Shown in pieces: positions 1 through 64,000 of a stretch of 64,000 nucleotides of DNA. Under the pieces are notes generated by a model that was not told where the DNA came from, did no database searches, and saw nothing but the letters and a program-made list of their open reading frames with translations. Every line of letters begins with the position of its first letter. Positions within the stretch are counted from its first letter, which is position 1. Made by a program: the position numbers and the translations under genes. Origin of the DNA: Candidatus Cloacimonadales bacterium (GTDB lineage: Bacteria; Cloacimonadota; Cloacimonadia; Cloacimonadales; JAIOQZ01); contig OY771587.1 in the NCBI GenBank assembly GCA_963674825.1, positions 1,088,001 to 1,152,000 of the forward strand, written 5' to 3'.

Positions 1-1
1 T

Positions 2-82
2 ATGACGTTCGGTGAACTTATGAAATTCCCGGGCGGATGGAAACTCATCGGTGCGATAGATTTCGACATCCAGGAAAAATAA
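2..82 (+). CDS. 3' end of a truncated CDS paralogous to the next gene
   Basis: Translates MTFGELMKFPGGWKLIGAIDFDIQEK*, which closely matches the C-terminus of the 155-1207 protein (LTFGEMMQFGDKWKVVGPIGFDIQER*). Confidence 0.8.
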   Translation: MTFGELMKFPGGWKLIGAIDFDIQEK

Positions 83-154
83 GCACTTACCAGAATATTG
101 TTACCGCAATCCTGTAGCATTGCTATGGAAATTCGGAAATCGGAGGTTTTCCCA

Positions 155-1207
155 ATGAAAAATTTGTTACTCGTTATCATTCTTTTGGTTGCATTCAGTC
201 TTCATTGCGCGGTACCCGAAGGTTTTCACTCTTTTGATGAACTGATCGAAATGACACGACAGGGGCTTGCTGGAAATGCAGGAGCGTTCGGGAAGCTATT
301 AGCTGGCGACAATCACTTTGATACGATGGTGAATACCATGATTAGTAACATTGCGAACGATCCGCAGTTAAAAGATGTGGAAGCCGACCAGAAGGCCGAA
401 ACCCTCGCGGGAATCCGGGCCGAATTGATGAATAGCAAGCAGGAGCACTACGACAATATCAACACCGCGATTCTCGATTTGGGTATCAATCTCACCATTC
501 TGGACATGCAAAACTACCCGCTCAAGCAGACCGCCCTGAAGCACTACTACTCTGAAATGGGCATATCCCAGGGCGCGTATGGCGTAAATAGCGTAAATGA
601 TGTCATTCTGGCCTACACCGATGGATCGAGCATTATCGAATGTTTCTACCCCTCCCTCATGCGTATCGAAGATGGTTACGTCGTCGAGATGGCGCCGATT
701 TTCAAGGTGTACCGACTGGGTTACACTGTCGATGAGATTGCGGAATTGGTAACAAAGGGCTTCAGCGAGGGAAGTGCCGGATCAATCGATACATTGTACG
801 CGACCAGCATCCAGCTTAACAGCATATTGGATAACTTTATGGATAACTTCCGGGCTACGGAGGAATTCAAAGCGCTACCGGATGATCAGAAAGCTGAAAT
901 TTACGAGAAAATGAAAGGAAATCGCAGCAACTTCCAGGCAGAGCTCTCGGACAATAAAGCCTCCAGCCATAACCGGTTCGCAAACAACGCTTTGCAGCAT
1001 AACTTCTATAGTTCCAAGGAATTCCACTTAGACAAGGTCACACCGGGAAATGAATCCACCGAACTCGGTGTAAAATCAATAAATGAACTCAAGATCAATA
1101 TCAGTAATGAAGATTATACCATCGCATTGACTTTCGGTGAAATGATGCAGTTTGGTGATAAATGGAAGGTTGTGGGCCCGATCGGATTCGATATACAGGA
1201 AAGATAG
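155..1207 (+). CDS. Secreted hypothetical protein with a two-fold internal repeat
   Basis: ATG at 155 after GGAGG; signal peptide MKNLLLVIILLVAFSLHCA; the two halves share DQKAE and GV(N/K)S(V/I)N motifs. Confidence 0.75.
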   Translation: MKNLLLVIILLVAFSLHCAVPEGFHSFDELIEMTRQGLAGNAGAFGKLLAGDNHFDTMVNTMISNIANDPQLKDVEADQKAETLAGIRAELMNSKQEHYDNINTAILDLGINLTILDMQNYPLKQTALKHYYSEMGISQGAYGVNSVNDVILAYTDGSSIIECFYPSLMRIEDGYVVEMAPIFKVYRLGYTVDEIAELVTKGFSEGSAGSIDTLYATSIQLNSILDNFMDNFRATEEFKALPDDQKAEIYEKMKGNRSNFQAELSDNKASSHNRFANNALQHNFYSSKEFHLDKVTPGNESTELGVKSINELKINISNEDYTIALTFGEMMQFGDKWKVVGPIGFDIQER

Positions 1208-1281
1208 AGCTAGCCTTCCCTCCGCATTGAACATCGATGGTTGAACGAACATACTATTAATCGGTTAACCCTGGAGGTGAT

Positions 1282-4197
1282 ATGCATTTCAGGATTTTGA
1301 TCGCGATTTTCTTGCTATGCTTTTCCTCACTCTTTGCTCAGATGACCGGAACCTATACGATCGGGACATCCGGTGACTACACAACCATCTTCGCCGCGAT
1401 TCAAGCGCTCAACACGCAAGGCGTTGGACCCGGAGGCGTAACATTCGAACTCGCGGCAGGCGTTACCTATGATGAAGGCAACTTCTACGAGCCGATAACT
1501 GCCACAGGATCCGAAACCAGCCCGATCGTGTTCCGCAATGCCGCCACGCCGGGTGTCAATAATCCGATTCTTACCAGAACAGGGCCCGGCACGAACACCT
1601 ATGGCATACGCATCGACGGCGGATCGTACATCACCTTCGACGGCCTGGACATCCTTTGCACAGCGACCAGTGACATGCCACGCATGGAATACGGTTACTG
1701 GATCGACAATGGCGCACACCACATTACAGTGAAGAACTCCTCCGTTGAACTTTATCCGGGAAACACCGAAGACACCGAAGGAATCAAAGTTGGAACCTAC
1801 ACCACCACCGATTCCGGCTACATGCATGACCTCAACTTCATCAACAACACCATCCGCGGATGCTACCACGGCTACTGGATAGCCGGAAACCTCTCCCACA
1901 TGATCGATAACCTTTTCATCGGCACAGAGGATGGTGGAGAACACGCTATCTACTTTGACGAGTATCCGAATCAATTGTACCCCGTTGGTATCCGTCTACT
2001 TTGCGTTATCGAATCGGTTATCACGGATATCGAGATTACTACGGAAGACCCGACGACCTACTACAGTGACCAGAAAATTCAGGGATTCAGCTGTGATTCA
2101 CACTGCCACGACCTCGAGCTATCCTACATGGAAATCCACGATATCAACTGTGTATCGTCCATCGAGGGAATCGAACTATACGGCTATGATATCGATGCAT
2201 TCTGCAATCGCGTTTACAATATGCAATCCTCGAATGAAAGCACACAACCACAAGTTATCGGGATCACCAACTACGCCATCAACGAAATATACAACAACAT
2301 GATCTGGAGCCTCGCAGCGCCACGATCGAGAAACAACATCGATGGCGCGGTAATTGGTATCTATGTGAGCTGGGGAGTCGGACACCTCTACTACAACACC
2401 ATCTATCTCGACTACGAAATTTTTTCGATGGGAGCGCAAGCAAGCTTCTGCTGTAGGTTGAAAGGAAATGGCGACCTGCGTAACAATATCTTTATCAACA
2501 ACACCAGCATCGATGTGCTCTCCTACCCGGATTACAGCGCGATCGCCGTTCTCGGTTCAACCTCATCGGATCCATCAACCCGGCTTCAAGTCACAACGAA
2601 CAACAACCTTTACTACGCCGGGCCACCTGATGATGTTCACAATATCTTCTACTATAACGCAACCACCGAATATCAGACGCTGTCCGAATACCAAACGGTT
2701 GTGAGCCCAATGGACAGTAATACCCTCACTGAGCTACCGCCGTTTGTCAGCACATCTGACCCGTACAACCTTCACATCTCGCCGGCAGCGGTTACTGGCG
2801 TGGAAAGCGGTGCTTTCCCGGTTGTGGGTGTAACCACAGACATCGACGGGGATACTCGCGACTTCTCTCATCCCGACATCGGGGCAGATGAAGGCGACTT
2901 CCTCGCTTCAGGCGGAAGCGGAGGTGGAGGAGCCGGAACCGGTGGCTATTATTACAGCAGCACCATCGGCGGCCTGGTTCCCTTCGACTGGCAACTTCCT
3001 GTCGCGCCATCTGAAGTCCTCGGTCTCACCGATGATTCGTGGTCCGGCTGGCTGGCTTTGCCCTTTACATTCCGATTCTACGGAATCGACTACACCGAAT
3101 TCGGCATCAACTCCAATGGTATGATCACACTCTTTCAAGAATCCACTTCTCCGATCAATCTGCCGATACCGTATGCAGTCGGGGCAAGCGGTTTCATCGC
3201 GTGGTTCTGGGACGATCTCGACCCGAGTAATTCCGCTCCGGGAGAGACCAGCATCCAGTACGGTCTGAACGACGAAGGAAATTTCGTCATCACCTTCACG
3301 CGTTACCCGGTGAAAGACGCCGACGCAAACGGATGGATCACCGCACAGGTGGTTCTCTACAACGACGATAGCGAGGACAACGACCGCATACTCTTCCAGT
3401 ATGAAGACCACGGCAGCAGCATGCCGCTCGATTCATGCACCATCGGCATCGAGAGCCACAGCGGACTCGAAGGCATCCAGTACCACTACAACACCACCGG
3501 GGGAGATATATTCAGTGGAAGCCGAGCACCGCTCGCGATACTATTCGGCGATGATGAATCCACCCTGCCGGTTACTCTCTCATCTTTCGCTGCAACCATG
3601 ACATCAGAAAGCTATGTGCAGCTTGAGTGGGTCACCCAGAGCGAAACCGATATGCTGGGATATCATGTCCAGCGTTGCGAAGAAGAAGAGCTCGATCATG
3701 CAATCCGGCTAACCATCAGCCCAGTAGAAGCCACCAACCAGAGCCAGGAACACGCTTATCGCTATGTCGACGAAGAAATCGCGATGGGCCATACCTACTA
3801 CTACTGGCTGGAAAGCGTCGAGATGAACGGCAGTGTGACGTTCTTTGGGCCGGTTTCAATCCAGATTACCGAAGAAGATCCCGAAGAACCGCCGGCTGTC
3901 ATCGAAGCGACATCGCTCATGGGCAACTACCCCAATCCGTTCAACCCGGAAACGACCATCAAGTACAACCTCGCGGGTACATCCGGAATCCCGGAACGGG
4001 TCACACTCGTGATCTACAACACTCGCGGACAGGAAGTGCGTACTCTCATTGACGGCCTTGAAGAACCCGGCGAGATGAAGCATGCAATATGGAACGGGCG
4101 CGATAACACTGGGAAAGCGGTATCAAACGGCGTTTACCTCTACCGCTTGCAGACAGATGATCACTCGGAAGTCCGCAAGATGTTGATGATGAAATAG
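1282..4197 (+). CDS. Secreted parallel beta-helix protein with a NIDO-like domain and FlgD-Ig/T9SS-type C-terminal domain
   Basis: Signal peptide; GTYTIG...DY.TI..AI start and beta-helix-like repeats; DIDGD.R...PDIGADE; LPF.F.FYG and IAWFWDDL; LPVTLSSF.A and GNYPNPFNPETTI...GVYLYRL. Confidence 0.8.
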   Translation: MHFRILIAIFLLCFSSLFAQMTGTYTIGTSGDYTTIFAAIQALNTQGVGPGGVTFELAAGVTYDEGNFYEPITATGSETSPIVFRNAATPGVNNPILTRTGPGTNTYGIRIDGGSYITFDGLDILCTATSDMPRMEYGYWIDNGAHHITVKNSSVELYPGNTEDTEGIKVGTYTTTDSGYMHDLNFINNTIRGCYHGYWIAGNLSHMIDNLFIGTEDGGEHAIYFDEYPNQLYPVGIRLLCVIESVITDIEITTEDPTTYYSDQKIQGFSCDSHCHDLELSYMEIHDINCVSSIEGIELYGYDIDAFCNRVYNMQSSNESTQPQVIGITNYAINEIYNNMIWSLAAPRSRNNIDGAVIGIYVSWGVGHLYYNTIYLDYEIFSMGAQASFCCRLKGNGDLRNNIFINNTSIDVLSYPDYSAIAVLGSTSSDPSTRLQVTTNNNLYYAGPPDDVHNIFYYNATTEYQTLSEYQTVVSPMDSNTLTELPPFVSTSDPYNLHISPAAVTGVESGAFPVVGVTTDIDGDTRDFSHPDIGADEGDFLASGGSGGGGAGTGGYYYSSTIGGLVPFDWQLPVAPSEVLGLTDDSWSGWLALPFTFRFYGIDYTEFGINSNGMITLFQESTSPINLPIPYAVGASGFIAWFWDDLDPSNSAPGETSIQYGLNDEGNFVITFTRYPVKDADANGWITAQVVLYNDDSEDNDRILFQYEDHGSSMPLDSCTIGIESHSGLEGIQYHYNTTGGDIFSGSRAPLAILFGDDESTLPVTLSSFAATMTSESYVQLEWVTQSETDMLGYHVQRCEEEELDHAIRLTISPVEATNQSQEHAYRYVDEEIAMGHTYYYWLESVEMNGSVTFFGPVSIQITEEDPEEPPAVIEATSLMGNYPNPFNPETTIKYNLAGTSGIPERVTLVIYNTRGQEVRTLIDGLEEPGEMKHAIWNGRDNTGKAVSNGVYLYRLQTDDHSEVRKMLMMK

Positions 4198-4272
4198 GAT
4201 CGCAGGCATCATTGCTGGCATTGAACAGTAAGATTTTTTACGAATCGACGTGCGTCCAGATTCGGAATAAGA

Positions 4273-4300
4273 AACGGGCAACCCACTGAGGTTGCCCGTT
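4273..4300. terminator. Hairpin between convergent genes (likely bidirectional terminator)
   Basis: AACGGGCAACC-cactga-GGTTGCCCGTT, perfect 11-bp stem. Confidence 0.7.
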
Positions 4301-4319
4301 AATATATGAAGATGATTGA

Positions 4320-6425
4320 TTAGCGTGAGAGGAATTCGGTCAGTGTTGTCTGGCCAGGAACCAGATCAGGTTCCGAACGCCATGAGCTGCTTCCACTTCG
4401 GTAAGCTACAACCCGGTAGTACATGCTGTTGGCAAACCGCAAGACACCATAATGGTTGTATTGCGTCGCAGACGTGTAGCCGTGATAGAAGAAGAGGTCG
4501 TTATCATCCGGGTACTCACTGTAGAATACAAGATAATAATCTGCACGAGCCGGTTCACCTTCGATCGTCGTTGTTACAGGACTCCACGAAAGCTTGGCAT
4601 CGGAATTATGCAGTGTGAGTTGCAGGTTTTGCGGAGCAGCCAATGGCTGGGCCGGTTCGACCGAGAAGGGATTGAAGATGATCTGAAGATCATTATCCTG
4701 CCATGCTTCCGAAGTGTAAGCGATGGTTTCGAACGAACTGTTTTGCAGCGAGATATGCTCAAGATCCTGCCCATCTTCTATAATGAACGATAGATCATCA
4801 CGATCGGGTAAATCGGAATCGATAATGACCAAAAGAGTATCCCCATAAAGGAACGTGTGAAAGTTCAGGTCTACTCTCTGGCGCCAGAAATCGCCATAAT
4901 CTTCCATAGCCATAAAGACAATATCGTCGCCCAGATTTTCAATGAGTATCTCCTCTTGTTCGAGCTTCCATACGCGATTAGGGTGAATCAGCAGATTAGT
5001 TGGAGCGTAATTATTCGCATTCTTCTGGGCAATATCTACCCAGACTGAATACATTTCCTGCTGCGTCTCTTCCGCCCAGCCCACATCGGAGATCGTCATG
5101 GGGATTTCGAGGATGTTGGATAAGGGACTGTTATACGAAAGGTCGTACGTCATATAATACGGGAAATTCGTCAGAACATCATTCGCACTCATCGAAGAGT
5201 CGAACAAGTAGCCAAGAGAATCCAGCACATTGCACTGCGCCGGATTAAAAGCCAGATGTCCGCTGCGGAACCCAAGAACGTTAGCACCGAGATCCTGCAC
5301 AAGTAGATCCCGCGACACCTCGAGCTCACCATAAACCGAGCCGCCCGTTGTGTAGTCGCCGTTGTAATTGGGGCGATAACTAACCGTATCGTTTCCCGCG
5401 GTCCCTACCGGGAAAGTTACTTCGCTATAGAAATCGGGAGCGTGCGTCACCGAATGTGAACCAATATTATGCTGTAATGCAGATATCTGCTCGAGCTCGA
5501 CCAGATTTTCCGGTGTCCAAAGATTACCCATATAGTAATCAGAAAAATACCGGGTCGTTATATTGTAGGTCGTATACGCTCCATGATCCCTTTCCATCTG
5601 GGCAAACTCTCTGCATAAGTCGTAGGCGGTCTGGCTATCGACATCATGAGTAACCAGCATTGCGGAGCTATAATCTCCAGGAATTGTGTACTTCCATACA
5701 GAATAAGGGGAATGCTCCTGAAAGATACCTCTCATCAGGAAGAAGAATGTGTCGCTTGTCGGCTCGAAACCGTTGGAATAAGTGCGATTTGCATTATAGT
5801 CTTTATCAAGCTGATTTCTGATGATGACATCTTTGAAGCTGACTCCAAGCGTGTAGGTGTATCCGGAGCCCGTCTGGTTTATAACCCCTGCGATTGTGCC
5901 ATCGGTGTAAATAGCCATCGCAGTTCCGGTCGAGAGCGTGTAGCCTGTCGTGTTGATGACCTCTTCCACCGCTTCGCTGCCGAGGCTGATTACCTGTTCA
6001 AGTGGATCATCGAACATCTCGTAACCTGGCGTATCGGAAAGCCAGTTCAATCCACGACGATTCGTTGCAGTATCGAAACCGGAGATTCCGAAGAGGCCGT
6101 ACAAGTCCGGATCCTGCATGCGTGGAGCGATCAGGATTCCACCATTTTGTACATAGCTATCGAATTGACTCTTCTCTGAATTTGTAAAACTCGAGGATAT
6201 CAACCGGGAGGAAATGAGAATATACTGATAATCGAAAGCATCTTCCAAATCGGTGACAACCGTATAAGGTACTCCTGCCGCATCAAGCATACTCCGAACA
6301 GATATCATCTTGGAGTTCTCGTCACGAAGCCAGTCCTCCAAATTGTAAACCGCCATTTCGCGCTTCAACCCAAAGAGGGTGACAACCATCACGAGAAGCA
6401 GCAGTAAACCAATAACCTTGCGCAT
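4320..6425 (-). CDS. Secreted NodB/CE4-like polysaccharide deacetylase family protein with a C-terminal Fn3-like domain
   Basis: Signal peptide MRKVIGLLLLLVMVVTLFG; LVTHDVD, IGSHSVTH and GFRSGHL motifs; C-terminal APQNL...LSWSPV...YYRVVA. Confidence 0.7.
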   Translation of the reverse strand: MRKVIGLLLLLVMVVTLFGLKREMAVYNLEDWLRDENSKMISVRSMLDAAGVPYTVVTDLEDAFDYQYILISSRLISSSFTNSEKSQFDSYVQNGGILIAPRMQDPDLYGLFGISGFDTATNRRGLNWLSDTPGYEMFDDPLEQVISLGSEAVEEVINTTGYTLSTGTAMAIYTDGTIAGVINQTGSGYTYTLGVSFKDVIIRNQLDKDYNANRTYSNGFEPTSDTFFFLMRGIFQEHSPYSVWKYTIPGDYSSAMLVTHDVDSQTAYDLCREFAQMERDHGAYTTYNITTRYFSDYYMGNLWTPENLVELEQISALQHNIGSHSVTHAPDFYSEVTFPVGTAGNDTVSYRPNYNGDYTTGGSVYGELEVSRDLLVQDLGANVLGFRSGHLAFNPAQCNVLDSLGYLFDSSMSANDVLTNFPYYMTYDLSYNSPLSNILEIPMTISDVGWAEETQQEMYSVWVDIAQKNANNYAPTNLLIHPNRVWKLEQEEILIENLGDDIVFMAMEDYGDFWRQRVDLNFHTFLYGDTLLVIIDSDLPDRDDLSFIIEDGQDLEHISLQNSSFETIAYTSEAWQDNDLQIIFNPFSVEPAQPLAAPQNLQLTLHNSDAKLSWSPVTTTIEGEPARADYYLVFYSEYPDDNDLFFYHGYTSATQYNHYGVLRFANSMYYRVVAYRSGSSSWRSEPDLVPGQTTLTEFLSR

Positions 6426-6507
6426 AATCATTCCTTTTTTATTAATCCCGGCAATAACCACTTATAAAATACGCCTTTTAAGCTGCAAGCAAAACCTCAA
6501 CGTCAAG

Positions 6508-6546
6508 AAAAAAAAAAGAAGGCGGGAACGATTCATTCCCGCCTTC
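6508..6546 (-). terminator. Rho-independent terminator of the 1382-aa gene
   Basis: GAAGGCGGGAA...TTCCCGCCTTC stem with an A10 run on + (U-tract on -). Confidence 0.8.
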
Positions 6547-6564
6547 GATTCTTGATAACAGTTG

Positions 6565-9500
6565 CTATTTCTCGATCAGCAGCTTTCTTGCACGTTTCGG
6601 ATCGGTCCTTGTTTCCATTTCTCGCGATGCCTCCACCGCGGTGACCTTGTAGAAAATCTGATCGGCGACGAGAATCACGTTCTGATGTGTAAACGTTGCA
6701 TCCGTCACGGTAGTGATCAGGTTTCCTTCGTCCGCAGGGAATTCCGGAACACTGGAAGCGTAGATGTTATAGGATCCCACCGTTATCGGATCGCCATTGA
6801 CGTTCTGCGTCACGGCATCCCAAGTGAGAACAACATCGTTCCCAATTTGTTCGATCGCGATATTCTCCGGTGTTCTCGGCGGGAATGCGCTGTCTGTCGC
6901 GCCACTTACCTCTATGGAAAGAGCACAGCCATTGCCAGCCTCATCCACGGCTCTGATCCTGAAATAATAGGTCAGGCCGGGATTCAATCCACCAACGATA
7001 GACGATACGAAACCAAAGCCTGGATTTGCCAGGTTGGCGTCGTCCGTCCAGTCCCATACTTCATCATCGAGACCGACATTCGGCTCGGTGTCGTAATAGA
7101 CCTCGTAACCTTTGAAGAAATCGTCACTACTGACCAGCCACAGTACTTCTATACTCTCACTGGTAGCCGCGCCGGTCGCAGCCGCGTCGATCGAAGCCGG
7201 TGGCGTCGAATCGATGCGTACAGACCAATCGTCTCCAATTCCTTCCGTAGAAGCTGAGCCGCTATACGTTGGGCCATAGCCGTCTATATCCCAAGCTCGA
7301 AGTTCGTAGCACAATCCTTCACCCTGCGCGCTGTAGGTCGCATTCACACGAACCTGAAGCGTATCGGGTGTCGAGCGCATAGACATGGATTGGAATCCGG
7401 CTGTCAGGCCGGCATTCTGCCAAGTCTCTTCTGCGTCGTAAACTCCGTTTCCGTTGCTATCGAAGCGATATTCCACACTGGTGGGATCGATTCCGAAGTA
7501 GTCACTGAAGTCGCAGCCGATGGTCACGGTCGCGCTGGTGGACCACGGAGCCGGATCCTGCATAGGATAAGGGTTCAAACATACTGGAGCTAACGAGCGT
7601 GGTATGGAGACTACCTCATTGGAAAGCTCGGCATGGTTGCCAAAAGTATCGATTGCCTGGATGCGGAAGCGATAGAACATTCCCGCTTGCAGACCGGTGA
7701 CGGTCGTAAGGGCGGTCGATTGCTCATCCATCGCTGCATCATCCGTAATTGACCATTGGGTATCCGATTCACCGATACCGTCGTGCGATCCGTAGTAGAT
7801 CACGTAGCGATCGAAGTGAACGTCGGTCGCCGGTGTCCAGCTCAGGCTCACGCTGGTCGATGTTGTGTCGGTTACAGCCAGATCGTTGATGGTAGTCGGC
7901 AGGGTAGCGTCGATGTGCACGAAATAATCGTCGCTATAGACGATGCCACTCTGCATAGTATCTTCGCCACGGAACTGGAATTGCAGCATGTCGCCATCCA
8001 CTTCGTAGAGCGCGTTCACGCGAACCGTGATGCTGTCTGAGTCGGTATAGCCGATAATGGGCTGCCACGCCTCTTCGGTATCATAGATCATGTTGCCGTT
8101 TGCGTCAAAGCGATATTCGAGCGAGGAGGCATCCACCTCGTAATCGTCCTTAAACGTCGCACCAATGGTGACATTGCGATAGGTAAATCCCGGAGGATCG
8201 ACCTGTGCAGGATATGGCTCGACAATCTCCGGCGGCTGCGCCATCAGGCAACTCACCACATTAGAGAGCTCACCCACGTTTCCGCTGGTATCCACGCCGC
8301 GAATCGCGAACCAGTACCAGGCATTGTAGGGCATTCCGCTTACGGTTGTCGAATCGGTCTCCATCGAGCTCAGATAGACGTCGTCGTTATTGTTCCATAC
8401 CGGGTCGTCGGTTGTCACTTCGCTGTCTGCGGACCAATATACCTCGTAGTGCGAGAAGTAGAGGTCCTGGCAGGGTGTCCAGCGCAGCTTCACCGTCTCG
8501 CCAATCACTTCATCGACCGCAAGGTCGGTGATCTGCGTGGGATCGGTGCTGTCGTCAACGATTCCGGTAATGTACAGGTCGTCTATATTCCAGTAAGCCG
8601 CGTAGTAGCTTGTGGAAACGAACAGCCACCGGAACTGCACGTAGGCCTGATGGTTCGCAACCACTCCCGGTGTGAACTGCGCCACACCGCTGGTAGCTGT
8701 GTTCCAGGAGGACAGTGTCGTCCAGGTCACTCCGTTATTGGATATCTGGAAATAGGCCGTGCAGTTGGTGTTGGGCGAGAAATCGTGCTGGAAACTAACC
8801 TGCACACTTGTAAAGATGGACAGGTTGTACACAGGCGAGATCAACTGCTCGTTGGAAGTGCGCAGCATGGTGTTTTCAACGCGCATGCTGTAGTCGTCTC
8901 CGCTGTCGTTAGCAGGCTGCCACTGGAACGTAGTATTTCCAGAATGGATAACATTCCAGCCATCTGGAAGCGCTCCGGCGTGATCGAAATCCTCGGTCGT
9001 GTCCAGTGCTCCGATCACCTTGATGGATACGGGATCGATCGCGGTCAGATCTGTTTCGTCTTCAGCGACGATGTAGAGGGTTTCCAGTCCATACCAATCC
9101 ATCGCAGGTGTGAAGGTAATCGTCGTATCCGCGTTGATCACGTAACCGATATGATTGCTTCCGGTTACAGTGAATTCAAGGGGATATGAATCGAGATCTT
9201 CGAACACCTCATTCAAGTTCACGGTAGTGTAATCCTCATTCATCTGAATTTCCACCAGACCAATGGGGTTGATCACCGTAGGTGACTGATAGACATTGAG
9301 TATCTCGAGATCGACCGTGATGATTTTCTCGATTTCATCTTCATTTTCCGCCGTAATCTCAATCTCGTAGGTTCCAGCGGAAGTATGATCGGTCTGCCAG
9401 GTGAAAGTCGCTGTCCAATCACCGTTATCGGTGAAGGTGCTTCCTTCGGGCAGTCCGGTTGCTTCGTAAGAAATAGCCTGATAGAGCGGCTCTGTGGCAG

Positions 9501-10713
9501 TAACAGTGAATTCCACCAAGTCGCCTTCGCTCGCCGTGATGGGATCGATGGGATCGACATGCGGTCCGATCTTGCCCACGTAGAGGTTACCGCTGTGCAG
9601 AACCGCCTGCGGATCGCCTTCGTTGAACATCAGGCTCACAAAGTCGAACGTTGTACGATCTTCAAGCTCACCCGTCGCCTCGAACTCAATGAAGAGGAAC
9701 GGATCGGAACCTTCTATGGGGGTGGTTCCGTAGTGAGAGACCAGGATATCGCCGTCCGGCAGAACGCGCCAGACCGGTTCACCCCAGCTCTCGGTCGAAG
9801 AACCGACAGCAGTGGCACCCACAGCCTGCACAATGCTCAGATCGGTATGGATGCGGGTATAGACCGAGTAGATCTCCAGTCCAGTCGCCTGATTTGCATA
9901 GATACCCACCGGCTGTGTTTCGCCGGGCATGATAGCCCAGTCGTCCAGCCATACGTCGAGGGTTTCCACCACTTGGATATCAACCCACATTGTGTCAGCG
10001 TAGCTACCGTTGTCCGCCACGAATCCCACGGTGTAGTCACCGCTTTGAAGCAGCGTAGGTTGCCACGAGAAATCAGCGTCTCCTCCACCATTATCGGTGA
10101 ACGATGCGCCGGTCGGAATATCGATGATCGTCAGCCCAAGCGGCTGTGATTGAGGATCATGCGCAATGATATTGAGCTCAAGCAGGTCTTCTTCTCCAAT
10201 GAGCTGATCCTCGATGGGATCGAACCAGGGGATACGATTGGTGATCGTGAGGCTACCATCGGTAACGCCCAGATCGTATCCGCCTTCGTTGAAGATGAAC
10301 TGCTCGAAGGTAAGTGCCGTGTAAGCATCTTCACCAGCCGGTACCCAGAATTCGAGGTTGAACAGGGTTCCCGCACCGGTAAGCGCTTGCGTGCCGAACG
10401 CGGAGATAGTGATCTCTCCGGCATTGGCTTGATTCCAGGTCGGATCACCCCAGGAATCTGTCAGGGAGCCATCATTGCCTACACCTGTCAGCGAAACCAG
10501 CGTTGAATCGAACGTGATTCGCGTATAGATCGAATAGACATCCTGGCCCGTTGTTTCGGTGACATAGACGGGTACGGTCACTGCTTCACGCCGGTTCGCG
10601 GTGGAATCCGGCATCCAGACATCCATATCGGTGGCGAACAGCCATCCAAATGTCAGCAGCAACAGTATCCACAGCCAGCGAGGTGGTCCGCTATTTGATA
10701 CATGTCTTCGCAT
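6565..10713 (-). CDS. Large secreted scaffoldin-like protein (2 cohesin-like, Ig/cadherin-like and Fn3 repeats)
   Basis: Two cohesin-like repeats (VTVPVYV...YSIYTRI.FD...G.L...WG.P.W...G.G.LF.LEF...FNEG); P.GA.FTDNG...A.F.WQ Ig repeats; three Fn3 repeats with Y.F.I.A.D..GN. Confidence 0.7.
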   Translation of the reverse strand: MRRHVSNSGPPRWLWILLLLTFGWLFATDMDVWMPDSTANRREAVTVPVYVTETTGQDVYSIYTRITFDSTLVSLTGVGNDGSLTDSWGDPTWNQANAGEITISAFGTQALTGAGTLFNLEFWVPAGEDAYTALTFEQFIFNEGGYDLGVTDGSLTITNRIPWFDPIEDQLIGEEDLLELNIIAHDPQSQPLGLTIIDIPTGASFTDNGGGDADFSWQPTLLQSGDYTVGFVADNGSYADTMWVDIQVVETLDVWLDDWAIMPGETQPVGIYANQATGLEIYSVYTRIHTDLSIVQAVGATAVGSSTESWGEPVWRVLPDGDILVSHYGTTPIEGSDPFLFIEFEATGELEDRTTFDFVSLMFNEGDPQAVLHSGNLYVGKIGPHVDPIDPITASEGDLVEFTVTATEPLYQAISYEATGLPEGSTFTDNGDWTATFTWQTDHTSAGTYEIEITAENEDEIEKIITVDLEILNVYQSPTVINPIGLVEIQMNEDYTTVNLNEVFEDLDSYPLEFTVTGSNHIGYVINADTTITFTPAMDWYGLETLYIVAEDETDLTAIDPVSIKVIGALDTTEDFDHAGALPDGWNVIHSGNTTFQWQPANDSGDDYSMRVENTMLRTSNEQLISPVYNLSIFTSVQVSFQHDFSPNTNCTAYFQISNNGVTWTTLSSWNTATSGVAQFTPGVVANHQAYVQFRWLFVSTSYYAAYWNIDDLYITGIVDDSTDPTQITDLAVDEVIGETVKLRWTPCQDLYFSHYEVYWSADSEVTTDDPVWNNNDDVYLSSMETDSTTVSGMPYNAWYWFAIRGVDTSGNVGELSNVVSCLMAQPPEIVEPYPAQVDPPGFTYRNVTIGATFKDDYEVDASSLEYRFDANGNMIYDTEEAWQPIIGYTDSDSITVRVNALYEVDGDMLQFQFRGEDTMQSGIVYSDDYFVHIDATLPTTINDLAVTDTTSTSVSLSWTPATDVHFDRYVIYYGSHDGIGESDTQWSITDDAAMDEQSTALTTVTGLQAGMFYRFRIQAIDTFGNHAELSNEVVSIPRSLAPVCLNPYPMQDPAPWSTSATVTIGCDFSDYFGIDPTSVEYRFDSNGNGVYDAEETWQNAGLTAGFQSMSMRSTPDTLQVRVNATYSAQGEGLCYELRAWDIDGYGPTYSGSASTEGIGDDWSVRIDSTPPASIDAAATGAATSESIEVLWLVSSDDFFKGYEVYYDTEPNVGLDDEVWDWTDDANLANPGFGFVSSIVGGLNPGLTYYFRIRAVDEAGNGCALSIEVSGATDSAFPPRTPENIAIEQIGNDVVLTWDAVTQNVNGDPITVGSYNIYASSVPEFPADEGNLITTVTDATFTHQNVILVADQIFYKVTAVEASREMETRTDPKRARKLLIEK

Positions 10714-10793
10714 ATCTTGTTTCCTTTTCTGCGATTAAAGATCAATTTTCGTCGTTCATATCCGTGATCTAGCATCGGTTGATGCTGCGGATA

Positions 10794-13700
10794 TTACTTG
10801 ATGAGTATCATCTTGCGGATGCTGCTGAAGTCACCGGCATTGATCCGGTAGAAATAGACACCGCTGGCGTTGTTGTCGGCATTCCAGACAGCCTTGTAGC
10901 TGCCGGCAGCGTGCTTGTCGTTAACCAGCGTCGTGACCTTCTGTCCTTTCACGTTGTAAACGTCTATGGTTACGTGACACGGAGTCGCGATATCATAAGC
11001 GATAGTCGTAATCGGGTTGAACGGATTCGGGTAGTTCTGCGAAACACCGAACTTCGCCGGTGCGACATCTTCCCCATCGGCATCCAGCACCTCGACGTAA
11101 CCGGCAAAAGCCTCGTCGAACATGCAATATGCGATGTCGATATCTTCTGCGCCCTGCTCAGCATCGAAAAGGAACGAAACCACCGGCTGCGCAGTCGCCA
11201 GCTGTTCTGTCGCGAAACCGGCAACGCGGATTGAACCGCCCTGATCGTTGGCAGTAACCTGAATGTCGTCCAGATCGCCAGCAACTTCGTAACCGACGTA
11301 GGTGAACTGATCCTGGTTGTAGTCGATACGGCTGATGAACGAATAGAATTCGTCATCGAAGCGGACGTTCACACGAACGCGGCCGTTTTCGTCACGCGCC
11401 AGAGTTCCGAGATCCCAGAGGTCCGGAATGGTGCGTTCAGTCGAGCCAGGGTAGTTTCCGGAAGGATCGCCGATCACAATACCGGTGAAGTTGCGCACGA
11501 GGCTGGTTCCTTCCAGTTCGATGGCATAGGACGACGGATTGAACGCCCAGATACCTGCGGAAAATTCGTCAATGAGTCCAACCGAGTATTGTGCCATGAG
11601 TGCTGCGTCGTAAACGGTGGGATAATAGTCGCCATTCACGTCTGCCGCTGTTTCCTGGTTCGCGTCGAAGATGATCAGACCCAGCGCATAGCGAGCTGTG
11701 AGTGATGCATCGTACGGGGTGATGGTGAGATCCGGGATCGGATCGGTGGAAGAAACAGCCAGTGAATAGCTGCCTGCATGGTGTGTCGGGAAGCTATAAG
11801 CGCCAGATCCATCGGTGTAAAGCGAATCGCTTTCGTAACCGGTCAGGACAAGCTTGGCGTTTCCGACGGCAATGCGGGACGGCGTGAAGTAATTGATACC
11901 ACCGCTGATGGTGTAAGCATTGCGAATGGTGAATGTTCCGTCGTTTTCGGTCACGGTCATCGAGCCATCGTTGACTTCGGTATCGCTGAAGTTAAGCTGG
12001 CAGGTCTCAAAATCGAGCGCGTCGCTTGCAATATCGAACACGATGTTTATGAGGGTACCATCTGTAGGCAGATGACTCGTGCTGTAGCCGCTTACGGTAA
12101 TCTGGCCCTGTGTGGCGTCGTTATAGTTAATCGCCCAACCATCGGTAAGAGTGCCGGTATTATCGACATCCGAGACAGTCAGAAGCGTGTAATCGAACGC
12201 GAGAGTAAACTGGAACGAGATGATCTCGAACGGATCGATCGAGTTGATGATCTCGACCGGCAGCACAAGCTGATTTCCAGCTTCGCCGGTAATCTCGTCG
12301 GACGCGTTGATGCTAAGCGGACCGACCATCACCTGACCCGGTGCATAGGATACGACGGGAGGATTCACACCGTCATCGATAACGCCGTAGATGTAATACA
12401 GCGAGTGCGGTGTATTGGCGAAGTTCCAGGTATAGCTGTCAGCTGCGCTATCTTCGTGAATATTGGATGTAATCAACGTACCGGTGGTGTCGTGACCATC
12501 GTCGTAATAGAGGCTGATCAGCGCGTCGTCTTCGATGTCGATGTCATCCCATTGAATGCTTAGGCTCGATGGATTGAGCGTGAGTTCTGCCGGTGTGAGA
12601 ACCGCAAAATCAGGCGCGAAGTTGCTCAGGGTCGTACCTGCAGTCGGGATCTCAGCAACCTGAGAACCTTCGTAGTTCACAGTCGATGCGATCACTTGGT
12701 AAACCTGATCATCCACGCCATTGACTTGTCCCCACCAGTTGTACCTTGCATCGATTGAACCAGCGGTGTTGTTTGTGGTAAGACCGACCTGAAACGGTTC
12801 GTCTTTATACCGAATCTCGGAGATACGGCCATACTGACTCGATGTATAGTAATAATATACATACACTCGCCAGTCATTTGCGTTTGATGTGCTATTGATC
12901 GTCACCCATGTGTCGAAACTGGTGTTGGATGATGTATTATAATTAGACACTGAGTAAACGTTTGATCCAGCAGCTATCGCTTGAAACTCATAGTCGCTCG
13001 AAGAGCTGCTGTGATTCGCATAACCCTGCACGTGAATCTGATCAACCAGAGAAATAGGGAACTGCGAGTAGTAGTAATTGCTGTAGCCCGAAGTCGAGTA
13101 GAGGTAGCTGGTCGAAAGTGGTTCCGAAACATCGGGATCGGTTCCATTACCATAAATGTTACAGTAATTGATGGTGGGATAGGAGTTTTCCCGAACCATG
13201 AAACCGTTCTGCGTGTTTGCGATGATGTCCGAATAGATGATGGAGCCTTCGCTGCCATCTTCGTAGTTCACGCCAAAACCATCATTGTAGTTGATTGCGC
13301 AGTATTGAAATTCGGGAGCGGATGCACTGCCTTCAATCTGAATACCGGTCTTCTCATTGTAGGAGACATCGGTGTTGCTGATCTCGGGAGTCGAGTTGAC
13401 GCAATAGATACCATAGTTGGTATTGCTTGCAGCGCGGCTGTTTGCGATCACCGCATTTGTACAGCTGCTGAACCACATACCGTAACCGTTGGTGGAGGAA
13501 ACGATCAGTCCATCACCGTTGACAATTGCGTTTGTCCCGGCCTTGAAGCCATAGCCTGTTCCGGTCGACGGAGCAGCCGTCTCGAAGATGATAAGATCGT
13601 TGAGACTGGTAAGGCCGCTGTATGAATTTGCGACTTCCATACCGTAGCCCTTGCTATAGGCGATCATGCCATTGTTGAATGTAACGTATTTATCAGCGAT

Positions 13701-14096
13701 ATAGACACCCATTACGGCGTATTTAATCTCTGTGTGATTGAGAATGGAATAGACGCTTGTCGTATTCATGAAATCAATTCCAGCCCAGTCGCCGGGAGCA
13801 GGAGAGTCTTCGTTGGAGGTGAAGACAACAGGATTATTAGCAGTTCCATTGGTCAGAAGTCTTCCCTGGACGATGAAATCGGTATCACCGAGGCCGTCAC
13901 TATTGGCGTCCACCTTGGTGAAGGTGACTGTCACGCCTGCGTCGATGGTGAGCACAACACCGGAAGCAACCGTCACATCGCCGGTGATGATGATGTCATC
14001 CGACCACTGGGTGTTTTCCGAGATGGTGCCGCTGAAGGCAAACATCATGCCAGCCAAGAAGATACAGAAGCTGGTAAGTAGCAATCGCTTTTTCAT
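10794..14096 (-). CDS. Secreted right-handed beta-helix protein with cohesin, dockerin and FlgD-Ig/T9SS-type C-terminal domain
   Basis: GDVTVASGVVLTIDAGVTV...GTANNPVVFTS...PGDWAGI; IDARYNWWG; cohesin IISFQFTLAFD; dockerin AADVNGDYYPTVYDAALMAQYSVG; QNYPNPFNP...GVYFYRI. Confidence 0.8.
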   Translation of the reverse strand: MKKRLLLTSFCIFLAGMMFAFSGTISENTQWSDDIIITGDVTVASGVVLTIDAGVTVTFTKVDANSDGLGDTDFIVQGRLLTNGTANNPVVFTSNEDSPAPGDWAGIDFMNTTSVYSILNHTEIKYAVMGVYIADKYVTFNNGMIAYSKGYGMEVANSYSGLTSLNDLIIFETAAPSTGTGYGFKAGTNAIVNGDGLIVSSTNGYGMWFSSCTNAVIANSRAASNTNYGIYCVNSTPEISNTDVSYNEKTGIQIEGSASAPEFQYCAINYNDGFGVNYEDGSEGSIIYSDIIANTQNGFMVRENSYPTINYCNIYGNGTDPDVSEPLSTSYLYSTSGYSNYYYSQFPISLVDQIHVQGYANHSSSSSDYEFQAIAAGSNVYSVSNYNTSSNTSFDTWVTINSTSNANDWRVYVYYYYTSSQYGRISEIRYKDEPFQVGLTTNNTAGSIDARYNWWGQVNGVDDQVYQVIASTVNYEGSQVAEIPTAGTTLSNFAPDFAVLTPAELTLNPSSLSIQWDDIDIEDDALISLYYDDGHDTTGTLITSNIHEDSAADSYTWNFANTPHSLYYIYGVIDDGVNPPVVSYAPGQVMVGPLSINASDEITGEAGNQLVLPVEIINSIDPFEIISFQFTLAFDYTLLTVSDVDNTGTLTDGWAINYNDATQGQITVSGYSTSHLPTDGTLINIVFDIASDALDFETCQLNFSDTEVNDGSMTVTENDGTFTIRNAYTISGGINYFTPSRIAVGNAKLVLTGYESDSLYTDGSGAYSFPTHHAGSYSLAVSSTDPIPDLTITPYDASLTARYALGLIIFDANQETAADVNGDYYPTVYDAALMAQYSVGLIDEFSAGIWAFNPSSYAIELEGTSLVRNFTGIVIGDPSGNYPGSTERTIPDLWDLGTLARDENGRVRVNVRFDDEFYSFISRIDYNQDQFTYVGYEVAGDLDDIQVTANDQGGSIRVAGFATEQLATAQPVVSFLFDAEQGAEDIDIAYCMFDEAFAGYVEVLDADGEDVAPAKFGVSQNYPNPFNPITTIAYDIATPCHVTIDVYNVKGQKVTTLVNDKHAAGSYKAVWNADNNASGVYFYRINAGDFSSIRKMILIK

Positions 14097-14391
14097 AAGG
14101 TTCTCCTTTATTAATGTATTGAGTTTCTTCGAATCAATTTACAAATTGTGAATCCGTTATAGCAGCTGTCAATTATTTCTTTTGGCGAAGCTTAGCCATC
14201 ACCACCGCTTTCACACATTAAAATGAATTTCCAGCAGAAATTCCATTATAACTGCCATCGAAGAAAAGAAATATCCATTTGCGCTTCTGAACGGGCATCC
14301 AGTAACTACCGTCTTTGTGGCTTCCGTTTTTTCCTTGACAATCCATATCGCGGTTCAAAATGCGTGTATATTCTAACAAAGGAGTCATATC

Positions 14392-14562
14392 ATGGCAGTG
14401 AAAGTTGACATTGAGAAGTGCATCGGCTGTGGCGCATGCATCGATACATGCCCAGTAAGCGCGCTTGAAATGGATGGCGATAAAGTTAAAGTCGACGAAG
14501 GTACCTGTGTCGATTGCGGCGCATGCGTCGACGGTTGCCCCGTGGAAGCTCTTTCCATGTAA
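14392..14562 (+). CDS. 2[4Fe-4S] ferredoxin (56 aa, not in ORF track)
   Basis: MAVKVDIEKCIGCGACIDTCPVSALEMDGDKVKVDEGTCVDCGACVDGCPVEALSM has two CxxCxxCxxxCP motifs; AAGGAG RBS. Confidence 0.95.
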   Translation: MAVKVDIEKCIGCGACIDTCPVSALEMDGDKVKVDEGTCVDCGACVDGCPVEALSM

Positions 14563-14580
14563 TTCAACAGCAAGGTTTTC

Positions 14581-14608
14581 AGGCAGGACTTCGGTTCTGC
14601 CTTTTTTT
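14581..14608 (+). terminator. Rho-independent terminator after ferredoxin
   Basis: AGGCAGGAC-ttcg-GTTCTGCCT followed by a T run. Confidence 0.85.
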
Positions 14609-14729
14609 ATACTCGGAAATCGATCGTCTCAACTTCTTCAATTCGAGCCCAGTGGATAAAAACCTTGCGAAAAAACGACACGCAATAAAATTGGATTCAT
14701 AATGTGAATGATATTTCCATGGAGGAATT

Positions 14730-15875
14730 ATGGATTACTTTCTGACTGAAGAACAGCTCGAGATCAAAGACCTCGCGCGCAAGGTAGCCGAAGAAAAGCT
14801 CAAACCGCTGCGTCAGCATCTCGACGAAAATAACGAATTTTCCTGGGACGTCGTCAAGGCGATCGCCCAGACCGACCTCTTTGCTGTCCTCGTACCGGAA
14901 GAGTACGGCGGAATCAGCGGTAAAGTCCTCGACCTCTCCATCGTTACCGAAGAGCTCAGCGTTGTTGACGCCGGCTCCGCGCTCGGTTTCGGCGCTACCG
15001 GACTGGGCATGTATCCCATCCTGATCAGCGGCTCGGAAGAACAAAAGCAGAAATATCTGCCTGACGTGGCCGATGGCAAGCGCCTCTGCGCCTTCGGACT
15101 CACCGAAGCAAACGCTGGCTCCGACGCCGGCGGTATCGAGACAACCGCGGTACTCGACGGCGACCACTACGTGCTCAACGGCACCAAGCAGTGGATCACC
15201 AACGGCGGCGAAGCAGACATCTATACCGTGTTCGCGCTTACCGACAAGGGCAAGGGCGCTCGTGGCGCATCCTGCATCATCGTCGAGAAGGGAACGCCGG
15301 GCTTCAGCTTTGGCAAGAAGGAAGACAAGATGGGTATCCGCGCATCCGCGACCCGCGAACTGATCTTCGAAGACTGCCGCGTACCGAAGGAAAACCTGCT
15401 CGGTAAAGAAGGCCAGGGCTTCATGATTGCGATGAAGACATTCGACAAGTCTCGCCCGATGGTGGGCTCGCAGGCTGTCGGTATCGCTCGAGGAGCATAC
15501 GAGGAAGCCGCGCGTTACTCCAAGGAACGCAAGCAGTTCGGCAAGCCGATCTCCAGCTTCCAGGCCATCCAGTTCATGCTGGCGGACATGGCGACCCAGA
15601 TCGAAGCCGCACGCGCGCTCGTTTACGCCACCAGCCGCATGATCGATTCCGGCTGCAAGAAGTTCAGCAAGGAATCCGCAATGTGCAAGACCTTCGCGTC
15701 AGACGTCGCGATGAAGGTCACCGTGGACGCCGTGCAGATCCTCGGTGGATACGGCTACATGAAGGAATACCCGGTCGAGAAGATGATGCGCGATGCCAAG
15801 ATCACCCAGATCTACGAAGGCACCAACCAGATCCAGCGCTCCATCATCGCCTCGAACCTGCTCAAAGAATTCTAA
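14730..15875 (+). CDS. Acyl-CoA dehydrogenase (butyryl-CoA dehydrogenase-like)
   Basis: AFGLTEANAGSD, LNGTKQWITNG, ERKQFGKPI, GGYGYMKEYPVEKMMRDAKITQIYEGTNQIQR. Confidence 0.95.
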   Translation: MDYFLTEEQLEIKDLARKVAEEKLKPLRQHLDENNEFSWDVVKAIAQTDLFAVLVPEEYGGISGKVLDLSIVTEELSVVDAGSALGFGATGLGMYPILISGSEEQKQKYLPDVADGKRLCAFGLTEANAGSDAGGIETTAVLDGDHYVLNGTKQWITNGGEADIYTVFALTDKGKGARGASCIIVEKGTPGFSFGKKEDKMGIRASATRELIFEDCRVPKENLLGKEGQGFMIAMKTFDKSRPMVGSQAVGIARGAYEEAARYSKERKQFGKPISSFQAIQFMLADMATQIEAARALVYATSRMIDSGCKKFSKESAMCKTFASDVAMKVTVDAVQILGGYGYMKEYPVEKMMRDAKITQIYEGTNQIQRSIIASNLLKEF

Positions 15876-15897
15876 TCAGCTATACGCTACATACTAC

Positions 15898-15930
15898 AAA
15901 CCTCCACGGGTAACCGTGGAGGTTTTTCTT
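15898..15930 (+). terminator. Rho-independent terminator
   Basis: AAACCTCCACGG-gtaa-CCGTGGAGGTTT followed by TTCTT. Confidence 0.85.
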
Positions 15931-15963
15931 ATTCTCTGCATCCCCCGGACAATGGGAATGGCG

Positions 15964-15988
15964 TGTCACCCTGAGCGAAGTCGAAGGG
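15964..15988. repeat. REP-like element (TGTCACCCTGAGCGAAGTCGAAGGG)
   Basis: Matches a widespread intergenic repeat pattern GTCAxCCTGAGCxxxGxCGAAGG, recognised by eye. Confidence 0.55.
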
Positions 15989-17062
15989 TTATTCCTTTTT
16001 CTCTCCGTCGTCATCCTTCGTCAGCGCGATGAACTCGGGGTCGTCCCAGTAGGGTTTGAAATTCAAGTCTTTGCGAGCTTCCTTTTTCTGGCGAGGATTG
16101 AGTTTGAATAGTTTCTCTAAGTCCTTGAGCATTTGTACCTTCCTTCCCAATCGAGCAAGCGAATTAGCCCTAAATTTCCAAGCATATGCATATTCAGCCT
16201 TTATCTCAATAGCCTTGTTATAACATTCTATGGCTTCTTTATATTTCTCCACTCCATGATACATTGCCCCGCAGTATACCCACAATTCGCTATTATTGTG
16301 ACGATACTGGCAAGCTTGATGCAACAGACAATGCATTGCACTCGTGTCACCAGCCCACCATGCCGAGCGTACTCCCTTTAAATACCAGTCTATCCTACCT
16401 GGATGAATCTCAAGATATCTTTCTGCATCAGATAATGCTGTTTTATACTTTCCAAGTTTCATAGCAGCTATCCATCGTTTTTCGTATATTTCAATTGGAA
16501 TATCATTGGAAAAAAAACGAAGAATATTTGTGCTTACCAGATACTCTCGAAGTACATCTTCAGTGTTTGCATCAAGTGGAATTTTCTTCTTCTCCATATC
16601 CTCAATCAGTGCACTACTATCTATAATTTGACTACTTAGCCTTTTCTTCTGCTCCTTTATTCCAGAAATTATTTGATCATACTCTCCCTTGCTTTTTTCC
16701 ATTTCAACTTTCACAACATTCATATCTCGAACAAGTTCTTTCTTTAATTGCCTCACATCCTTTAAGTTACTATACCCAAAGAATCCTGCAATAACAATCA
16801 TAATCGCTAGCGCTGCTAGAATGACTCCCATTGCTCCCAAGAATTGATCTAACATTTGTGCGCGGACGATCGTCAGCTCTTGGCGCTCATCCAGCATCGT
16901 CTTCACATCTTCTATAGATAATCCATTAGCTGGTTGGGCATCACCAGCCAGATTCAGTTCCAGCACGATGGGTTGCGGATTGCCTTTATCAACGTAAACG
17001 GTCTCGACAACAGTCGCGCAGGCGGCGCAGCAAATGATCATAACAAGCCATACGGATCGCAT
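15989..17062 (-). CDS. Membrane-anchored tetratricopeptide repeat protein
   Basis: GGAGG RBS before MRSVWLVMIICCAAC; one TM segment, a coiled coil and C-terminal TPRs (EAIECYNKAIEI, AWKFRANSLARLG). Confidence 0.75.
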   Translation of the reverse strand: MRSVWLVMIICCAACATVVETVYVDKGNPQPIVLELNLAGDAQPANGLSIEDVKTMLDERQELTIVRAQMLDQFLGAMGVILAALAIMIVIAGFFGYSNLKDVRQLKKELVRDMNVVKVEMEKSKGEYDQIISGIKEQKKRLSSQIIDSSALIEDMEKKKIPLDANTEDVLREYLVSTNILRFFSNDIPIEIYEKRWIAAMKLGKYKTALSDAERYLEIHPGRIDWYLKGVRSAWWAGDTSAMHCLLHQACQYRHNNSELWVYCGAMYHGVEKYKEAIECYNKAIEIKAEYAYAWKFRANSLARLGRKVQMLKDLEKLFKLNPRQKKEARKDLNFKPYWDDPEFIALTKDDDGEKKE

Positions 17063-17290
17063 AAGAACCTCCGGGATGTGGATGATCAATGTATTAATCC
17101 TTCGGTGAATTGTGTCAAATCTTTTACTTTAGTCGCCCTTCCGTGCAGGAGATTCGTTCGATCGCAGCCGGAGGCGTGGTGTTGCACGTCATAAGATCCG
17201 TGTCCGATAGCCATGAATGACGTGCTATATCCACGCCGGAGGCGATCGGACGAAGATTCGCGCGGATGCACGCTGCAATGGCTCTCCCTA

Positions 17291-17375
17291 CTCCTTCCCC
17301 TTTTTCCAAAGGGGAAGGCTGGGATGGGGTTTCTCTACTCCCTCGCCCATTTGTGGGAGAGGGCAGGGGTGAGGG
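17291..17375. repeat. Pair of REP-like hairpin repeats
   Basis: CTCCTTCCCCTTT..AAAGGGGAAGG.TGGGATGGGG and CTCCCTCGCCCA...TGGGAGAGGGCAGGGGTGAGGG; a related element lies at 59568-59627. Confidence 0.6.
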
Positions 17376-17452
17376 TCTCCACTTTTTTCATTGACGAACA
17401 GAGCAGCGATTCACAATAGTAAGAAAACGCCCACACCATGCAAAGGACAGAT

Positions 17453-19882
17453 ATGAAAGCCCTCACGACAATCGCACTCATCCTGCTCACGCTCTCGCTC
17501 TGCGCGGTGATCCTCACCCCCGCAGAACGCACCATGATGCGCAACATGCTGGAGGAAAACGACCTCGACAGCCTTTCCACTGACTTCCTCAAAGACTGGA
17601 GTCCGGACACCCACTTCAAGATTCCGCTCGTTGTCGATATCCTCAACCACCCGTTCCACTTTCCGGACTACGTCGCCAAAACCGACACGCTCGTCCGCGA
17701 GAAGACCACCGCTGAGCTGCTCCTGAGCCTCGCACACGATGTTTTCGGCTGTGATAGCCAGCTTGACGATTTCCCCGCCGACCGCAAGACAGACGATCCC
17801 ATCGACTACGCCATCCAAAGCTGGGATACCATCTCGCGTGACTACCAACAAGCCTGGAGCGCGTTGAGCCATGACGAACGCCGTCAACTCGAGGCCATCG
17901 CCCTGAGCCTGTGGGAAGAACACGAAGATTCGCTCGATTACAAGGCCGCATTCGAGAAGCGCGGCTTATCTGAAAACGATCCCATCGGATCCGATAGCCT
18001 TATCGCTCTGATCGAGAAAGTCGATTTCTCGTCACTATCCCGCGCAGCCATAGCGTTCGAAACAGATTTCGGCATCCTCAAGGAGATGGTGCGTGACCAT
18101 AAGCTCAAGCCTCGCACGAAAAAAACCGCCTGGGGAACCATGCGTATCGGCGGCAGCGGTGACGACACCTATGATGGACGCTACGCGCTCATCATCGATA
18201 CCGGCGGCAACGATACCTATCGCTGTGACCTCTACGCCGATTCGAAGCAACCTTTTTGCTGGATAATCGATCTTGATGGCAACGACTACTACGAGAACCG
18301 TGGCGTTGGCGGACTCTTCAGCGCTGTGATGGGCCTATGCCGATTCTGGGACGTACAGGGCGACGACACCTATCGAACCGGCGACATGGCTTTCTGTAGC
18401 AGCTTCGGCTTCGGCATCTACGAAGACGAGTCTGGAGCCGATATCTACGACTGCGGCCTGCACGCTATTGGCGCCGCCAGCTTCGGAGTTTGCATTCAGA
18501 TCGATGGCGATGGCGACGATCGCTACAGCGTTACCCAATACGGCGAAGGCTTCGCAGGTCCGCTCGCAGCCGGAATCCTGGTCGAGCGCGGCGGTGACGA
18601 TCTCTACTACGCCGGCGGGAAATACCTGCACGCTCCCCTGGCACCATTCGACTTCCGCAGCCTGTCACAGGGCTTCGGCTTCGGTATGCGGCCGGATATC
18701 GCGGGTGGTATCGGCATCATCCACGACGACAAAGGCAACGATGTCTATCAGGGCGGCGTCTATGCACAAGCGGTGGCTTACTGGTACGCACTGGGTATCA
18801 TCATCGACAACGACGGAAACGACTATTATGACGCGGTCTATTATCCGCAAGGAAGCGGGATTCATCTCGCTGCCGGGTTCCTCTTCGATAGCGCTGGAGA
18901 GGATCATTATTATTCCAAACACGGTCCCGGCCAAGGCGCGGGACACGACTACGGCGTCGGATTCATGATCGACCGCGGCGGCAACGACTACTACGGCATC
19001 GAAGGCGGAAACGGCCTGGGTCTCACAAACTCCGTCGGTGTTTTCCTGGATGTTTGGGGAAATGACGAGTATGCACGTGACCGTCCAAGCAACTACGGTT
19101 ATGCCAATTCATCACGCGGCTGTGGTGGTATAGGGATCTTCCTCGATACCGGCGGTAAGGATATCTACGGCATCGAGAAAGCCGACAACGACAGCACCTG
19201 GGTAAACGGTACCTGGGGCATCGGCAGAGACATCGCCCTGATCGAACCACCGACGCCCATCGAGGAAGTCGCGGAAGAGCAGGCAGCGCTGGTCGATTCA
19301 CTTGCGGATATCGAAACAATCTTTAACGCAGCGTCCGAATGGGGCGTGGGAAGCGCTGCGCTACGCGTCGAAAAGGCTGCAGAAATCCTTCTCAAACGCG
19401 AGAATGAAGCCGCCGAATTCATTTTCAACCACCGCATGGATACCAAGAGTGGGCTGGTCTACCGTGCTATATCGCGTTTCGCCGATAAATCGGACGCCAT
19501 GAAACCCTACCTCTCGCGCGGATTACACAGCCCGGACAGCCTCGTCACCAAGATGGCTATCAATCTTATCAGCGAAAGCGGCGATACGCTGTGGGTGGAT
19601 TCGCTCTACGTACTTCTGGAGCAGAACAAGTATGTACCTAAAGTGCTGGGGGGGCTCGGCGGACTCAAATGCGAACGCAGCATCGATATCCTGTACGATT
19701 ATTGCGATAACGATTCGGAGATGCTTCGGGTGATTGCAGCGAAAGGATTACGCAGCATCAACACCGCCCGTACACGCCAGATCCTGCGCGACATGCGCGA
19801 CGATCCTTCGTTCCTGATCCAGTCGCTTGTGCGGCTATCACCCGCATGGAAACGGGTGGACGGCAAACCAAGATGGGAGTAG
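17453..19882 (+). CDS. Secreted hypothetical protein with many DxxGxDxY Gly-rich repeats and C-terminal HEAT-like repeats
   Basis: Signal peptide; more than 10 repeats such as DTGGNDTY, DLDGNDYY, DRGGNDYY; helical C-terminus. Confidence 0.75.
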   Translation: MKALTTIALILLTLSLCAVILTPAERTMMRNMLEENDLDSLSTDFLKDWSPDTHFKIPLVVDILNHPFHFPDYVAKTDTLVREKTTAELLLSLAHDVFGCDSQLDDFPADRKTDDPIDYAIQSWDTISRDYQQAWSALSHDERRQLEAIALSLWEEHEDSLDYKAAFEKRGLSENDPIGSDSLIALIEKVDFSSLSRAAIAFETDFGILKEMVRDHKLKPRTKKTAWGTMRIGGSGDDTYDGRYALIIDTGGNDTYRCDLYADSKQPFCWIIDLDGNDYYENRGVGGLFSAVMGLCRFWDVQGDDTYRTGDMAFCSSFGFGIYEDESGADIYDCGLHAIGAASFGVCIQIDGDGDDRYSVTQYGEGFAGPLAAGILVERGGDDLYYAGGKYLHAPLAPFDFRSLSQGFGFGMRPDIAGGIGIIHDDKGNDVYQGGVYAQAVAYWYALGIIIDNDGNDYYDAVYYPQGSGIHLAAGFLFDSAGEDHYYSKHGPGQGAGHDYGVGFMIDRGGNDYYGIEGGNGLGLTNSVGVFLDVWGNDEYARDRPSNYGYANSSRGCGGIGIFLDTGGKDIYGIEKADNDSTWVNGTWGIGRDIALIEPPTPIEEVAEEQAALVDSLADIETIFNAASEWGVGSAALRVEKAAEILLKRENEAAEFIFNHRMDTKSGLVYRAISRFADKSDAMKPYLSRGLHSPDSLVTKMAINLISESGDTLWVDSLYVLLEQNKYVPKVLGGLGGLKCERSIDILYDYCDNDSEMLRVIAAKGLRSINTARTRQILRDMRDDPSFLIQSLVRLSPAWKRVDGKPRWE

Positions 19883-20036
19883 CAGATTATCATGTTGAGT
19901 AGCGATGTACAAGTATATCGAAACAGGAGCAATCTGCCATATAATTTCGGAAACTCATTTTCGAGGTTGACAAGAGAAGAATTATTCCGGTATCTCTGTC
20001 TGGAGACCCGCCACAGGCGCGTTCGGGAGTTTACAC

Positions 20037-20933
20037 ATGGTAAGTAAAGTGCAGAAAGTCCGTTTGGGCGTGTTCCTGATCATCAGTTTATCACTGATGA
20101 TCCTGTTGATCGTGCTCATCGCCGGCGAAAAGCTATTGAAGCAGAAAGACACCTACACAATCGCCTATAACAACGTTTCAGTCAATGGCTTGCAGATCGG
20201 CGCGATGGTCAAATATCGCGGTTATCAGGTCGGTTCTGTGACTGACATGCGGATCGATCCGAAAGATGTAGGCACAATCCTGGTGATTGTGGAGGTCGAA
20301 GCTGGCACACCGATCAAGGATGATATGGTTGCAAATCTTCTTCCGCAGGGTATAACCGGATTGAAACTGATTGAGCTTGTCGGCGGCAACAACGATTCCC
20401 CCACGCTCAAGCCAGGCACAGAAATCAAAGCCGGCACATCGCTGATGGGTGACATCACTGGCGGAATCGCATCAGTAACTGAAAAACTTGAGCTGGTTCT
20501 TCAGCATGTCAGCGACCTCACCGGCGAAGAGAATCAGGCGAAAATCACCAGCATCCTGAACAACCTCGATCTCCTCGTCTCCGAAAACAGGCAGCAGGTC
20601 AACCAGATCCTGAGCAACGTAAGCTACACCACCTCGAATCTCAACGAGTTGGTTGTTTCCATGAATGACGCCATGAACCGATTGAACGACCTGCTCTATT
20701 CCGAAGAAGCCGACCGTATCCTTGCCAATGCCGTGATCATCACCGATAACCTCTCCCGAACAACAGAGATGACCGGAAGCATCGCCATCAACCTCAATAA
20801 TATCATGCTGAAAGTACGCGACGACGTGGTTACCATCGTTGAAACCATGAAAGAAACAGTCGATTACCTGAACGAATTCTCCCGCCAAATCGACGAAGAA
20901 CCGTCGCTGTTGCTGCGAACAAAGCGTAAATAG
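20037..20933 (+). CDS. mlaD: MCE/MlaD family protein
   Basis: N-terminal TM; VNGLQIGAMVKYRGYQVGSV and QGITGLKLIEL MCE motifs; helical tail. Confidence 0.9.
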   Translation: MVSKVQKVRLGVFLIISLSLMILLIVLIAGEKLLKQKDTYTIAYNNVSVNGLQIGAMVKYRGYQVGSVTDMRIDPKDVGTILVIVEVEAGTPIKDDMVANLLPQGITGLKLIELVGGNNDSPTLKPGTEIKAGTSLMGDITGGIASVTEKLELVLQHVSDLTGEENQAKITSILNNLDLLVSENRQQVNQILSNVSYTTSNLNELVVSMNDAMNRLNDLLYSEEADRILANAVIITDNLSRTTEMTGSIAINLNNIMLKVRDDVVTIVETMKETVDYLNEFSRQIDEEPSLLLRTKRK

Positions 20934-20941
20934 AGGAACAC

Positions 20942-23080
20942 ATGAAGCGTTTTATCTGGATCCTGCCGATCTTTGTGCTGATCTTACTCTCCGCATGTGC
21001 GGTGGAGGAGATTGCACCCCGAAATTACTACGTAATGGAATATTACCCACATACTGAAGTCGATTCGCTGAAGCGCGACACACCATTCCCCTACAAGGTG
21101 CTGATCAGCGAAGCGGAGATCGCTCGTACTTATACAAGGCGGCAGATCGTGCTTCGACACTTCGGTCCCAAACTCGTCTATTCCGATTACGATAACTGGG
21201 GTGGCAAGCTGTCCGAAATGGTCTCGGATCTTGTAACGCAACGGTTCCGCCGGTATAATGTATTCACAAAGGTTCACGAGGAATTCTACAGCGATTTACC
21301 CGATTTCGAGATCGATATCATCGTCAACAACATCGAGCTATATACATCGGATGTGAACACAAACCGCGCCGCAAGGCTCAATATCGAGTTCCAGCTCAAG
21401 CGGGTGAACGAGCAGACCACACTACTATCTCACAGCGTAAACCGTGTCGTTTTCATGGTGGATGACGAAATAGAAACCTTTGTTCAAATGGTGAATCAGA
21501 TGCTCCTGGAGGAGACCGATCATTTTATCGAGAAAATTACTGTATTCTTCGAGAAAGGCATCACGCCCGAGGACATCATCGCATCTGCATCAACTTCTGC
21601 AGACAGCCTTATCCGCAGTTCAGATAATGATGAAGAACTTCCCAGTGGTATGGGACTTCTCCTGCTACCTGCCATCAGTGAATCCGACGAAGAACCTTAT
21701 TTCATCGTCACCGATACTTACGGCATGGAAACAACAGGCAGAATGGGCGAGCCATTACCGCTCTGGAAAGGTAAATACACGCTTCGCATGGGCTCCGGCG
21801 ACTACGATCAGATGATTCGCAAAGACGATGTTGAAATCGTGCCGAGATTTAAAACCCTGATCAATCCAATGTGGGGTGCGCTCAAAGTTAAGATTGTAGA
21901 TGAGAGTCGAAACTACGCCAAAGTACGCTACGAGATATTCGACCAGTCCACCGGTGAGAGCTTCGGCTCCGATTTTCCGGCAGAAGAAGATATCGGTGAA
22001 CGCGATCGCGTCTGGTTGCTACATCCCGGACTCTATAAAGTCACGATCAACAATGAACCCTTCAACACTTACCAGAATTTTACAACCGTTTTTCTGGAGG
22101 AAGGATCTTACCAAGTCCTGACGATCGTCGTAAGCACCAATGAAGACGGCGTTCCCGAAAACCTGATCGGCGCCGGTGTCCTGGATGAAACGGATATCAA
22201 CGAGGAAGAGGAGTATTTCCATCTCTACAGCGCGATCCACGCCAATGGGAATATCTCCAGCGATAACTCGAACGATCAGAATAATCCTACAACTGTCATC
22301 AATGCAAATATCCAGCTTGACAACCGCATGATCTACGATCGTTATCCGTATCATCTCACCAGTAATCTGCTGGTCGAAGCAGGTATGAGCAAAGATGAAG
22401 AAACCGATCCACGCGCTGCTGACGATAGCTTCAGCCTGCGAAACACACTGGTATATTATCTGGTAAAATCTTTCGGGCTCTACGTCCGCGGCGACGCCAC
22501 AACCCACTTCTTCCCCGAGAAAGTTTATTCTACCGACGAGCGAAATTACGTGTTCATCAATGAAAACAGCCAGCGGGATACGCTGCTTGCAAAAGATAAA
22601 GTCGAGGTCAAACAACCGTGGCAACCAACCGAGCTCAAAGAGGGATTCGGCGTCAACTGGCGCATTCTGGACAAGCAGCGCGCAAGCCTCAGCACACGGC
22701 TCGGACTCGGATTCAGGCAAGTTTATGCCAACGATGTCTTTCTGTACAGCTATACTGATAATGTGGAAGTAAACGACTCAACAGAAGTCAATTACTACGT
22801 GTACAACGAAGTGGGAAATTCCACGCAGGAAGGTGTGGAGTTCAGCGTTGTAGCCAGTCTGGAGCTGCCGTTCAACCTATCCTACGACTCTAATCTGGAC
22901 ATCCTTTTCCCGTTCGATCAGGGAGACCCAAGCTACGAATGGGAGAACATCCTCAACCTCCGCCTGTTCAAGCAGGTGTCGCTCGACTATAAATTCACAC
23001 TGACCTATAACGAGGATGTCGCCGATTACAATATTCTGAACCATCAGTTTTATCTGCGACTGACCTATATCATCAACTGA
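20942..23080 (+). CDS. PqiC/ABC_trans_aux-like lipoprotein fused to a long C-terminal (probable beta-barrel) region
   Basis: Lipobox LSAC; RNYYV, Y..RQIVLR, DNWGG PqiC-like N-terminus; amphipathic strands ending FYLRLTYIIN. Confidence 0.65.
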   Translation: MKRFIWILPIFVLILLSACAVEEIAPRNYYVMEYYPHTEVDSLKRDTPFPYKVLISEAEIARTYTRRQIVLRHFGPKLVYSDYDNWGGKLSEMVSDLVTQRFRRYNVFTKVHEEFYSDLPDFEIDIIVNNIELYTSDVNTNRAARLNIEFQLKRVNEQTTLLSHSVNRVVFMVDDEIETFVQMVNQMLLEETDHFIEKITVFFEKGITPEDIIASASTSADSLIRSSDNDEELPSGMGLLLLPAISESDEEPYFIVTDTYGMETTGRMGEPLPLWKGKYTLRMGSGDYDQMIRKDDVEIVPRFKTLINPMWGALKVKIVDESRNYAKVRYEIFDQSTGESFGSDFPAEEDIGERDRVWLLHPGLYKVTINNEPFNTYQNFTTVFLEEGSYQVLTIVVSTNEDGVPENLIGAGVLDETDINEEEEYFHLYSAIHANGNISSDNSNDQNNPTTVINANIQLDNRMIYDRYPYHLTSNLLVEAGMSKDEETDPRAADDSFSLRNTLVYYLVKSFGLYVRGDATTHFFPEKVYSTDERNYVFINENSQRDTLLAKDKVEVKQPWQPTELKEGFGVNWRILDKQRASLSTRLGLGFRQVYANDVFLYSYTDNVEVNDSTEVNYYVYNEVGNSTQEGVEFSVVASLELPFNLSYDSNLDILFPFDQGDPSYEWENILNLRLFKQVSLDYKFTLTYNEDVADYNILNHQFYLRLTYIIN

Positions 23081-23085
23081 TACGC

Positions 23086-24168
23086 ATGGAAAACGTAGGA
23101 AAGCTTCTGCGAAACGGCAACCGCCTCCAGTTGGAAGGGAACATCGACAAAGTCGCTGTTCCGGGCCTCTTCGCGCAGTTTTCCAGCATGAAAGACATCG
23201 CATCCATCGCGGTTATCGACCTTACAAATGTCAGCATGATCGATAGCGCAGGAGTTGCTCTCCTCGACGAAATGCAGCAACGTATCGGTAAGCCTGAACT
23301 GACAGGCGTTTCATCCGCGGTTCAGCGCTCCATCGACACATTCACTTCGCTCTCCCTTGCCAAGCAGCAAGAGAGCGTACCGCCTGGTTTCTTCGAAATG
23401 GTCGGCGACAAGGCCATCACCTGGTGGAGCTCGGTAATCTATTCACTCTATCTCACTTCCGATACGCTATATTGGGCATTCGTGGGAATTTTCAATCACA
23501 AGGGACAGCGCAAAAATTCGTTCATCCAACAGAGTCTTCTCATCGGTGTCGATGCACTGCCGATTGTTGGGTTGCTATCGTTTATCCTGGGACTGATCCT
23601 CGCGCTTCAAGCGGCGGCTCAGCTCCGCATGTTCGGCGCGAATATCTTCGTGGCAAACCTTGTCTCGATCTCGATGGTCCGCGAGATGGGCCCCATGATG
23701 ACAGCAATCATCATCGCGGGTCGAAGCGGATCGGCTATCGCCTCCGAGATCGCCACCATGAACGTCACTGAAGAGCTGGACGCGCTCAAGATGATGGCGA
23801 TCAATCCTATCCGCTACATTGTGGTACCGAAGTTTCACGCCATGACCATCTGCATGCCGCTGCTTGTTACGGTTTCGATTTTTCTCGGCGTCTTCGGCGG
23901 TGCACTGGTCGCGATGTTCTATCTCGATCTGACCATCAACGCCTACATCGAGCAGGGTATCAGTGCACTGGTGTTCAAAGACATCATCCTCAGCCTGACC
24001 AAAAGCACCTTCTTCTCGTGGGTGATCGTGATCATCGGCAGCTATTACGGCTTCCGGGTACAAGGTGGCGCAGAAGGCGTCGGTAAGGCGACCACAGCCT
24101 CCGTGGTGGCATCCATTTTCGCAGTTATTGTGCTGGATGTAATATTCAGTTTGATCTATTTGATATAG
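23086..24168 (+). CDS. mlaE: STAS-MlaE fusion ABC permease
   Basis: IDLTNVSMIDSAGVALL (STAS); REMGPMMTAIIIAGRSGSAIASEIATM, EELDAL, GGAEGVGKATT. Confidence 0.92.
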   Translation: MENVGKLLRNGNRLQLEGNIDKVAVPGLFAQFSSMKDIASIAVIDLTNVSMIDSAGVALLDEMQQRIGKPELTGVSSAVQRSIDTFTSLSLAKQQESVPPGFFEMVGDKAITWWSSVIYSLYLTSDTLYWAFVGIFNHKGQRKNSFIQQSLLIGVDALPIVGLLSFILGLILALQAAAQLRMFGANIFVANLVSISMVREMGPMMTAIIIAGRSGSAIASEIATMNVTEELDALKMMAINPIRYIVVPKFHAMTICMPLLVTVSIFLGVFGGALVAMFYLDLTINAYIEQGISALVFKDIILSLTKSTFFSWVIVIIGSYYGFRVQGGAEGVGKATTASVVASIFAVIVLDVIFSLIYLI

Positions 24169-24184
24169 GAGTCTGGAGGGAAAA

Positions 24185-24925
24185 ACGGAACCGATCATAA
24201 GAGTCCGAGATCTAGTCGCAAAATACGAGGAGAAGACGATCCTCGACGGGATAACCGTGGATATAATGCCTGCGGAAATCACCGTTATTCTCGGCGGTAG
24301 CGGATGCGGAAAGACCACACTTCTCAAGAACATCCTGCGGCTCTTTGAACCGGCCAGCGGAAGTGTGGAAATTTTCGGTAAAAACGTGGTCGGCATGGAA
24401 GAAGGTGAATTCGAGAAGATTCTGGCGAATGTAGGCATGCTGTTCCAGAATGGTGCGCTACTCAATTCGCTATCCATTTACGACAATATCAGCATTCCGC
24501 TCGAACAGCATACATCGATTCCCGACATCCTTAAAGAGCGCATCATCCGTAAAAAACTGGAACTGGTAAATCTCAGCCACGCCATCTATCTCAAGCCGTC
24601 CGAACTCTCCGGTGGTATGAAGAAACGCGCGGCACTAGCCCGTGCTATGGCGCTCGATCCGCTCATCCTCTTTTTCGACGAGCCCTCCGCCGGACTCGAT
24701 CCCATCACCAGCGCAAACCTCGACGAACTCATCCTGACGCTCAAGAAACAGCTCAACATAACCATCGTCATCGTCACCCACGAGCTGGCGAGCATTCACC
24801 GCATCGCTGACAAGATCATCTTCCTGGACAGCGGTAAGATGCTCTTCAACGGCACCCTCGAAGCCGCCAAGAAAGCCGCTATTCCCGAAATCGACACATT
24901 CTTCGAGGTCGGGCGATTCGAATAA
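24185..24925 (+). CDS. mlaF: MlaF-type ABC ATP-binding protein (probable ACG start)
   Basis: GGSGCGKTT, GMLFQNGALL, LSGGMKKR, DEPSAGLDP. The frame is open upstream of the track start (EPIIRVRDLVAKY), with GGAGG 5 nt before an ACG at 24185. Confidence 0.85.
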   Translation, partial: TEPIIRVRDLVAKYEEKTILDGITVDIMPAEITVILGGSGCGKTTLLKNILRLFEPASGSVEIFGKNVVGMEEGEFEKILANVGMLFQNGALLNSLSIYDNISIPLEQHTSIPDILKERIIRKKLELVNLSHAIYLKPSELSGGMKKRAALARAMALDPLILFFDEPSAGLDPITSANLDELILTLKKQLNITIVIVTHELASIHRIADKIIFLDSGKMLFNGTLEAAKKAAIPEIDTFFEVGRFE

Positions 24926-24998
24926 AGATTTATTTTATCTATCAAATATATTGACTTTTTTCACATTCCATCCTATTATTTGCTCATGGAGGTTTTTC

Positions 24999-25985
24999 AT
25001 GGCTACTCGTATAGACACTTGGCAAATAATAGATGATGGGCTCACCCGAATTGAGACTAGTCTATCTGAACAAAACCGCACAGAACCAGCACATCTTGAA
25101 ACGTGGATTGCGTCAAATCCTGAGATTGTTGGTTCAGATATATCAATCATTGGACGTCAAGTTTCAACAGCAAGTGGATTCCTTGATTTATTGGGGATAG
25201 ACAGATCAGGAAATCTCGTAGTAATTGAATTGAAACGCGATAAAGTAGCCCGAGATGCTATTGCTCAAGCAATTGACTATGCTTCTGATGTTGCCGAGTG
25301 GACTATTGATAAAATTAGTGATGTATGCTACAAATATCATGAGAAAACCCTTGAAGACCATATTGGTGATGTTTTCCCTGAAATAAACATCGATCAAATA
25401 AATATCAATGACACTCAACGAATTATCTTAGTTGGATTTTATTTAGAATCTTCTTCGGAACGGATGATTGCATGGCTATCGGGGATGTTTGGCGTAAACA
25501 TTAATGCCGTCTTACTTAGCTATGTCAAGACCAGTCACGAAGACGAGTTACTTACCAGAACATCAATCATTTCTGAGGATGTTGAAAGACTAAGAACTGA
25601 GAAAAGAAAAAAATTTTCTATAAAGATGTCTGATGTTCCGGGAGAATACAGCCTGGATGAGCTAAAAGAGCGATTATCTCATTATTTTAATGAAAACTCC
25701 ATCGCTAAAAAAAGAATAAAGGATGTTTTACTAAGCTCGCTACTAACAAGAGAGAAGATAACCCGTGATCAATTTAAGGAACTACTAATAAAGAATGACC
25801 CATCGATCGATCCTGGAAAAGCTGGCTATTACCTAATCTCAATCTCCTCTCAACTAGGCATGGAGAAGAACGACTTTCTCAGACAAATCATTAATTACGA
25901 ATATACCAATAACACTTACGAGAAAAACAATTTTTCACTCAACAATAAATACAGGGAAGTGGTTCAATCACTATTCGCCCAGTAG
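24999..25985 (+). CDS. NucS/DUF91-like PD-(D/E)xK endonuclease domain protein
   Basis: LETWIASNP, IIGRQV, G.LDLLGID..GNLVVIELKR, AIAQAIDYA; AT-rich; TTGACT-17-TATTAT promoter at 24951-24979 and GGAGG RBS. Confidence 0.8.
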   Translation: MATRIDTWQIIDDGLTRIETSLSEQNRTEPAHLETWIASNPEIVGSDISIIGRQVSTASGFLDLLGIDRSGNLVVIELKRDKVARDAIAQAIDYASDVAEWTIDKISDVCYKYHEKTLEDHIGDVFPEINIDQININDTQRIILVGFYLESSSERMIAWLSGMFGVNINAVLLSYVKTSHEDELLTRTSIISEDVERLRTEKRKKFSIKMSDVPGEYSLDELKERLSHYFNENSIAKKRIKDVLLSSLLTREKITRDQFKELLIKNDPSIDPGKAGYYLISISSQLGMEKNDFLRQIINYEYTNNTYEKNNFSLNNKYREVVQSLFAQ

Positions 25986-26001
25986 TTCCCCATTCTGTAG
26001 C

Positions 26002-27135
26002 CTACCCCACTCGCTTTCGGAAACTCACGATACTCAGGCTGAAAATCAACACGCCATAGATCGTCATCGGTATCACCGCATCCAGCAGGAACATCAGCCC
26101 GGAACCTTTAGCCGTGATTTCGCGCATGATGATGATGAAATACTTCATCGGATTTAGCCAGGTGATCTGCTTGATAATCCAAGGCATATTCTTGATTGGT
26201 ATGAACAGGCCGCTGAGCAGAATCATAAACACCAGAAAGAACCACGAGAAGAACATCGCCTGTTGCTGCGAAGAGGTCATTGTCGAGACGAGAACCCCCA
26301 AGCCCAGCGTCGCGAACAGATAGAGCAAGGCCAGCCCTGCAAGCAGCAGATAGCTTCCCTGTACATGGATGTCGAAAACGATCTGCGCGATAAAGAGCGA
26401 AAGGAAAAGTTCCACGAAAGTCAGCACCAGAAACGGCAACAGTTTCCCGGTCAGGAGCTGCCATTTGCGGATCGGCGTCACCATGAGCTGTTCCAGCGTT
26501 CCGATCTCCTTTTCGCGCACCAGCCCCATTGCGCTCATCATCATCGAGACCAGCGTAATCATAATCACCACGATCCCCGGCACCATAAACTGCGACGCCT
26601 CCAGGTTTTCATTGAACCACATTCCGCTCTCGAATCCGACCGGCGCTTTGTACTTCTTCATCCCTTCGATGCCCTGACGCATGATGTATCGAGTGGAATA
26701 GTCCACGCCCCAATCTGTGAGAATATCGCGTAAATACCCTCCAGCCACACCAGCTGTATTTCCGTCGATTCCATCGATAACCACTGCGATGCGTGGCTTA
26801 TTGCCAGCCAGCAGATCAGCTTCGAAATCGGGTGGAATCAGGATGCCAAGCTGCGCCTTCCAGCTCTCGATTGCTTGATCGACCTCGGCGTAGCTTCGCA
26901 CCTCGCCCAACGGCTTGAAGCTATTGGTGTGCAGCATATTCTCGATAAGTGCGCGGCTGGTGGGCGATTTGTCCTGATCGCAGACCAGTAGCTTCACGTC
27001 TTTCACCTCGTTGGTGATGGAGAATCCCAGGATCATAATCTGGATGATCGGCACGAAAAACAGGATCGCGATCATCTCACGTGTGCGGAAGACCTGCTTG
27101 AATTCCTTGCGAATTAGTTCGAGTATCGGCCTCAT
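26002..27135 (-). CDS. ABC-2 permease (YbhR-like)
   Basis: LIRKEFKQVFR, REKEIGTLEQLMVTPI, LSGLFIPI.NMP. Confidence 0.9.
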   Translation of the reverse strand: MRPILELIRKEFKQVFRTREMIAILFFVPIIQIMILGFSITNEVKDVKLLVCDQDKSPTSRALIENMLHTNSFKPLGEVRSYAEVDQAIESWKAQLGILIPPDFEADLLAGNKPRIAVVIDGIDGNTAGVAGGYLRDILTDWGVDYSTRYIMRQGIEGMKKYKAPVGFESGMWFNENLEASQFMVPGIVVIMITLVSMMMSAMGLVREKEIGTLEQLMVTPIRKWQLLTGKLLPFLVLTFVELFLSLFIAQIVFDIHVQGSYLLLAGLALLYLFATLGLGVLVSTMTSSQQQAMFFSWFFLVFMILLSGLFIPIKNMPWIIKQITWLNPMKYFIIIMREITAKGSGLMFLLDAVIPMTIYGVLIFSLSIVSFRKRVG

Positions 27136-27136
27136 A

Positions 27137-28258
27137 TCAGTTCCTCCCCTGGTTTTCTGCAATGCGCCTGAAATTCCGCCACGATGCCGCCAGCAGGAAT
27201 ATAGTAAATCCAGACAGTACCAGCACAGGTTCCATCAGGTATTGGATTGTGTTACCCTTCAGCATTATTCCGCGGATGATGATCAGGAAATAGCGTGCCG
27301 GGACAAGCCGCGAGATGTATTGAAGAAATACCGGCATAGACGCGATCGGAAAGATGAAGCCGGACAGCAGAATCGTCGGCATCAACGTACTCATGATTGA
27401 GCCCATCATCGCCACTTGCTGCGATGGCGCAATGGTGGAGATCAGAAGCCCCAGACTCAGTGCTACCAAGATATAGAGTAAAGACAGTCCCAACAGAAGT
27501 AGCGGACTACCGATAAAAGCCACCTTGAACAGCACGATCCCAATCGATAGGATCATGGTGCCAATCACAACCGCCAAAACGATGTAGGGTGTCAGCTTGC
27601 CGAGGATGATTTCCAGCGGACGCACTGGCGAGATGAGAAGCTGCTCCATGGTTCCGGTCTCAAACTCGCGCGTGATCGTTATGCTGGTGAGAAGCGCGGA
27701 AATCATAATCAGAATCAGCGCTATCAGGCCCGGAACGTAGAAGTAATTACTCTCCATCGAAGGGTTGAAACGCGGTTGCAAACTGAATTCCACCGGCTGC
27801 TCGATTCCGCGCTTCAGGTTGTAGTCCTGTATCACGCGGCGGCAGTAATCACGCATCAAGTTGGCGGCGTTGGGATCGGACGCATCAATGATAAGCTGTA
27901 CCGTCGCAGCCTGATTCCGCTCCAGTCTCCTGCCGAAGTCGTCCTTTATAATCATCGCGATATCGGCGTCACGAGCCTTGAAAAGGTCCTCCACTTCGTC
28001 CGGCGATCCCTGCTCGTAGCGTATCTTGAAGAGGTCGCTACCACGAAATCCCTGCATGAAATCCCAAGATGCATCGCTACGACTGAAGTCGTAAACGCTG
28101 ATGCGGATACTCTTGATCTCCATGTCCAGCGCGTAACCGAACATGGTTAGTTGCAGGATCGGCATCAGGATGATGATGACCAGACTGCGAGGATCGTGGA
28201 GAATGTGCAGCCATTCCTTCTTCGACAGTGCGATGATTCTTGCTAAGCTGCCTCTCAT
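27137..28258 (-). CDS. ABC-2 permease (YbhS-like)
   Basis: KKEWLHILHDPRSL, REFETGTMEQLLISP, LSGFIFPI.SMP. Confidence 0.9.
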   Translation of the reverse strand: MRGSLARIIALSKKEWLHILHDPRSLVIIILMPILQLTMFGYALDMEIKSIRISVYDFSRSDASWDFMQGFRGSDLFKIRYEQGSPDEVEDLFKARDADIAMIIKDDFGRRLERNQAATVQLIIDASDPNAANLMRDYCRRVIQDYNLKRGIEQPVEFSLQPRFNPSMESNYFYVPGLIALILIMISALLTSITITREFETGTMEQLLISPVRPLEIILGKLTPYIVLAVVIGTMILSIGIVLFKVAFIGSPLLLLGLSLLYILVALSLGLLISTIAPSQQVAMMGSIMSTLMPTILLSGFIFPIASMPVFLQYISRLVPARYFLIIIRGIMLKGNTIQYLMEPVLVLSGFTIFLLAASWRNFRRIAENQGRN

Positions 28259-28986
28259 GTGTTGCTCCTGAGTAAATGGATGAAAATATCCTGTATGTGG
28301 TCCATCTGGTAACGGTCTTTAAGCTTCTGCGGGCTATCCATGGCAATGATTCTGCCAGCCTGCATTACAGAAACACGGCTGCAATACTCGGCTTCATCCA
28401 TGTAGTGCGTTGTGACGAATACTGTCTTATCCTGCTCCAGCAGGCTGTAGATGACATCCCAGAACTCTCTACGCGCCCGTGGATCGACACCGGATGTCGG
28501 CTCGTCCAGAAAGATGATTGGTGGATCGTGTAGCAGTGAGCAGCCAAGCGCCAGACGCTGCTTGATGCCCACCGGAATTTCACGGGTACTTTTCTTGCGG
28601 TACTGCTGGAGCCCAAGCCGTTCCATCCAGCTATCCATACGTCCCTTGAGAATATCCGGTTTTACATCGTAAATCCCGCCGTAAAATTGCATGTTTTCCT
28701 GCACTGTGAGATCGTTGTATAGTGAGAACTTCTGGCTCATGTAGCCGATATTTCGCTTCACCTGCTCGCTCTGAGTCAGGATATCGTATCCCGCAACGGT
28801 CGCCTCTCCTTCTGTGGGAGAAAGCAACCCGCACAGCATGCGGATCATGGTCGTCTTACCGGCGCCGTTCGCACCGAGGAAGCCGAATACCTCACCGTGG
28901 CGTACTTCCAGGCTCACTTTGTCGACTGCCGTGAAACTGCCGAACCTGCGTGTGATTTCCTTTGCCGAGACGGTTATCTCATTCAT
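28255..28986 (-). CDS. ABC ATP-binding protein (YbhF second-half-like)
   Basis: GANGAGKTT, GYMSQKFSLY, LDEPTSGVDP, TTHYMDEAE. Confidence 0.92.
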   Translation of the reverse strand: MNEITVSAKEITRRFGSFTAVDKVSLEVRHGEVFGFLGANGAGKTTMIRMLCGLLSPTEGEATVAGYDILTQSEQVKRNIGYMSQKFSLYNDLTVQENMQFYGGIYDVKPDILKGRMDSWMERLGLQQYRKKSTREIPVGIKQRLALGCSLLHDPPIIFLDEPTSGVDPRARREFWDVIYSLLEQDKTVFVTTHYMDEAEYCSRVSVMQAGRIIAMDSPQKLKDRYQMDHIQDIFIHLLRSNT

Positions 28987-29891
28987 GCCTTCCCCCCTGT
29001 GACGTGCAGGAATACGTCTTCAATCGTTGGCTGAATCTTCTCCCGGCTGGTCACGCCACAATCTTCGAGCCGCTTCCAGAGCGCTGCATCCGGTTCTTCT
29101 TCGAACGCAACGTGAAGCACATCGCCAAATAGCTGGATCGCCACCAGGTTTTCCATCTGCCCGATTCTGTCTCGTAGATAGCGGAGATCCTCTCCCTGCA
29201 TGCGATAGAGTGGATATTGGTACGTCGCCTTGATTTCCTGTGGTGTGCCCATCGCCACGAAACTTCCCTTGTGCATGAAGGCCAGCCGGTCGAATTGCTC
29301 AGCTTCGTCCATGTAGGCCGTTGAGACCAGGATGCTCGTTCCTTCTTTTCGAATCTCCCGCAGAATCTTCCAAAGCTCTTCCCGTGAAACAGGATCGACA
29401 CCGAAGGTCGGTTCATCGAGAACAAGCACCTTGGGCCGATGCAGCAGGTTGCATGAAAGCGCCAGTTTCTGCTTCATCCCGCCGGAGAGATTTCCAGCCA
29501 GATGATTTTTAAAAGGTTCCAGCTTGGAGAAACCATAGAGCTCAGCAATTCGTGCTTTACGATCCGACGCGGATATTCCAAACAGATCGGCGTAGAAACG
29601 AAGATTCTGTGACACGGTCAGATCCTGATAAAGTGAGAATCGTTGAGGCATATAGCCTATGCGTGATCGAATCTCCCGGTACTTTGTGTGCGTATCCAGG
29701 CCCTCGACCCGGATCACGCCATCATCGATCGGGATCGACGTACAGATGGAACGGATCAGACTGGTTTTCCCTGCGCCGTCTGGCCCTACCAAGCCGAACA
29801 TCTCGCCATCGAGAACTGTCAGGTCGATGTTCCGGTAAGCGGTCGTATCGCCGAATCGTTTGGTCGCACCACGGACAACAATCGGTTCCAT
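28983..29891 (-). CDS. ABC ATP-binding protein (YbhF first-half-like)
   Basis: GPDGAGKTS, GYMPQRFSLY, LSGGMKQK, STAYMDEAE. Confidence 0.92.
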   Translation of the reverse strand: MEPIVVRGATKRFGDTTAYRNIDLTVLDGEMFGLVGPDGAGKTSLIRSICTSIPIDDGVIRVEGLDTHTKYREIRSRIGYMPQRFSLYQDLTVSQNLRFYADLFGISASDRKARIAELYGFSKLEPFKNHLAGNLSGGMKQKLALSCNLLHRPKVLVLDEPTFGVDPVSREELWKILREIRKEGTSILVSTAYMDEAEQFDRLAFMHKGSFVAMGTPQEIKATYQYPLYRMQGEDLRYLRDRIGQMENLVAIQLFGDVLHVAFEEEPDAALWKRLEDCGVTSREKIQPTIEDVFLHVTGGKA

Positions 29892-30775
29892 CAGTCCATC
29901 CGCGAGATTTCCAGCGGCATGCCGTGCTTGATGAGGTGATCGGGGTTCTCGATGCGAAGTTCAACGGCATAGACCAACGCGCTGCGGGTTTCTTTGGTCA
30001 GCACCTGGCTGGGCGTAAATTCCGCCTTCTGTCCGATTCGCTCCACAACACCCGTCATGGCTTGCGAGACGCCGTCTGCCATAATCTTCATCTTCTGCCC
30101 GACCTTGGTTTGTGGAAGCTCTTCCGCTGGGATGTAGATGGTCGTTTCGATCTCGTCCAACTCGGTAATTTCCACAACCGGCGCAACTGGCGGCAGCGTT
30201 TCTTCCACCTCGAACAGCACCGATGTCACGATTCCGTTGGTCGGCGCGTTCAGCGAACTGTCCGCGATACGCTTTTCGAGCGTGAGTAGCTTCGCGTCGA
30301 GCTCCTTCTTCTTCGCGCTGATAAGCGAAAGCTGCTGCTTGGCATTCAAGAGCTGCGTCTGTGCCTTGTTGCGCATGTTGACCACGTCGTCGTATTTCTG
30401 TTGCGGTACGCTCTGTGTCTCGAGCAGGCTTTTGGTACGCTCTTCGATGGTATCGACATACGCCAGATCCTTTTCAGCCTGCGATTTCATATTCAAGTAT
30501 ATCTGCTTCTGGACGGCAAGTTGATCGTAACCCGCGTCAATCTCCAGACGCTTGTAGTTCATATCCAGCGTGTCCAGGAGAGCGACGGGCTGCCCAGCCT
30601 TAATCTCGTCTCCTTCGTCCACGGCGATCTCGACCAGCTTGCCTCCGTAAAGCGACGATACGTTGTGCACCGTCCCTTCTGCGATGCCAACATAGTGGCC
30701 TGCTTCGTTTTTCTTCGCACACGCGGTGAAAACGATCATTATAATGAGTGGGATGATGGTGATTGCTCTTTTCAT
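29891..30775 (-). CDS. HlyD family membrane fusion protein (YbhG-like, lipoprotein signal)
   Basis: Lipoyl halves VDEGDEIKAGQ and LNAPTNGIV; AEFTP.QVLT.ETR..LVY. Confidence 0.88.
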   Translation of the reverse strand: MKRAITIIPLIIMIVFTACAKKNEAGHYVGIAEGTVHNVSSLYGGKLVEIAVDEGDEIKAGQPVALLDTLDMNYKRLEIDAGYDQLAVQKQIYLNMKSQAEKDLAYVDTIEERTKSLLETQSVPQQKYDDVVNMRNKAQTQLLNAKQQLSLISAKKKELDAKLLTLEKRIADSSLNAPTNGIVTSVLFEVEETLPPVAPVVEITELDEIETTIYIPAEELPQTKVGQKMKIMADGVSQAMTGVVERIGQKAEFTPSQVLTKETRSALVYAVELRIENPDHLIKHGMPLEISRMD

Positions 30776-32079
30776 GACTTCCCTCCGATAATCCCTGTAT
30801 AATATTCCATTTGCATTCGATAAATGTTCAACTGCGCATGAAGCGCATCCAATCGCAACTGCGATTCGGTCAGTCGTTCTTCCGCGTCGCGGACATCGAG
30901 GATGGTTGCATTGCCTTCGTTCATGAGATTCTCAGCGTGCCGCACCTCGAGTTCGCGCTGGCGCGTCAGTTCATCCTGTAATGTCATTTGCTCTTCAACC
31001 GATCGCATCTGCTCCCAGGTCTGCGTCACTTCGCGTACGATCTGGTTTATAATAGCGCTCTCCTCCAGCTCCAACTTTTCGGTCTTGTGAATCGATTGCT
31101 TTCTGCGGTTCGCCGATTCCATCCAGTCCCAAACCTGCCATTGCATCTGCACCCCAAGCCGATAGTAATCGTCCCACTCGGGATCGATCATCTGCACACC
31201 CGGAACACCGTAATGATACTCCGCCTGCGCGTAAACCTGCGGGTAGAACACCGATTCGGCGATGCGGGTCGTTAGCTTCTGCTTTCGGATATTCTCGCGA
31301 TTCATGCTGAGCTCGACGCGGTTATCCAACGCTATCGAGCGATAATCATCCAGCGTTTGAAGGGGCTGAGAACTCTGCTGTTCGAAAACTAACTCGAACG
31401 GTTCGTCCGTCGCCATCACCTCCGCGAGCTGCGCCTTGGCTATACGGAACTGGTGCTCTGCCGACATCCTCATGGTGCGCAGCTCCAGCACTCGGTTGGC
31501 GATCTCGAGCGTGTCCAGTGTGGTGACCTGTCCCGCATCCAGTAGATACAGAATGCGGTCTTTTTGCAGATTGGCGCGCCGGATTCCATCGTCGATGATC
31601 TCGACTTGGTGCATCAGCGCTTCACACTGGTAATAGTAGGCTGCGATTTGCAAGCGTAGCGCGTTTTCCGCCATAATCGCGGCCTGTCCGGCAATGCGCT
31701 GATCCGCCTGAGCTCGTTTCATGTCGTTCAGCAACCTGAAACCGGTAAAGACTGGCTGTGTGAGCTTAGCATTAAAGTCCCAGTTGTCGTGCTGACCCAC
31801 CTGAATCGGATCCATGGTCAGACCCAGAGGAAGCTTATTGAAACTGATCTCCGCCAGTTCGCTGTTGTAGTAATAGATTCCGTTCACGGTGAGTTTGGGC
31901 AGCAATTCACCGAACTTGATTTTCTGCTCCGTATCTGCGATCCGGCTTACCAGATCACGCTGCCCCAGCATGGGGTTATTCTCCAACCCAATCTGCCAGG
32001 CACGTTCGAGATTGATGCTTTCCGCGCCGAGGCTTCCGATTAAAAGCGCAATACATATCGTCCAAAATCTTTTCATCAC
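30772..32079 (-). CDS. TolC family outer-membrane efflux protein
   Basis: Signal peptide; LENNP.L, LTQPVFTGFR, two OEP repeats. Confidence 0.88.
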   Translation of the reverse strand: MMKRFWTICIALLIGSLGAESINLERAWQIGLENNPMLGQRDLVSRIADTEQKIKFGELLPKLTVNGIYYYNSELAEISFNKLPLGLTMDPIQVGQHDNWDFNAKLTQPVFTGFRLLNDMKRAQADQRIAGQAAIMAENALRLQIAAYYYQCEALMHQVEIIDDGIRRANLQKDRILYLLDAGQVTTLDTLEIANRVLELRTMRMSAEHQFRIAKAQLAEVMATDEPFELVFEQQSSQPLQTLDDYRSIALDNRVELSMNRENIRKQKLTTRIAESVFYPQVYAQAEYHYGVPGVQMIDPEWDDYYRLGVQMQWQVWDWMESANRRKQSIHKTEKLELEESAIINQIVREVTQTWEQMRSVEEQMTLQDELTRQRELEVRHAENLMNEGNATILDVRDAEERLTESQLRLDALHAQLNIYRMQMEYYTGIIGGKS

Positions 32080-32696
32080 ACCTCCCGGGGCCTTGCGATT
32101 CCATTCCAGACCAAGTCAATGATCGCCTCTTTACGAGCCTCTACAAACTCTTTCGAAAGCACTTTGAGCCCTTCGACCTTGTTTTCGAGGATTGGCCGTG
32201 CGGCAAACGGGAAGATGCACAAAGCGATCAGGCTGATAAACAGATGAATCGGATCGATATCCTGGATCTCGCCACGCTCAACTGCCCGTCGTACTGCCGT
32301 GATCACCGGAATTTCGTTCATCTCCCACTTCTTCATAATCCTGTTAATCAGGTCGTTGACCTTTCCTGAGCCATGCCCGAGTTCCCAGATCATGAACCGT
32401 GTCACATAAGGTTTCTTGGAAATCGAGTTAAGATAAACCGTGACAAAGTTTTCCAGGTAACTGCGGAAATCCGTATCCACAGATATATCCCGGAATAATC
32501 CTGAAAAAAAGTCGTGCATCACGCGCTCGAAAACCATCTGAAAAAGGTGATCCTTACTGCGGAAGTAATAGTGCAGCAAAGCCTTATTGATACCGGCCTT
32601 CTCTGCGATGACATTCATTCTCGCACCATCGTAACCTTCCTTGACAAAGACACTTGATGCCGCTTTGAGGATGGTCGTTTCAATATCCTTGGTCAT
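32076..32696 (-). CDS. TetR/AcrR family regulator
   Basis: ILKAASSVFVKEGYDGARM..IAEKAGINKALLHYYFRSKDHLF. Confidence 0.92.
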   Translation of the reverse strand: MTKDIETTILKAASSVFVKEGYDGARMNVIAEKAGINKALLHYYFRSKDHLFQMVFERVMHDFFSGLFRDISVDTDFRSYLENFVTVYLNSISKKPYVTRFMIWELGHGSGKVNDLINRIMKKWEMNEIPVITAVRRAVERGEIQDIDPIHLFISLIALCIFPFAARPILENKVEGLKVLSKEFVEARKEAIIDLVWNGIARPREV

Positions 32697-32732
32697 GTTC
32701 AACTCCTATCGCTATGTCATTTGACTCTTCAA

Positions 32733-32781
32733 TTAAACCAATCACTTTAACCATATAGTCAAATTTAACCGGATGGTCAAT
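32733..32781. promoter_or_regulatory. Tandem palindromic TetR-type operators upstream of the efflux operon
   Basis: TTTAACC-atat-AGTCAAA (32746-32763) and TTTAACC-ggat-GGTCAAT (32764-32781), plus TTAAA-N8-TTTAA (32733-32750); they overlap TTGAC(C/T) -35-like hexamers on the minus strand. Confidence 0.6.
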
Positions 32782-32866
32782 ACTGGCAAGTTTTTTCTGA
32801 TTGTCTCGTCCTGAAATTGTTGACCGTTTGGGCTAAGGAGGCACTATATTGGGGTTTCTTGAGCAG

Positions 32867-32895
32867 AAAAAAAGCCTGCCCCGAGTCGTGCAGGC
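32867..32895 (-). terminator. Probable terminator of the FG-GAP gene
   Basis: A7 then GCCTGC...GCAGGC stem on +, giving a hairpin plus U-tract on -. Confidence 0.55.
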
Positions 32896-33002
32896 CGGTT
32901 GACTTCCTTCGATTCTACTTCGCTCCCTTCCACACATACATCTCTTGTTGTCGTTGAGTTATATGAGTTTGTGAAAAGCCGAATTGCCTGGAGTTTGAGT
33001 GA

Positions 33003-35941
33003 TCAATTACAAGCCGGTTCACTTCCTATCCTGATGGGTAAAGGTTCGGGAAACGGGCTGCCTGCAGTCACTCTGTAAAACTTGGAACAAGAAGAAGTAC
33101 TCAAATCACTCCAGGATGTCGTGTTCAAATTCACGGCTTCCACTGCCCAACCATCAGGAAATTCGGCATTTGGATCGTTTGAACTATATACAGTATAAAT
33201 GACACCTCTGGAATTATACGGTACTGAATCCCAGGAGATCGTTACACTTGCATCGTTGCGGGTAATCGTTACATTCTGTGGCGGCATCAACGTAATAAAC
33301 TGCTGAATCGCAGACCAATCGGACTCAGCGAGTTCATTATCGACCGTTTTCACCCTGTAGTAATATCGATATCCTGCAAGGAGGTTGCTTTCAATCTGGA
33401 TATACGGCTGTCCAAATACAGTTATGACCGAATAAACAGGGGCGACAAACGTGTCGGTCGTATCCACCTCGACACAGTACTTCAAATGATCGGAATCATC
33501 GCTAAAATCCGGGTCGGAAGCATTACCCCAGGAAAGGATCGGCGTTAAGCTGTAAACAGCCTCGTCATTTGCCGGCGAAAAACCGCTTATAGGCGCATCA
33601 GGAGCCGTGTTGATCATGTTGAAGAAGAAATGAGCCGTGCCATCGGTAAAAACCGATGTCCAGCCATTTGAATAATTAGGTTTCATGCGCCAGTAATAAA
33701 CCGTATCGTCTGCAAGATTACCATAATCGGGCAATGTATTCAATCTCACCCCAGCGTAAAGTTCCGTAATCCGGGGATTGGGAGGAAGAACATTGTCATC
33801 TACTTCGGGACTGGAGAAATCGGGATTATCATCAATCTGTACCTGATAATCGGCTATAACGTCGAGGCTGTTGGCTTCCCAGAGCAGGGTTCCGGTGGGT
33901 CGCTGTTCATCAGCATTAATCAGACAAGGGTATAGAACCGGATTGGATACCTGCTCGGAGGCAAAGGGAGAACCGGCAAAACAATTATCAATAGCCTGCA
34001 CACTCCAATAATAAACCACAGAAGATGTCTGAAACGGATAGGTTACGTCAAATGTCCATTCGGTGTTATGGTTCTGACTGCCCAAACGGGGTACTTTCCG
34101 CCAGCCGTCGCTCTGCGCCATGGATGAGAATATCTCATCACCGCCGGATGTTGAACCGACCCGTAAGTTATAGGTCAATCCCGAGGATGGGGTTTCATCA
34201 TCCGTGGCGGCATTCCAACTGAAGGCAAGGGAGTTCTTTGTGAAGTTTGCCGTCAAACCGGTCGGAGAAGTGGGGACGGTATTGGCAATGGCAGCATTAT
34301 TTCTATAGATACTGGTAATATCATACCCTGCCAACAGAATATCCAAGTCGCCATCATTATCATAATCACCCCAGGCAACGGAACCATTTACGAGACCCGT
34401 CAAATTGATGCCGGTTTGTTCTGTAAAGGTGCCGTCTCCATTTTTTTTTAGATTTTGGTAGTGGGGCTGGAGCCGTATCCCGATAGAAGAATATCCAGGT
34501 CGCCATCGTTGTCGTAATCGCCCCAGGCGACACTACAATTCGTTACTCCAACCAGCCCGGCATTGATATCCGTAAAAGTATCATCGCCGTCATTGCGATA
34601 GACCTTGCTGATTGTGTGCCAAGAACCATCATAATATATTCCCGCCAACAGAATATCCAGATCGCCGTCGTTGTCATAATCACCCCAGGCGACGCTGCAA
34701 AAACCAACACCCTGCAGCCCTGCATCGATGTCCGTAAAAGTATCATTTCCATCATTGCGATAGATTCTGGAAATATATACTCCGTAGGGTAACCCGGTGG
34801 CAAGAAGGATATCCTGATCACCATCGTTGTCATAATCACCCCAGGCAACAGAACCATCGCAAATGCCAGGTAACCCGGCATTAATGGCGGTAAAAGTATC
34901 ATTGCCGTCATTGCGGTAGACTTCGCTGAGGTAGTTGCCGGCAACATTACTTCCCGCTAATAGAATATCCAGGTCGCCATCGTTGTCATAATCGCCCCAG
35001 GCGACGCTATTATACTCTACTCCAACCAGCCCAGCATTGATGTCTGTAAAAGTATCATTGCCGTCATTGCGATAGACTTCGCTGAGTCGGCCGCCGGGAA
35101 TACTCCCTCCCGTCAATAGAATATCCAGGTCGCCATCGTTGTCATAGTCTCCCCAGGCAACATCATTACCCGAAGAAACATCCACTAAATTGTCGGCAAT
35201 TTCGGTAAACAGATGCAAGGGGGCGCCGTCCGTCAAGACGGTACCATCCGTATCGCCATGAAGGTTATTGTCGGTGTAGTCCAGGATATCGTCTGCGCCG
35301 TCGCCGTTTATGCCCAAATCTTCCAGGACATCCAAGCGCCAATAGCCAATCAGACCATTCTCTGAACCGGTTAATGGATCCCAAATGGCAGATTGGATTT
35401 CCACCTGAGAGCGAGCATAATTCCAGATGCGTACTTCATCCATTTTACCGTTATGGGGAAAACTTCCATTACCTCTTAAGCCTAAACGGAAATCGCTGTC
35501 AGAGTGGACGATCGCTGTCGTCAATGGGTTTGAGCCATTATTTACTGCCCCCATATCGTTGCCGTTTATATATATCTGACCAAGGGATTGACTGGGATCA
35601 TATACACAAGCCACATGTACCCATGAGCCTGGAGTAAAGGCTTCGGCGGGGGTATCGATCCACACGCTGGTGGTGGGAATGAAGCGGATACCATTAGAGG
35701 TGCTGCCACCTAAATGGATTTCCAATTCTTCGCTGCTTTTTGCCGTCAGGAAATCTACATCGGTGCCGCTACCGTCCCAATAAAACCATAACTCGATGGT
35801 TACGGCAGCTACATCAAACAGGTCATCGTCGGGAATGCTGGCATAATCGGTTATCCCGTTAAATTCCAATGCGTTATTACCATACAAGTTGAGAGTAAAA
35901 AACATGAGGAAAATGAAAATGATGATCCCGGCTGTTTTCAT
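33003..35941 (-). pseudogene. Frameshifted LamG + FG-GAP/VCBS repeat + Fn3 secreted protein (split into 34448-35941 and 33003-34403)
   Basis: The AWGDYDNDGDLDILL repeats continue across the two ORFs. The junction reads ATC TAAAAAAAAAT GGA GAC GGC on -, one base short of I-Y-K-K-N-G-D-G. Confidence 0.75.
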
Positions 35942-36063
35942 TTTTTTCTCCTTTGCATCGCACGCAGTTTATACATGATCTGATCAGATTTTATAAGGTA
36001 TATACCTTTTCTGTCAATATCATTCTATCTCACAAGTCCGTCGGTGCTTGGGCAGAAATCCAA

Positions 36064-36099
36064 GCGTCCGTAAAGCTCTGCCAAGGGGGCATTTAATAG
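36064..36099 (+). repeat. Left copy of a degenerate direct repeat bounding the RiPP island
   Basis: GCGTCCGTAAAGCTCTGCCAAGGGGG-CATTTAATAG versus 43152-43190 GCATCTGTAAACTTCTGCCAAGGGGG-tgt-CATTTTATAG (22/26, then 9/10 identical). Confidence 0.55.
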
Positions 36100-36317
36100 G
36101 CAACCAGGAATTGGGTCGCACAGAAGGAGACTAACTCTAAATATACGTGGTCGTGGATGCGAATGGTTATCCGGTCTGCATTCTTGTTACGTCAGGTGCC
36201 AGAATGAGCGGAAAGGAATCGCGACACGATACGCCGAGAACGTATCGTCGTACATTGCAGCGGTAAAGATTCGATGCCTCTTCTTCTGGCTCAATATCTC
36301 GTGACGACACTCTTTAG
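36099..36317 (+). mobile_element. Degenerate, internally deleted IS5-family (IS427-like) transposase remnant with right end
   Basis: Fragments translate GNQELGRTEG / VVVDANGYPVCILVTSG and RKGIATRYAENVSSYIAAVKIRCLFFWLNIS*, followed by end-like TGACGACACTCTTTAG. Confidence 0.75.
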
Positions 36318-36326
36318 AAGTCATTC

Positions 36327-38339
36327 CTATATTGCAAGAACTGCTCGTATCTTGAGATAAAGCGTTTTATGATCGAGTTCCCAAGTATCATCATATCGAT
36401 CTGCTCCTGAGTTATACCCAGCATAGACAGTGACCTGATTATATACTTGCCAGGAAGCGTTGAAATAGACCCCGTAGTGACCCTTATATCTGCCTATTGA
36501 GTAGTTGTGATATCTCAATCCTGATGTGAAAAACAATGTTGAGAATAAATAATACGTAACATCAGAATTTGCTACATCATAGCTTGGATCGATACTCTGT
36601 GTTTCATCCTCAGAGATATCGTAGTATTTCTTCCTTGTCCAGGATGCACTCAAGCTGAAATCGGACCATAAATGTATTGAAGAAGCAACGTTGATGCTTG
36701 CCCATGGCTTAACCTGAGCAAGCCTATAAACCAATTCCTTTCCGCTGGATCCAGTCATCGCTATACGATCATTCACCCGAAACGTGTAGTTTAAGTTATA
36801 GTAAGCTGTGTACTGGGAATACAGTTCGTCCAGATAGTCTTCCTGGCTATTCGTATAGAAAATGTTATGTGAATAATGCTGTGAGTGTTCAATGCCGAAC
36901 TTACCACCATAATTGCTCGTTCGCAGTGAATTGGTATTGTTATAGTATGTTGCATTCACCCAGACACTTGTACTGGTTGTTTCGATTATCCCCTTGCTTT
37001 CTTTCTCGTAGGATAATTCCGCGTCATATCCAGAGTAATTCGTTTCGTAGATTCGTCCCAGTGAACTTACAAAATCGCGACCAATATAATATCCATCAAG
37101 AGACAGAGAGAAATCTCCAGCCCGTTGATAATATGAAGCTTCGGAATACAGGTCGAGCAACACGTCATTATCATCGTGTTGATAGCGCGATAAATAGCCA
37201 TCGATCGTCAGCCATTTTGTCGGAGATATATACCAGGTAGGTTTAAACTGCAGCACTTCATTATCTTCATCGTCCTGCATATTTGCTATAATGCTCGAGT
37301 GTAAATTGACTGACTTATACTTCGAAAGAAATGATGCCAGAAATACTTTACCGACCGAGTCCTCAATATCGTCATCGTCCTGTGCAACCAATATTCCATA
37401 GTTGTATGATGCGGAGCTATTGATATATTTCAGGGCCGCTACGGGTTGTAGGATAGTACGGCTATAATATACGGATGTGTCGATATCGAAAATACTGAGA
37501 TCGCTTACAAAGAAGTAGCGGTTTTCTTCATAGTAGGGGTTATATTCGAGGTTGAAGATATCCTGCTCACTGTCAGGAGGGATGTCAGAATAATCGGGGT
37601 TAACAGTAGCATTCAATGTCATATTCGGCTTGGGATGAAAGCAGAAATCAATCCCAAAGCTATTTTCATCCAAATCATTTTCTTCGCGCATCAAATCATA
37701 TTTATCAACGGCATACGGAAGTACTTGCCAATTCATCTGAGACGGGAGTTTCTCATCAATCACAATGGAGGCACCACTTTTAAAATAGTCTTTTTCCATG
37801 CTGATTGGCGCATAAGGAAACGAATACGCTTCTTTCAGCGTCTGATAATATCTCGTGAGAATAATTTGCCATTGATAAGGTGGAGAACCGCTATAACGAA
37901 GGTCTTTACATGGTATTCTCATTGTGCAATTCCAGGTCGAATCGCTGATGGTCGATTCGTACGTGTACTGACTGTCCCATTCTGTCGAAGAGCTCAAATC
38001 GCTGTTTCGAATACCATCATAATAGGATCCCGCAGGAAAAGCATAGAAGAAGTATGCATAGTAGTCTGATGGAGACGTGATGATTTGAACACGTGCATAA
38101 TCGGATGCAGCCCAACGGTCATCAGCAGTAAATGTACCGGGGCAAAATGTGGAATCGATTTCCATCACCCATTGAAATACTAGCGTTGCATCTTCGTACC
38201 TGACAGAGCATTTTGTTGCTTGAAATGCAGGCACCTGATCATCAGGAGAAACACGCAGGAATTGCTCTGTGTTTGCAATGAGTGCCCAAGCTGTTGAGCC
38301 AATAAGCAAGAACAACATGATTATCAAAACAGATTTCAT
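36327..38339 (-). CDS. DUF5916-like outer-membrane protein with an N-terminal CBM9/DOMON-like domain
   Basis: Signal peptide; W...MRIP..LRY; LNATVNPDYSDI..D...EENRYFF and YYSRTI motifs; C-terminal amphipathic strands ending LYLKIRAVLAI. Confidence 0.7.
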   Translation of the reverse strand: MKSVLIIMLFLLIGSTAWALIANTEQFLRVSPDDQVPAFQATKCSVRYEDATLVFQWVMEIDSTFCPGTFTADDRWAASDYARVQIITSPSDYYAYFFYAFPAGSYYDGIRNSDLSSSTEWDSQYTYESTISDSTWNCTMRIPCKDLRYSGSPPYQWQIILTRYYQTLKEAYSFPYAPISMEKDYFKSGASIVIDEKLPSQMNWQVLPYAVDKYDLMREENDLDENSFGIDFCFHPKPNMTLNATVNPDYSDIPPDSEQDIFNLEYNPYYEENRYFFVSDLSIFDIDTSVYYSRTILQPVAALKYINSSASYNYGILVAQDDDDIEDSVGKVFLASFLSKYKSVNLHSSIIANMQDDEDNEVLQFKPTWYISPTKWLTIDGYLSRYQHDDNDVLLDLYSEASYYQRAGDFSLSLDGYYIGRDFVSSLGRIYETNYSGYDAELSYEKESKGIIETTSTSVWVNATYYNNTNSLRTSNYGGKFGIEHSQHYSHNIFYTNSQEDYLDELYSQYTAYYNLNYTFRVNDRIAMTGSSGKELVYRLAQVKPWASINVASSIHLWSDFSLSASWTRKKYYDISEDETQSIDPSYDVANSDVTYYLFSTLFFTSGLRYHNYSIGRYKGHYGVYFNASWQVYNQVTVYAGYNSGADRYDDTWELDHKTLYLKIRAVLAI

Positions 38340-38349
38340 ATTAACTCCG

Positions 38350-39141
38350 TCAAGAAGTTGCGCTTTTGTAGTATCTTAACATAAAGCGTGTCGCACTGTA
38401 GGCAAGCGTAAGAAAAATGGCGCAACACAGGCATGCTGTTAGCAAAACAGACCTTGTCATCCCCTGTTTCAACGCAAGTAAAGGGAAGTTGCCGATAATG
38501 AGAACCGGAATGATATAGGTGAACAACCATTTTATCGCAGGCTGGGCGAAGATAACTCCAGGGAATGTTGAAAGAGTGAAAAAGGAAGTAAAAAGCGAAG
38601 TAAACGCGTCAAATTTGATGAAGATGATCGCGCCAAGATACAAAATGATGTGAAATGAAGTGAAGATCAAGAGAGCAAGTAGCAGCACGAGCAGATAGGT
38701 TGTTATATGCAGAAAATCAACGTGTATCTGAAACTGCTGCACAATGATAATGAAAAGCACGATATCGATCAGGAGTCTGCCGAGAGCCTTGAATCCCATT
38801 ATACTGCAGAACATCTGGAAATGCAGGTGGAGTGGCTTGATCAATAAATGATCCAATGTTCCATACTGCACTCTTTGAGGTAACTGAGAAATGTTTGAGC
38901 TGAAAAAGAGACCGTAGAAATCGTTGACCGTCTTGACTGTCAACACCAATATATAAAGGTCAAACAATGGAATACCCAGGCTTGATTTTATCTGAAAATA
39001 GAGAATCCGATAAAATACAAGCCCCAGAACCAATCCTACAATATCGAGTACCTGATCAAGAATGAAGTCCTTCGAGAAAAACATCATCCTTTTCCATCCA
39101 AGGCGATTCACCTGTAAGTAATATACAAAATGCCGGATCAT
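38350..39141 (-). CDS. ABC-2 family permease (DUF990/ABC2_membrane_6-like)
   Basis: VQYGTLDHLLIKP, FTYIIP, ending RYYKSATS; ATGA overlap with the upstream permease. Confidence 0.85.
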   Translation of the reverse strand: MIRHFVYYLQVNRLGWKRMMFFSKDFILDQVLDIVGLVLGLVFYRILYFQIKSSLGIPLFDLYILVLTVKTVNDFYGLFFSSNISQLPQRVQYGTLDHLLIKPLHLHFQMFCSIMGFKALGRLLIDIVLFIIIVQQFQIHVDFLHITTYLLVLLLALLIFTSFHIILYLGAIIFIKFDAFTSLFTSFFTLSTFPGVIFAQPAIKWLFTYIIPVLIIGNFPLLALKQGMTRSVLLTACLCCAIFLTLAYSATRFMLRYYKSATS

Positions 39142-39932
39142 CCTGTAGCCTCGTATTTCATTATTCCTTTTCTCCACGTGGTCGTAAGTGCAATCCACAC
39201 CACCAGTACCCAGAGCACTGCTTGTGATAGTAAAATGAGAAAATCTGGCCACGGCATGCTTCTGGTTAGAATACGGGCAGGATAGTAAACCAGATACGCT
39301 GGCGGCAAGCTTAGTAAAATAGTTCGGCAAACACCCGGAAAGATATCCAGCGGGAGAATGCTGCCCGTCATGAATGGCAAAAGTATGCTCAGCAGATTTT
39401 CAACAAACCGAATCTCAAGAAAAAAGAAAGCCAGAATCGACAGCCAGAAGATCAGAAGAAATGAGAGGATTGCCGCAACTACGCTCAATACAAGAAACTG
39501 AATCAAGCTTATGAAATCGATTGGAACCAAGAAGCTACCACGCACAACTACGTATGTTGCGTAGGTGATGATAATCGCAACGGATATAGATATGCTCTTT
39601 AGCGTATAATATACAGTGAAATTATGCCAGAAGTAACGATACGGCTTCAGTAAATGATTATTCAAGCCTCCATTTTTGATATCGTTTTTAATATCCCACC
39701 AGGTTGTGATCGAGAATGCCTCGCTCGTCACTCTTGCCAACAGAAAATAAGCAAGCAGTGATGAGAGCTCCCAAGAGCCAAGAGAAGAGCCATTCTGGTA
39801 AACAAAACGAACTAGCAGTAACTGTCCTAACAAGGGAATCAGGACAACGAGGAAGCTCAAGATGAAGTTTGTCCGATACGCCATGCCCTCTTTCAGGGTT
39901 TGTCTGGCCAGTCCATAGTAGTAGTTATTCAT
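39138..39932 (-). CDS. ABC-2 family permease (DUF990/ABC2_membrane_6-like)
   Basis: MAYRTNF, DIKNGGL..HLLKP, GSILPLDIFP, WRKGIMKYEATG. Confidence 0.85.
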   Translation of the reverse strand: MNNYYYGLARQTLKEGMAYRTNFILSFLVVLIPLLGQLLLVRFVYQNGSSLGSWELSSLLAYFLLARVTSEAFSITTWWDIKNDIKNGGLNNHLLKPYRYFWHNFTVYYTLKSISISVAIIITYATYVVVRGSFLVPIDFISLIQFLVLSVVAAILSFLLIFWLSILAFFFLEIRFVENLLSILLPFMTGSILPLDIFPGVCRTILLSLPPAYLVYYPARILTRSMPWPDFLILLSQAVLWVLVVWIALTTTWRKGIMKYEATG

Positions 39933-40878
39933 GACTCAAAATCTCGACAATGATATCTTCATTATCCTTTTTCTCGACCTTGAAATCGACAATGGCATGT
40001 TTGCCGACAATATCACAAATCGTAGGACTTGATGCATCTCCATCGAAATCCAGAACAACCATATTACCCGCAACGCGACCGTTATAGTCGGAAGCAATTT
40101 TCTGAGCTGTCATATGGGAGTCTGTGTGCAGAACAACCTTTTCATGGCTGTGTTTCTCGAGCAGATAGGCTGTGTCTCCTTGATAAAGAATCTTTCCCTT
40201 GTGCATGACAAGGCATGTATCGCAGCAATCCAGAATGTCCTTAACATTGTGGCTGCAGATAATAAAGCAGATTCCAAATTCCTCATGGCAGAAGTTTATA
40301 AACTTACGCAGGGAATCACGCGAAATTACATCAAGACCAGAGGTCGGTTCATCTAAGAACACTATCCGAGGCAGATGTATAAAGCTGTAGAGCAATTCCA
40401 TCTTTGTTCGTTGCCCAAGTGACATATTTCTCAGTGGTTGATGGATTTCATTAGTGATGTTCAGCGCTTCGCTGAAAATCCCGAGACGACGAACGAACTC
40501 TTCTTTACTGTATCCGTAAATGTGTCGTGACAGCTCGATGCTGTCGATCGCAGGAATATCCCAGATCAGTTGTCCTCTACCTCCCTGAAACAGGCCAATA
40601 TTCATTTTAAAATCTGTGACCAATTTCTGAGGAATAGAATCGAGAACCCGGATTGATCCCGCTGATGGATGCAGTATCCCGGTCAGCATCTTGATCAGCG
40701 TGGTCTTTCCTGCACCATTCTTGCCAAAAACACCAAGGTTTTTCTCAGCATTATGCGTAAAAGATATATCCGAGACAGCCTCAATCAATTTATATGTTGG
40801 CTTCCAGAATGATGATGATGTTTTTACTTTATAGACCTTGCTTAGAGCCTTTACTTCGATTGCGCTTGAACTTTCCAT
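39925..40878 (-). CDS. ABC transporter ATP-binding protein
   Basis: GKNGAGKTT, MSLGQR signature, FLDEPTSGLD; overlaps the rSAM stop. Confidence 0.92.
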   Translation of the reverse strand: MESSSAIEVKALSKVYKVKTSSSFWKPTYKLIEAVSDISFTHNAEKNLGVFGKNGAGKTTLIKMLTGILHPSAGSIRVLDSIPQKLVTDFKMNIGLFQGGRGQLIWDIPAIDSIELSRHIYGYSKEEFVRRLGIFSEALNITNEIHQPLRNMSLGQRTKMELLYSFIHLPRIVFLDEPTSGLDVISRDSLRKFINFCHEEFGICFIICSHNVKDILDCCDTCLVMHKGKILYQGDTAYLLEKHSHEKVVLHTDSHMTAQKIASDYNGRVAGNMVVLDFDGDASSPTICDIVGKHAIVDFKVEKKDNEDIIVEILSHE

Positions 40879-42113
40879 TTCATTACCTGGGGTAGAGCTT
40901 TTTCCAGCATTGGATGCATGCAGCCATTTTCAGCTTCTCCATTATGTTTCCCAAGCAAGCATCCGCCGTAGCATATGGGAAGATAACTGCATCTTTTGCA
41001 TGCTCCAGATATGTGTTTGTATAAATCATGCTTGATTTTCTGTGAAATTGCCTCATAACCATCTTCCAGATTGCCAACCGAAAACTTTTTGTCTCCAGTC
41101 ATGCTTATACATTTATAAATATCTCCGAAGCTGTCAACGACAAATTCATATCGCTTTTTATTTGAACACAGGTGAGTTTTAATAAAGTCTTCGTATTTTG
41201 TATCCTTCCCCTCAACAGGGATGTTGTTTCTTTGTACAAAGTCCATTTTTACTCTGGAGAATTCAGGATATGTAATAACCGTTGCGAGTTTATTTGTTTC
41301 ACCTGAACATATCTTCGCTACATAGAAATCATTGGGAGAGTATTTCATTATCACATGCTTATATACATAATCAAGACAGTGAACATTTCCGCTGTCGACA
41401 TTTACAGATATGTGTCGCGTAATGTCGTTTTCCACAAGAGAATCAAGGGATCTCATGATATTGTCATACGCCGACTCACCATTCTTCATCGGCCTCCGCT
41501 TATTATGCGTTTCCTTATCCCCATCTACCGTGATCAACACTTTTGCCATATTAACAGCCTTAAGGGCATTTAGCACTTCATCTTGATGAATTCGCACACC
41601 ATTTGACACCATCGTCGTCATTATCGTGGAAAAATGTTTCACAGCAATATTGTAAACATCGATCATTATCTGAGGAAACAAAGTCGGTTCGCCGCCATGG
41701 AACGAGAGGTGAATCACATCGATGCCGCTCTTTTCTCTGCATTGTTGCAGAAAAGCATCCAGGTTATCGAGCTGAGCGAATGATGTATAGCCTTGATACA
41801 TGCCGTGTTCATAACAGTAATAGCAATTGCAGTTACACATGTTCGTCACATGAATCGTCAGTGATATCTTATCCTCATTGCATAAGTGATCCTCAAATCG
41901 CTGGAGAGCTTCTTCAGATTCAGAATAATCATCATCAACAAAATCTTCGCACTCAACAAGCATTCGCATCTCATCATCGTCGAATCCCTTGCCTGTTTTC
42001 CATGAATCCTTGTCGATCGGCCTGTCGATTACAAGTAGAGACTTGTTCAGAGTATTAAAGATAATGGTGTTTTCACCTTCGTTGTATATTTTCGCAAAGT
42101 ATGATAATCTCAT
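40851..42113 (-). CDS. Radical SAM/SPASM-domain peptide maturase with probable N-terminal RRE
   Basis: CNCNCYYC (CxxxCxxC), FHGGEP, ITVDG..ETHNKRR; SPASM C...GDIYKC...CxxCx5Cx3Cx12C; N-terminal IIFNTLNKSLL RRE-like region; AGGAGG RBS before the ATG at 42113. Confidence 0.9.
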   Translation of the reverse strand: MRLSYFAKIYNEGENTIIFNTLNKSLLVIDRPIDKDSWKTGKGFDDDEMRMLVECEDFVDDDYSESEEALQRFEDHLCNEDKISLTIHVTNMCNCNCYYCYEHGMYQGYTSFAQLDNLDAFLQQCREKSGIDVIHLSFHGGEPTLFPQIMIDVYNIAVKHFSTIMTTMVSNGVRIHQDEVLNALKAVNMAKVLITVDGDKETHNKRRPMKNGESAYDNIMRSLDSLVENDITRHISVNVDSGNVHCLDYVYKHVIMKYSPNDFYVAKICSGETNKLATVITYPEFSRVKMDFVQRNNIPVEGKDTKYEDFIKTHLCSNKKRYEFVVDSFGDIYKCISMTGDKKFSVGNLEDGYEAISQKIKHDLYKHISGACKRCSYLPICYGGCLLGKHNGEAENGCMHPMLEKALPQVMKWKVQAQSK

Positions 42114-42164
42114 TTTTCCTCCTAACATTACATGAGCATGCGCACTTAAGGTCAAAGATGAACC

Positions 42165-42290
42165 CTAATACAGTGGCGGATCAGGATTTGGAATGGGTTT
42201 GGGATCCGGACAGCGCTGAGTCCTCTGGTTACATGATTCCAATGGAGTTTCATCAAATGCATTTTGCGGTTTCAAGATCATGGTAATCAT
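42165..42290 (-). CDS. RiPP precursor peptide 2 (41 aa; not in ORF track)
   Basis: MITMILKPQNAFDETPLESCNQRTQRCPDPKPIPNPDPPLY*; AGGAGG RBS; paralog of the adjacent peptide. Confidence 0.85.
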   Translation of the reverse strand: MITMILKPQNAFDETPLESCNQRTQRCPDPKPIPNPDPPLY

Positions 42291-42349
42291 TATTCCTCCT
42301 TTTGTCCTGCAATCTAACTGAGATGCAGGGCTTGCGTTAGTTAGTCACA

Positions 42350-42478
42350 CTAGATTTTGGGCAGTTCTGGATCTGGATCTGGTACTGGCGGTGGGGGGCA
42401 CCGGTGGGTGCGCTGGTTGCAAGAATCCAGTGGTGTCTCGTCAAATGCGTTCTGTGGTTTCAAGATCATAGTAATCAT
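42350..42478 (-). CDS. RiPP precursor peptide 1 (42 aa)
   Basis: MITMILKPQNAFDETPLDSCNQRTHRCPPPPVPDPDPELPKI*; AGGAGG RBS. Confidence 0.85.
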   Translation of the reverse strand: MITMILKPQNAFDETPLDSCNQRTHRCPPPPVPDPDPELPKI

Positions 42479-42516
42479 TGTTCCTCCTAAAGAATTACAA
42501 GTGCGCATGCTTCTTG

Positions 42517-42545
42517 AATATTTATATTTCAAAATTGAATGTCAA
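42517..42545 (-). promoter_or_regulatory. Putative sigma70-type promoter of the RiPP operon
   Basis: TTGACA (42545-42540) followed by AT-rich TATAAATATT -10-like region. Confidence 0.5.
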
Positions 42546-43151
42546 ACCTTTTTTAAGTATTGATCTTAATTAGCGGATGGTAATATTTTGGGGTGCAGGC
42601 AATTGCCATTATGTATTATTTATTATTAATGCTCAAATTCGTCTTGGTTTTGCTACACACCTGCCCTAATTCGGATTCAGCATAAGGATTCATGACAGAA
42701 ATGGCCGAGGAAAATGGGACTTGCTTTTATACCCCATGCTGAGCCTTCTTCGACCCACTAGCCAACTAAAGAGCCCCAAAAATCTACTGCCTTTTCAGAA
42801 TTATGATTTTCAGCGTCAATATCTGCTCCAATTGATGGTAGCGCACTGAAACTTCCATATATATAGATATGAATCCCCATTATCAATAACAAGATATATT
42901 AGTCCGTTTACAGCATTCGCATATCTTATCTCACCTTCGAAGCTATTTGGATCAGTAATGGCTTTCTCTACAGGCTCAATCGCGGCATTCTTCGGCAGTC
43001 TACCGAACATCCCGCAACCCTTCGAGGTTTTCTTGCAAAGCTCTAGAATTCCCTTTTCGCTGGTGTTCTGGCTTTCACCCTTCGGTTCGAATCGTATCGA
43101 AATGACGGCAGAAAGTAGCTTGATGAATGCTCGTCCCGTCCTGAAAAAGGG

Positions 43152-43190
43152 GCATCTGTAAACTTCTGCCAAGGGGGTGTCATTTTATAG
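43152..43190 (+). repeat. Right copy of the degenerate direct repeat bounding the RiPP island
   Basis: See 36064-36099. Confidence 0.55.
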
Positions 43191-43436
43191 CGATTTCCTC
43201 GATTCAAGCGGATATATTTTCCATGTAAACTATGCGGATAAATTCTAAGATTCAGTCACTTGCGTAAGTAGGGCCAACTAAAGAAGGAGATATACTCACG
43301 AAAAGCATTCGGCATTACTCGTAATTTCCAGGTAGCTTATTATAATAATAGTGTTCGCTCATTTTTAATAATTTCTTGACATACTATTTACACAATACCA
43401 TACATAGCATTCAATCACACTTCGAGGGGAAACATT

Positions 43437-45413
43437 ATGAGAGATTATTATGATGCGCTTGATGAAATCATGGACTATGCAGTAGACGCCGATAGAGAGC
43501 CATCAGCAAACAGCAAACTCAAGATTAACGCAAAAGATTTCTACGATGGATTGTACGTTAGAAGGCGAAATGAAGAAGCTAAGATAATTGACCTACTGAA
43601 AGAAGCCCATATGATCCATGTTATCGGTGAGCGTGGAAGTGGAAAATCATCTCTCTTAAACGCATTGCCGCGATTATATCAGACAAGGAAAAGTCCTCAT
43701 GGCAATCTTCTATTTTTGCTTTTTGATTTTTTCAGCAACAGAAAACACCAGGAAGCAGTTCACAAATCATTAACCGGCGGAATAGAATTACTAGAAAATG
43801 AAATTAAAGCAGACTTTACCGAAAAATATAAAAAATTATCCCTGCGGATAGTCAAACACTATGGGAATTTGCTACAGAAACCAGAGCCCGAAAATCATAT
43901 GCCAAGTTCAGCTTTTACTGAAAGATACACAGACAGGTATGACCTATTATCCAACGAAGAGAATAAGGCGCTAAAACATTTAGATTTACTGGATATAGGC
44001 CAGTATTGCCATAAAAAACACAATCAGAAAATAATTATTATTCTAGACAATTTTGACTCATGTTATCTCGATCGGATTTTCAACTATGAAGCCATTACCA
44101 GCTTCATGGAAATCCTACACAAACGCTTGCCCACATATAAAGGGCTAATCAGGTTCATTGTTGCGATCCGACATGATATATACCACGAATCTTTTACCAA
44201 GCCAGCACGTCTTAACCAACCAGGTCATGGAACAATGATAAAAAACAGACTCTTTTCCCTTGACTATACCGACTTATTAACGTATCTGGATGTAAAAAAA
44301 GAGATTGAAAAAAGTATAGCCACTGCTATCAGTATTGGTCATACCGAATGGGAGTCCCTTCAAGAAACTTTTCAGGATATGGCCCTACAAAAGTTCGAGA
44401 GATCCATTGCTTGGAATAGAAAAAACTACCTTGAGAAATACGCTAACCAATTGTGCAATAGAGATCCTAAATATGATCGCATTATTAACATGGCAGAAGA
44501 AAGCTACGCAATAACAGCTACATTGAATGGTTATTTTAACTATGATAGAAGAAAATCAAGCAAAGCCAGAAGACAATTTTGTTCTTACACAAGAATCAAT
44601 TACAAGCAAAGACTATACATTTTATCAAGACAAGAGATTGAGACGATTTTCTTCAGATGGTTTATCACAAACCATGCTATTGGTTACGATACAAGCACCT
44701 GTGATATTGTTGGCGAACTCACAACTGAATCTAATGGTCGAATATTATGCAATCTTGGCTTCATGCTTTCAGTATATCTTAATAACCATAGAAAACTCGG
44801 GAACACGCTAACCGGTATTAATGCATCAAAAATCATTCGAGTGTTCAGAAAGTTTGGCTATCCTGCCCAAGACGTGATTAATACACTAGTGTTTTTTCAC
44901 GATCACGCATATATCAATACAAGTAAGAACTATAGGGCTAAAGGCCGAACTGGAAAAGAAGACTACCTCATCCATCCGCAACCCAAATTACTGATCAATA
45001 TAGTAGGCCTTATACAGAAGTACACATATATGATTACACGCATAGCTCAAGAAAACAACTTCTCCGTGACCATTGATGATATAATGAGCAAAACAAATAT
45101 TGAACGGGTAATTTCTTTCGTAAGTAAAATGAGCATTGAGCACATTTCCGCATTGAAATCGATGATCAACAACAAGAAATCCGGATCTTCCATGAAAACA
45201 TACCTTGAAGAATTCTCATACAGAAATTCACTGAATGAAGCCGCCTTTTCAAATCAAAGTATTGAATGGAAAATAGGAAATTTACTGTTGCCAAGACTAA
45301 TCAGGGATCACATATCATATCTTGAGACTAATGATATCAGTGAAACCTATATCAAAAAGTACAAGGAAATCAATCGTAATTTCAAAAAGGAGGTAATCGA
45401 GATTTATGGATGA
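43437..45413 (+). CDS. P-loop NTPase (STAND/KAP-like) hypothetical protein
   Basis: Walker A GERGSGKS, Walker B IIIILDNFD, FIVAIR sensor-like strand; AT-rich. Confidence 0.75.
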   Translation: MRDYYDALDEIMDYAVDADREPSANSKLKINAKDFYDGLYVRRRNEEAKIIDLLKEAHMIHVIGERGSGKSSLLNALPRLYQTRKSPHGNLLFLLFDFFSNRKHQEAVHKSLTGGIELLENEIKADFTEKYKKLSLRIVKHYGNLLQKPEPENHMPSSAFTERYTDRYDLLSNEENKALKHLDLLDIGQYCHKKHNQKIIIILDNFDSCYLDRIFNYEAITSFMEILHKRLPTYKGLIRFIVAIRHDIYHESFTKPARLNQPGHGTMIKNRLFSLDYTDLLTYLDVKKEIEKSIATAISIGHTEWESLQETFQDMALQKFERSIAWNRKNYLEKYANQLCNRDPKYDRIINMAEESYAITATLNGYFNYDRRKSSKARRQFCSYTRINYKQRLYILSRQEIETIFFRWFITNHAIGYDTSTCDIVGELTTESNGRILCNLGFMLSVYLNNHRKLGNTLTGINASKIIRVFRKFGYPAQDVINTLVFFHDHAYINTSKNYRAKGRTGKEDYLIHPQPKLLINIVGLIQKYTYMITRIAQENNFSVTIDDIMSKTNIERVISFVSKMSIEHISALKSMINNKKSGSSMKTYLEEFSYRNSLNEAAFSNQSIEWKIGNLLLPRLIRDHISYLETNDISETYIKKYKEINRNFKKEVIEIYG

Positions 45414-45585
45414 AATTATAGATAAAATTGAGGAGCTTAGGCAAGAGGTTCTTGAGCTTTTAGACTATACCATTAAAAGTAGCAGACGCAATGAGATCAT
45501 CCAGTACATCCTCATTGCCCTTACACTAGTATCAACGGCAAACGCTATTGTCTCAATTTTAATTTTTCTTCAGCACAAACCATAA
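45406..45585 (+). CDS. Small 59-aa protein with one C-terminal TM helix (not in ORF track)
   Basis: MDEIIDKIEELRQEVLELLDYTIKSSRRNEIIQYILIALTLVSTANAIVSILIFLQHKP*; AAGGAGG upstream; 8-nt overlap with the NTPase end. Confidence 0.65.
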   Translation: MDEIIDKIEELRQEVLELLDYTIKSSRRNEIIQYILIALTLVSTANAIVSILIFLQHKP

Positions 45586-45676
45586 AGCAAAGTAACAGTA
45601 TGTTCTTTGCTGTTTTCGCATCACTCAGCATCAGAATGTTTGATATTTACTATATATGCATTCAGAAATAAGCTTG

Positions 45677-46546
45677 CTACATCATATTGAGGATAGAGAT
45701 GAATTCACCGGCGTTCTCGATTTCTTCTTTGGCGATGTTGCGATAGGAATCGAGATTGTATTTATTATCCTTGTCCGGCAGGATACCAAGGCGTTCCAGG
45801 GCAACAGGAGATAGTTCATCGGCGGTGTGGCTGACGGATGGCGATGAATATCCGAGACAATTGACGATGCTGTTGGAGAAGTGGATCATCGCGGTCTCGA
45901 TGGAGGGATCTTTTTCCGGTTCGTGGTGGAACCCCACGGCGTTCTCGATATCCATGGGCAGTTTCCAGCTCTGACAGAGCCAGCTTCCAATCTGCGTGTG
46001 ATCCACACCGATTACCACCATCTCCGCCATTTGCGATGTCTCCCCCATGTCGCGTGTACGCTTCTCTATCTCCAGATATCGCGGATGCAGGTACTCGTGG
46101 ATAATGAGCTTACCAATGTCATGCAAAATCCCGATAGTGAAGATTTCCGACGGTGCGCCAATCTTCAACTCCTCGCTGAGCCGCTTCCCCACGATCGCCA
46201 CTGCCAGACAGTGTTCCCAATAGCGCATCCTGTCGAAATCGTCGTCCCGATACTCCGTATTAAAGCGCTTGGTGAGCGTAAGGCTGATAGCCAGGTTGGT
46301 GATGGTATTGAAGCCGAGAAGCGAGATCGCGAGTTGAACCGTCTTGATCTGGTTTGTAAAAGCGTAGTAGGAAGAATTGGCCAGCTTGAGAATTCGCGCG
46401 GTAAGTGCTTGATCGGATGATATCAGCTTAGCGAGACCTGAGGCGGATGTACTGGGATTGTCGATCATCTCGAGTAGCTTCGCGACAATCGTCGGCATTG
46501 CGGGAAGGCTGATGATGTGTCTGGTAATCTCTTTTACATCGACCAT
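45677..46546 (-). CDS. HDOD domain protein
   Basis: LPAMP, DQALTARILKLANS, AISLLG, YWEHC, GILHDIGK, DHTQIG.WL..SWKLP. Confidence 0.92.
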   Translation of the reverse strand: MVDVKEITRHIISLPAMPTIVAKLLEMIDNPSTSASGLAKLISSDQALTARILKLANSSYYAFTNQIKTVQLAISLLGFNTITNLAISLTLTKRFNTEYRDDDFDRMRYWEHCLAVAIVGKRLSEELKIGAPSEIFTIGILHDIGKLIIHEYLHPRYLEIEKRTRDMGETSQMAEMVVIGVDHTQIGSWLCQSWKLPMDIENAVGFHHEPEKDPSIETAMIHFSNSIVNCLGYSSPSVSHTADELSPVALERLGILPDKDNKYNLDSYRNIAKEEIENAGEFISILNMM

Positions 46547-46549
46547 AGT

Positions 46550-47323
46550 CTAATAGAGGTCTTTGAGTTTCACGTTCTGCAGAATGCTGCGAAGCTTCAT
46601 CAGGGCAGAGGAATGCATCTGAGATATTCGCGACTCGGTAACATCCAGTACCAATCCAATCTCTTTCAGTGTCAATTCTTCGTAGTAATAGAGCGCAACC
46701 ACCAGCTTTTCCTTATCCGGAAGCTGACTGATGGCGTCGGATATCCGTTTGCGCAGGTTCTGCTCGAGGTACTTTTCTTCCGCACTGCTCTCGGATTTAT
46801 CTTCGATAACATCTGAGATGTGCATGCTATTGCCTTCACCATCGCTGGGAACAACAGCGTCCAGCGATCCGAGGAAAAGCGGGCCAAGATTATCGGTAAT
46901 CTGGTAATACTCCTCGATGGTCATATCCAGTTCCTGGGCAATCTCATCGTCAGTTGGCATGCGCCCCAGTTCGTTGAAGAGCGCGTGAATCGCGCTATCG
47001 ATGCGCTTGGACTTCTGCCTGACGGATCTCGGTACCCAGTCGGTGCGTCTTATCTCGTCGATGATCGCACCGCGAACACGGATGGTGGCAAACGTCTGGA
47101 ACTCGAAACCGCGTTCGGGATCGAATTTCTGCATTGCTTCGAGCAGACCGATCACGCCAGCGCTGTAAAGATCCTCTTTTTCAAGCGTTCTGGAAGAGAA
47201 AATACTCAGCTTGTTGGCAAGGTAATGGACGATGTGGAGGTATTTCTCCACAATCTTTTCCATGAGCTCATGACGGCCCGTCTTGCGGTATAACTGCCAT
47301 AGTTTCTTTTCTTCCGCGTCCAT
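46550..47323 (-). CDS. fliA: RNA polymerase sigma-28 factor FliA/WhiG
   Basis: EDLYSAGVIGL, RVRGAIIDEIR..DWVPRSVR, LYYYEELTLKEIG.VLDVTESRISQ.H. Confidence 0.92.
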   Translation of the reverse strand: MDAEEKKLWQLYRKTGRHELMEKIVEKYLHIVHYLANKLSIFSSRTLEKEDLYSAGVIGLLEAMQKFDPERGFEFQTFATIRVRGAIIDEIRRTDWVPRSVRQKSKRIDSAIHALFNELGRMPTDDEIAQELDMTIEEYYQITDNLGPLFLGSLDAVVPSDGEGNSMHISDVIEDKSESSAEEKYLEQNLRKRISDAISQLPDKEKLVVALYYYEELTLKEIGLVLDVTESRISQMHSSALMKLRSILQNVKLKDLY

Positions 47324-47466
47324 CCTGCGTATCTCCTGTTGGAACGAAATCCTATGTAATAATTCTCCGATAAATCCATTCCATGTCAAGTCAAACTTCT
47401 CAATACAGGATTCAGCTCAGATTTTGCAAAGGACTTGTTCAATCGTTTATTACACGTTACAAAATG

Positions 47467-47492
47467 AAATGCGGACGTATTTGTCCGCATTT
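47467..47492 (-). terminator. Hairpin downstream of the PpiD-like gene
   Basis: AAATGCGGAC-gtattt-GTCCGCATTT. Confidence 0.6.
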
Positions 47493-47520
47493 CTAAAAAT
47501 ATTTTTCCCCGAAGCTGGAG

Positions 47521-49293
47521 CTATTCTTTGATCTGCTGTTTTTCCTCTTCCTTCCGCTTCAAGATGTCCCGATGCCAATCGTTGATCTTCGCTTCTGAGA
47601 CCTTCTCTTCCAACCACTGGTCGAAATAGGCGTCCCGTTTACGCATCACGATGTCCTCTTCAAGGAACGGTTTCTGCGACTGATATCCGTACGGTGGTGG
47701 AGGCTGGATGCCATCAATCACGACAAGAAAGCTGCCATAATCGGAATGTATCGCGTGACGAAGCATACCAGGTTCTTCTTCTGCAAGAATCGCGCGGTTG
47801 AGGTCCTCGACCCATGCTCCATCGACTTCTGTAAGGAAGGTGAAGTGCTCGATAGTATAGCGCGAGTACCCATCCAGCGCGGCGTGTGCAAGCATTTCTT
47901 TGTCTTTGTACTTCTTCAGATACTCGTCCGCGGCGACTGCTGCTGCGGCAAGCTGCTTTTTCCTGAGCAAGAGATCAAAGATCGTGTCCGAAACCTCGAC
48001 AAGCGGTTGAGTCTTGCGTGGTTGGGCTTCGATCACCTGAAATAGCACATAGCTTTCGATCTTATTATTGAACTGGGGCGGGAAGATGGCCCCTTCATTC
48101 GAGCGCAGAGCTTGTTGAATAATCGTATCAAGAGCTCCGAAGAGTTCAACATAGTCGTTTTCATACGAAAGTTCTTCGAGCCGTCCACATTCCATGCCGT
48201 ATTCACTGGCAGCGCGTTTGAGTGTTATCTGTAGCGCAAGTTCGCGAAAATCAGTCACCTTCTTGTATAGTTGCTGACGCGTCTCGGAGGAAATGCGCGG
48301 AACAATGGCAATCTCTTCGATTTTGACCATCGTCTTGGTCTTTGCGACCGGATTGTAGATTTTCCAGCAGCCATCTTGAAAAAATGGCTTGGTAATCGTC
48401 TGGTAATCGCCTTTTTTCAATTGCTTGCGCACACTTGCGGGAAGCTTTTCGATCTCTACAAAGCCGACATCGCCATTCTTCAGCGACGACTCGGCATCGC
48501 TGAATTTCGCAGCCGTTGCGGCGAAAGGAGCGCCAGCTTTGAGTTCATTGTAGAGCGAATCAATCAGTACCTTTGCACCAAGTGTATCGGCTTTTGATGG
48601 AACCAAGTGAAACGCTACATAATCCAGCGTGCAACTCTCAGGGATGAGAAATGAATCGCGATGAGCCTCGTAGTATGCTGCCACTTCCGGCTGCGAAACA
48701 ACTTGGCGCGCGAAGTTTTCGGGCTTCAGGTGCACAATCTCCACATCCGCACTACCATTACGAATCTGATATTCCTTACGGACTTCATCTTCATCGACCG
48801 GGATATTCAGAAGAACCTTCTGCTGAAGCTTGCGGAACGGGATGTATGAATTGAAGTAGTGCCTTTTCAGCCAATTGAGATTGACCGGTTCACCGGTATC
48901 GAGTGCTTCCAGATAGAGCTGATTGTCGAAACCGTGGTCGCTTTGAAAAACACTCGCGTCCCGAATGAACACAGGCGGGTGATTTCTGAGCGAGTCCATG
49001 ACCTCTTCACGAGTGGTGTAAATGCCATATTCCTTATAGAGCGATTCAAGGATGATACCCTGTGCCAGGTTGTCCCACGCGGTATCGTAGATCTCCATTA
49101 CCTGCTCGCTGGTTGGCGATTTGTCATGCTTCAGTTTGAAGCTTTCGTATTCGCGTCGAACAGCGCCCAGATACTGCTCTTCAGATATTTCGACGTCGTT
49201 GACCTTGCCGGCGATCCCCTCTGGCTTGATATAACAGCCGGTGAGAAGGATCAGAATACTCATGGCGACCAGAATGCAATGGACTCTTCTCAT
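47521..49293 (-). CDS. PpiD/SurA-like peptidyl-prolyl isomerase lipoprotein
   Basis: LTGC lipobox; SurA N-terminal GKVNDVEIS; parvulin-like F...AAKFSD...NGDVGF. Confidence 0.8.
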   Translation of the reverse strand: MRRVHCILVAMSILILLTGCYIKPEGIAGKVNDVEISEEQYLGAVRREYESFKLKHDKSPTSEQVMEIYDTAWDNLAQGIILESLYKEYGIYTTREEVMDSLRNHPPVFIRDASVFQSDHGFDNQLYLEALDTGEPVNLNWLKRHYFNSYIPFRKLQQKVLLNIPVDEDEVRKEYQIRNGSADVEIVHLKPENFARQVVSQPEVAAYYEAHRDSFLIPESCTLDYVAFHLVPSKADTLGAKVLIDSLYNELKAGAPFAATAAKFSDAESSLKNGDVGFVEIEKLPASVRKQLKKGDYQTITKPFFQDGCWKIYNPVAKTKTMVKIEEIAIVPRISSETRQQLYKKVTDFRELALQITLKRAASEYGMECGRLEELSYENDYVELFGALDTIIQQALRSNEGAIFPPQFNNKIESYVLFQVIEAQPRKTQPLVEVSDTIFDLLLRKKQLAAAAVAADEYLKKYKDKEMLAHAALDGYSRYTIEHFTFLTEVDGAWVEDLNRAILAEEEPGMLRHAIHSDYGSFLVVIDGIQPPPPYGYQSQKPFLEEDIVMRKRDAYFDQWLEEKVSEAKINDWHRDILKRKEEEKQQIKE

Positions 49294-49309
49294 TGTTACC
49301 ACCTCAGGC

Positions 49310-49339
49310 AAAAAAAGCCGATGCGTTCACATCGGCTTT
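49310..49339 (-). terminator. Rho-independent terminator
   Basis: A-run then AAAGCCGATG...CATCGGCTTT. Confidence 0.7.
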
Positions 49340-49362
49340 CCTATATTTCATCGTTGATTATA

Positions 49363-51195
49363 CTAATTCGAAGCCGGTGCTTCTTTTTCCTGGAATACCG
49401 AGTAGAACTTGGCGCGATTATCTTTCACTCTAAGTTTCTCTTTCTGTTTTTCCAACCACTCGGTGTAGTAATCGTTACCTTTCTGATTGATCAGATTCTC
49501 GCGAAGAGCTTCTTTCTCGTTATCGAACATGCTCATATCTGCGGGAGTAACCTTGGTTACAAGCGCGATATAGCCGCCGCGTTTTCCATCGATCACCCCA
49601 GTCCACTGACCTTCAGGAGTTTCCTGGATTGCGCGGTTCAGATCATCTTCAAGACCGATTTGCTTGATGCGCTTCTTCATGTTGACTTCCTGCTCCGAAA
49701 CGATCTCGATGCCGGCAGCTTTAGCTTTTTCCATGTATTCATCAGGTTTGTTTTCTTCGGCGAATTTCTTCGCGTTTTCCTGCGCGACAACAATCTTCTT
49801 CTCGCGTTCGAGCTTGGATTTGATGCGGCTGGATACTTCTTCGAGATCCTGATAGTGTTCACCCTTTTCGAAGGAAACCTTCGCGATGATGAAGTTACCT
49901 TCTTCGTCTTCGATCGGTTCGAGGAGTGTTCCTACTTCATTGGTGAAAGCCAGGTTGACCAGATTCTTCTGACGTCCAAGGTCTTTCAGGTAGGATGCAC
50001 GCTGCATGAATTCTTCCGTCTGACCGACTTCGTAGCCCATTTCTTTAGCAGCCTTGTCGAGTCCTTCTTCCACAGCCTTGTCGTAAAGCGCCATCGCGTT
50101 GTTATAAACCACTTCTTCAGTCTCGGGCGAGGCCTTGATTTCGAAGAGGATGTGGCTGGCTTGGACTTCCGGTTCTCCCTTGTCGTTTTTACGCTTATCC
50201 ATCACCTTGATGATGTGGTAGCCGAACTGGGTTTTTACAAGGTCGCTCACCTGTCCAACTTTCATACTGAAAGCGGCGTCGCTGAATTCTTTGACCATAC
50301 GATCTTTCGTGAAGAAACCGAGGTCGCCGCCGTTGGGACCGGACGGGCCTTCGGAATACATCTTGGCGAGTTCTGCAAAATCTTCACCGGCTTTAGCGCG
50401 TTTCAGGATTTCCTGCGCACGATTGATGACGATCTGCTCGTCAGCTTCGCTCGGGGTCATATCGATTTTAACATAGTCGAGTTTGCGAACCGGATCGCGA
50501 AGGTAATCTTCTTTGTGCTCATTATAATAGGTTTCGATCTCAGCGTCTGTAACTTCTACTTCTTCAATCTTGCGATAATCGAAGAACAGCACTTCTACGT
50601 CTGCCATCTGGTTCTGATCGATGAATTCCTGTTTTACGTCTTCGTCGGTAACTTCGACTTCCGACTTGATATCGTCAAAAAGCTTCTCGTAGGGAAGGTT
50701 CTGACGGGCAATATACTCGAGACCAGAGAGGTTAAGCGGCTCGCCACTGGGCAAAGCGCCAGTCTTGACAACCTGCTGGTATTTCTGAAGATCAAATTTG
50801 CCATTGGTCATGAAGATTTCGCTCTGCATGATCTGCTGGCTGGGGTTATTCAAGATGCTTTCGGCAACTTCATCGTCCGTGATCTTGATGTGACGACGCT
50901 TGATCGCCTTATCCAGAATCATACGTGTTTCATATTCGTCCAGCACCTGCTGATGCAGTTCGCGAAGCTGTTTCTCGTTCAACACGTCACCTTCGTTTTG
51001 CTGCATGTGCATGCTGACCGCATTCTGGAAAGCGGCATCGTAAGTCTCAAGATTGATTTTGTCACCGTCGATTACAAGGACCGGCGGCGTGCCAAAGAAA
51101 ATATCGGTCACCCCAATCAGTGCCATACCGACGATGAAAAGGATCGCGGTAACGAAAATAATCGTTTTAGAATGCTTTCTTAAATCATTAAGCAT
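49363..51195 (-). CDS. PpiD-like periplasmic chaperone/PPIase
   Basis: MLNDLRKH plus TM; GEDFAELAKMYSEGPS...GGDLGFF...MVKEF..AAF...VKTQFGYHIIKV. Confidence 0.9.
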   Translation of the reverse strand: MLNDLRKHSKTIIFVTAILFIVGMALIGVTDIFFGTPPVLVIDGDKINLETYDAAFQNAVSMHMQQNEGDVLNEKQLRELHQQVLDEYETRMILDKAIKRRHIKITDDEVAESILNNPSQQIMQSEIFMTNGKFDLQKYQQVVKTGALPSGEPLNLSGLEYIARQNLPYEKLFDDIKSEVEVTDEDVKQEFIDQNQMADVEVLFFDYRKIEEVEVTDAEIETYYNEHKEDYLRDPVRKLDYVKIDMTPSEADEQIVINRAQEILKRAKAGEDFAELAKMYSEGPSGPNGGDLGFFTKDRMVKEFSDAAFSMKVGQVSDLVKTQFGYHIIKVMDKRKNDKGEPEVQASHILFEIKASPETEEVVYNNAMALYDKAVEEGLDKAAKEMGYEVGQTEEFMQRASYLKDLGRQKNLVNLAFTNEVGTLLEPIEDEEGNFIIAKVSFEKGEHYQDLEEVSSRIKSKLEREKKIVVAQENAKKFAEENKPDEYMEKAKAAGIEIVSEQEVNMKKRIKQIGLEDDLNRAIQETPEGQWTGVIDGKRGGYIALVTKVTPADMSMFDNEKEALRENLINQKGNDYYTEWLEKQKEKLRVKDNRAKFYSVFQEKEAPASN

Positions 51196-51520
51196 CTTCA
51201 TTTCCTCCTGAAATTCCGGATTCACTATCGTTCATCACATTGAAACGTCATCTTTTGGACGCGGTCTTTTTTTGCAATAAAAAAATTGATAAAGTATCAT
51301 GATTTATTCTTACATAACCGGTGATCGCACTTTGTAACTCCATTATCGTGGCAGAAGATGGGAGATAATCGCTTATCCTTCGGAGGATAACGTCATGAAA
51401 TGCATATCTATCAAGTCTAAGTGGGATACTGAGTAAAGAAACAACAATAAACCTCCGCAGTTGACAAAAAAGATACCGTCAATAATCCTGTAATCAGAAT
51501 ATCAACAACGGGTGTACGCA

Positions 51521-52474
51521 ATGGGACGAAATCTGCTGCTTAAGATCTTTGCACTGGCAATCGCGGTCTTCCTGTGGGCTCAGCATGAGCTCATGAATGA
51601 GCAGACTATCTTTTTCCGGGTACCGGTCAAGCTGCGGGACATTCCCGAAGATATGATCCTGACGAAGATCGACAAAGAGGTGATCCCCATCGAGATGGAA
51701 GGCATGGGCTACGATCTCTTCAAACTCAAGCTCCAGCAGCTCTTTCGGCAGGATAATTCCGCCTTGCAGATAGCCGACGGTGGAGCAGCCTATATCTATA
51801 TTGACGCCCACAATTTTACGGAAGGCACAAATACTGTACGTGTCACGCGGGATAATCTGTTCGTGCCTGAAAAGATGCGACAGGAGATGCGTTCCGACAA
51901 AATGCAGTTCGAGCTCAACGAATGGATCGAAGTAAGCCTGGATAAAGTGATTACATTCAATAAACCGGTTGAAGTGGTCTATGAAAGCGAAGAAGACAGG
52001 GCGTTCTTCAACGAAAAGAATATGATCCTGAATCCGGCACAAGTGCAGGTGAAAGGCCCGTTGAACCTGCTCAAGTCGATCGAACGCATCCAGACAGCAC
52101 CCCTTTCGCGCAAAATGGTCAAAGACTATATCGCCACCGCGAATCTGATCAGTCCCGACCCCGCTGTGCAACTGCTAACAGATAAGGTCAAAATCGATAT
52201 CTCGACCGCGCAATACATTACTATTACTATCCCGTTGATACCCATTTTCAATCCGCGCGCATCCGAATTCGTCATCATGCCGCAGAAGGTTTCAGCACTC
52301 GTTCGCGGACGAAAAGACATGCTCGACGAACTTAACGCTGAGGAACTCAACCCCTTCGTGAACCTCAAAAGCGTGAAACCGGGCGACGAAGTGAAAATCG
52401 AGTTCAATCCTCCAGCGGACATCAAAATATTGGAATTCACACCAGAAAAAGTACAGGTCAGGTCCATTGAGTAA
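51521..52474 (+). CDS. YbbR/CdaR-like membrane protein
   Basis: NLLLKIFALAIAVFLW TM; P..V.V.GP and P.KV...VRG repeats; ends F.PEKVQV. Confidence 0.75.
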   Translation: MGRNLLLKIFALAIAVFLWAQHELMNEQTIFFRVPVKLRDIPEDMILTKIDKEVIPIEMEGMGYDLFKLKLQQLFRQDNSALQIADGGAAYIYIDAHNFTEGTNTVRVTRDNLFVPEKMRQEMRSDKMQFELNEWIEVSLDKVITFNKPVEVVYESEEDRAFFNEKNMILNPAQVQVKGPLNLLKSIERIQTAPLSRKMVKDYIATANLISPDPAVQLLTDKVKIDISTAQYITITIPLIPIFNPRASEFVIMPQKVSALVRGRKDMLDELNAEELNPFVNLKSVKPGDEVKIEFNPPADIKILEFTPEKVQVRSIE

Positions 52475-53483
52475 CAATCGAATTCTCGGCATCGAAACAT
52501 CCTGCGACGACACCTCGGCATCCGTCGTCGATCTTCAGCACAACGTTTTATCCAACGTCGTATCCTCGCAGGAGATCCACAATAAATTCGGCGGTGTCGT
52601 CCCCGAACTTGCGTCCCGCGTCCATTTGCGCAATATTATGCCCATCGTGAAGAAAGCGTTGGACAAAGCCAACACAAAGCCAGAAGAACTCTGTGCCGTG
52701 GCCGTATCGGTCAATCCTGGCCTCATCGGCTCACTGCTGGTGGGTGTATCCTTCGCGAAAAGCTACGCCTGGGGCCTCGGAATCCCGCTCATCGCGGTCA
52801 ACCACATGGTCGGGCATATCCACGCCAATCTGATCGAATACCCCGATCTCAAGCCTCCATACCTGGCGCTGGTCGTATCTGGAGGGCATACCGAACTCGT
52901 ATGGTTCCAGAGCGAAACCGATTACAAGTTGATCGGCCAAACACTCGACGACGCAGCCGGCGAGGCATTCGACAAAATCGCGAAGATCCTCGATCTGGGG
53001 TATCCCGGCGGTCCGGCTATCGATAAAGCCGCCCGAGGCGGCGACCCCGCATTTTATCACTTCCCACGCGCGCTTGCCCAAAAAGACAATTTTCATTTCA
53101 GCTATAGCGGCCTCAAAACCGCAGCCATGCAATATATAGAGAATGCCGACGCTGAAACGCTCGAGAATCATCGCAACGATATCGCGGCATCCGTTCAACA
53201 GGCGATCATCGATCCACTGATCAAGAAAACCATGCGTTTCGCACGCAAGAACGGAATCGGCCGTATCCTGCTCGCCGGTGGCGTCACCGCGAACAGCCTT
53301 CTAAGAAACGAGATGAAAAAGCAGGCCGAGAAGTCGAAAATCGAGCTCTACATTCCAGCTCCGGTTTATTGCACGGACAACGCAGCCATGATAGCGATTG
53401 CCGCGATCGAGAAGTTCAACCGGCGGGATTTTGCGACGCTCGATCTCAATGCATTCTCACGCAAAGGGCTACGACTAATCTGA
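52467..53483 (+). CDS. tsaD: tRNA N6-adenosine threonylcarbamoyltransferase TsaD
   Basis: ILGIETSCDDT, GGVVPELASR.H, VNHMVGH, VSGGHT, DDAAGEAFDK, CTDNAAMI. Confidence 0.97.
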   Translation: MSNNRILGIETSCDDTSASVVDLQHNVLSNVVSSQEIHNKFGGVVPELASRVHLRNIMPIVKKALDKANTKPEELCAVAVSVNPGLIGSLLVGVSFAKSYAWGLGIPLIAVNHMVGHIHANLIEYPDLKPPYLALVVSGGHTELVWFQSETDYKLIGQTLDDAAGEAFDKIAKILDLGYPGGPAIDKAARGGDPAFYHFPRALAQKDNFHFSYSGLKTAAMQYIENADAETLENHRNDIAASVQQAIIDPLIKKTMRFARKNGIGRILLAGGVTANSLLRNEMKKQAEKSKIELYIPAPVYCTDNAAMIAIAAIEKFNRRDFATLDLNAFSRKGLRLI

Positions 53484-53588
53484 ACGATCTGAACACGGAA
53501 TGTTATGATTCTCTTAATGGATTTTGCGCTATAAGCGGCATAGCAGATACATCAATTGCAATAAAAAAACCTTCGGTCGAGCTAAGAG

Positions 53589-53783
53589 TTATACACAAAA
53601 ACAAGTTAGCCCACATATTTTGAAACCACCTGAAAATAAAGCACTTACAAAATCGGAAAATCTTTCCGCAACAGTTATACACAAGTTATCCACATCGGGA
53701 ATTCCAGTAATTACAGGCAGTTGGATTATTACACCCTCTTCACACTATCCACATCGCATCGTGGATAATTCATGTTATCCACA
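53589..53783. promoter_or_regulatory. DnaA-box cluster, candidate oriC or DnaA regulatory locus
   Basis: TTATACACA at 53589 and 53675; TTATCCACA at 53686 and 53775; one-mismatch CTATCCACA at 53745 and reverse TTATCCACG at 53760-53768. Confidence 0.75.
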
Positions 53784-53802
53784 TCACCTCTTCACGGGAA
53801 AT

Positions 53803-54984
53803 TTACTGCTCGAATTCCTCACCGTGGAAAGCGTATAGAAATTCCAACCATTTACACGCGCTGAAGTGCAGGACAAGGTAGTCGGTGGAGAGGTTGTGCA
53901 GGATGACGATGTTGTCGGTGAGCCAGATCGTACCGGATACATCGTAACCATCATCGAGATTGTATTGATCGCTGTGGTAGAAGAGCGCGTCGATTTGGTC
54001 GAGAATCGTCTGCGTATCGCGCGCCAGTTGCGTATCGCTTGTGGTATCGTGCAGGATGGTGAAAAATTGTCGGATATCGATGTCTTGCAGCACGGAGCCG
54101 TACTCGTCGCATTCTTGACGTGCGTCATGGAAAACATCCGTCGATGCAGAGTCTTTCCAGGTGTCCACGAAAAGCGACAAAGAGTCCTGGAGCGCCTGTA
54201 GCTGCTGATAATCGGCTACCGAGCATGTAATCGGCAATGTGCTGCCGTACTGGCTTCCACCCGGACGATAAGAATCGACGTAGGTATCGACGATTGCTTC
54301 GGAAAGGCTGCGGGAATCTGAAGCGGTGTTCCAGAGTTCGAGCGTTTCGTCGAAGGGAAAGCCGTCGGCGTTGATTTCTGCGTTCGATCCAATGATATAG
54401 TGTACCTTTCCGGCTGTTTCGCCCATCACTTCAAGGCTTTGCATTTCACAGGCGTCGAACATGAGAATATCCATATGATTGCGAATGGCCGACATCGCAT
54501 TGTAGAAATCTCCCGTCCGCACGCCGATATGGCTGTAGCTTTCATCATCGGAGCAGATCCATTCGAGAGAGCCGTCGCGATACCAGACATCCCCGTGCGA
54601 CCAGATGACAAGTGCATATTTTTTAGCAGGATAATGATTCGTCGCCCAGTTGACGAACCCCGAGAGCTCATGCCAATCGCCGCTGTCGATCTCACCAATG
54701 TTATCGATCCGGTCCGATCCGATCTCGTCGGTATCGTCATGCCGAATCTGAAAGCGCTGTGCACCAGTGTAATCGCTGTACTCGTTCCAGTCCACCTGGA
54801 CAATTACCCGAATATCGCCTGTAATATTGGCAGCCTCCATCTCGTTAATATCTTCGAGCGCTTGGCTGGATAGGCCATTATCCGCAGCCATATAAACCAT
54901 AATGGTCCAGTCCGACTCGCGAGGATCGTCGCTGCATCCGACAAGAAAGAATGCAATTGCAAGAATGAGTATGATGTATCTCAT
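53803..54984 (-). CDS. Clostripain-family (C11) cysteine peptidase lipoprotein
   Basis: LVGC lipobox; WTIMVYMAADN.L, YPAKKYALVIWSHG, ILMFDACEMQ. Confidence 0.88.
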   Translation of the reverse strand: MRYIILILAIAFFLVGCSDDPRESDWTIMVYMAADNGLSSQALEDINEMEAANITGDIRVIVQVDWNEYSDYTGAQRFQIRHDDTDEIGSDRIDNIGEIDSGDWHELSGFVNWATNHYPAKKYALVIWSHGDVWYRDGSLEWICSDDESYSHIGVRTGDFYNAMSAIRNHMDILMFDACEMQSLEVMGETAGKVHYIIGSNAEINADGFPFDETLELWNTASDSRSLSEAIVDTYVDSYRPGGSQYGSTLPITCSVADYQQLQALQDSLSLFVDTWKDSASTDVFHDARQECDEYGSVLQDIDIRQFFTILHDTTSDTQLARDTQTILDQIDALFYHSDQYNLDDGYDVSGTIWLTDNIVILHNLSTDYLVLHFSACKWLEFLYAFHGEEFEQ

Positions 54985-55131
54985 GTTCGCTCCTGTGTAC
55001 AGATTGCATGAAGGTTCGATTATGTCAAGACCTGAAACACATGTTTTTTCCTTGTCAGAAAGTTAGTATTTGCGGAAAATCGTATGGTTTTCAATAAAAC
55101 AATCATTGCATCATGGTGATATGAGGGAAGA

Positions 55132-56652
55132 ATGAGCGGCAAAAACTTAGAAGCTGAAGTGAAGAGATACCATAAACAAGCCCTCGAAATGAAAGAGGCG
55201 AAAAAATATGACGAGGCTATCGAGTACTTCAGGCATGCATGGAAGCTCGCAGATGATATCCACTTCGTCGAAGAAATGAAAGCCATGATTCCAAACTTCA
55301 TGACTTCTTATTACCTGTCCAATAGGTTCGATGAAGGTGTCGTGTATCATAATGAAGCGATCGAATTTGCGATTCGCGAAAACGATATCAAGCTACAAGC
55401 CCGTATATATACCGGACTTAGCGCTTTGCTGTGGTTTCAGCGGAAATTCGACGAATCTCTTACCATATCTCTTATTGCGCGGGAAAAATGCGAAGAAGCA
55501 AACGATAACATCATGCTGCTCAAAACCCTGACGAACCTTGCAATTACAGAATCCTCCCTTGATAACATCGAGAGAAGTCTCGAATATTATCGCGAGCTAT
55601 TCACACTGGCCGAAGAAATGAATGCTCCCGAAGAACTTCTAATTGCCTGCCTCAACCTTCAAGCGCTATACTTTGATTCTTTCGACTACGATCGATCCAT
55701 GGATTACGGCATAAAAGGGCTCGAGATTGCCAGAAAGACTGGTGCAAAGGAAGAAATGTCAGCACTTATCAACAATATCGGTAACATCCACTTCAGGAAA
55801 AGCGAATACAAAGAAGCGCTCAAGTATTACCTTGAAGGTATCGACCTTCTGGATGAGAAGCACACGAAGCGTAGCTGGCTGGCGAATAATTATATGAATA
55901 TCGGGATGTCGTACGTGAACCTCGATAGATATGACGAAGGTGAGGTATACCTTAGAAAAGCCCTGGAAATCGCGGATATGTACCCTAGAATATGTCAGGA
56001 GACTCGGGCAAGAGTCCTTGCGAATCTCAGCATTGTCCATGTTCAACGCGATGAACTTGACGAGGCTGAAGAAATCCTTGGAGAAATCATTCCCAAGCTC
56101 GATGAACTCGACCTCGGATTCAATCGCACGTTCTTTATCCAATCCTTTGCGGATGTGCTCGAACAACAGGGGAAATTCAAGGAAGCGATCAAGGTATACC
56201 AGATAGCGCTCGAAAAAACCACTCAATTGTATGATGATACCCTGGCAAAAGGAATTGCACAAGCACAGACGATGCTCGAGCATGAATCCAAAGTGCGCGA
56301 AACTGAGCTTCTCAAGAAAAAAAACCTAGAGCTGGAAATCAAGAACAAAGAGCTGGAAGAAGCACAGGAAACCATCCGCGAGCTCGAACGCAGAAACACA
56401 ATAAACGCCATGGCGGTCACAGCCAACCATGAGATGAACCAGCCACTCATGATCATCCGTGGCAACCTTGACCTTTTGATCGACAATTGCATGGTTGAGA
56501 ATCATGATAACATGAAATACATTGAAAGGATTTCGAGTGCCATCGAACGAATCGAGAAGCTCCTCCTGAAATATCGAACAGCAGAACGCAGCACATTGAG
56601 CTCCTACAGCGATAGCACGGCGATGGTTACTTTTGATGAGGAGAATCAATAG
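55132..56652 (+). CDS. TPR-repeat protein with a C-terminal HisKA-like domain (no HATPase)
   Basis: TPRs (NNIGNIHF, YMNIGMSY), coiled coil, ANHEMNQPL..I.G H-box. Confidence 0.75.
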   Translation: MSGKNLEAEVKRYHKQALEMKEAKKYDEAIEYFRHAWKLADDIHFVEEMKAMIPNFMTSYYLSNRFDEGVVYHNEAIEFAIRENDIKLQARIYTGLSALLWFQRKFDESLTISLIAREKCEEANDNIMLLKTLTNLAITESSLDNIERSLEYYRELFTLAEEMNAPEELLIACLNLQALYFDSFDYDRSMDYGIKGLEIARKTGAKEEMSALINNIGNIHFRKSEYKEALKYYLEGIDLLDEKHTKRSWLANNYMNIGMSYVNLDRYDEGEVYLRKALEIADMYPRICQETRARVLANLSIVHVQRDELDEAEEILGEIIPKLDELDLGFNRTFFIQSFADVLEQQGKFKEAIKVYQIALEKTTQLYDDTLAKGIAQAQTMLEHESKVRETELLKKKNLELEIKNKELEEAQETIRELERRNTINAMAVTANHEMNQPLMIIRGNLDLLIDNCMVENHDNMKYIERISSAIERIEKLLLKYRTAERSTLSSYSDSTAMVTFDEENQ

Positions 56653-56716
56653 GCCCATCGTTTATCATAAACTCACACTCTAAGCATATAATATAGAAAA
56701 ACGTGGGAGACGCCCA

Positions 56717-57154
56717 ATGGACAGCCGGAAGCACGTTCTCTTTATATGTAATCATAATGCCGCACGTAGCCAGATGTCAGAAGCTTGGCTTAATTACCTC
56801 GGAGGAGATTGGTTTTATGCCGAAAGCGCGGGATTCGAACCGACAGAAGTAAATCCATATGTTATCGAGGTAATGAAGGAAGAAGGTATCGATCTTAGTG
56901 AAGCTGAATGCGACGATGTATTCGAATTCTACAAAGAAGGAAGACGCTATCACTACACCATCACGGTTTGCGACCAATCACTCGCAGAAACCTGCCCTCT
57001 CTTTCCCGGCTTGGTCCTCGGTGGACGTATGCACTGGAGTTTCACCGATCCCGAATCATTTGGCGGAACGCCAGAAGAGATTCTGGATAAAACGCGATTG
57101 GTTCGCGATCGAATCAGGCAACAAATAGAAATATTTATTACCAATCACAAGTAG
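56717..57154 (+). CDS. arsC: LMW-PTP-fold arsenate reductase ArsC
   Basis: VLFICNHNAARSQMSE, ITVCD, TCPLFPG, HWSFTDP. Confidence 0.85.
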   Translation: MDSRKHVLFICNHNAARSQMSEAWLNYLGGDWFYAESAGFEPTEVNPYVIEVMKEEGIDLSEAECDDVFEFYKEGRRYHYTITVCDQSLAETCPLFPGLVLGGRMHWSFTDPESFGGTPEEILDKTRLVRDRIRQQIEIFITNHK

Positions 57155-57234
57155 GATCCAAACCAACATCGAAAATAAATTTGACATAATCCCCTGAAAA
57201 GACAACCATAACCAAAAGCAAGAAAGGGGACTGT

Positions 57235-58158
57235 GTGATTAGAATAAACAACTTAGCCAAACGTTTTGGCGAGATCATCGCACTCGACGACATTTCCCTC
57301 AGCATCGAAAAAGGTGAAGCATTCGGACTTCTGGGACCGAACGGTGCAGGCAAGACAACCCTTATCAACATCCTCTGCACCTACCTCGACCACGACAGCG
57401 GTACAGTAGAGATCGATGGGCTCGCATTGCCGGGAAAAGCACGCGAACTTAAAAAGCGTTTCGGTATTGTACCACAGGAAGTATCCCTCTACGAAGACCT
57501 GAACGCACTGGAGAATCTCCAGCTCTGGGGTAAGCTCTATGGCCTGTCAGGCACTACTCTGAAAGAACGGTCGGATTCCATTCTGAAGTCAGTCGGTCTT
57601 TGGGATCGACGCAAAGACGCAGTTAAACACTACTCTGGCGGAATGAAACGCAGACTCAACATCGCCGCAGGCATCCTGCACGATCCGCCTATTATCTTCT
57701 TTGACGAGCCGACTGTTGGTGTAGATCCGCAATCGCGTAATTTCATCTTCGAGCTGATTGAAGCCATGCACGAAGAAGGTAAAACCATCATCTACACTTC
57801 GCACTACATGGAAGAGGTAGAGCGGCTTTGCACGCGCGTCGGGATTATCGACCATGGTAAGCTGATCGCACTTGGCACCCGTCAGGATCTCTACGCTCGC
57901 CTCGGTGAAGAGGATCGGATTATCGTCAGGCTGCGTGAACCATTTCCTGCTGAAAAGCTGGCGAACGCACTGGGAATCTCTGTCATTAAAAAAGACCATA
58001 CCAGCCTGCTGATCCACGGAAACGACCTGATTGGAAGGCTTTCGAATATCCTTAACACCCTGGAGGAGATGGGAACCGAGCTGGAGGAGGTGCATATCGT
58101 GCAGCCCAATCTGGAGCAGGTATTCCTCGCCCTGACAGGAAGGGAGCTCCGAGAATGA
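57235..58158 (+). CDS. ABC transporter ATP-binding protein
   Basis: GPNGAGKTT, YSGGMKRR, DEPTVGVDPQSR. Confidence 0.92.
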   Translation: MIRINNLAKRFGEIIALDDISLSIEKGEAFGLLGPNGAGKTTLINILCTYLDHDSGTVEIDGLALPGKARELKKRFGIVPQEVSLYEDLNALENLQLWGKLYGLSGTTLKERSDSILKSVGLWDRRKDAVKHYSGGMKRRLNIAAGILHDPPIIFFDEPTVGVDPQSRNFIFELIEAMHEEGKTIIYTSHYMEEVERLCTRVGIIDHGKLIALGTRQDLYARLGEEDRIIVRLREPFPAEKLANALGISVIKKDHTSLLIHGNDLIGRLSNILNTLEEMGTELEEVHIVQPNLEQVFLALTGRELRE

Positions 58159-59489
58159 GAATCTTAGCATTAATCGCAAAGGATATAAAGCTCTTCACGA
58201 AACATCCGGGATCATTGATCCTCACTTTCATCGTCCCGATGGTGATTACACTTATCTTTGGTATGGTATTCGGTGGATTCGGCACCAGCGATTCGGGAAT
58301 AAAAGGCATCCTGGTTGTCGGTGTCGATGAAGACCAGTCCGAGTATTCGCAGAAACTCATGACTGCGATCGGCGACCTGGAAGAAATCCGGCTCGAAACT
58401 GAATACACGAAGAACGATTCCACCCGTCTATATACAAACGACTACATGAACGACCAGATAAAAAGAGGGAACCGACATATCGGAATCCGCATCGAGAAAG
58501 GTTTTCAGGACAGTCTCAAAGCAGGAGACAAGCCATCAATTCATATTCACTACGACCCCAAATTCCCGATCGAACAGGGCATCGTGAACGGCTTGATGCA
58601 GCGCACAATCATGATGCAGATGCCCAGCCTGATGCAGGTACAGCTCTTCAAGCGCGCCGACGAATATCTGGGAGATGAAAAAGGGCAAGGTTTCCGCGAC
58701 GACCTACTCAATACGATTCGCACTTATTTTGATCCCAATCTGGAATCGCTCGATATGCCGGCAGTCGATGATTTCAAGATTACCGATTCTGATTCAACTG
58801 AAGCCGCTGAAGGCTCCTTTTCAATGGGTGACATAGCCCCGATCAGGATTCGTGGAAACCAGCTTCTGGGAGTCGATGTCGAAAACCCGATGTTTGTGCA
58901 TAGCGTTGCCGGAATGGCTGTGATGTTTTTACTATTCTCGGTGAGTGGAGCAGCATCGTCACTCCTTTCCGAGAAGCAAAACGGAACCATCAAGCGCCTT
59001 TTGATATCGCCGGTACACAGCTCTGAGATCCTGTGGGCAAAAACGCTGTTTATCGTAATCGTTGGCGTAGCACAGCTCATCGTAATGTTCATCTTTGGCT
59101 GGCTTGTCTTCAAACTCGACATTTTCAAAGATATTCCGGCGCTGCTGATTATGATCTTCTCGACCGCGATCTCATGCGCAACGCTGGGAATGCTTATCGC
59201 CGCCTCATGCAAAGACCAGAAGCAGGTCGATGAGCTTTCGACCCTCCTGATTCTGGGTATGAGTGCGCTTGGCGGCTCAATGTTCCCATCGTTTATCATG
59301 CCGGCCTATCTCCAATTCGTGGGAAAATTCACACTCAACTACTGGGCAATGACAGGCTTGACCTTCATCTTCTGGCGCGATCTCCATGTCGTAGATATTC
59401 TACCTTATGCAGGGGTGTTACTTGGTGCAGCCGTGGCATTTTTCCTGATCGCGTGGATGCTGTTCAAGAAGAGGCTGTTCAACGATTGA
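58155..59489 (+). CDS. ABC-2 permease
   Basis: EKQNGTIKRLLISP, LGGSMFP; multiple TMs. Confidence 0.88.
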   Translation: MRILALIAKDIKLFTKHPGSLILTFIVPMVITLIFGMVFGGFGTSDSGIKGILVVGVDEDQSEYSQKLMTAIGDLEEIRLETEYTKNDSTRLYTNDYMNDQIKRGNRHIGIRIEKGFQDSLKAGDKPSIHIHYDPKFPIEQGIVNGLMQRTIMMQMPSLMQVQLFKRADEYLGDEKGQGFRDDLLNTIRTYFDPNLESLDMPAVDDFKITDSDSTEAAEGSFSMGDIAPIRIRGNQLLGVDVENPMFVHSVAGMAVMFLLFSVSGAASSLLSEKQNGTIKRLLISPVHSSEILWAKTLFIVIVGVAQLIVMFIFGWLVFKLDIFKDIPALLIMIFSTAISCATLGMLIAASCKDQKQVDELSTLLILGMSALGGSMFPSFIMPAYLQFVGKFTLNYWAMTGLTFIFWRDLHVVDILPYAGVLLGAAVAFFLIAWMLFKKRLFND

Positions 59490-59567
59490 TGGAGGCTATG
59501 GATCGTTGAATGCGCTCGTGTCAGCGGTCCCGCATCGTTATTTTGTAACGGGATTTGCGAAAACAAA

Positions 59568-59627
59568 CTCACCCGGCATCGACAATGACAAACTGTCGAT
59601 GCCACCCTCTCTTTGACAAAGAGAGGG
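59568..59627. repeat. REP-like double hairpin
   Basis: CTCACCC GGCATCGACA...TGTCGATGCC A CCCTCTCTTT-gac-AAAGAGAGGG. Confidence 0.55.
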
Positions 59628-59825
59628 CAAGTAGGTAGCGCTTCGCGGAATTTCCAGGCAAATCCCTTTCCAAAATGACCGATGCTGCCCACCCACCCAT
59701 TTTCACGAGCGCATTCCTCACCTGCCCAAGACGGTGGTTGAAACATTGGCGTTTCAGGGTTTCAGATAAAATTTTCATTGAAACAAATCGACTCGTTGCT
59801 ACATTCTGACGCATCAGGAGGATTG

Positions 59826-61538
59826 ATGCCGAAAATCGAAGTCATCATCGCAAAAGACGGCAATCCGGTGCCGGTGCTGGATGGTATAACACTACACAGT
59901 CGCTACGCACCGGTGGAAGAGGGCAAGAAGCTCGCTGATCGCTTTCTGGCGCAGCACACGACGGCCAAGGAAATCGCCGTGTTCGGACTGGGGTTCTACT
60001 ACCACATCGAGCCATTGGCGGGGCATTATAGCAAGATCCATGTTTACGAGCCAAATCAGGAGATGATCGAGCAGATGTCACGTCACCGCGATAACGCGAT
60101 TCCGTCGCACGTACGGGTATCGTCCGAGCTGGCGGATTTTACGGGAATCGGCGATCTTCCGCTGTACGATCTAGCCGCGATGCGTCGCAAGTACCCGAAC
60201 CACGTGGAAAACCTGCTACGCACGATGCGCGAGAAAAAGGTGGCGACTGCGGTTCGGCACGAGATCCCCGATTACCGTCAGATCCGCGTACTGATCGACT
60301 TCCCTGTGTATGGAGGAAGCCTCACCACCGCGGAATACATCACCAACGCGTTTACCAGACTCGGCTGCGAGGTAAAGACCGTCGATAACACCATCGCCAA
60401 TTCACTCCTGCTATCATTCTTAGCTACCGACGACCGCATCTATGCCGGACAGATGTCAAGCAAGCTGACCTCGCTGCTCTCCGATATCTTCCTGCACGAA
60501 GTAGAGCGTTTCCAGCCACATATCTGCTTCTTCCCGGCCCAATCGCCGGTGACAATCCCGCTCTTACAGCATATCCGGCAGATGAACAAGGCAGTTACCG
60601 CCTTCTGGTTCGTGGAAGACTACCGTCGTTTCGCATACTGGAAGGACTACGCACCACACTTCGAGAAATTCTACGGCATCCAGCGCAATCCATTCCTGGA
60701 TCAACTGCGCCAACTGGGCGCGACCGCTCCAAGCTACCTGCCTATGGCCGCGGATGAAGCGGTACACCGTCCGTTATACCTGACTCCCGAGGAGATTGAG
60801 GAGTATGGTGCCGACGTAGCGTTTATGGGGGCAGGATATCCGAACCGCCGCGAGATGTTCGCGCAATTGCTCGACTACGACCTCAAGATCTGGGGAACGG
60901 ACTGGGATCATCCCAAGCTTCAAGACGTCGTGCAGCGAGAAGGAGCGCGGATTTGTATCGAAGAATCGGTGAAAATCTACAACGCCACCAAAATCAACAT
61001 CAACCTGCACTCCTCCATGAACCGCGACCTTTTCGAGATCGACGGTGATTTCATCAACCCACGTACCTTCGAGATCATGGCGTGCGGTGGATTTCAATTG
61101 GTGGATAAACGCCTGCTACTGCCGGAGCTTTTCACCGAAGGCGAGGAGATCGTGACCTTTGCCTCGCTCAACGAACTTCGAGAAAAGATCGATTATTATC
61201 TGGAGCACCCGGCGGAGCGCAAACGCATCGCCGAAGCAGGGCGAAGAAAGGTTCTTCAGCATCATACCTACACTCACCGCATCCGAAGCGTGCTCAACGA
61301 CCTTCTGCGCGACTTCCCACGCCTTGGCAGCCAACTGGTTCAGGAGAAAGGCAGCATGGACGACTTCCTGCGGCAGGCAAACGATCCCGAATTGCGCAGG
61401 TTCATCCAGTCGCTACCACCGGAGAAGAGACGCTCACTACCGGCGCTTGTCGAAGCAGTAAAAGAGCAAAAGGGCCGCCTCCACGATTACCAGGCAATCC
61501 TGCTGCTGCTGGATACATTTTACAGGAACGAATCATGA
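59826..61538 (+). CDS. CgeB-family glycosyltransferase with a Maf-like N-terminus
   Basis: LHSRYAP.EE and VFGLG.YYH N-terminus; YLPMAAD, FMGAGYPNR, KININLH, NPRTFEI.ACG, HTY.HR. Confidence 0.85.
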   Translation: MPKIEVIIAKDGNPVPVLDGITLHSRYAPVEEGKKLADRFLAQHTTAKEIAVFGLGFYYHIEPLAGHYSKIHVYEPNQEMIEQMSRHRDNAIPSHVRVSSELADFTGIGDLPLYDLAAMRRKYPNHVENLLRTMREKKVATAVRHEIPDYRQIRVLIDFPVYGGSLTTAEYITNAFTRLGCEVKTVDNTIANSLLLSFLATDDRIYAGQMSSKLTSLLSDIFLHEVERFQPHICFFPAQSPVTIPLLQHIRQMNKAVTAFWFVEDYRRFAYWKDYAPHFEKFYGIQRNPFLDQLRQLGATAPSYLPMAADEAVHRPLYLTPEEIEEYGADVAFMGAGYPNRREMFAQLLDYDLKIWGTDWDHPKLQDVVQREGARICIEESVKIYNATKININLHSSMNRDLFEIDGDFINPRTFEIMACGGFQLVDKRLLLPELFTEGEEIVTFASLNELREKIDYYLEHPAERKRIAEAGRRKVLQHHTYTHRIRSVLNDLLRDFPRLGSQLVQEKGSMDDFLRQANDPELRRFIQSLPPEKRRSLPALVEAVKEQKGRLHDYQAILLLLDTFYRNES

Positions 61539-63154
61539 GAATCCTGATCATCAACCTCACCCGCATGGGCGATATAATCCAAACGCTCGGGCTGGTCAAT
61601 GGCCTCTACGAGAAGTATCCCAACGCCGAGATCGACTACCTTGCGATGTCCTCGTTCAAGAAGATCCTGGAAAACTTCCCACGTATCCATCGCGTCATCG
61701 CGATCGACGATCAACCCGTCGTCGAAGGAATCAACGAGGATTACAGACCCGCGTTTATCGAGATCCAACGGGTCATCAAAGAGCTCGCCACTCGCGATTA
61801 CGACATCGTGGTCAACCCGGTGGTATCCATACAGTCTTCCATATTATGCGTGATGATCCCCGCGAAAGAAAAGCTTGGCATGATCATGAACCGCGACCGC
61901 GAGCAGTCCATCAACTCGGAATGGACAGCCTGCCATCTCGCGAACGAGCACAACCTGGGAGATCGCACCTTCAACCTGGTGGATATCTTCGCCGGCGTTG
62001 GAGGCGCACGCGTGCGTCAGGAGCTTTTTCAGCTCCAACCATCCGCAGAAGCGGAGCAGTTCGCGAAGAAGCTCTGGGATAACGACATGCCCGTGATCGG
62101 ATTCCATATCGGAGCCAGCCAGTCGAACAAAGCCTGGGAGCCGGAGAAATTCCATCGCGTCATCGAGATGCTGTTGCTTGATCGGAACAGTCGGATCGTA
62201 CTGCTTGGCGGCTACAAGGAAGCCTCCCTGAAGCCGCTTTTTAGCGACATCCGCGACGGCAACTTCATCGATATGATCGGCGGATGCAACCTGGATCAGC
62301 TCACCGCGGTGATCGGCAGGCTCGACCTCCTCGTCACCAACGACACCGGCCCCATGCACATCGCCGCCTCGCGTGATATTCCCATCCTGAATCTTTCGCT
62401 CGGGCCTGTGAGCTTGTGGGAAACGGGTCCCTACAGCGAAAAGTCGGTGATCCTTCAAGCGGACATCGATTGCCATCCGTGCCGGTTCGACACGCTTTGC
62501 AGTCACCTCAACTGCCACCACTATATCACCCCTGAAGCGGTCTATCGCACCGCGACTTCGATGACCGCCCAACAGCCCATTTCCGAGCAACCGAACATCC
62601 TCACATGGAAGGGCCTGAAGGACATCTTCGGCTTGCAGCACCAGGTGCCGGCCAACCGGCGCACCATCCGCAAGCAGGAATTCCTCTTCGAGTGCAAACG
62701 CGCCATCTGGGCCCTGACACTGCTTCGTGATCTCGATCCCGATACGGACTGGGCTGATAAAGCGCTGGAGTACTTCGATCGCTTCTACGATGTCCCGGCT
62801 CTCGATTTCAGCTACGAAATCGAGCGTCTGACCCGGCTGCACGACATGGTGAAACGTTATGTGGAGCTTCTGGAAGGCCTCTATGCCATTACCGGACGCG
62901 ACAAGAAATCAATTGACAAAATCAAGAGTTCGTGGAGCGCTGTTAAACAATTGAAACAGGAGATATTGGACGATGCCCGGCAATTTTCCGGCATGTTCGA
63001 CCTCTTCCATTTCGCGTCGTTTCGTGAAAGCGCTCTCATCGGCGACGACATGCGCGAACTGGTAAGACGAACCACCGATATCTACCGGAATCTCGAACTG
63101 CAGCTCGCCGTGATGCTGCGAATGCTAAACGAAAAACAGGGAGGTCCTCGATGA
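61535..63154 (+). CDS. Glycosyltransferase family 9 (heptosyltransferase-like) with C-terminal extension
   Basis: RILIINLTRMGDIIQ, VTNDTGPMHIAA, CHPC. Confidence 0.88.
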   Translation: MRILIINLTRMGDIIQTLGLVNGLYEKYPNAEIDYLAMSSFKKILENFPRIHRVIAIDDQPVVEGINEDYRPAFIEIQRVIKELATRDYDIVVNPVVSIQSSILCVMIPAKEKLGMIMNRDREQSINSEWTACHLANEHNLGDRTFNLVDIFAGVGGARVRQELFQLQPSAEAEQFAKKLWDNDMPVIGFHIGASQSNKAWEPEKFHRVIEMLLLDRNSRIVLLGGYKEASLKPLFSDIRDGNFIDMIGGCNLDQLTAVIGRLDLLVTNDTGPMHIAASRDIPILNLSLGPVSLWETGPYSEKSVILQADIDCHPCRFDTLCSHLNCHHYITPEAVYRTATSMTAQQPISEQPNILTWKGLKDIFGLQHQVPANRRTIRKQEFLFECKRAIWALTLLRDLDPDTDWADKALEYFDRFYDVPALDFSYEIERLTRLHDMVKRYVELLEGLYAITGRDKKSIDKIKSSWSAVKQLKQEILDDARQFSGMFDLFHFASFRESALIGDDMRELVRRTTDIYRNLELQLAVMLRMLNEKQGGPR

Positions 63155-63732
63155 AAATCCGAGTCAACGGAGTCGAGAAAACATTTGATATTTCAACCGT
63201 GGAAAACCTTGGTAACGTGCTTGCCAAGCTGAATCTGTCACCCACGCAGCTCATCACCGCGATCAACCTCAACGATCGCCCCCTCGAATCCGACTGGCAC
63301 CAGAAGCAGGACCGCATCTACGTCATGAACGAAGACGAGATGGAAGTCACCTGCGAGGATGCAGCCGTGATCGGAAAACGCGCCTTCCTGATTACCCAGG
63401 AGCAGTTCGGGCAGCTAATCGAAGACCTCGAACAAACCGCCCAGGGCTTCCGTCTGGACGACGAGACAACCGCCAACACGCGCCTCATCCAGTCCATCGA
63501 GAACCTGCAAGCCTTCTTCACCGTGCTGCAGGAAGCGTTCGTGCTCATGGGCAGAGACTTCAATTCCACCCAGTTCGGTGACACCAACGGCCAAGATTAC
63601 ATCAAGGCCTTCAGCGGCAAGCTCTCCGAACTGATCGACGTCCAGCAAAGCAAAGACTGGGTCTTGCTCGCCGACATGATCGAATATGAACTGGTGCCGG
63701 TACTGAAAAAGGTGGAAGGTATATACAGCTAA
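63151..63732 (+). CDS. Hypothetical protein (DWVLLADMIEYEL C-terminal motif)
   Basis: ATGA overlap with GT9; the motif is typical of genes beside flagellin-glycosylation loci. Confidence 0.7.
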   Translation: MKIRVNGVEKTFDISTVENLGNVLAKLNLSPTQLITAINLNDRPLESDWHQKQDRIYVMNEDEMEVTCEDAAVIGKRAFLITQEQFGQLIEDLEQTAQGFRLDDETTANTRLIQSIENLQAFFTVLQEAFVLMGRDFNSTQFGDTNGQDYIKAFSGKLSELIDVQQSKDWVLLADMIEYELVPVLKKVEGIYS

Positions 63733-63903
63733 CTCCTCCCGCAGCTTCTGCATCGCTATAGCATCAAATTTTCATTGACGAATCGCAATATCTTAAAGAA
63801 TGACTTGCATGGAAACAGCGCCAGAATTTTCTGGTGTACGCATACACCAGCGCTACATTGTTTGTAGAATGCTGAATCGTTGATTATTGCAAGGCAGGAA
63901 ATT

Positions 63904-64000
63904 ATGTTACGCACAATGTTGCTCTCGAAAGTTCATCAGGCGGTGATCACAGAGACCGACCTTGAATACGTCGGAAGCATCACCATAGACGAAGATATCC
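63904..64000 (+). CDS. panD: Aspartate 1-decarboxylase (5' part, truncated by window end)
   Basis: [31 protein letters not shown] with the G-S autocleavage site. Confidence 0.93.

Follow-up and report, generated by a model that had tools for sequence, protein, structure and literature searches.

An uncatalogued radical SAM RiPP cassette with paired precursor peptides and an outer-membrane barrel protein in a Cloacimonadales genome

Does a tightly packed operon in a Candidatus Cloacimonadales genome, in which two very short genes precede a radical SAM (rSAM) enzyme, encode a peptide natural-product system of its own? Uncharacterised rSAM-RiPP clusters number in the thousands. The window analysed here is a stretch of 64,000 nucleotides, for which the original prediction had described a minus-strand operon of seven genes. 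All seven are present as described, between positions 36327 and 42545, in the order precursor A, precursor B, rSAM, ATPase, permease 1, permease 2 and a 670-aa barrel protein. The close packing also holds, with overlaps of 28 nt (rSAM/ATPase), 8 nt (ATPase/permease 1) and 4 nt (permease 1/permease 2), followed by a 10-nt gap before the barrel gene. Neither the window nor any of the related loci L001, L090, L095 and L096 encodes a peptidase, again as anticipated. The cassette is a genuine, uncatalogued rSAM RiPP system.

The two peptides provide the starting point. Precursor A (42350..42478, minus strand; 42 aa, MITMILKPQNAFDETPLDSCNQRTHRCPPPPVPDPDPELPKI) and precursor B (42165..42290, minus strand; 41 aa, MITMILKPQNAFDETPLESCNQRTQRCPDPKPIPNPDPPLY) carry the cores SCNQRTHRCP and SCNQRTQRCP, each with a Pro-rich tail. 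For precursor A, an ATG 7 nt after an AGGAGG was preferred as the start and a TTG at 42532 rejected; the start of precursor B is also preceded by AGGAGG. The genes form a 93-nt direct repeat of 81% identity, and their first 28 codons comprise 11 that are identical, 15 with synonymous differences and only two with non-synonymous differences. Because of these strong Shine-Dalgarno sites and the 15 to 2 ratio, there is a strong sequence-based case that both are real coding genes under purifying selection. The peptides had been described as twin and Cys/Pro-rich: they are twin and Pro-rich, but not Cys-rich, since each has just two Cys. An alignment with five orthologues shows Arg23, Thr24 and Arg26 to be conserved as strictly as both Cys. 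Neither peptide matches a Pfam or NCBIfam family, curated precursor models included, and neither was found elsewhere as a called protein in a 5.8-billion protein set.

The surrounding non-coding features offer less. A candidate sigma-70-like promoter 5′ of precursor A (TTGACA-17-AATATT; 42517..42545, minus strand; 10/12 matches) carries little weight, since the scan gave 17 sites against a mean of 20.9 in shuffled sequence. The same applies to a weak terminator-like hairpin about 90 nt past the last gene (36222..36236, minus strand), because that scan found two sites and shuffles averaged 5.5. The 59-nt spacer between the precursor genes (42291..42349, minus strand) has a predicted hairpin, with a minimum free energy of -13.5 kcal/mol, that might conceivably serve transcript stabilisation or attenuation.

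Searching homologous loci for co-conserved small open reading frames was one of the checks originally suggested, and the same core motif is indeed kept beside close rSAM homologues. Among further close loci with upstream DNA (rSAM 39-45% identical to the window enzyme), a C-[ND]-x-R-T-x-R-C-P peptide with a Pro-rich tail lies directly upstream of the rSAM gene in six of six: L001/G109, L090/G058, L094, L095, L096 and the metagenome locus L093, whose peptide is identical to that of L090/G058. In the distant locus L100 (rSAM 24% identical), the peptide has C-C-T-R-S-Q-R-C-P and ends in GGCCTRSQRCPNE. A co-located, co-conserved precursor is thus found in the window (two genes), in all six close loci and in L100, and a six-frame scan covering every retrieved locus showed the motif in these alone, high-GC out-of-frame noise aside. 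The ATPase gene adjoins the rSAM gene in L001, L090, L091, L092, L095, L096 and L100, and the complete cassette of peptide, rSAM, ATPase, two permeases and barrel occurs in L001, L090, L095 and L096. Intact copies are very rare in the phylum (3 among 232 genomes).

The cassette was acquired horizontally by the Cloacimonadales genome. By GC content and genome comparison, it lies in a low-GC island of about 9.6 kb (36100..45677) that also holds a divergent STAND/KAP-type NTPase gene (43437-45413, plus strand). GC inside the island is 0.38-0.42, versus about 0.46-0.55 in the flanks, and three same-genus genomes have no match to positions 36100-45677, with the exception of one 47-nt repeat. There are no tRNA genes in the window.

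The maturase (40851..42113, minus strand; 420 aa from an ATG behind AGGAGG; PF04055 and PF13353) has the architecture originally claimed. Across 19 aligned relatives there is no change at the cysteines of its CxxxCxxC motif (C93/C97/C100; PF04055, E 4e-17) or at its seven SPASM cysteines (C316, C335, C372, C375, C381, C385 and C398). The latter follow the pattern tested, Cx9-15Gx4C ... Cx2Cx5Cx3C ... C, as C316-x13-G330-x4-C335, C372-x2-C375-x5-C381-x3-C385 and C398; the Pfam SPASM model PF13186 gives no match. In the AF2 model (pLDDT 86), the N-terminus folds beta-beta-beta-alpha-alpha-alpha (strands 7-12, 15-20 and 25-29; helices 35-40, 46-54 and 65-78), the topology of an RRE, the leader-binding winged helix of PqqD-like type. 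The substrate would dock there. A complex model of precursor B with the maturase reached a median ipSAE of 0.71, against 0.01 for the best control, the mark used being attained by 116/157 solved complexes and 2/215 mismatched pairs. Runs share at least 50% of contacts, with a partner pLDDT of 50-56, and place leader residues 2-9 on rSAM residues 23-30 (the RRE beta3 strand) and core residues 14-23 near residues 309-317, 335, 337 and 385, beside C316, C335 and C385. Since a CteB-CteA complex has already been solved, resemblance to it may account for part of this score.

Family searches place the enzyme with neither anaerobic sulfatase maturases (anSME) nor any curated maturase family, which answers another of the checks proposed; each of the bioinformatic checks went the prediction's way. 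None of 63 maturase-type NCBIfam matches reaches its cutoff. The best is the geopeptide maturase TIGR04280 (136.9 bits against a cutoff of 400, mainly over residues 15-242); it, CefB NF038107 and Clo7bot TIGR04334 are the highest scorers (137, 119 and 111 bits), all curated but chemically uncharacterised maturases accompanied by short peptides, and the window enzyme falls far under their cutoffs of 400, 600 and 600. Membership in the SCIFF maturases was rejected (TIGR03974, 68.6 bits), since that family calls for at least 425 bits and for precursors bearing six Cys within some 45 residues. The PapB family (NF047865), defined by at least 340 bits and repeated Cx3D/E motifs, was rejected likewise at 94 bits: the model aligns to maturase residues 98-400, and the window peptides have a single C-x3-T and no repeats.

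Among solved structures, the thioether-former CteB is closest by sequence (E 4.9e-13), with anSME second (E 2e-9), and CteB is also the top Foldseek match (5why, E 2e-16, TM 0.58). Foldseek further returns SuiB, ChlB, TigE and EpeE (E 1e-12 to 1e-8), and anSME at TM 0.59-0.61. CteB/CteA (SCIFF, thermocellin; PDB 5WGG/5WHY) shares the RRE-rSAM-SPASM architecture with seven SPASM Cys, and CteA, like the window precursors, is a short peptide with Cys and Thr encoded next door; in the window's complex model, the leader likewise adds a strand to the RRE. However, the window maturase is only 18-19% identical to CteB, and its precursors differ from CteA in having two Cys rather than six, another core and a Pro-rich tail. 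Unlike the CteB/CteA system, the cassette belongs to a diderm host and encodes a dedicated ABC-2 pump together with an outer-membrane barrel. PapB/PapA (freyrasin) and NxxcB-type ranthipeptides are known for Cx3D and NxxC patterns. Their thioether rings span i to i+3 or i+4, which the Cx3T/TxxC spacing of C20-N-Q-R-T24-x-R-C27 would fit, yet the window precursors carry just one motif instead of six repeats, and the role of acceptor would fall to Thr/Ser or some other residue in place of Asp or Asn.

Darobactin and dynobactin operons (DarA-E) are rSAM/SPASM RiPP systems of diderms; they encode a short precursor and, within the operon, a dedicated exporter of the ABC type, but no protease. The window cassette is likewise diderm, with a short precursor, an ABC-type transporter and no protease, but its enzyme scores low against their models (DarE, 48/650 bits; DynA, 88/450 bits), its core lacks the aromatic residues of theirs, and their operons have no DUF5916-like barrel. 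In the same phylum, the sister cassette L213/L214 (G107/G110) combines a 41-aa two-Cys peptide with an rSAM enzyme, an ABC exporter and a barrel from the window's family. Its chromosomal slot, flanked by a 332-aa sigma-70-like gene and a 190-aa gene, is the one that G109 (L001) fills with its CNQRT-type cassette. Nevertheless, the sister rSAM is not related in sequence to the window enzyme (E 2.6e-6), the exporter is a fused 558-aa ABC protein (PF00664+PF00005) rather than an ABC-2 triad, the core is METYEKPEIIELDQMINIGAGCKTWKNDGDSCYSEIPVDPK, and the peptide gene follows the rSAM gene instead of preceding it.

The transporter genes encode an ABC-2 system of the PF06182 type. The DrrA-like ATPase (39925..40878, minus strand; 317 aa) matches PF00005 (E 5e-19) and scores 143 bits against the drrA subfamily, below its cutoff. 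Permease 1 (39138..39932, minus strand; 264 aa) and permease 2 (38350..39141, minus strand; 263 aa) match PF06182 (E 8e-20 and 9e-26); the permease 2 start, an ATG overlapping the permease 1 stop by 4 nt, was picked against orthologues of 257-263 aa. The last gene (36327..38339, minus strand) encodes a protein modelled (pLDDT 91.7, pTM 0.85) as a signal helix, a beta-sandwich (~28-195) and a beta-barrel of roughly 24 strands (~203-666). It had been labelled DUF5916-like. No direct Pfam match exists at E<=10 for it or its L001 and L090 orthologues, PF19313 and PF06452 included, and the label stands by way of intermediate sequences. Among 3071 relatives at E<=1e-3, 19/30 sampled carry PF19313: two in the close sample of 12 and 17 in the distant sample of 18, the other having PF06452 alone. 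The phmmer matches with E values of 1e-17 to 1e-25 cover residues ~15-325. Sequence and model together identify it as a distant relative of CBM9_1+DUF5916 proteins, with the same domain order of beta-sandwich and then large barrel. Its best Foldseek matches, LptD, TonB-dependent receptors and the FimD usher, likewise (as does PapC) combine a large outer-membrane barrel of 22-26 strands with an extra N-terminal beta domain; at TM 0.30-0.38 and 7-10% identity, the likeness is one of general shape rather than of family. The window barrel showed neither a TonB box nor a plug. The barrel family occurs in 141/232 genomes of the phylum, mostly without rSAM and in contexts that include two-component systems. 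Sister cassettes with other Cys-containing peptides also use barrels of this family.

We consider it reasonably probable that the locus is a self-contained, horizontally acquired RiPP cassette working through RRE docking, thioether formation and passage via the ABC-2 transporter and barrel. Both paralogous precursors would be translated, and the hydrophobic N-terminal leader (MI-T/L-x-I-x-K) would pair as a beta-strand with RRE strand beta3. The radical SAM/SPASM enzyme would then modify the invariant loop C-[ND]-x-R-T-x-R-C-P, most likely by linking one or both Cys sulfurs with a carbon atom in a residue of the loop. The prime acceptor candidate is Thr24 (Ser in the distant homologue), at Cx3T or TxxC spacing, and the product would carry one or two small thioether rings ahead of a variable tail resembling polyproline. 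The ABC-2 transporter might move this product over the inner membrane, protect the producer, or both, and the ~24-strand barrel could let it through the outer membrane. As there is no dedicated protease, the 19-residue leader would be kept or cut by a housekeeping protease.

Thioether chemistry is likely on sequence and model grounds, and the main challenge to it concerns the same cassette with a different product. CteB reportedly has seven rather than eight SPASM Cys, and a substrate Cys occupies its open iron site. Small peptides of the related rSAM-plus-barrel cassettes L213/L214, L204, L008 and L021 are otherwise unrelated but all have at least two Cys, this sole common feature being a hint of Cys chemistry. 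The modelled Cys20 region also adjoins the SPASM cysteines. Yet rSAM/SPASM enzymes also form C-C, C-O and C-N links and epimers, and rotapeptides carry an ether link from Thr O to a C-alpha. Such an ether from Thr24, C-alpha epimerisation, or a C-C/C-N link on the Arg/Thr loop, with the two Cys as a disulfide or metal ligand, is a less probable alternative. It gains from the strict conservation of Arg23, Thr24 and Arg26, from the SuiB, ChlB, TigE and EpeE fold matches, and from a maturase far under every thioether-family cutoff (PapB 94/340, SCIFF 69/425); it loses from CteB being closest by both sequence and fold. Cyclophane, streptide and darobactin types are ruled out, because the conserved loop has no aromatic residue. 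At the six 'catalytic site proximity' positions of CteB named in section 7 of PMC10288494, the window enzyme reads Y/H/S/T/I/S against F/F/T/S/H/Q in a HMMER alignment, which is not close.

That the locus is not a RiPP system at all, its small frames untranslated and its rSAM serving another substrate, be it in the manner of sulfatase maturases or with the barrel protein as target, is highly improbable. The rank of anSME as second-best solved relative and the lack of family matches or called homologues for the peptides would suit this idea, but the anSME model TIGR03942, a rejected assignment, reaches 82.1 bits against a cutoff of 349, lower than six peptide-maturase models. Sulfatase substrates carry a C/S-x-P/A-x-R motif, which is absent from both peptides, and no sulfatase gene was found near the operon. 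Purifying selection, peptide conservation across loci with 39-45% identical enzymes, and an RRE on which the model docks the peptide all oppose it. Unlikely, though considerably less so, is that transporter and barrel serve mainly self-protection, resistance or uptake, the peptide leaving otherwise or acting inside the cell. Lantibiotic and sactipeptide clusters usually rely on DrrA-type ABC-2 transporters as immunity pumps, and no membrane-fusion protein joins pump and barrel here. G009 keeps an intact ATPase, permease pair and barrel, while its rSAM is cut down to its C-terminal part (a 154-aa ORF; ~174 residues align) and a housekeeping-type gene occupies the peptide region, leaving no peptide gene; G024 is arranged alike as far as its contig reaches. 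The pattern is reminiscent of orphan immunity genes, and immunity explains such a remnant no less well than export does. Against this, translation of the transporter and barrel is coupled to that of the maturase, both are present in every intact cassette, and the island holds no other exporter. We infer that transport is outward; because the barrel family is common and mostly without rSAM, it is linkage that suggests its part in peptide passage. Export and immunity roles are mutually compatible.

On the favoured reading of a thioether-forming, exporting cassette, the rings and tail might belong to a product with antimicrobial or signalling activity. Where the original prediction saw an undescribed sacti/ranthipeptide-like class, the locus represents an uncatalogued variant within an already known type of bacterial peptide natural-product systems.

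Seven densely packed genes on the minus strand of the window (36327-42545) very probably constitute a RiPP cassette. At its head lie two short precursor genes, A (42350-42478, minus strand, MITMILKPQNAFDETPLDSCNQRTHRCPPPPVPDPDPELPKI) and B (42165-42290, minus strand, MITMILKPQNAFDETPLESCNQRTQRCPDPKPIPNPDPPLY), each with an AGGAGG 6-7 nt 5′ of the ATG. They are followed on the same strand by genes for a 420-aa radical SAM (rSAM) enzyme (40851-42113), an ABC ATPase (39925-40878), two ABC-2 permeases matching PF06182 (39138-39932 and 38350-39141) and, last, a 670-aa protein bearing a signal peptide (36327-38339). The original prediction described the gene spacing correctly: overlaps of 28, 8 and 4 nt, and then a 10-nt gap. 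A candidate promoter, TTGACA-17-AATATT, is located at 42545-42517 (minus strand) in a promoter scan that overall was no richer than shuffled sequence; neither promoter nor terminator scans gave site numbers above those of shuffles. Three sequencing runs contain the stretch, all from a single study that may be its source, and no RNA dataset is listed among them.

The two precursor genes form a 93-nt direct repeat with 81% identity. Comparison of their first 28 codons shows 11 without any difference, 15 with synonymous changes and only 2 in which the residue differs. Such a predominance of synonymous changes marks them as translated genes under purifying selection. The peptides are Pro-rich as originally described, but the accompanying description as Cys-rich does not hold, since each contains two cysteines. 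When peptide B was searched against 5.8 billion proteins, it recovered itself and no other called protein. Orthologous peptides have evidently been left uncalled as genes, and were therefore found by reading the DNA 5′ of rSAM homologues.

Such homologues are rare. Only four protein clusters among the 5.8 billion proteins share 38-45% identity with the maturase, one being a 308-aa fragment, and the next tier of relatives has at most 29% identity. Matches at E ≤ 1e-30 occur in 5 of 232 genomes of the phylum, including the window's own, with none in the three same-genus or the seven same-family genomes. Named records place the relatives in Cloacimonadales/Cloacimonadaceae. A profile search of genome contigs using a broad rSAM alignment contributed one close locus among the 80 matches listed; a phylum-wide search and a tighter alignment applied to metagenomes were more productive routes.

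Homologous loci with co-conserved small ORFs had been proposed as a check on the system, and they exist: in every close relative with available upstream DNA, the rSAM gene is immediately preceded by a small ORF that has a good ribosome-binding site. The encoded peptides are MILVIKSVVEPNSEDTKEECNQRTQRCPEPPKTNCQNNN (locus L001, genome G109), MILIIKKPTSPSEEPIKESCDRRTQRCPEPPPVDPPPNQ (L090 from genome G058, and the metagenomic locus L093), MILIINKPTSPSEEPIKETCDRRTQRCPPPPPPVDPPPIS (L094), ...CDRRTQRCPPPPPPVDPPPNS (L095) and MIIIIKKPSSANEEPIKERCDSRTQRCPPPPPVNPPIGPPIVK (L096). Invariant in their alignment are M1, I2, I5, E14, C20, R23, T24, R26, C27, P28 and P32. Upstream of a more distant enzyme (L100, 24% identical) we found ...AAGGCCTRSQRCPNE, in which C, R, S/T, Q, R, C and P stand in register. 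When every fetched locus was scanned in six frames, the motif was confined to these peptide-bearing loci, apart from out-of-frame noise in high-GC sequence. Gene order, from peptide through rSAM, ATPase and two permeases to the 670-aa protein, is intact in L001, L090, L095 and L096. Three loci with a 24%-identical rSAM and the same ABC-2 triad (L097-L099) were rejected as members, having no CNQRT-like peptide upstream; there, the position 5′ of the rSAM is taken not by a small peptide gene but by one for a 257-284-aa protein ending in a GNAT domain.

The cassette is outside every curated family. Pfam assigns Radical_SAM and Fer4_12 to the maturase, and 63 NCBIfam models match it, nearly all for rSAM/SPASM peptide maturases, with none reaching its cutoff. 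The scores include 137 bits for the geopeptide maturase model (cutoff 400), 119 for CefB (600), 111 for Clo7bot (600), 94 for PapB (340) and 69 for SCIFF (425). Grouping with the anaerobic sulfatase maturases or a characterised family would have counted against the original prediction; the enzyme is placed with neither the former (anSME model, 82 bits, cutoff 349) nor any curated family. Across 19 relatives, C93, C97 and C100 are invariant, as are seven SPASM cysteines (C316, C335, C372, C375, C381, C385 and C398). The AlphaFold model (pLDDT 86) gives the N-terminus three strands and three helices, the topology of an RRE. The best solved relative is CteB, both by sequence (5wgg, E 4.9e-13) and by fold (5why, E 2e-16, TM 0.58), followed by anSME, SuiB, ChlB, TigE and SkfB. 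CteB is termed a ranthisynthase in section 7 of PMC10288494. The cassette would work like CteB- or PapB-type systems, yet belongs to neither.

Complex prediction supports leader binding by the maturase. Using custom alignments and three controls, the modelled pairing of maturase with precursor B gave ipSAE values of 0.71, 0.61 and 0.73 (median 0.71; best control 0.01), part of which may reflect likeness to CteB because the CteB-CteA complex has already been solved. Of 157 solved complexes, 116 attain the ipSAE mark applied, as do 2 of 215 mismatched pairs. Runs share at least 50% of contacts, with a partner pLDDT of 50-56. In the models, residues 2-9 of the leader are paired with the third strand of the RRE (enzyme residues 23-30), and core residues 14-23 lie near enzyme residues 309-317, 335, 337 and 385, beside the SPASM cysteines.

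The 670-aa protein is predicted to be an outer-membrane barrel. Its model (pLDDT 91.7, pTM 0.85) comprises a signal helix, a beta-sandwich and about 24 barrel strands. Foldseek similarities to LptD, TonB-dependent receptors and FimD/PapC ushers (TM 0.30-0.38) reflect general shape. The earlier label "DUF5916-like" survives through transitive homology only, as a direct Pfam search with the protein and its orthologues returned nothing even at E ≤ 10. At E ≤ 1e-3 a full HMMER search recovered 3071 relatives, of which 64 also pass E ≤ 1e-30; the distant matches align to residues ~15-325. Among 30 sampled relatives, 19 carry PF19313 (DUF5916) and 11 carry PF06452 (CBM9_1), 10 of these together with PF19313. 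No paper mentioning DUF5916 by name was found in the literature searched.

This barrel family is widespread, occurring in 141 of 232 phylum genomes and in none of the seven from the window's own family. We examined ~1.5 kb flanks around the 29 best-scoring homologues in other genomes. Five adjoin an ABC exporter, ruling out a constant association with a peptide pump; five adjoin a histidine kinase or sigma-54 regulator, one a small rSAM, and 18 none of 14 query proteins. With longer flanks around 18 loci picked by hand, and so not a random sample, seven have an adjacent ABC component and four an adjacent radical SAM gene. In several genomes a separate conserved context, which has nothing to do with peptides, gives the barrel homologue a HAMP histidine kinase on one side and a sigma-54 response regulator on the other (L203 from G210, 6929-13016; L209 from G212, 6092-12304; also L183, L196 and L201). 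These contexts also include a DUF4390 protein and an unknown 230-aa protein.

The cassette resides in a low-GC island. GC content is 0.38-0.42 between 36 and 46 kb of the window, versus about 0.46-0.55 on both sides. Three same-genus genomes match the flanks, leaving 36100-45677 unmatched apart from a 47-nt repeat. The island also encodes, divergently from the operon, a 658-aa STAND/KAP-type P-loop NTPase (43437-45413, plus strand; nSTAND1, E 6e-8), for which a PADLOC search gave no match. There is no tRNA anywhere in the window that might mark an integration site, and an Rfam search of 35500-46000 detected no element at the island borders, returning only a chance match to a snoRNA model (E 0.087). 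No clean insertion could be delimited, as the flanks do not adjoin each other in same-genus genomes. Short sequences at 32840-32943, 36024-36100 and 42655-42701 (~100, 75 and 47 nt) recur at multiple sites in those genomes. The 75-nt repeat (36024-36100), at the island's left edge, is present only once more in the window's own genome and does not fold significantly (z 0.51). Immediately downstream of the operon, 33003-35941 (minus strand) encodes two large proteins that look secreted and have FG-GAP/VCBS-type repeats (AWGDYDNDGDLDILL) and a LamG domain, 85-91% identical to those of one same-genus genome.

What looks like cassette swapping is apparent in a sister lineage. Genomes G107 and G110 belong to the same genus as G109 and hold a different gene set in the slot occupied by the L001 cassette, an apparent hotspot flanked by a 332-aa sigma-70-like gene and a 190-aa gene. 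The alternative set comprises an unrelated rSAM (431-447 aa), a 41-aa two-Cys peptide (METYEKPEIIELDQMINIGAGCKTWKNDGDSCYSEIPVDPK) encoded after it (L213 from G107, 5475-5600; L214 from G110, 5656-5781), a fused 558-aa ABC exporter and a same-family barrel. Beside the sigma-70-like gene, a small signal-peptide ORF is whole in G107 (66 aa; L213, 7020-7220) and split in two in G109 (L001, 7562-7764).

Taken as one explanation, these features lead us to favour, with some reserve, a RiPP pathway in which the RRE would bind the leader and the rSAM/SPASM enzyme would staple the C-x-x-R-T-x-R-C loop, most likely through one or two thioethers with Thr24 as prime acceptor candidate. The ABC-2 pump, and then the barrel, would carry the product across two membranes. 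The stapling chemistry is inferred, as is the direction in which the product moves. Indirectly, cysteine-based cross-links are favoured mainly by the fact that the cores of barrel-linked rSAM cassettes have only one common feature, two or more cysteines. Outside the phylum, a 24%-identical rSAM is joined to a barrel homologue in L008 (uncultured bacterium), where twin upstream peptides (7678-7906) share ICGCFLT-x-C and each have a strong ribosome-binding site, and in L021 (WOR-3), with a Cys-rich ORF tail at about 7790-7903. Another barrel-linked locus (L204 from G227, 3880-9307) encodes a fused ABC exporter, a 447-aa rSAM, a 337-aa protein with a weak SPASM match and a 51-aa ORF ending ...PLADCGGEQCVAILDEKPNL. 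An rSAM chemistry other than thioether formation would suit an enzyme outside the curated families, but would forgo the argument from shared cysteines, and we consider it doubtful.

The pump and barrel might alternatively serve immunity rather than export. In G009 (L091, 1163-6318), complete versions of the ATPase, both permeases and the barrel remain; the rSAM persists only as its C-terminal part (a 154-aa ORF, about 174 residues aligning) and an unrelated gene on the other strand occupies the peptide region. G024 (L092, 4832-9987) shows the same arrangement up to the contig end. With these two as remnants, only three of the five phylum matches are intact cassettes. Retention of pump and barrel without biosynthetic genes resembles orphan immunity loci, and it is possible that the pump, perhaps with the barrel, protects as well as exports. 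Immunity rather than export as the main role seems unlikely; the two functions are mutually compatible. That this is not a RiPP system could draw on the precursors' having no match in Pfam or NCBIfam models; set against the peptides conserved beside the maturases and the predicted docking, it is extremely improbable.

New here are the precursor family and the enzyme clade, with an unusual outer-membrane partner. Our literature search found no paper describing this cassette system; the one supplement of PMC10288494 that was searched contains no 'Cloacimon' entry, and the portion of PMC10352776 covered does not describe it. A far bolder proposition, which we offer as a long shot, is that CNQRT-type peptides found a new Cloacimonadota RiPP family, defined by an Arg-rich thioether-stapled eight-residue loop and a hypervariable polyproline tail, and that DUF5916-like barrels, a family without a published function, are dedicated outer-membrane ports for them. 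Barrels and ABC pumps would then make up a two-membrane route for export (or immunity) that needs neither TolC nor an MFP, and exchangeable rSAM cassettes would use it again and again in Cloacimonadota, WOR-3 and further uncultured diderms.

RiPPs of the rSAM/SPASM type are fertile ground for finding new peptide chemistry and antibiotics. Many uncharacterised rSAM-RiPP clusters exist, and Cloacimonadota are known almost solely from metagenomes. With this cassette come a precursor family and an enzyme clade beyond all curated models; at ~6.2 kb and seven genes, it is small enough for direct expression. It also gives the large, uncharacterised DUF5916-like barrels a first testable functional context. 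Together, a rare island-borne cassette, a different set in the same slot of sister species and pump-and-barrel remnants suggest a dynamic of cassette exchange and orphan immunity, like that of bacteriocin loci, in diderms of the anaerobic-digester type.

Follow-up and report, generated by a model that had tools for sequence, protein, structure and literature searches.

We analysed a window of 64,000 nucleotides from a Candidatus Cloacimonadales bacterium. Two short paralogous genes, A and B, lie on its minus strand ahead of genes for a radical SAM/SPASM enzyme, an ABC-type transporter and a DUF5916-like protein (Table 1).

Table 1. Features of the locus, in window coordinates
Feature	Position	Strand	Description
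Promoter-like site	42517-42545	minus	Perfect -35, 17-nt spacer, 4/6 at -10
5' arm of long-range inverted repeat	42499-42511	minus	13 perfect bp, extendable to about 24 with mismatches
RBS of gene A	42483-42488	minus	AGGAGG
Precursor gene A	42350-42478	minus	42 aa ORF; hydrophobic N-terminal strand, acidic linker, core C20-x2-R-T-x-R-C27-P-x-P, Pro-rich tail
Local hairpin between A and B	42306-42329	minus	9 bp with bulge, -9.1 kcal/mol
RBS of gene B	42295-42300	minus	AGGAGG
Precursor gene B	42165-42290	minus	41 aa ORF, paralog of A
3' arm of long-range inverted repeat	42135-42147	minus	Between the stop codon of B and the enzyme RBS
RBS of radical SAM enzyme	42118-42123	minus	AGGAGG; enzyme ATG at 42113
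Radical SAM/SPASM maturase	40851-42113	minus	420 aa, Pfam Radical_SAM match
ABC ATPase	39925-40878	minus	317 aa, without peptidase domain
ABC-2 permease	39138-39932	minus	264 aa, PF06182
Second ABC-2 permease	38350-39330	minus	PF06182; real start probably near 39141, because orthologs are about 263 aa
DUF5916-like protein	36327-38339	minus	670 aa; predicted signal helix, beta-sandwich domain and large outer-membrane beta-barrel

Precursor genes and selection on the peptide

The small genes show clear selection at the codon level. Over the first 28 codons A and B share 11 identical codons and differ at 15 synonymous and 2 non-synonymous ones (D/E18, H/Q25), a count that bears out the original prediction of 26 identical residues in 28, 15 of them through different codons. 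The copies differ at 18 of 84 bases, and 16 of the 18 differences fall in third positions (binomial p 1.7e-6). The dN/dS-type comparison that had been suggested as a check gave a pN of 0.047 against a pS of 0.87 over these codons (Fisher p about 1e-11), far beyond chance, so that the claimed purifying selection on the peptide rather than on the DNA is upheld. Each of the other five frames contains a stop in at least one of the two copies. The ribosome-binding site ascribed to each small gene is present, AGGAGG lying 4 nt 5' of the ATG of A, B and the enzyme gene alike. No further paralogs of the peptides or the enzyme were found in the window's genome.

A hairpin had also been noticed between the two genes. 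It exists and stops 5 nt before the gene B RBS, but its stability is modest, with z at -2.15 in a 36-nt window and at -0.85 across the full spacer, and the stronger conserved structure is the long-range stem around both genes. The hairpin was rejected as a terminator, as it has no U-tract and the terminator scan returned 0 sites.

A narrow peptide family with a conserved core

Seven distinct peptides of the family align over 30 columns without a gap. Residues M1, I2, I5, E14, C20, R23, T24, R26, C27, P28 and P30 are invariant in all seven, position 18 is always D or E, and the core C-x-x-R-T-x-R-C-P-x-P sits at a fixed distance from Met1. Mean identity among six peptides (not counting the A/B pair, and omitting L018, which nearly copies L016) came to 0.61 over residues 1-7, 0.35 over 8-17, 0.81 over 20-28 and 0.37 over the tail. 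The core is thus the family signature, being its most conserved part, and the bis-Cys core of the original prediction is confirmed, with both Cys invariant beside the invariant Arg, Thr and Pro residues. The proposed leader stands in part: residues 1-7 and E14 are conserved family-wide, but the remainder varies. The tails are as variable as had been thought, with 7 of 39 bases identical between A and B in an ungapped comparison, but their richness in Pro does not extend to the whole family. Six peptides have 7-9 Pro in the tail, in runs reaching six residues C-terminal to the core, and the seventh (L003) has 3 in 12 residues, a third Cys and no long Pro run. No aromatic residue of the core is invariant among the seven, and the peptide is hydrophilic. 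NCBIfam and Pfam models matched neither peptide A nor peptide B.

Residues 2-17 of A and B show zero changes at a pS of 0.8, while 4 of these 16 residues differ between G058 and L017 at a pS of 0.39. The numbers are small, but the contrast suggests from sequence that the leader may be tuned to its own enzyme.

The family is rare. Enzyme orthologs occur in 5 of 232 genomes of the phylum, the window's own included, and the peptide profile matches 3 of the 232. Genomes G058 and G109 have the five-gene order of the window, with one precursor each. A homologous peptide lies directly upstream of an orthologous enzyme in two genome loci (L002, L003) and in four metagenome contigs (L015-L018). A DNA pattern scan of genome contigs picked up the peptides of G058 and G109 again, in Candidatus Syntrophosphaera thermopropionivorans (L014) and in a Candidatus Cloacimonadales bacterium (L011); the other 3 of its 5 matches (L010, L012, L013) were dismissed as chance, with no operon gene nearby and no fitting ORF.

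A metagenome search, another check that had been proposed, recovered homologous peptides beside homologous enzymes in the four contigs. Among the best 80 of 208 metagenome enzyme relatives, 5 are at least 33% identical to the enzyme; the 4 of these with upstream DNA all carry a precursor (E 2e-23 to 3e-17), and the fifth locus is cut. The other 75 of the best 80, which encode distant enzymes, gave no peptide match (next best E 2.6). The original prediction had named a lack of expression together with a lack of homologous peptides beside homologous radical SAM genes as grounds for giving it up. Since homologous peptides do adjoin homologous enzymes, the identity of A and B as precursor peptides is supported.

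Only 3 matches to the peptide profile were found among 1.84 billion representatives, and the peptide family is therefore narrow. With the enzyme alone as query, genome contigs yielded 13 pattern matches, none of them related; viral contigs yielded 114 pattern matches, none confirmed, and plasmids 10 records with enzymes only 25-28% identical. The peptides apparently constitute an undescribed family of modified bacterial peptides.

The radical SAM/SPASM enzyme

The enzyme has a CxxxCxxC motif at residues 93/97/100 and a seven-Cys SPASM motif at 316-398 with all seven Cys conserved; the Pfam SPASM model gave no match to it. In the structural model (pLDDT 91.5, from 65 sequences) the N-terminus consists of three strands and helices. 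Its topology and the match to CteB, a thioether synthase, predict an RRE-like, leader-binding domain. CteB is the top match in the PDB by sequence and also by fold (TM 0.63, 18% identity), with anSME nearly as good in fold.

No NCBIfam cut-off was reached. The best-scoring families gave 99-137 bits, among them the geopeptide maturase TIGR04280 (136.9 against a cut-off of 400), CefB NF038107 (118.9 against 600) and Clo7bot TIGR04334 (111.2 against 600); NF047865 gave 94 against 340 and TIGR03974 68.6 against 425. Several of the best-scoring models describe maturases of Cys-rich peptides. An atlas search with the enzyme returned only generic radical SAM clusters. In a quick tree, nine close enzyme sequences form one clade on a long branch (0.79, SH-aLRT 99). 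That the peptides represent a new precursor family for this distinct radical SAM/SPASM clade is real and well supported.

Six catalytic-proximity positions defined on CteB (in the available part of PMC10288494) were mapped onto the enzyme. They read Y-H-V-T-I-S in all seven full-length sequences of the clade and F-F-T-S-H-Q in CteB, as given in the same part of PMC10288494. An extra Cys upstream of the SPASM motif is present in 9 of 9 clade sequences and in 38 of 56 others, though not at one alignment column. In CteB one site at the auxiliary cluster stays free for a substrate Cys (as described in the available text of PMC8172795); the extra Cys could occupy it.

Operon partners and genomic context

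Searched against 5 close relatives (three of the same genus, two of the same family), the stretch at about 36.1-45.6 kb matched none at the DNA level, and its GC content is about 0.37-0.43 against 0.496 for the genome; it is therefore an accessory island. Of the 232 phylum genomes, 8 carry the first permease. DUF5916 clusters match the 670-aa protein at 0.97-0.98, and it is modelled as a large beta-barrel that resembles outer-membrane transporters in a generic way (TM no higher than 0.38). We rejected the barrel as a dedicated part of the system, since the family is too widespread: it occurs in 141 of 232 phylum genomes beside varied neighbours, with a radical SAM gene upstream in only 3 of 20 other barrel loci examined. 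No paper on DUF5916 under that name turned up in the literature searched. No peptidase domain was found in the proteins of the operon.

Parts of the island come and go separately. In G007 and G009 the transporter and barrel genes are intact and the enzyme is reduced to a 3' remnant, and G105 is without the enzyme; in these three loci (L104:7700-8043, L008:5854-6354 and L105:7626-8600) transporter and barrel are kept without the precursor and with most or all of the enzyme gone. That these genes persist where biosynthesis is lost would suit protection or uptake no less than export. The loci of G005 and G024 end at contig breaks. In G107 and G110 a different enzyme, peptide and ABC protein lie between flanks 93-97% identical to those of G109.

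Several neighbouring arrangements were recorded in passing. The sister genomes of G109 carry another radical SAM enzyme with a different 41-aa two-Cys peptide downstream (L155:3975-5407, L156:4156-5643), in a slot between an ECF sigma-like gene and the barrel, where the ABC protein is single-chain. The low-GC island of the window also holds, on the opposite strand at 43437-45413, a gene for a 658-aa STAND-type NTPase (PF20703), likewise with no DNA match in the 5 close relatives searched. Two FG-GAP repeat genes, which lie elsewhere in G115, are flanked in the window by short elements at 32840-32944 and 36025-36100; the elements have copies at several sites in genomes of the same genus and are possibly small mobile repeats. 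Another candidate for a peptide-modification cluster that includes a DUF5916-like barrel is L075:5953-11541, where two radical SAM genes lie in a row with a methyltransferase-like ORF, a DUF5916-like gene and an ABC-like gene; in G227 (L143:292-6551) a radical SAM gene, an ABC gene and a barrel gene stand together with no precursor spotted.

A predicted long-range stem around the precursor genes

The most unusual part of the system is the inverted repeat that encloses both A and B. The 13-mer of its arm occurs once per strand in the whole genome, and the 5' arm starts 5-6 nt past the -10 box of the promoter-like site. That site matches the consensus only, the promoter scan having found 5 sites against 4.9 expected in shuffles, and its predicted transcription start lies near 42511. 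No -10-like box was found at the same place in the five other loci scanned. The spacers upstream and downstream of the precursor pair with each other in 6 of 6 loci (z -4.1 to -6.5), with at most 1 of 1000 shuffles as strong; the six loci amount to three lineages, as L002, L016, L017 and L018 are closely related. From lineage to lineage the arms, which carry bulges, have different sequences; what is conserved is their complementarity. Cross-pairing among the window, G058 and G109 reaches -9 to -21 kcal/mol, compared with -22 to -38 for each locus's own pair. The 3' arm of the window pairs fairly well with the 5' arms of L017 (-27.5) and L018 (-24.4), which suggests that these arms share descent with those of the window.

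As background, an exact 13-bp match was found around 0 of 1500 genome genes and one of at least 10 bp around 11; pairing as strong as the stem was seen for 92 of 1500 genes without GC matching and for 0 of 386 at a GC content under 0.42. Automatic alignments misplace the arms of divergent loci. In three close sequences 2 of 21 pairs are compensatory, which is not significant (53 of 500 shuffles). In the predicted fold of the transcript the arms are paired with a probability of about 0.98. Rfam gave no accepted match on three loci, the single one (E 0.57) lying elsewhere.

Bracketing pairing was also seen at 3 of 10 other putative precursors (L022, L032, L033). In L031 and L045, also among the ten, the first precursor was negative, but a second one lies within a perfect 14-15-bp repeat, and at L047, L069, L074, L155 and L156 no bracketing pairing of the precursors was seen. 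A bracketing stem thus appears in four unrelated precursor families, that of the window and three others. An ungapped scan across the class, from which scores and 5' arms were used, gave 4 of 58 enzyme loci against 20 of 259, no enrichment, although it scored the family's own bulged stems below threshold; as a general feature of all radical SAM loci the stem is unsupported. The four top-scoring of the 58 loci in this unbiased scan all enclosed a small precursor-like gene.

The other stem-bearing loci deserve a separate record. At L031:5206-5587 and L045:5211-5591 a radical SAM gene is preceded by an unrelated pair of duplicated precursor-like genes, each encoding two Cys. L022:670-861, L033:5580-5756 and L032:371-631 belong to two further precursor-like families, in which arms of 12-15 bp enclose the gene. 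The arms of L022 and L033 have different sequences yet stay complementary, and at both loci a -10-like box precedes the 5' arm.

A role of the stem in the stability or processing of the RNA seems to us rather probable, although the few compensatory pairs, the lack of a consistent sense-strand advantage, the unenriched class-wide scan and the 92 genes that pair as strongly without GC matching weigh against it. We favour the reading in which a precursor-only message would be stabilised or processed by RNase III, a gene for which is present in the genome. The repeat might instead work as DNA, as the ends of an exchangeable or invertible cassette or as two regulator sites. Strand asymmetry does not settle this, because the sense strand has no consistent energy advantage (the antisense is stronger in 2 of 5), a point that leaves room for a role as DNA. 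The locus is moreover an island whose peptide and enzyme sets are swapped between sister genomes, and homology among L002, L016, L017 and L018 begins near the 5' arm. Nevertheless, a role as DNA appears improbable: bulged arms that differ in sequence between lineages speak against it, the precursor orientation is identical in all loci seen, no recombinase gene was recognised among the neighbouring ORFs scanned, and where a locus has been swapped or has decayed, the loss reaches past the 3' arm to include the enzyme. If the stem is RNA, it might still silence the full-length message until processing, in the manner of the 5'-3' long-distance interaction of type I toxin mRNAs described for aapA mRNAs (available text of PMC6733600). 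The duplex can extend over the gene A RBS in the window, as such silencing would require, but in the five other loci it ends 17-32 nt before the ATG. With the 3' arm present the gene A RBS is also predicted to be more accessible (0.47 unpaired, against 0.23 when the arm is absent), and a hydrophilic peptide is no membrane toxin, making this quite unlikely.

Proposed model and alternatives

That A and B are substrates of the adjacent enzyme we hold with high confidence. The wider picture we regard as probable: a new Cloacimonadota RiPP family, most likely cross-linked through Cys thioethers and exported, its mRNA clamped so as to favour the precursor over the enzyme. A and B would be paralogous RiPP precursors that bind the enzyme's RRE-like domain through the hydrophobic strand of residues 1-7, and a linker of fixed length would position the invariant core in the active site. 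The enzyme would then most likely form thioether rings, linking the sulfur of one Cys or of both to a carbon of an invariant residue close by, with T24 as the first candidate. The ABC-2 transporter would move the product across the inner membrane, presumably outward, or protect the cell, or both, and the barrel may carry the product across the outer membrane; leader removal, if any, would require a host protease. On the mRNA, the 5' arm would pair with the 3' arm just past the last precursor stop codon and close the precursor genes into a protected unit, perhaps freed by RNase III, so that precursor message would exceed enzyme message.

On the chemistry we lean slightly towards thioethers. Two invariant Cys, CteB as the nearest structure and maturases of Cys-rich peptides among the nearest profiles argue for them, and the invariance of both Cys together with the lack of an invariant aromatic residue argues against cyclophane chemistry of the triceptide, darobactin or streptide kind. 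The active-site signature unlike that of CteB, the extra Cys that may ligate the auxiliary cluster fully, and the near-equal fold match to anSME count against thioethers, and Arg/Thr-directed or other chemistry is a real if lesser prospect. In one such version of the same precursor-enzyme pair, which we consider fairly unlikely, the Cys would form a disulfide or bind a metal and the enzyme would act on R23-T24-x-R26, forming a Thr ether or a cross-link at an Arg carbon, epimerising a residue or carrying out some reaction not yet seen. R23, T24 and R26 are as invariant as the Cys, the signature is fixed within the clade, and Thr-ether and Arg-carbon cross-links made by radical SAM enzymes are on record (TqqB, RrrB; available text of PMC9389541). 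However, the invariant Arg and Thr may just as well accept the thioether or bind a receptor, and the profiles of Cys-rich-peptide maturases again point away from this version. Polyproline stalls ribosomes, and the runs of up to six Pro after the core raise the thought that the peptides, although real, are no substrates at all, for example regulatory leader peptides, and that the enzyme acts elsewhere. This is very improbable given the invariant Cys-Arg-Thr core, the RRE-like domain, the strict co-occurrence with one enzyme clade, the joint loss with the enzyme and the homolog that has no long Pro run. A bolder combination, which we find doubtful, would make the clamp a recurring undescribed device of radical SAM RiPP operons that sets the precursor:enzyme ratio and at the same time have the clade make an unknown cross-link on C-x-x-R-T-x-R-C.

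The locus offers a compact enzyme-substrate pair from a mostly uncultured phylum that can be tested heterologously, with seven natural substrate variants, and the active-site signature adds to its value. Comparing the A/B paralogs tells apart the part that the enzyme needs, residues 1-17, which are identical although silent sites are saturated, and the tail, which may vary. Should the stem have its predicted function, it would explain how substrate is overproduced relative to enzyme within one operon and would provide a sequence-independent signal for finding hidden precursor genes.

Comparison with known systems

In the literature searched, which covered few subscription journals, we found nothing on the peptide family or on stems enclosing RiPP precursor genes, and no characterised RiPP from the mostly uncultured Cloacimonadota; cloacimonad names are mentioned twice in PMC10659378. 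The list of sacti- and ranthipeptides in PMC10288494 (the 3,422-row sheet) contains RTQR, TQRC and CPEP 0 times and CPPP once, in an unrelated entry, against 675 for the control.

The closest characterised counterpart is CteA/CteB, the thermocellin/SCIFF ranthipeptide system. The two systems share an enzyme of RRE, radical SAM and SPASM parts, a precursor directly upstream, a short hydrophobic N-terminal strand and a Cys-containing core. In contrast to CteB, the enzyme differs at all six catalytic-proximity positions; the peptides have two Cys and a Pro-rich tail where CteA/SCIFF has six Cys, and the operon adds an ABC-2 exporter and an outer-membrane barrel. Neither the six-Cys SCIFF core nor a C-x3-D/E motif, the spacing of PapB, is present, as the residue at C20+4 is Thr and that at C27+4 is variable. 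The geopeptide, CefB and Clo7bot families and TIGR04463 are the nearest profiles; they are uncharacterised, and the enzyme lies far below their cut-offs (400-600).

The NxxC, QMP/GGG (type 2 sactipeptide) and TQQ RaS-RiPPs of streptococci carry small un-nested rings, or Thr cross-links, on short cores that contain one or two Cys (available text of PMC9389541), and T24-x-x-C27 of the core has NxxC-like spacing. These systems differ in phylum, transporter and core motif, and the comparison stands apart from any shown sequence relation of the enzymes. As in SRPS operons, RNA structure would set stoichiometry within the operon; SRPS uses local 3' stem-loops in the accounts available, while here the arms lie 160-350 nt apart and enclose whole genes. 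As in type I toxin mRNAs, pairing spans a whole small ORF, but those sequester the Shine-Dalgarno (PMC6733600, in its available text) and the RBS here is predicted to lie mostly outside the duplex. The locus has the general attributes of a radical SAM RiPP system, with a small conserved precursor ORF beside an enzyme that carries CxxxCxxC, the SPASM Cys and an RRE-like N-terminus. The system would work like a ranthipeptide or sactipeptide system but falls outside each named family on the criteria tested.
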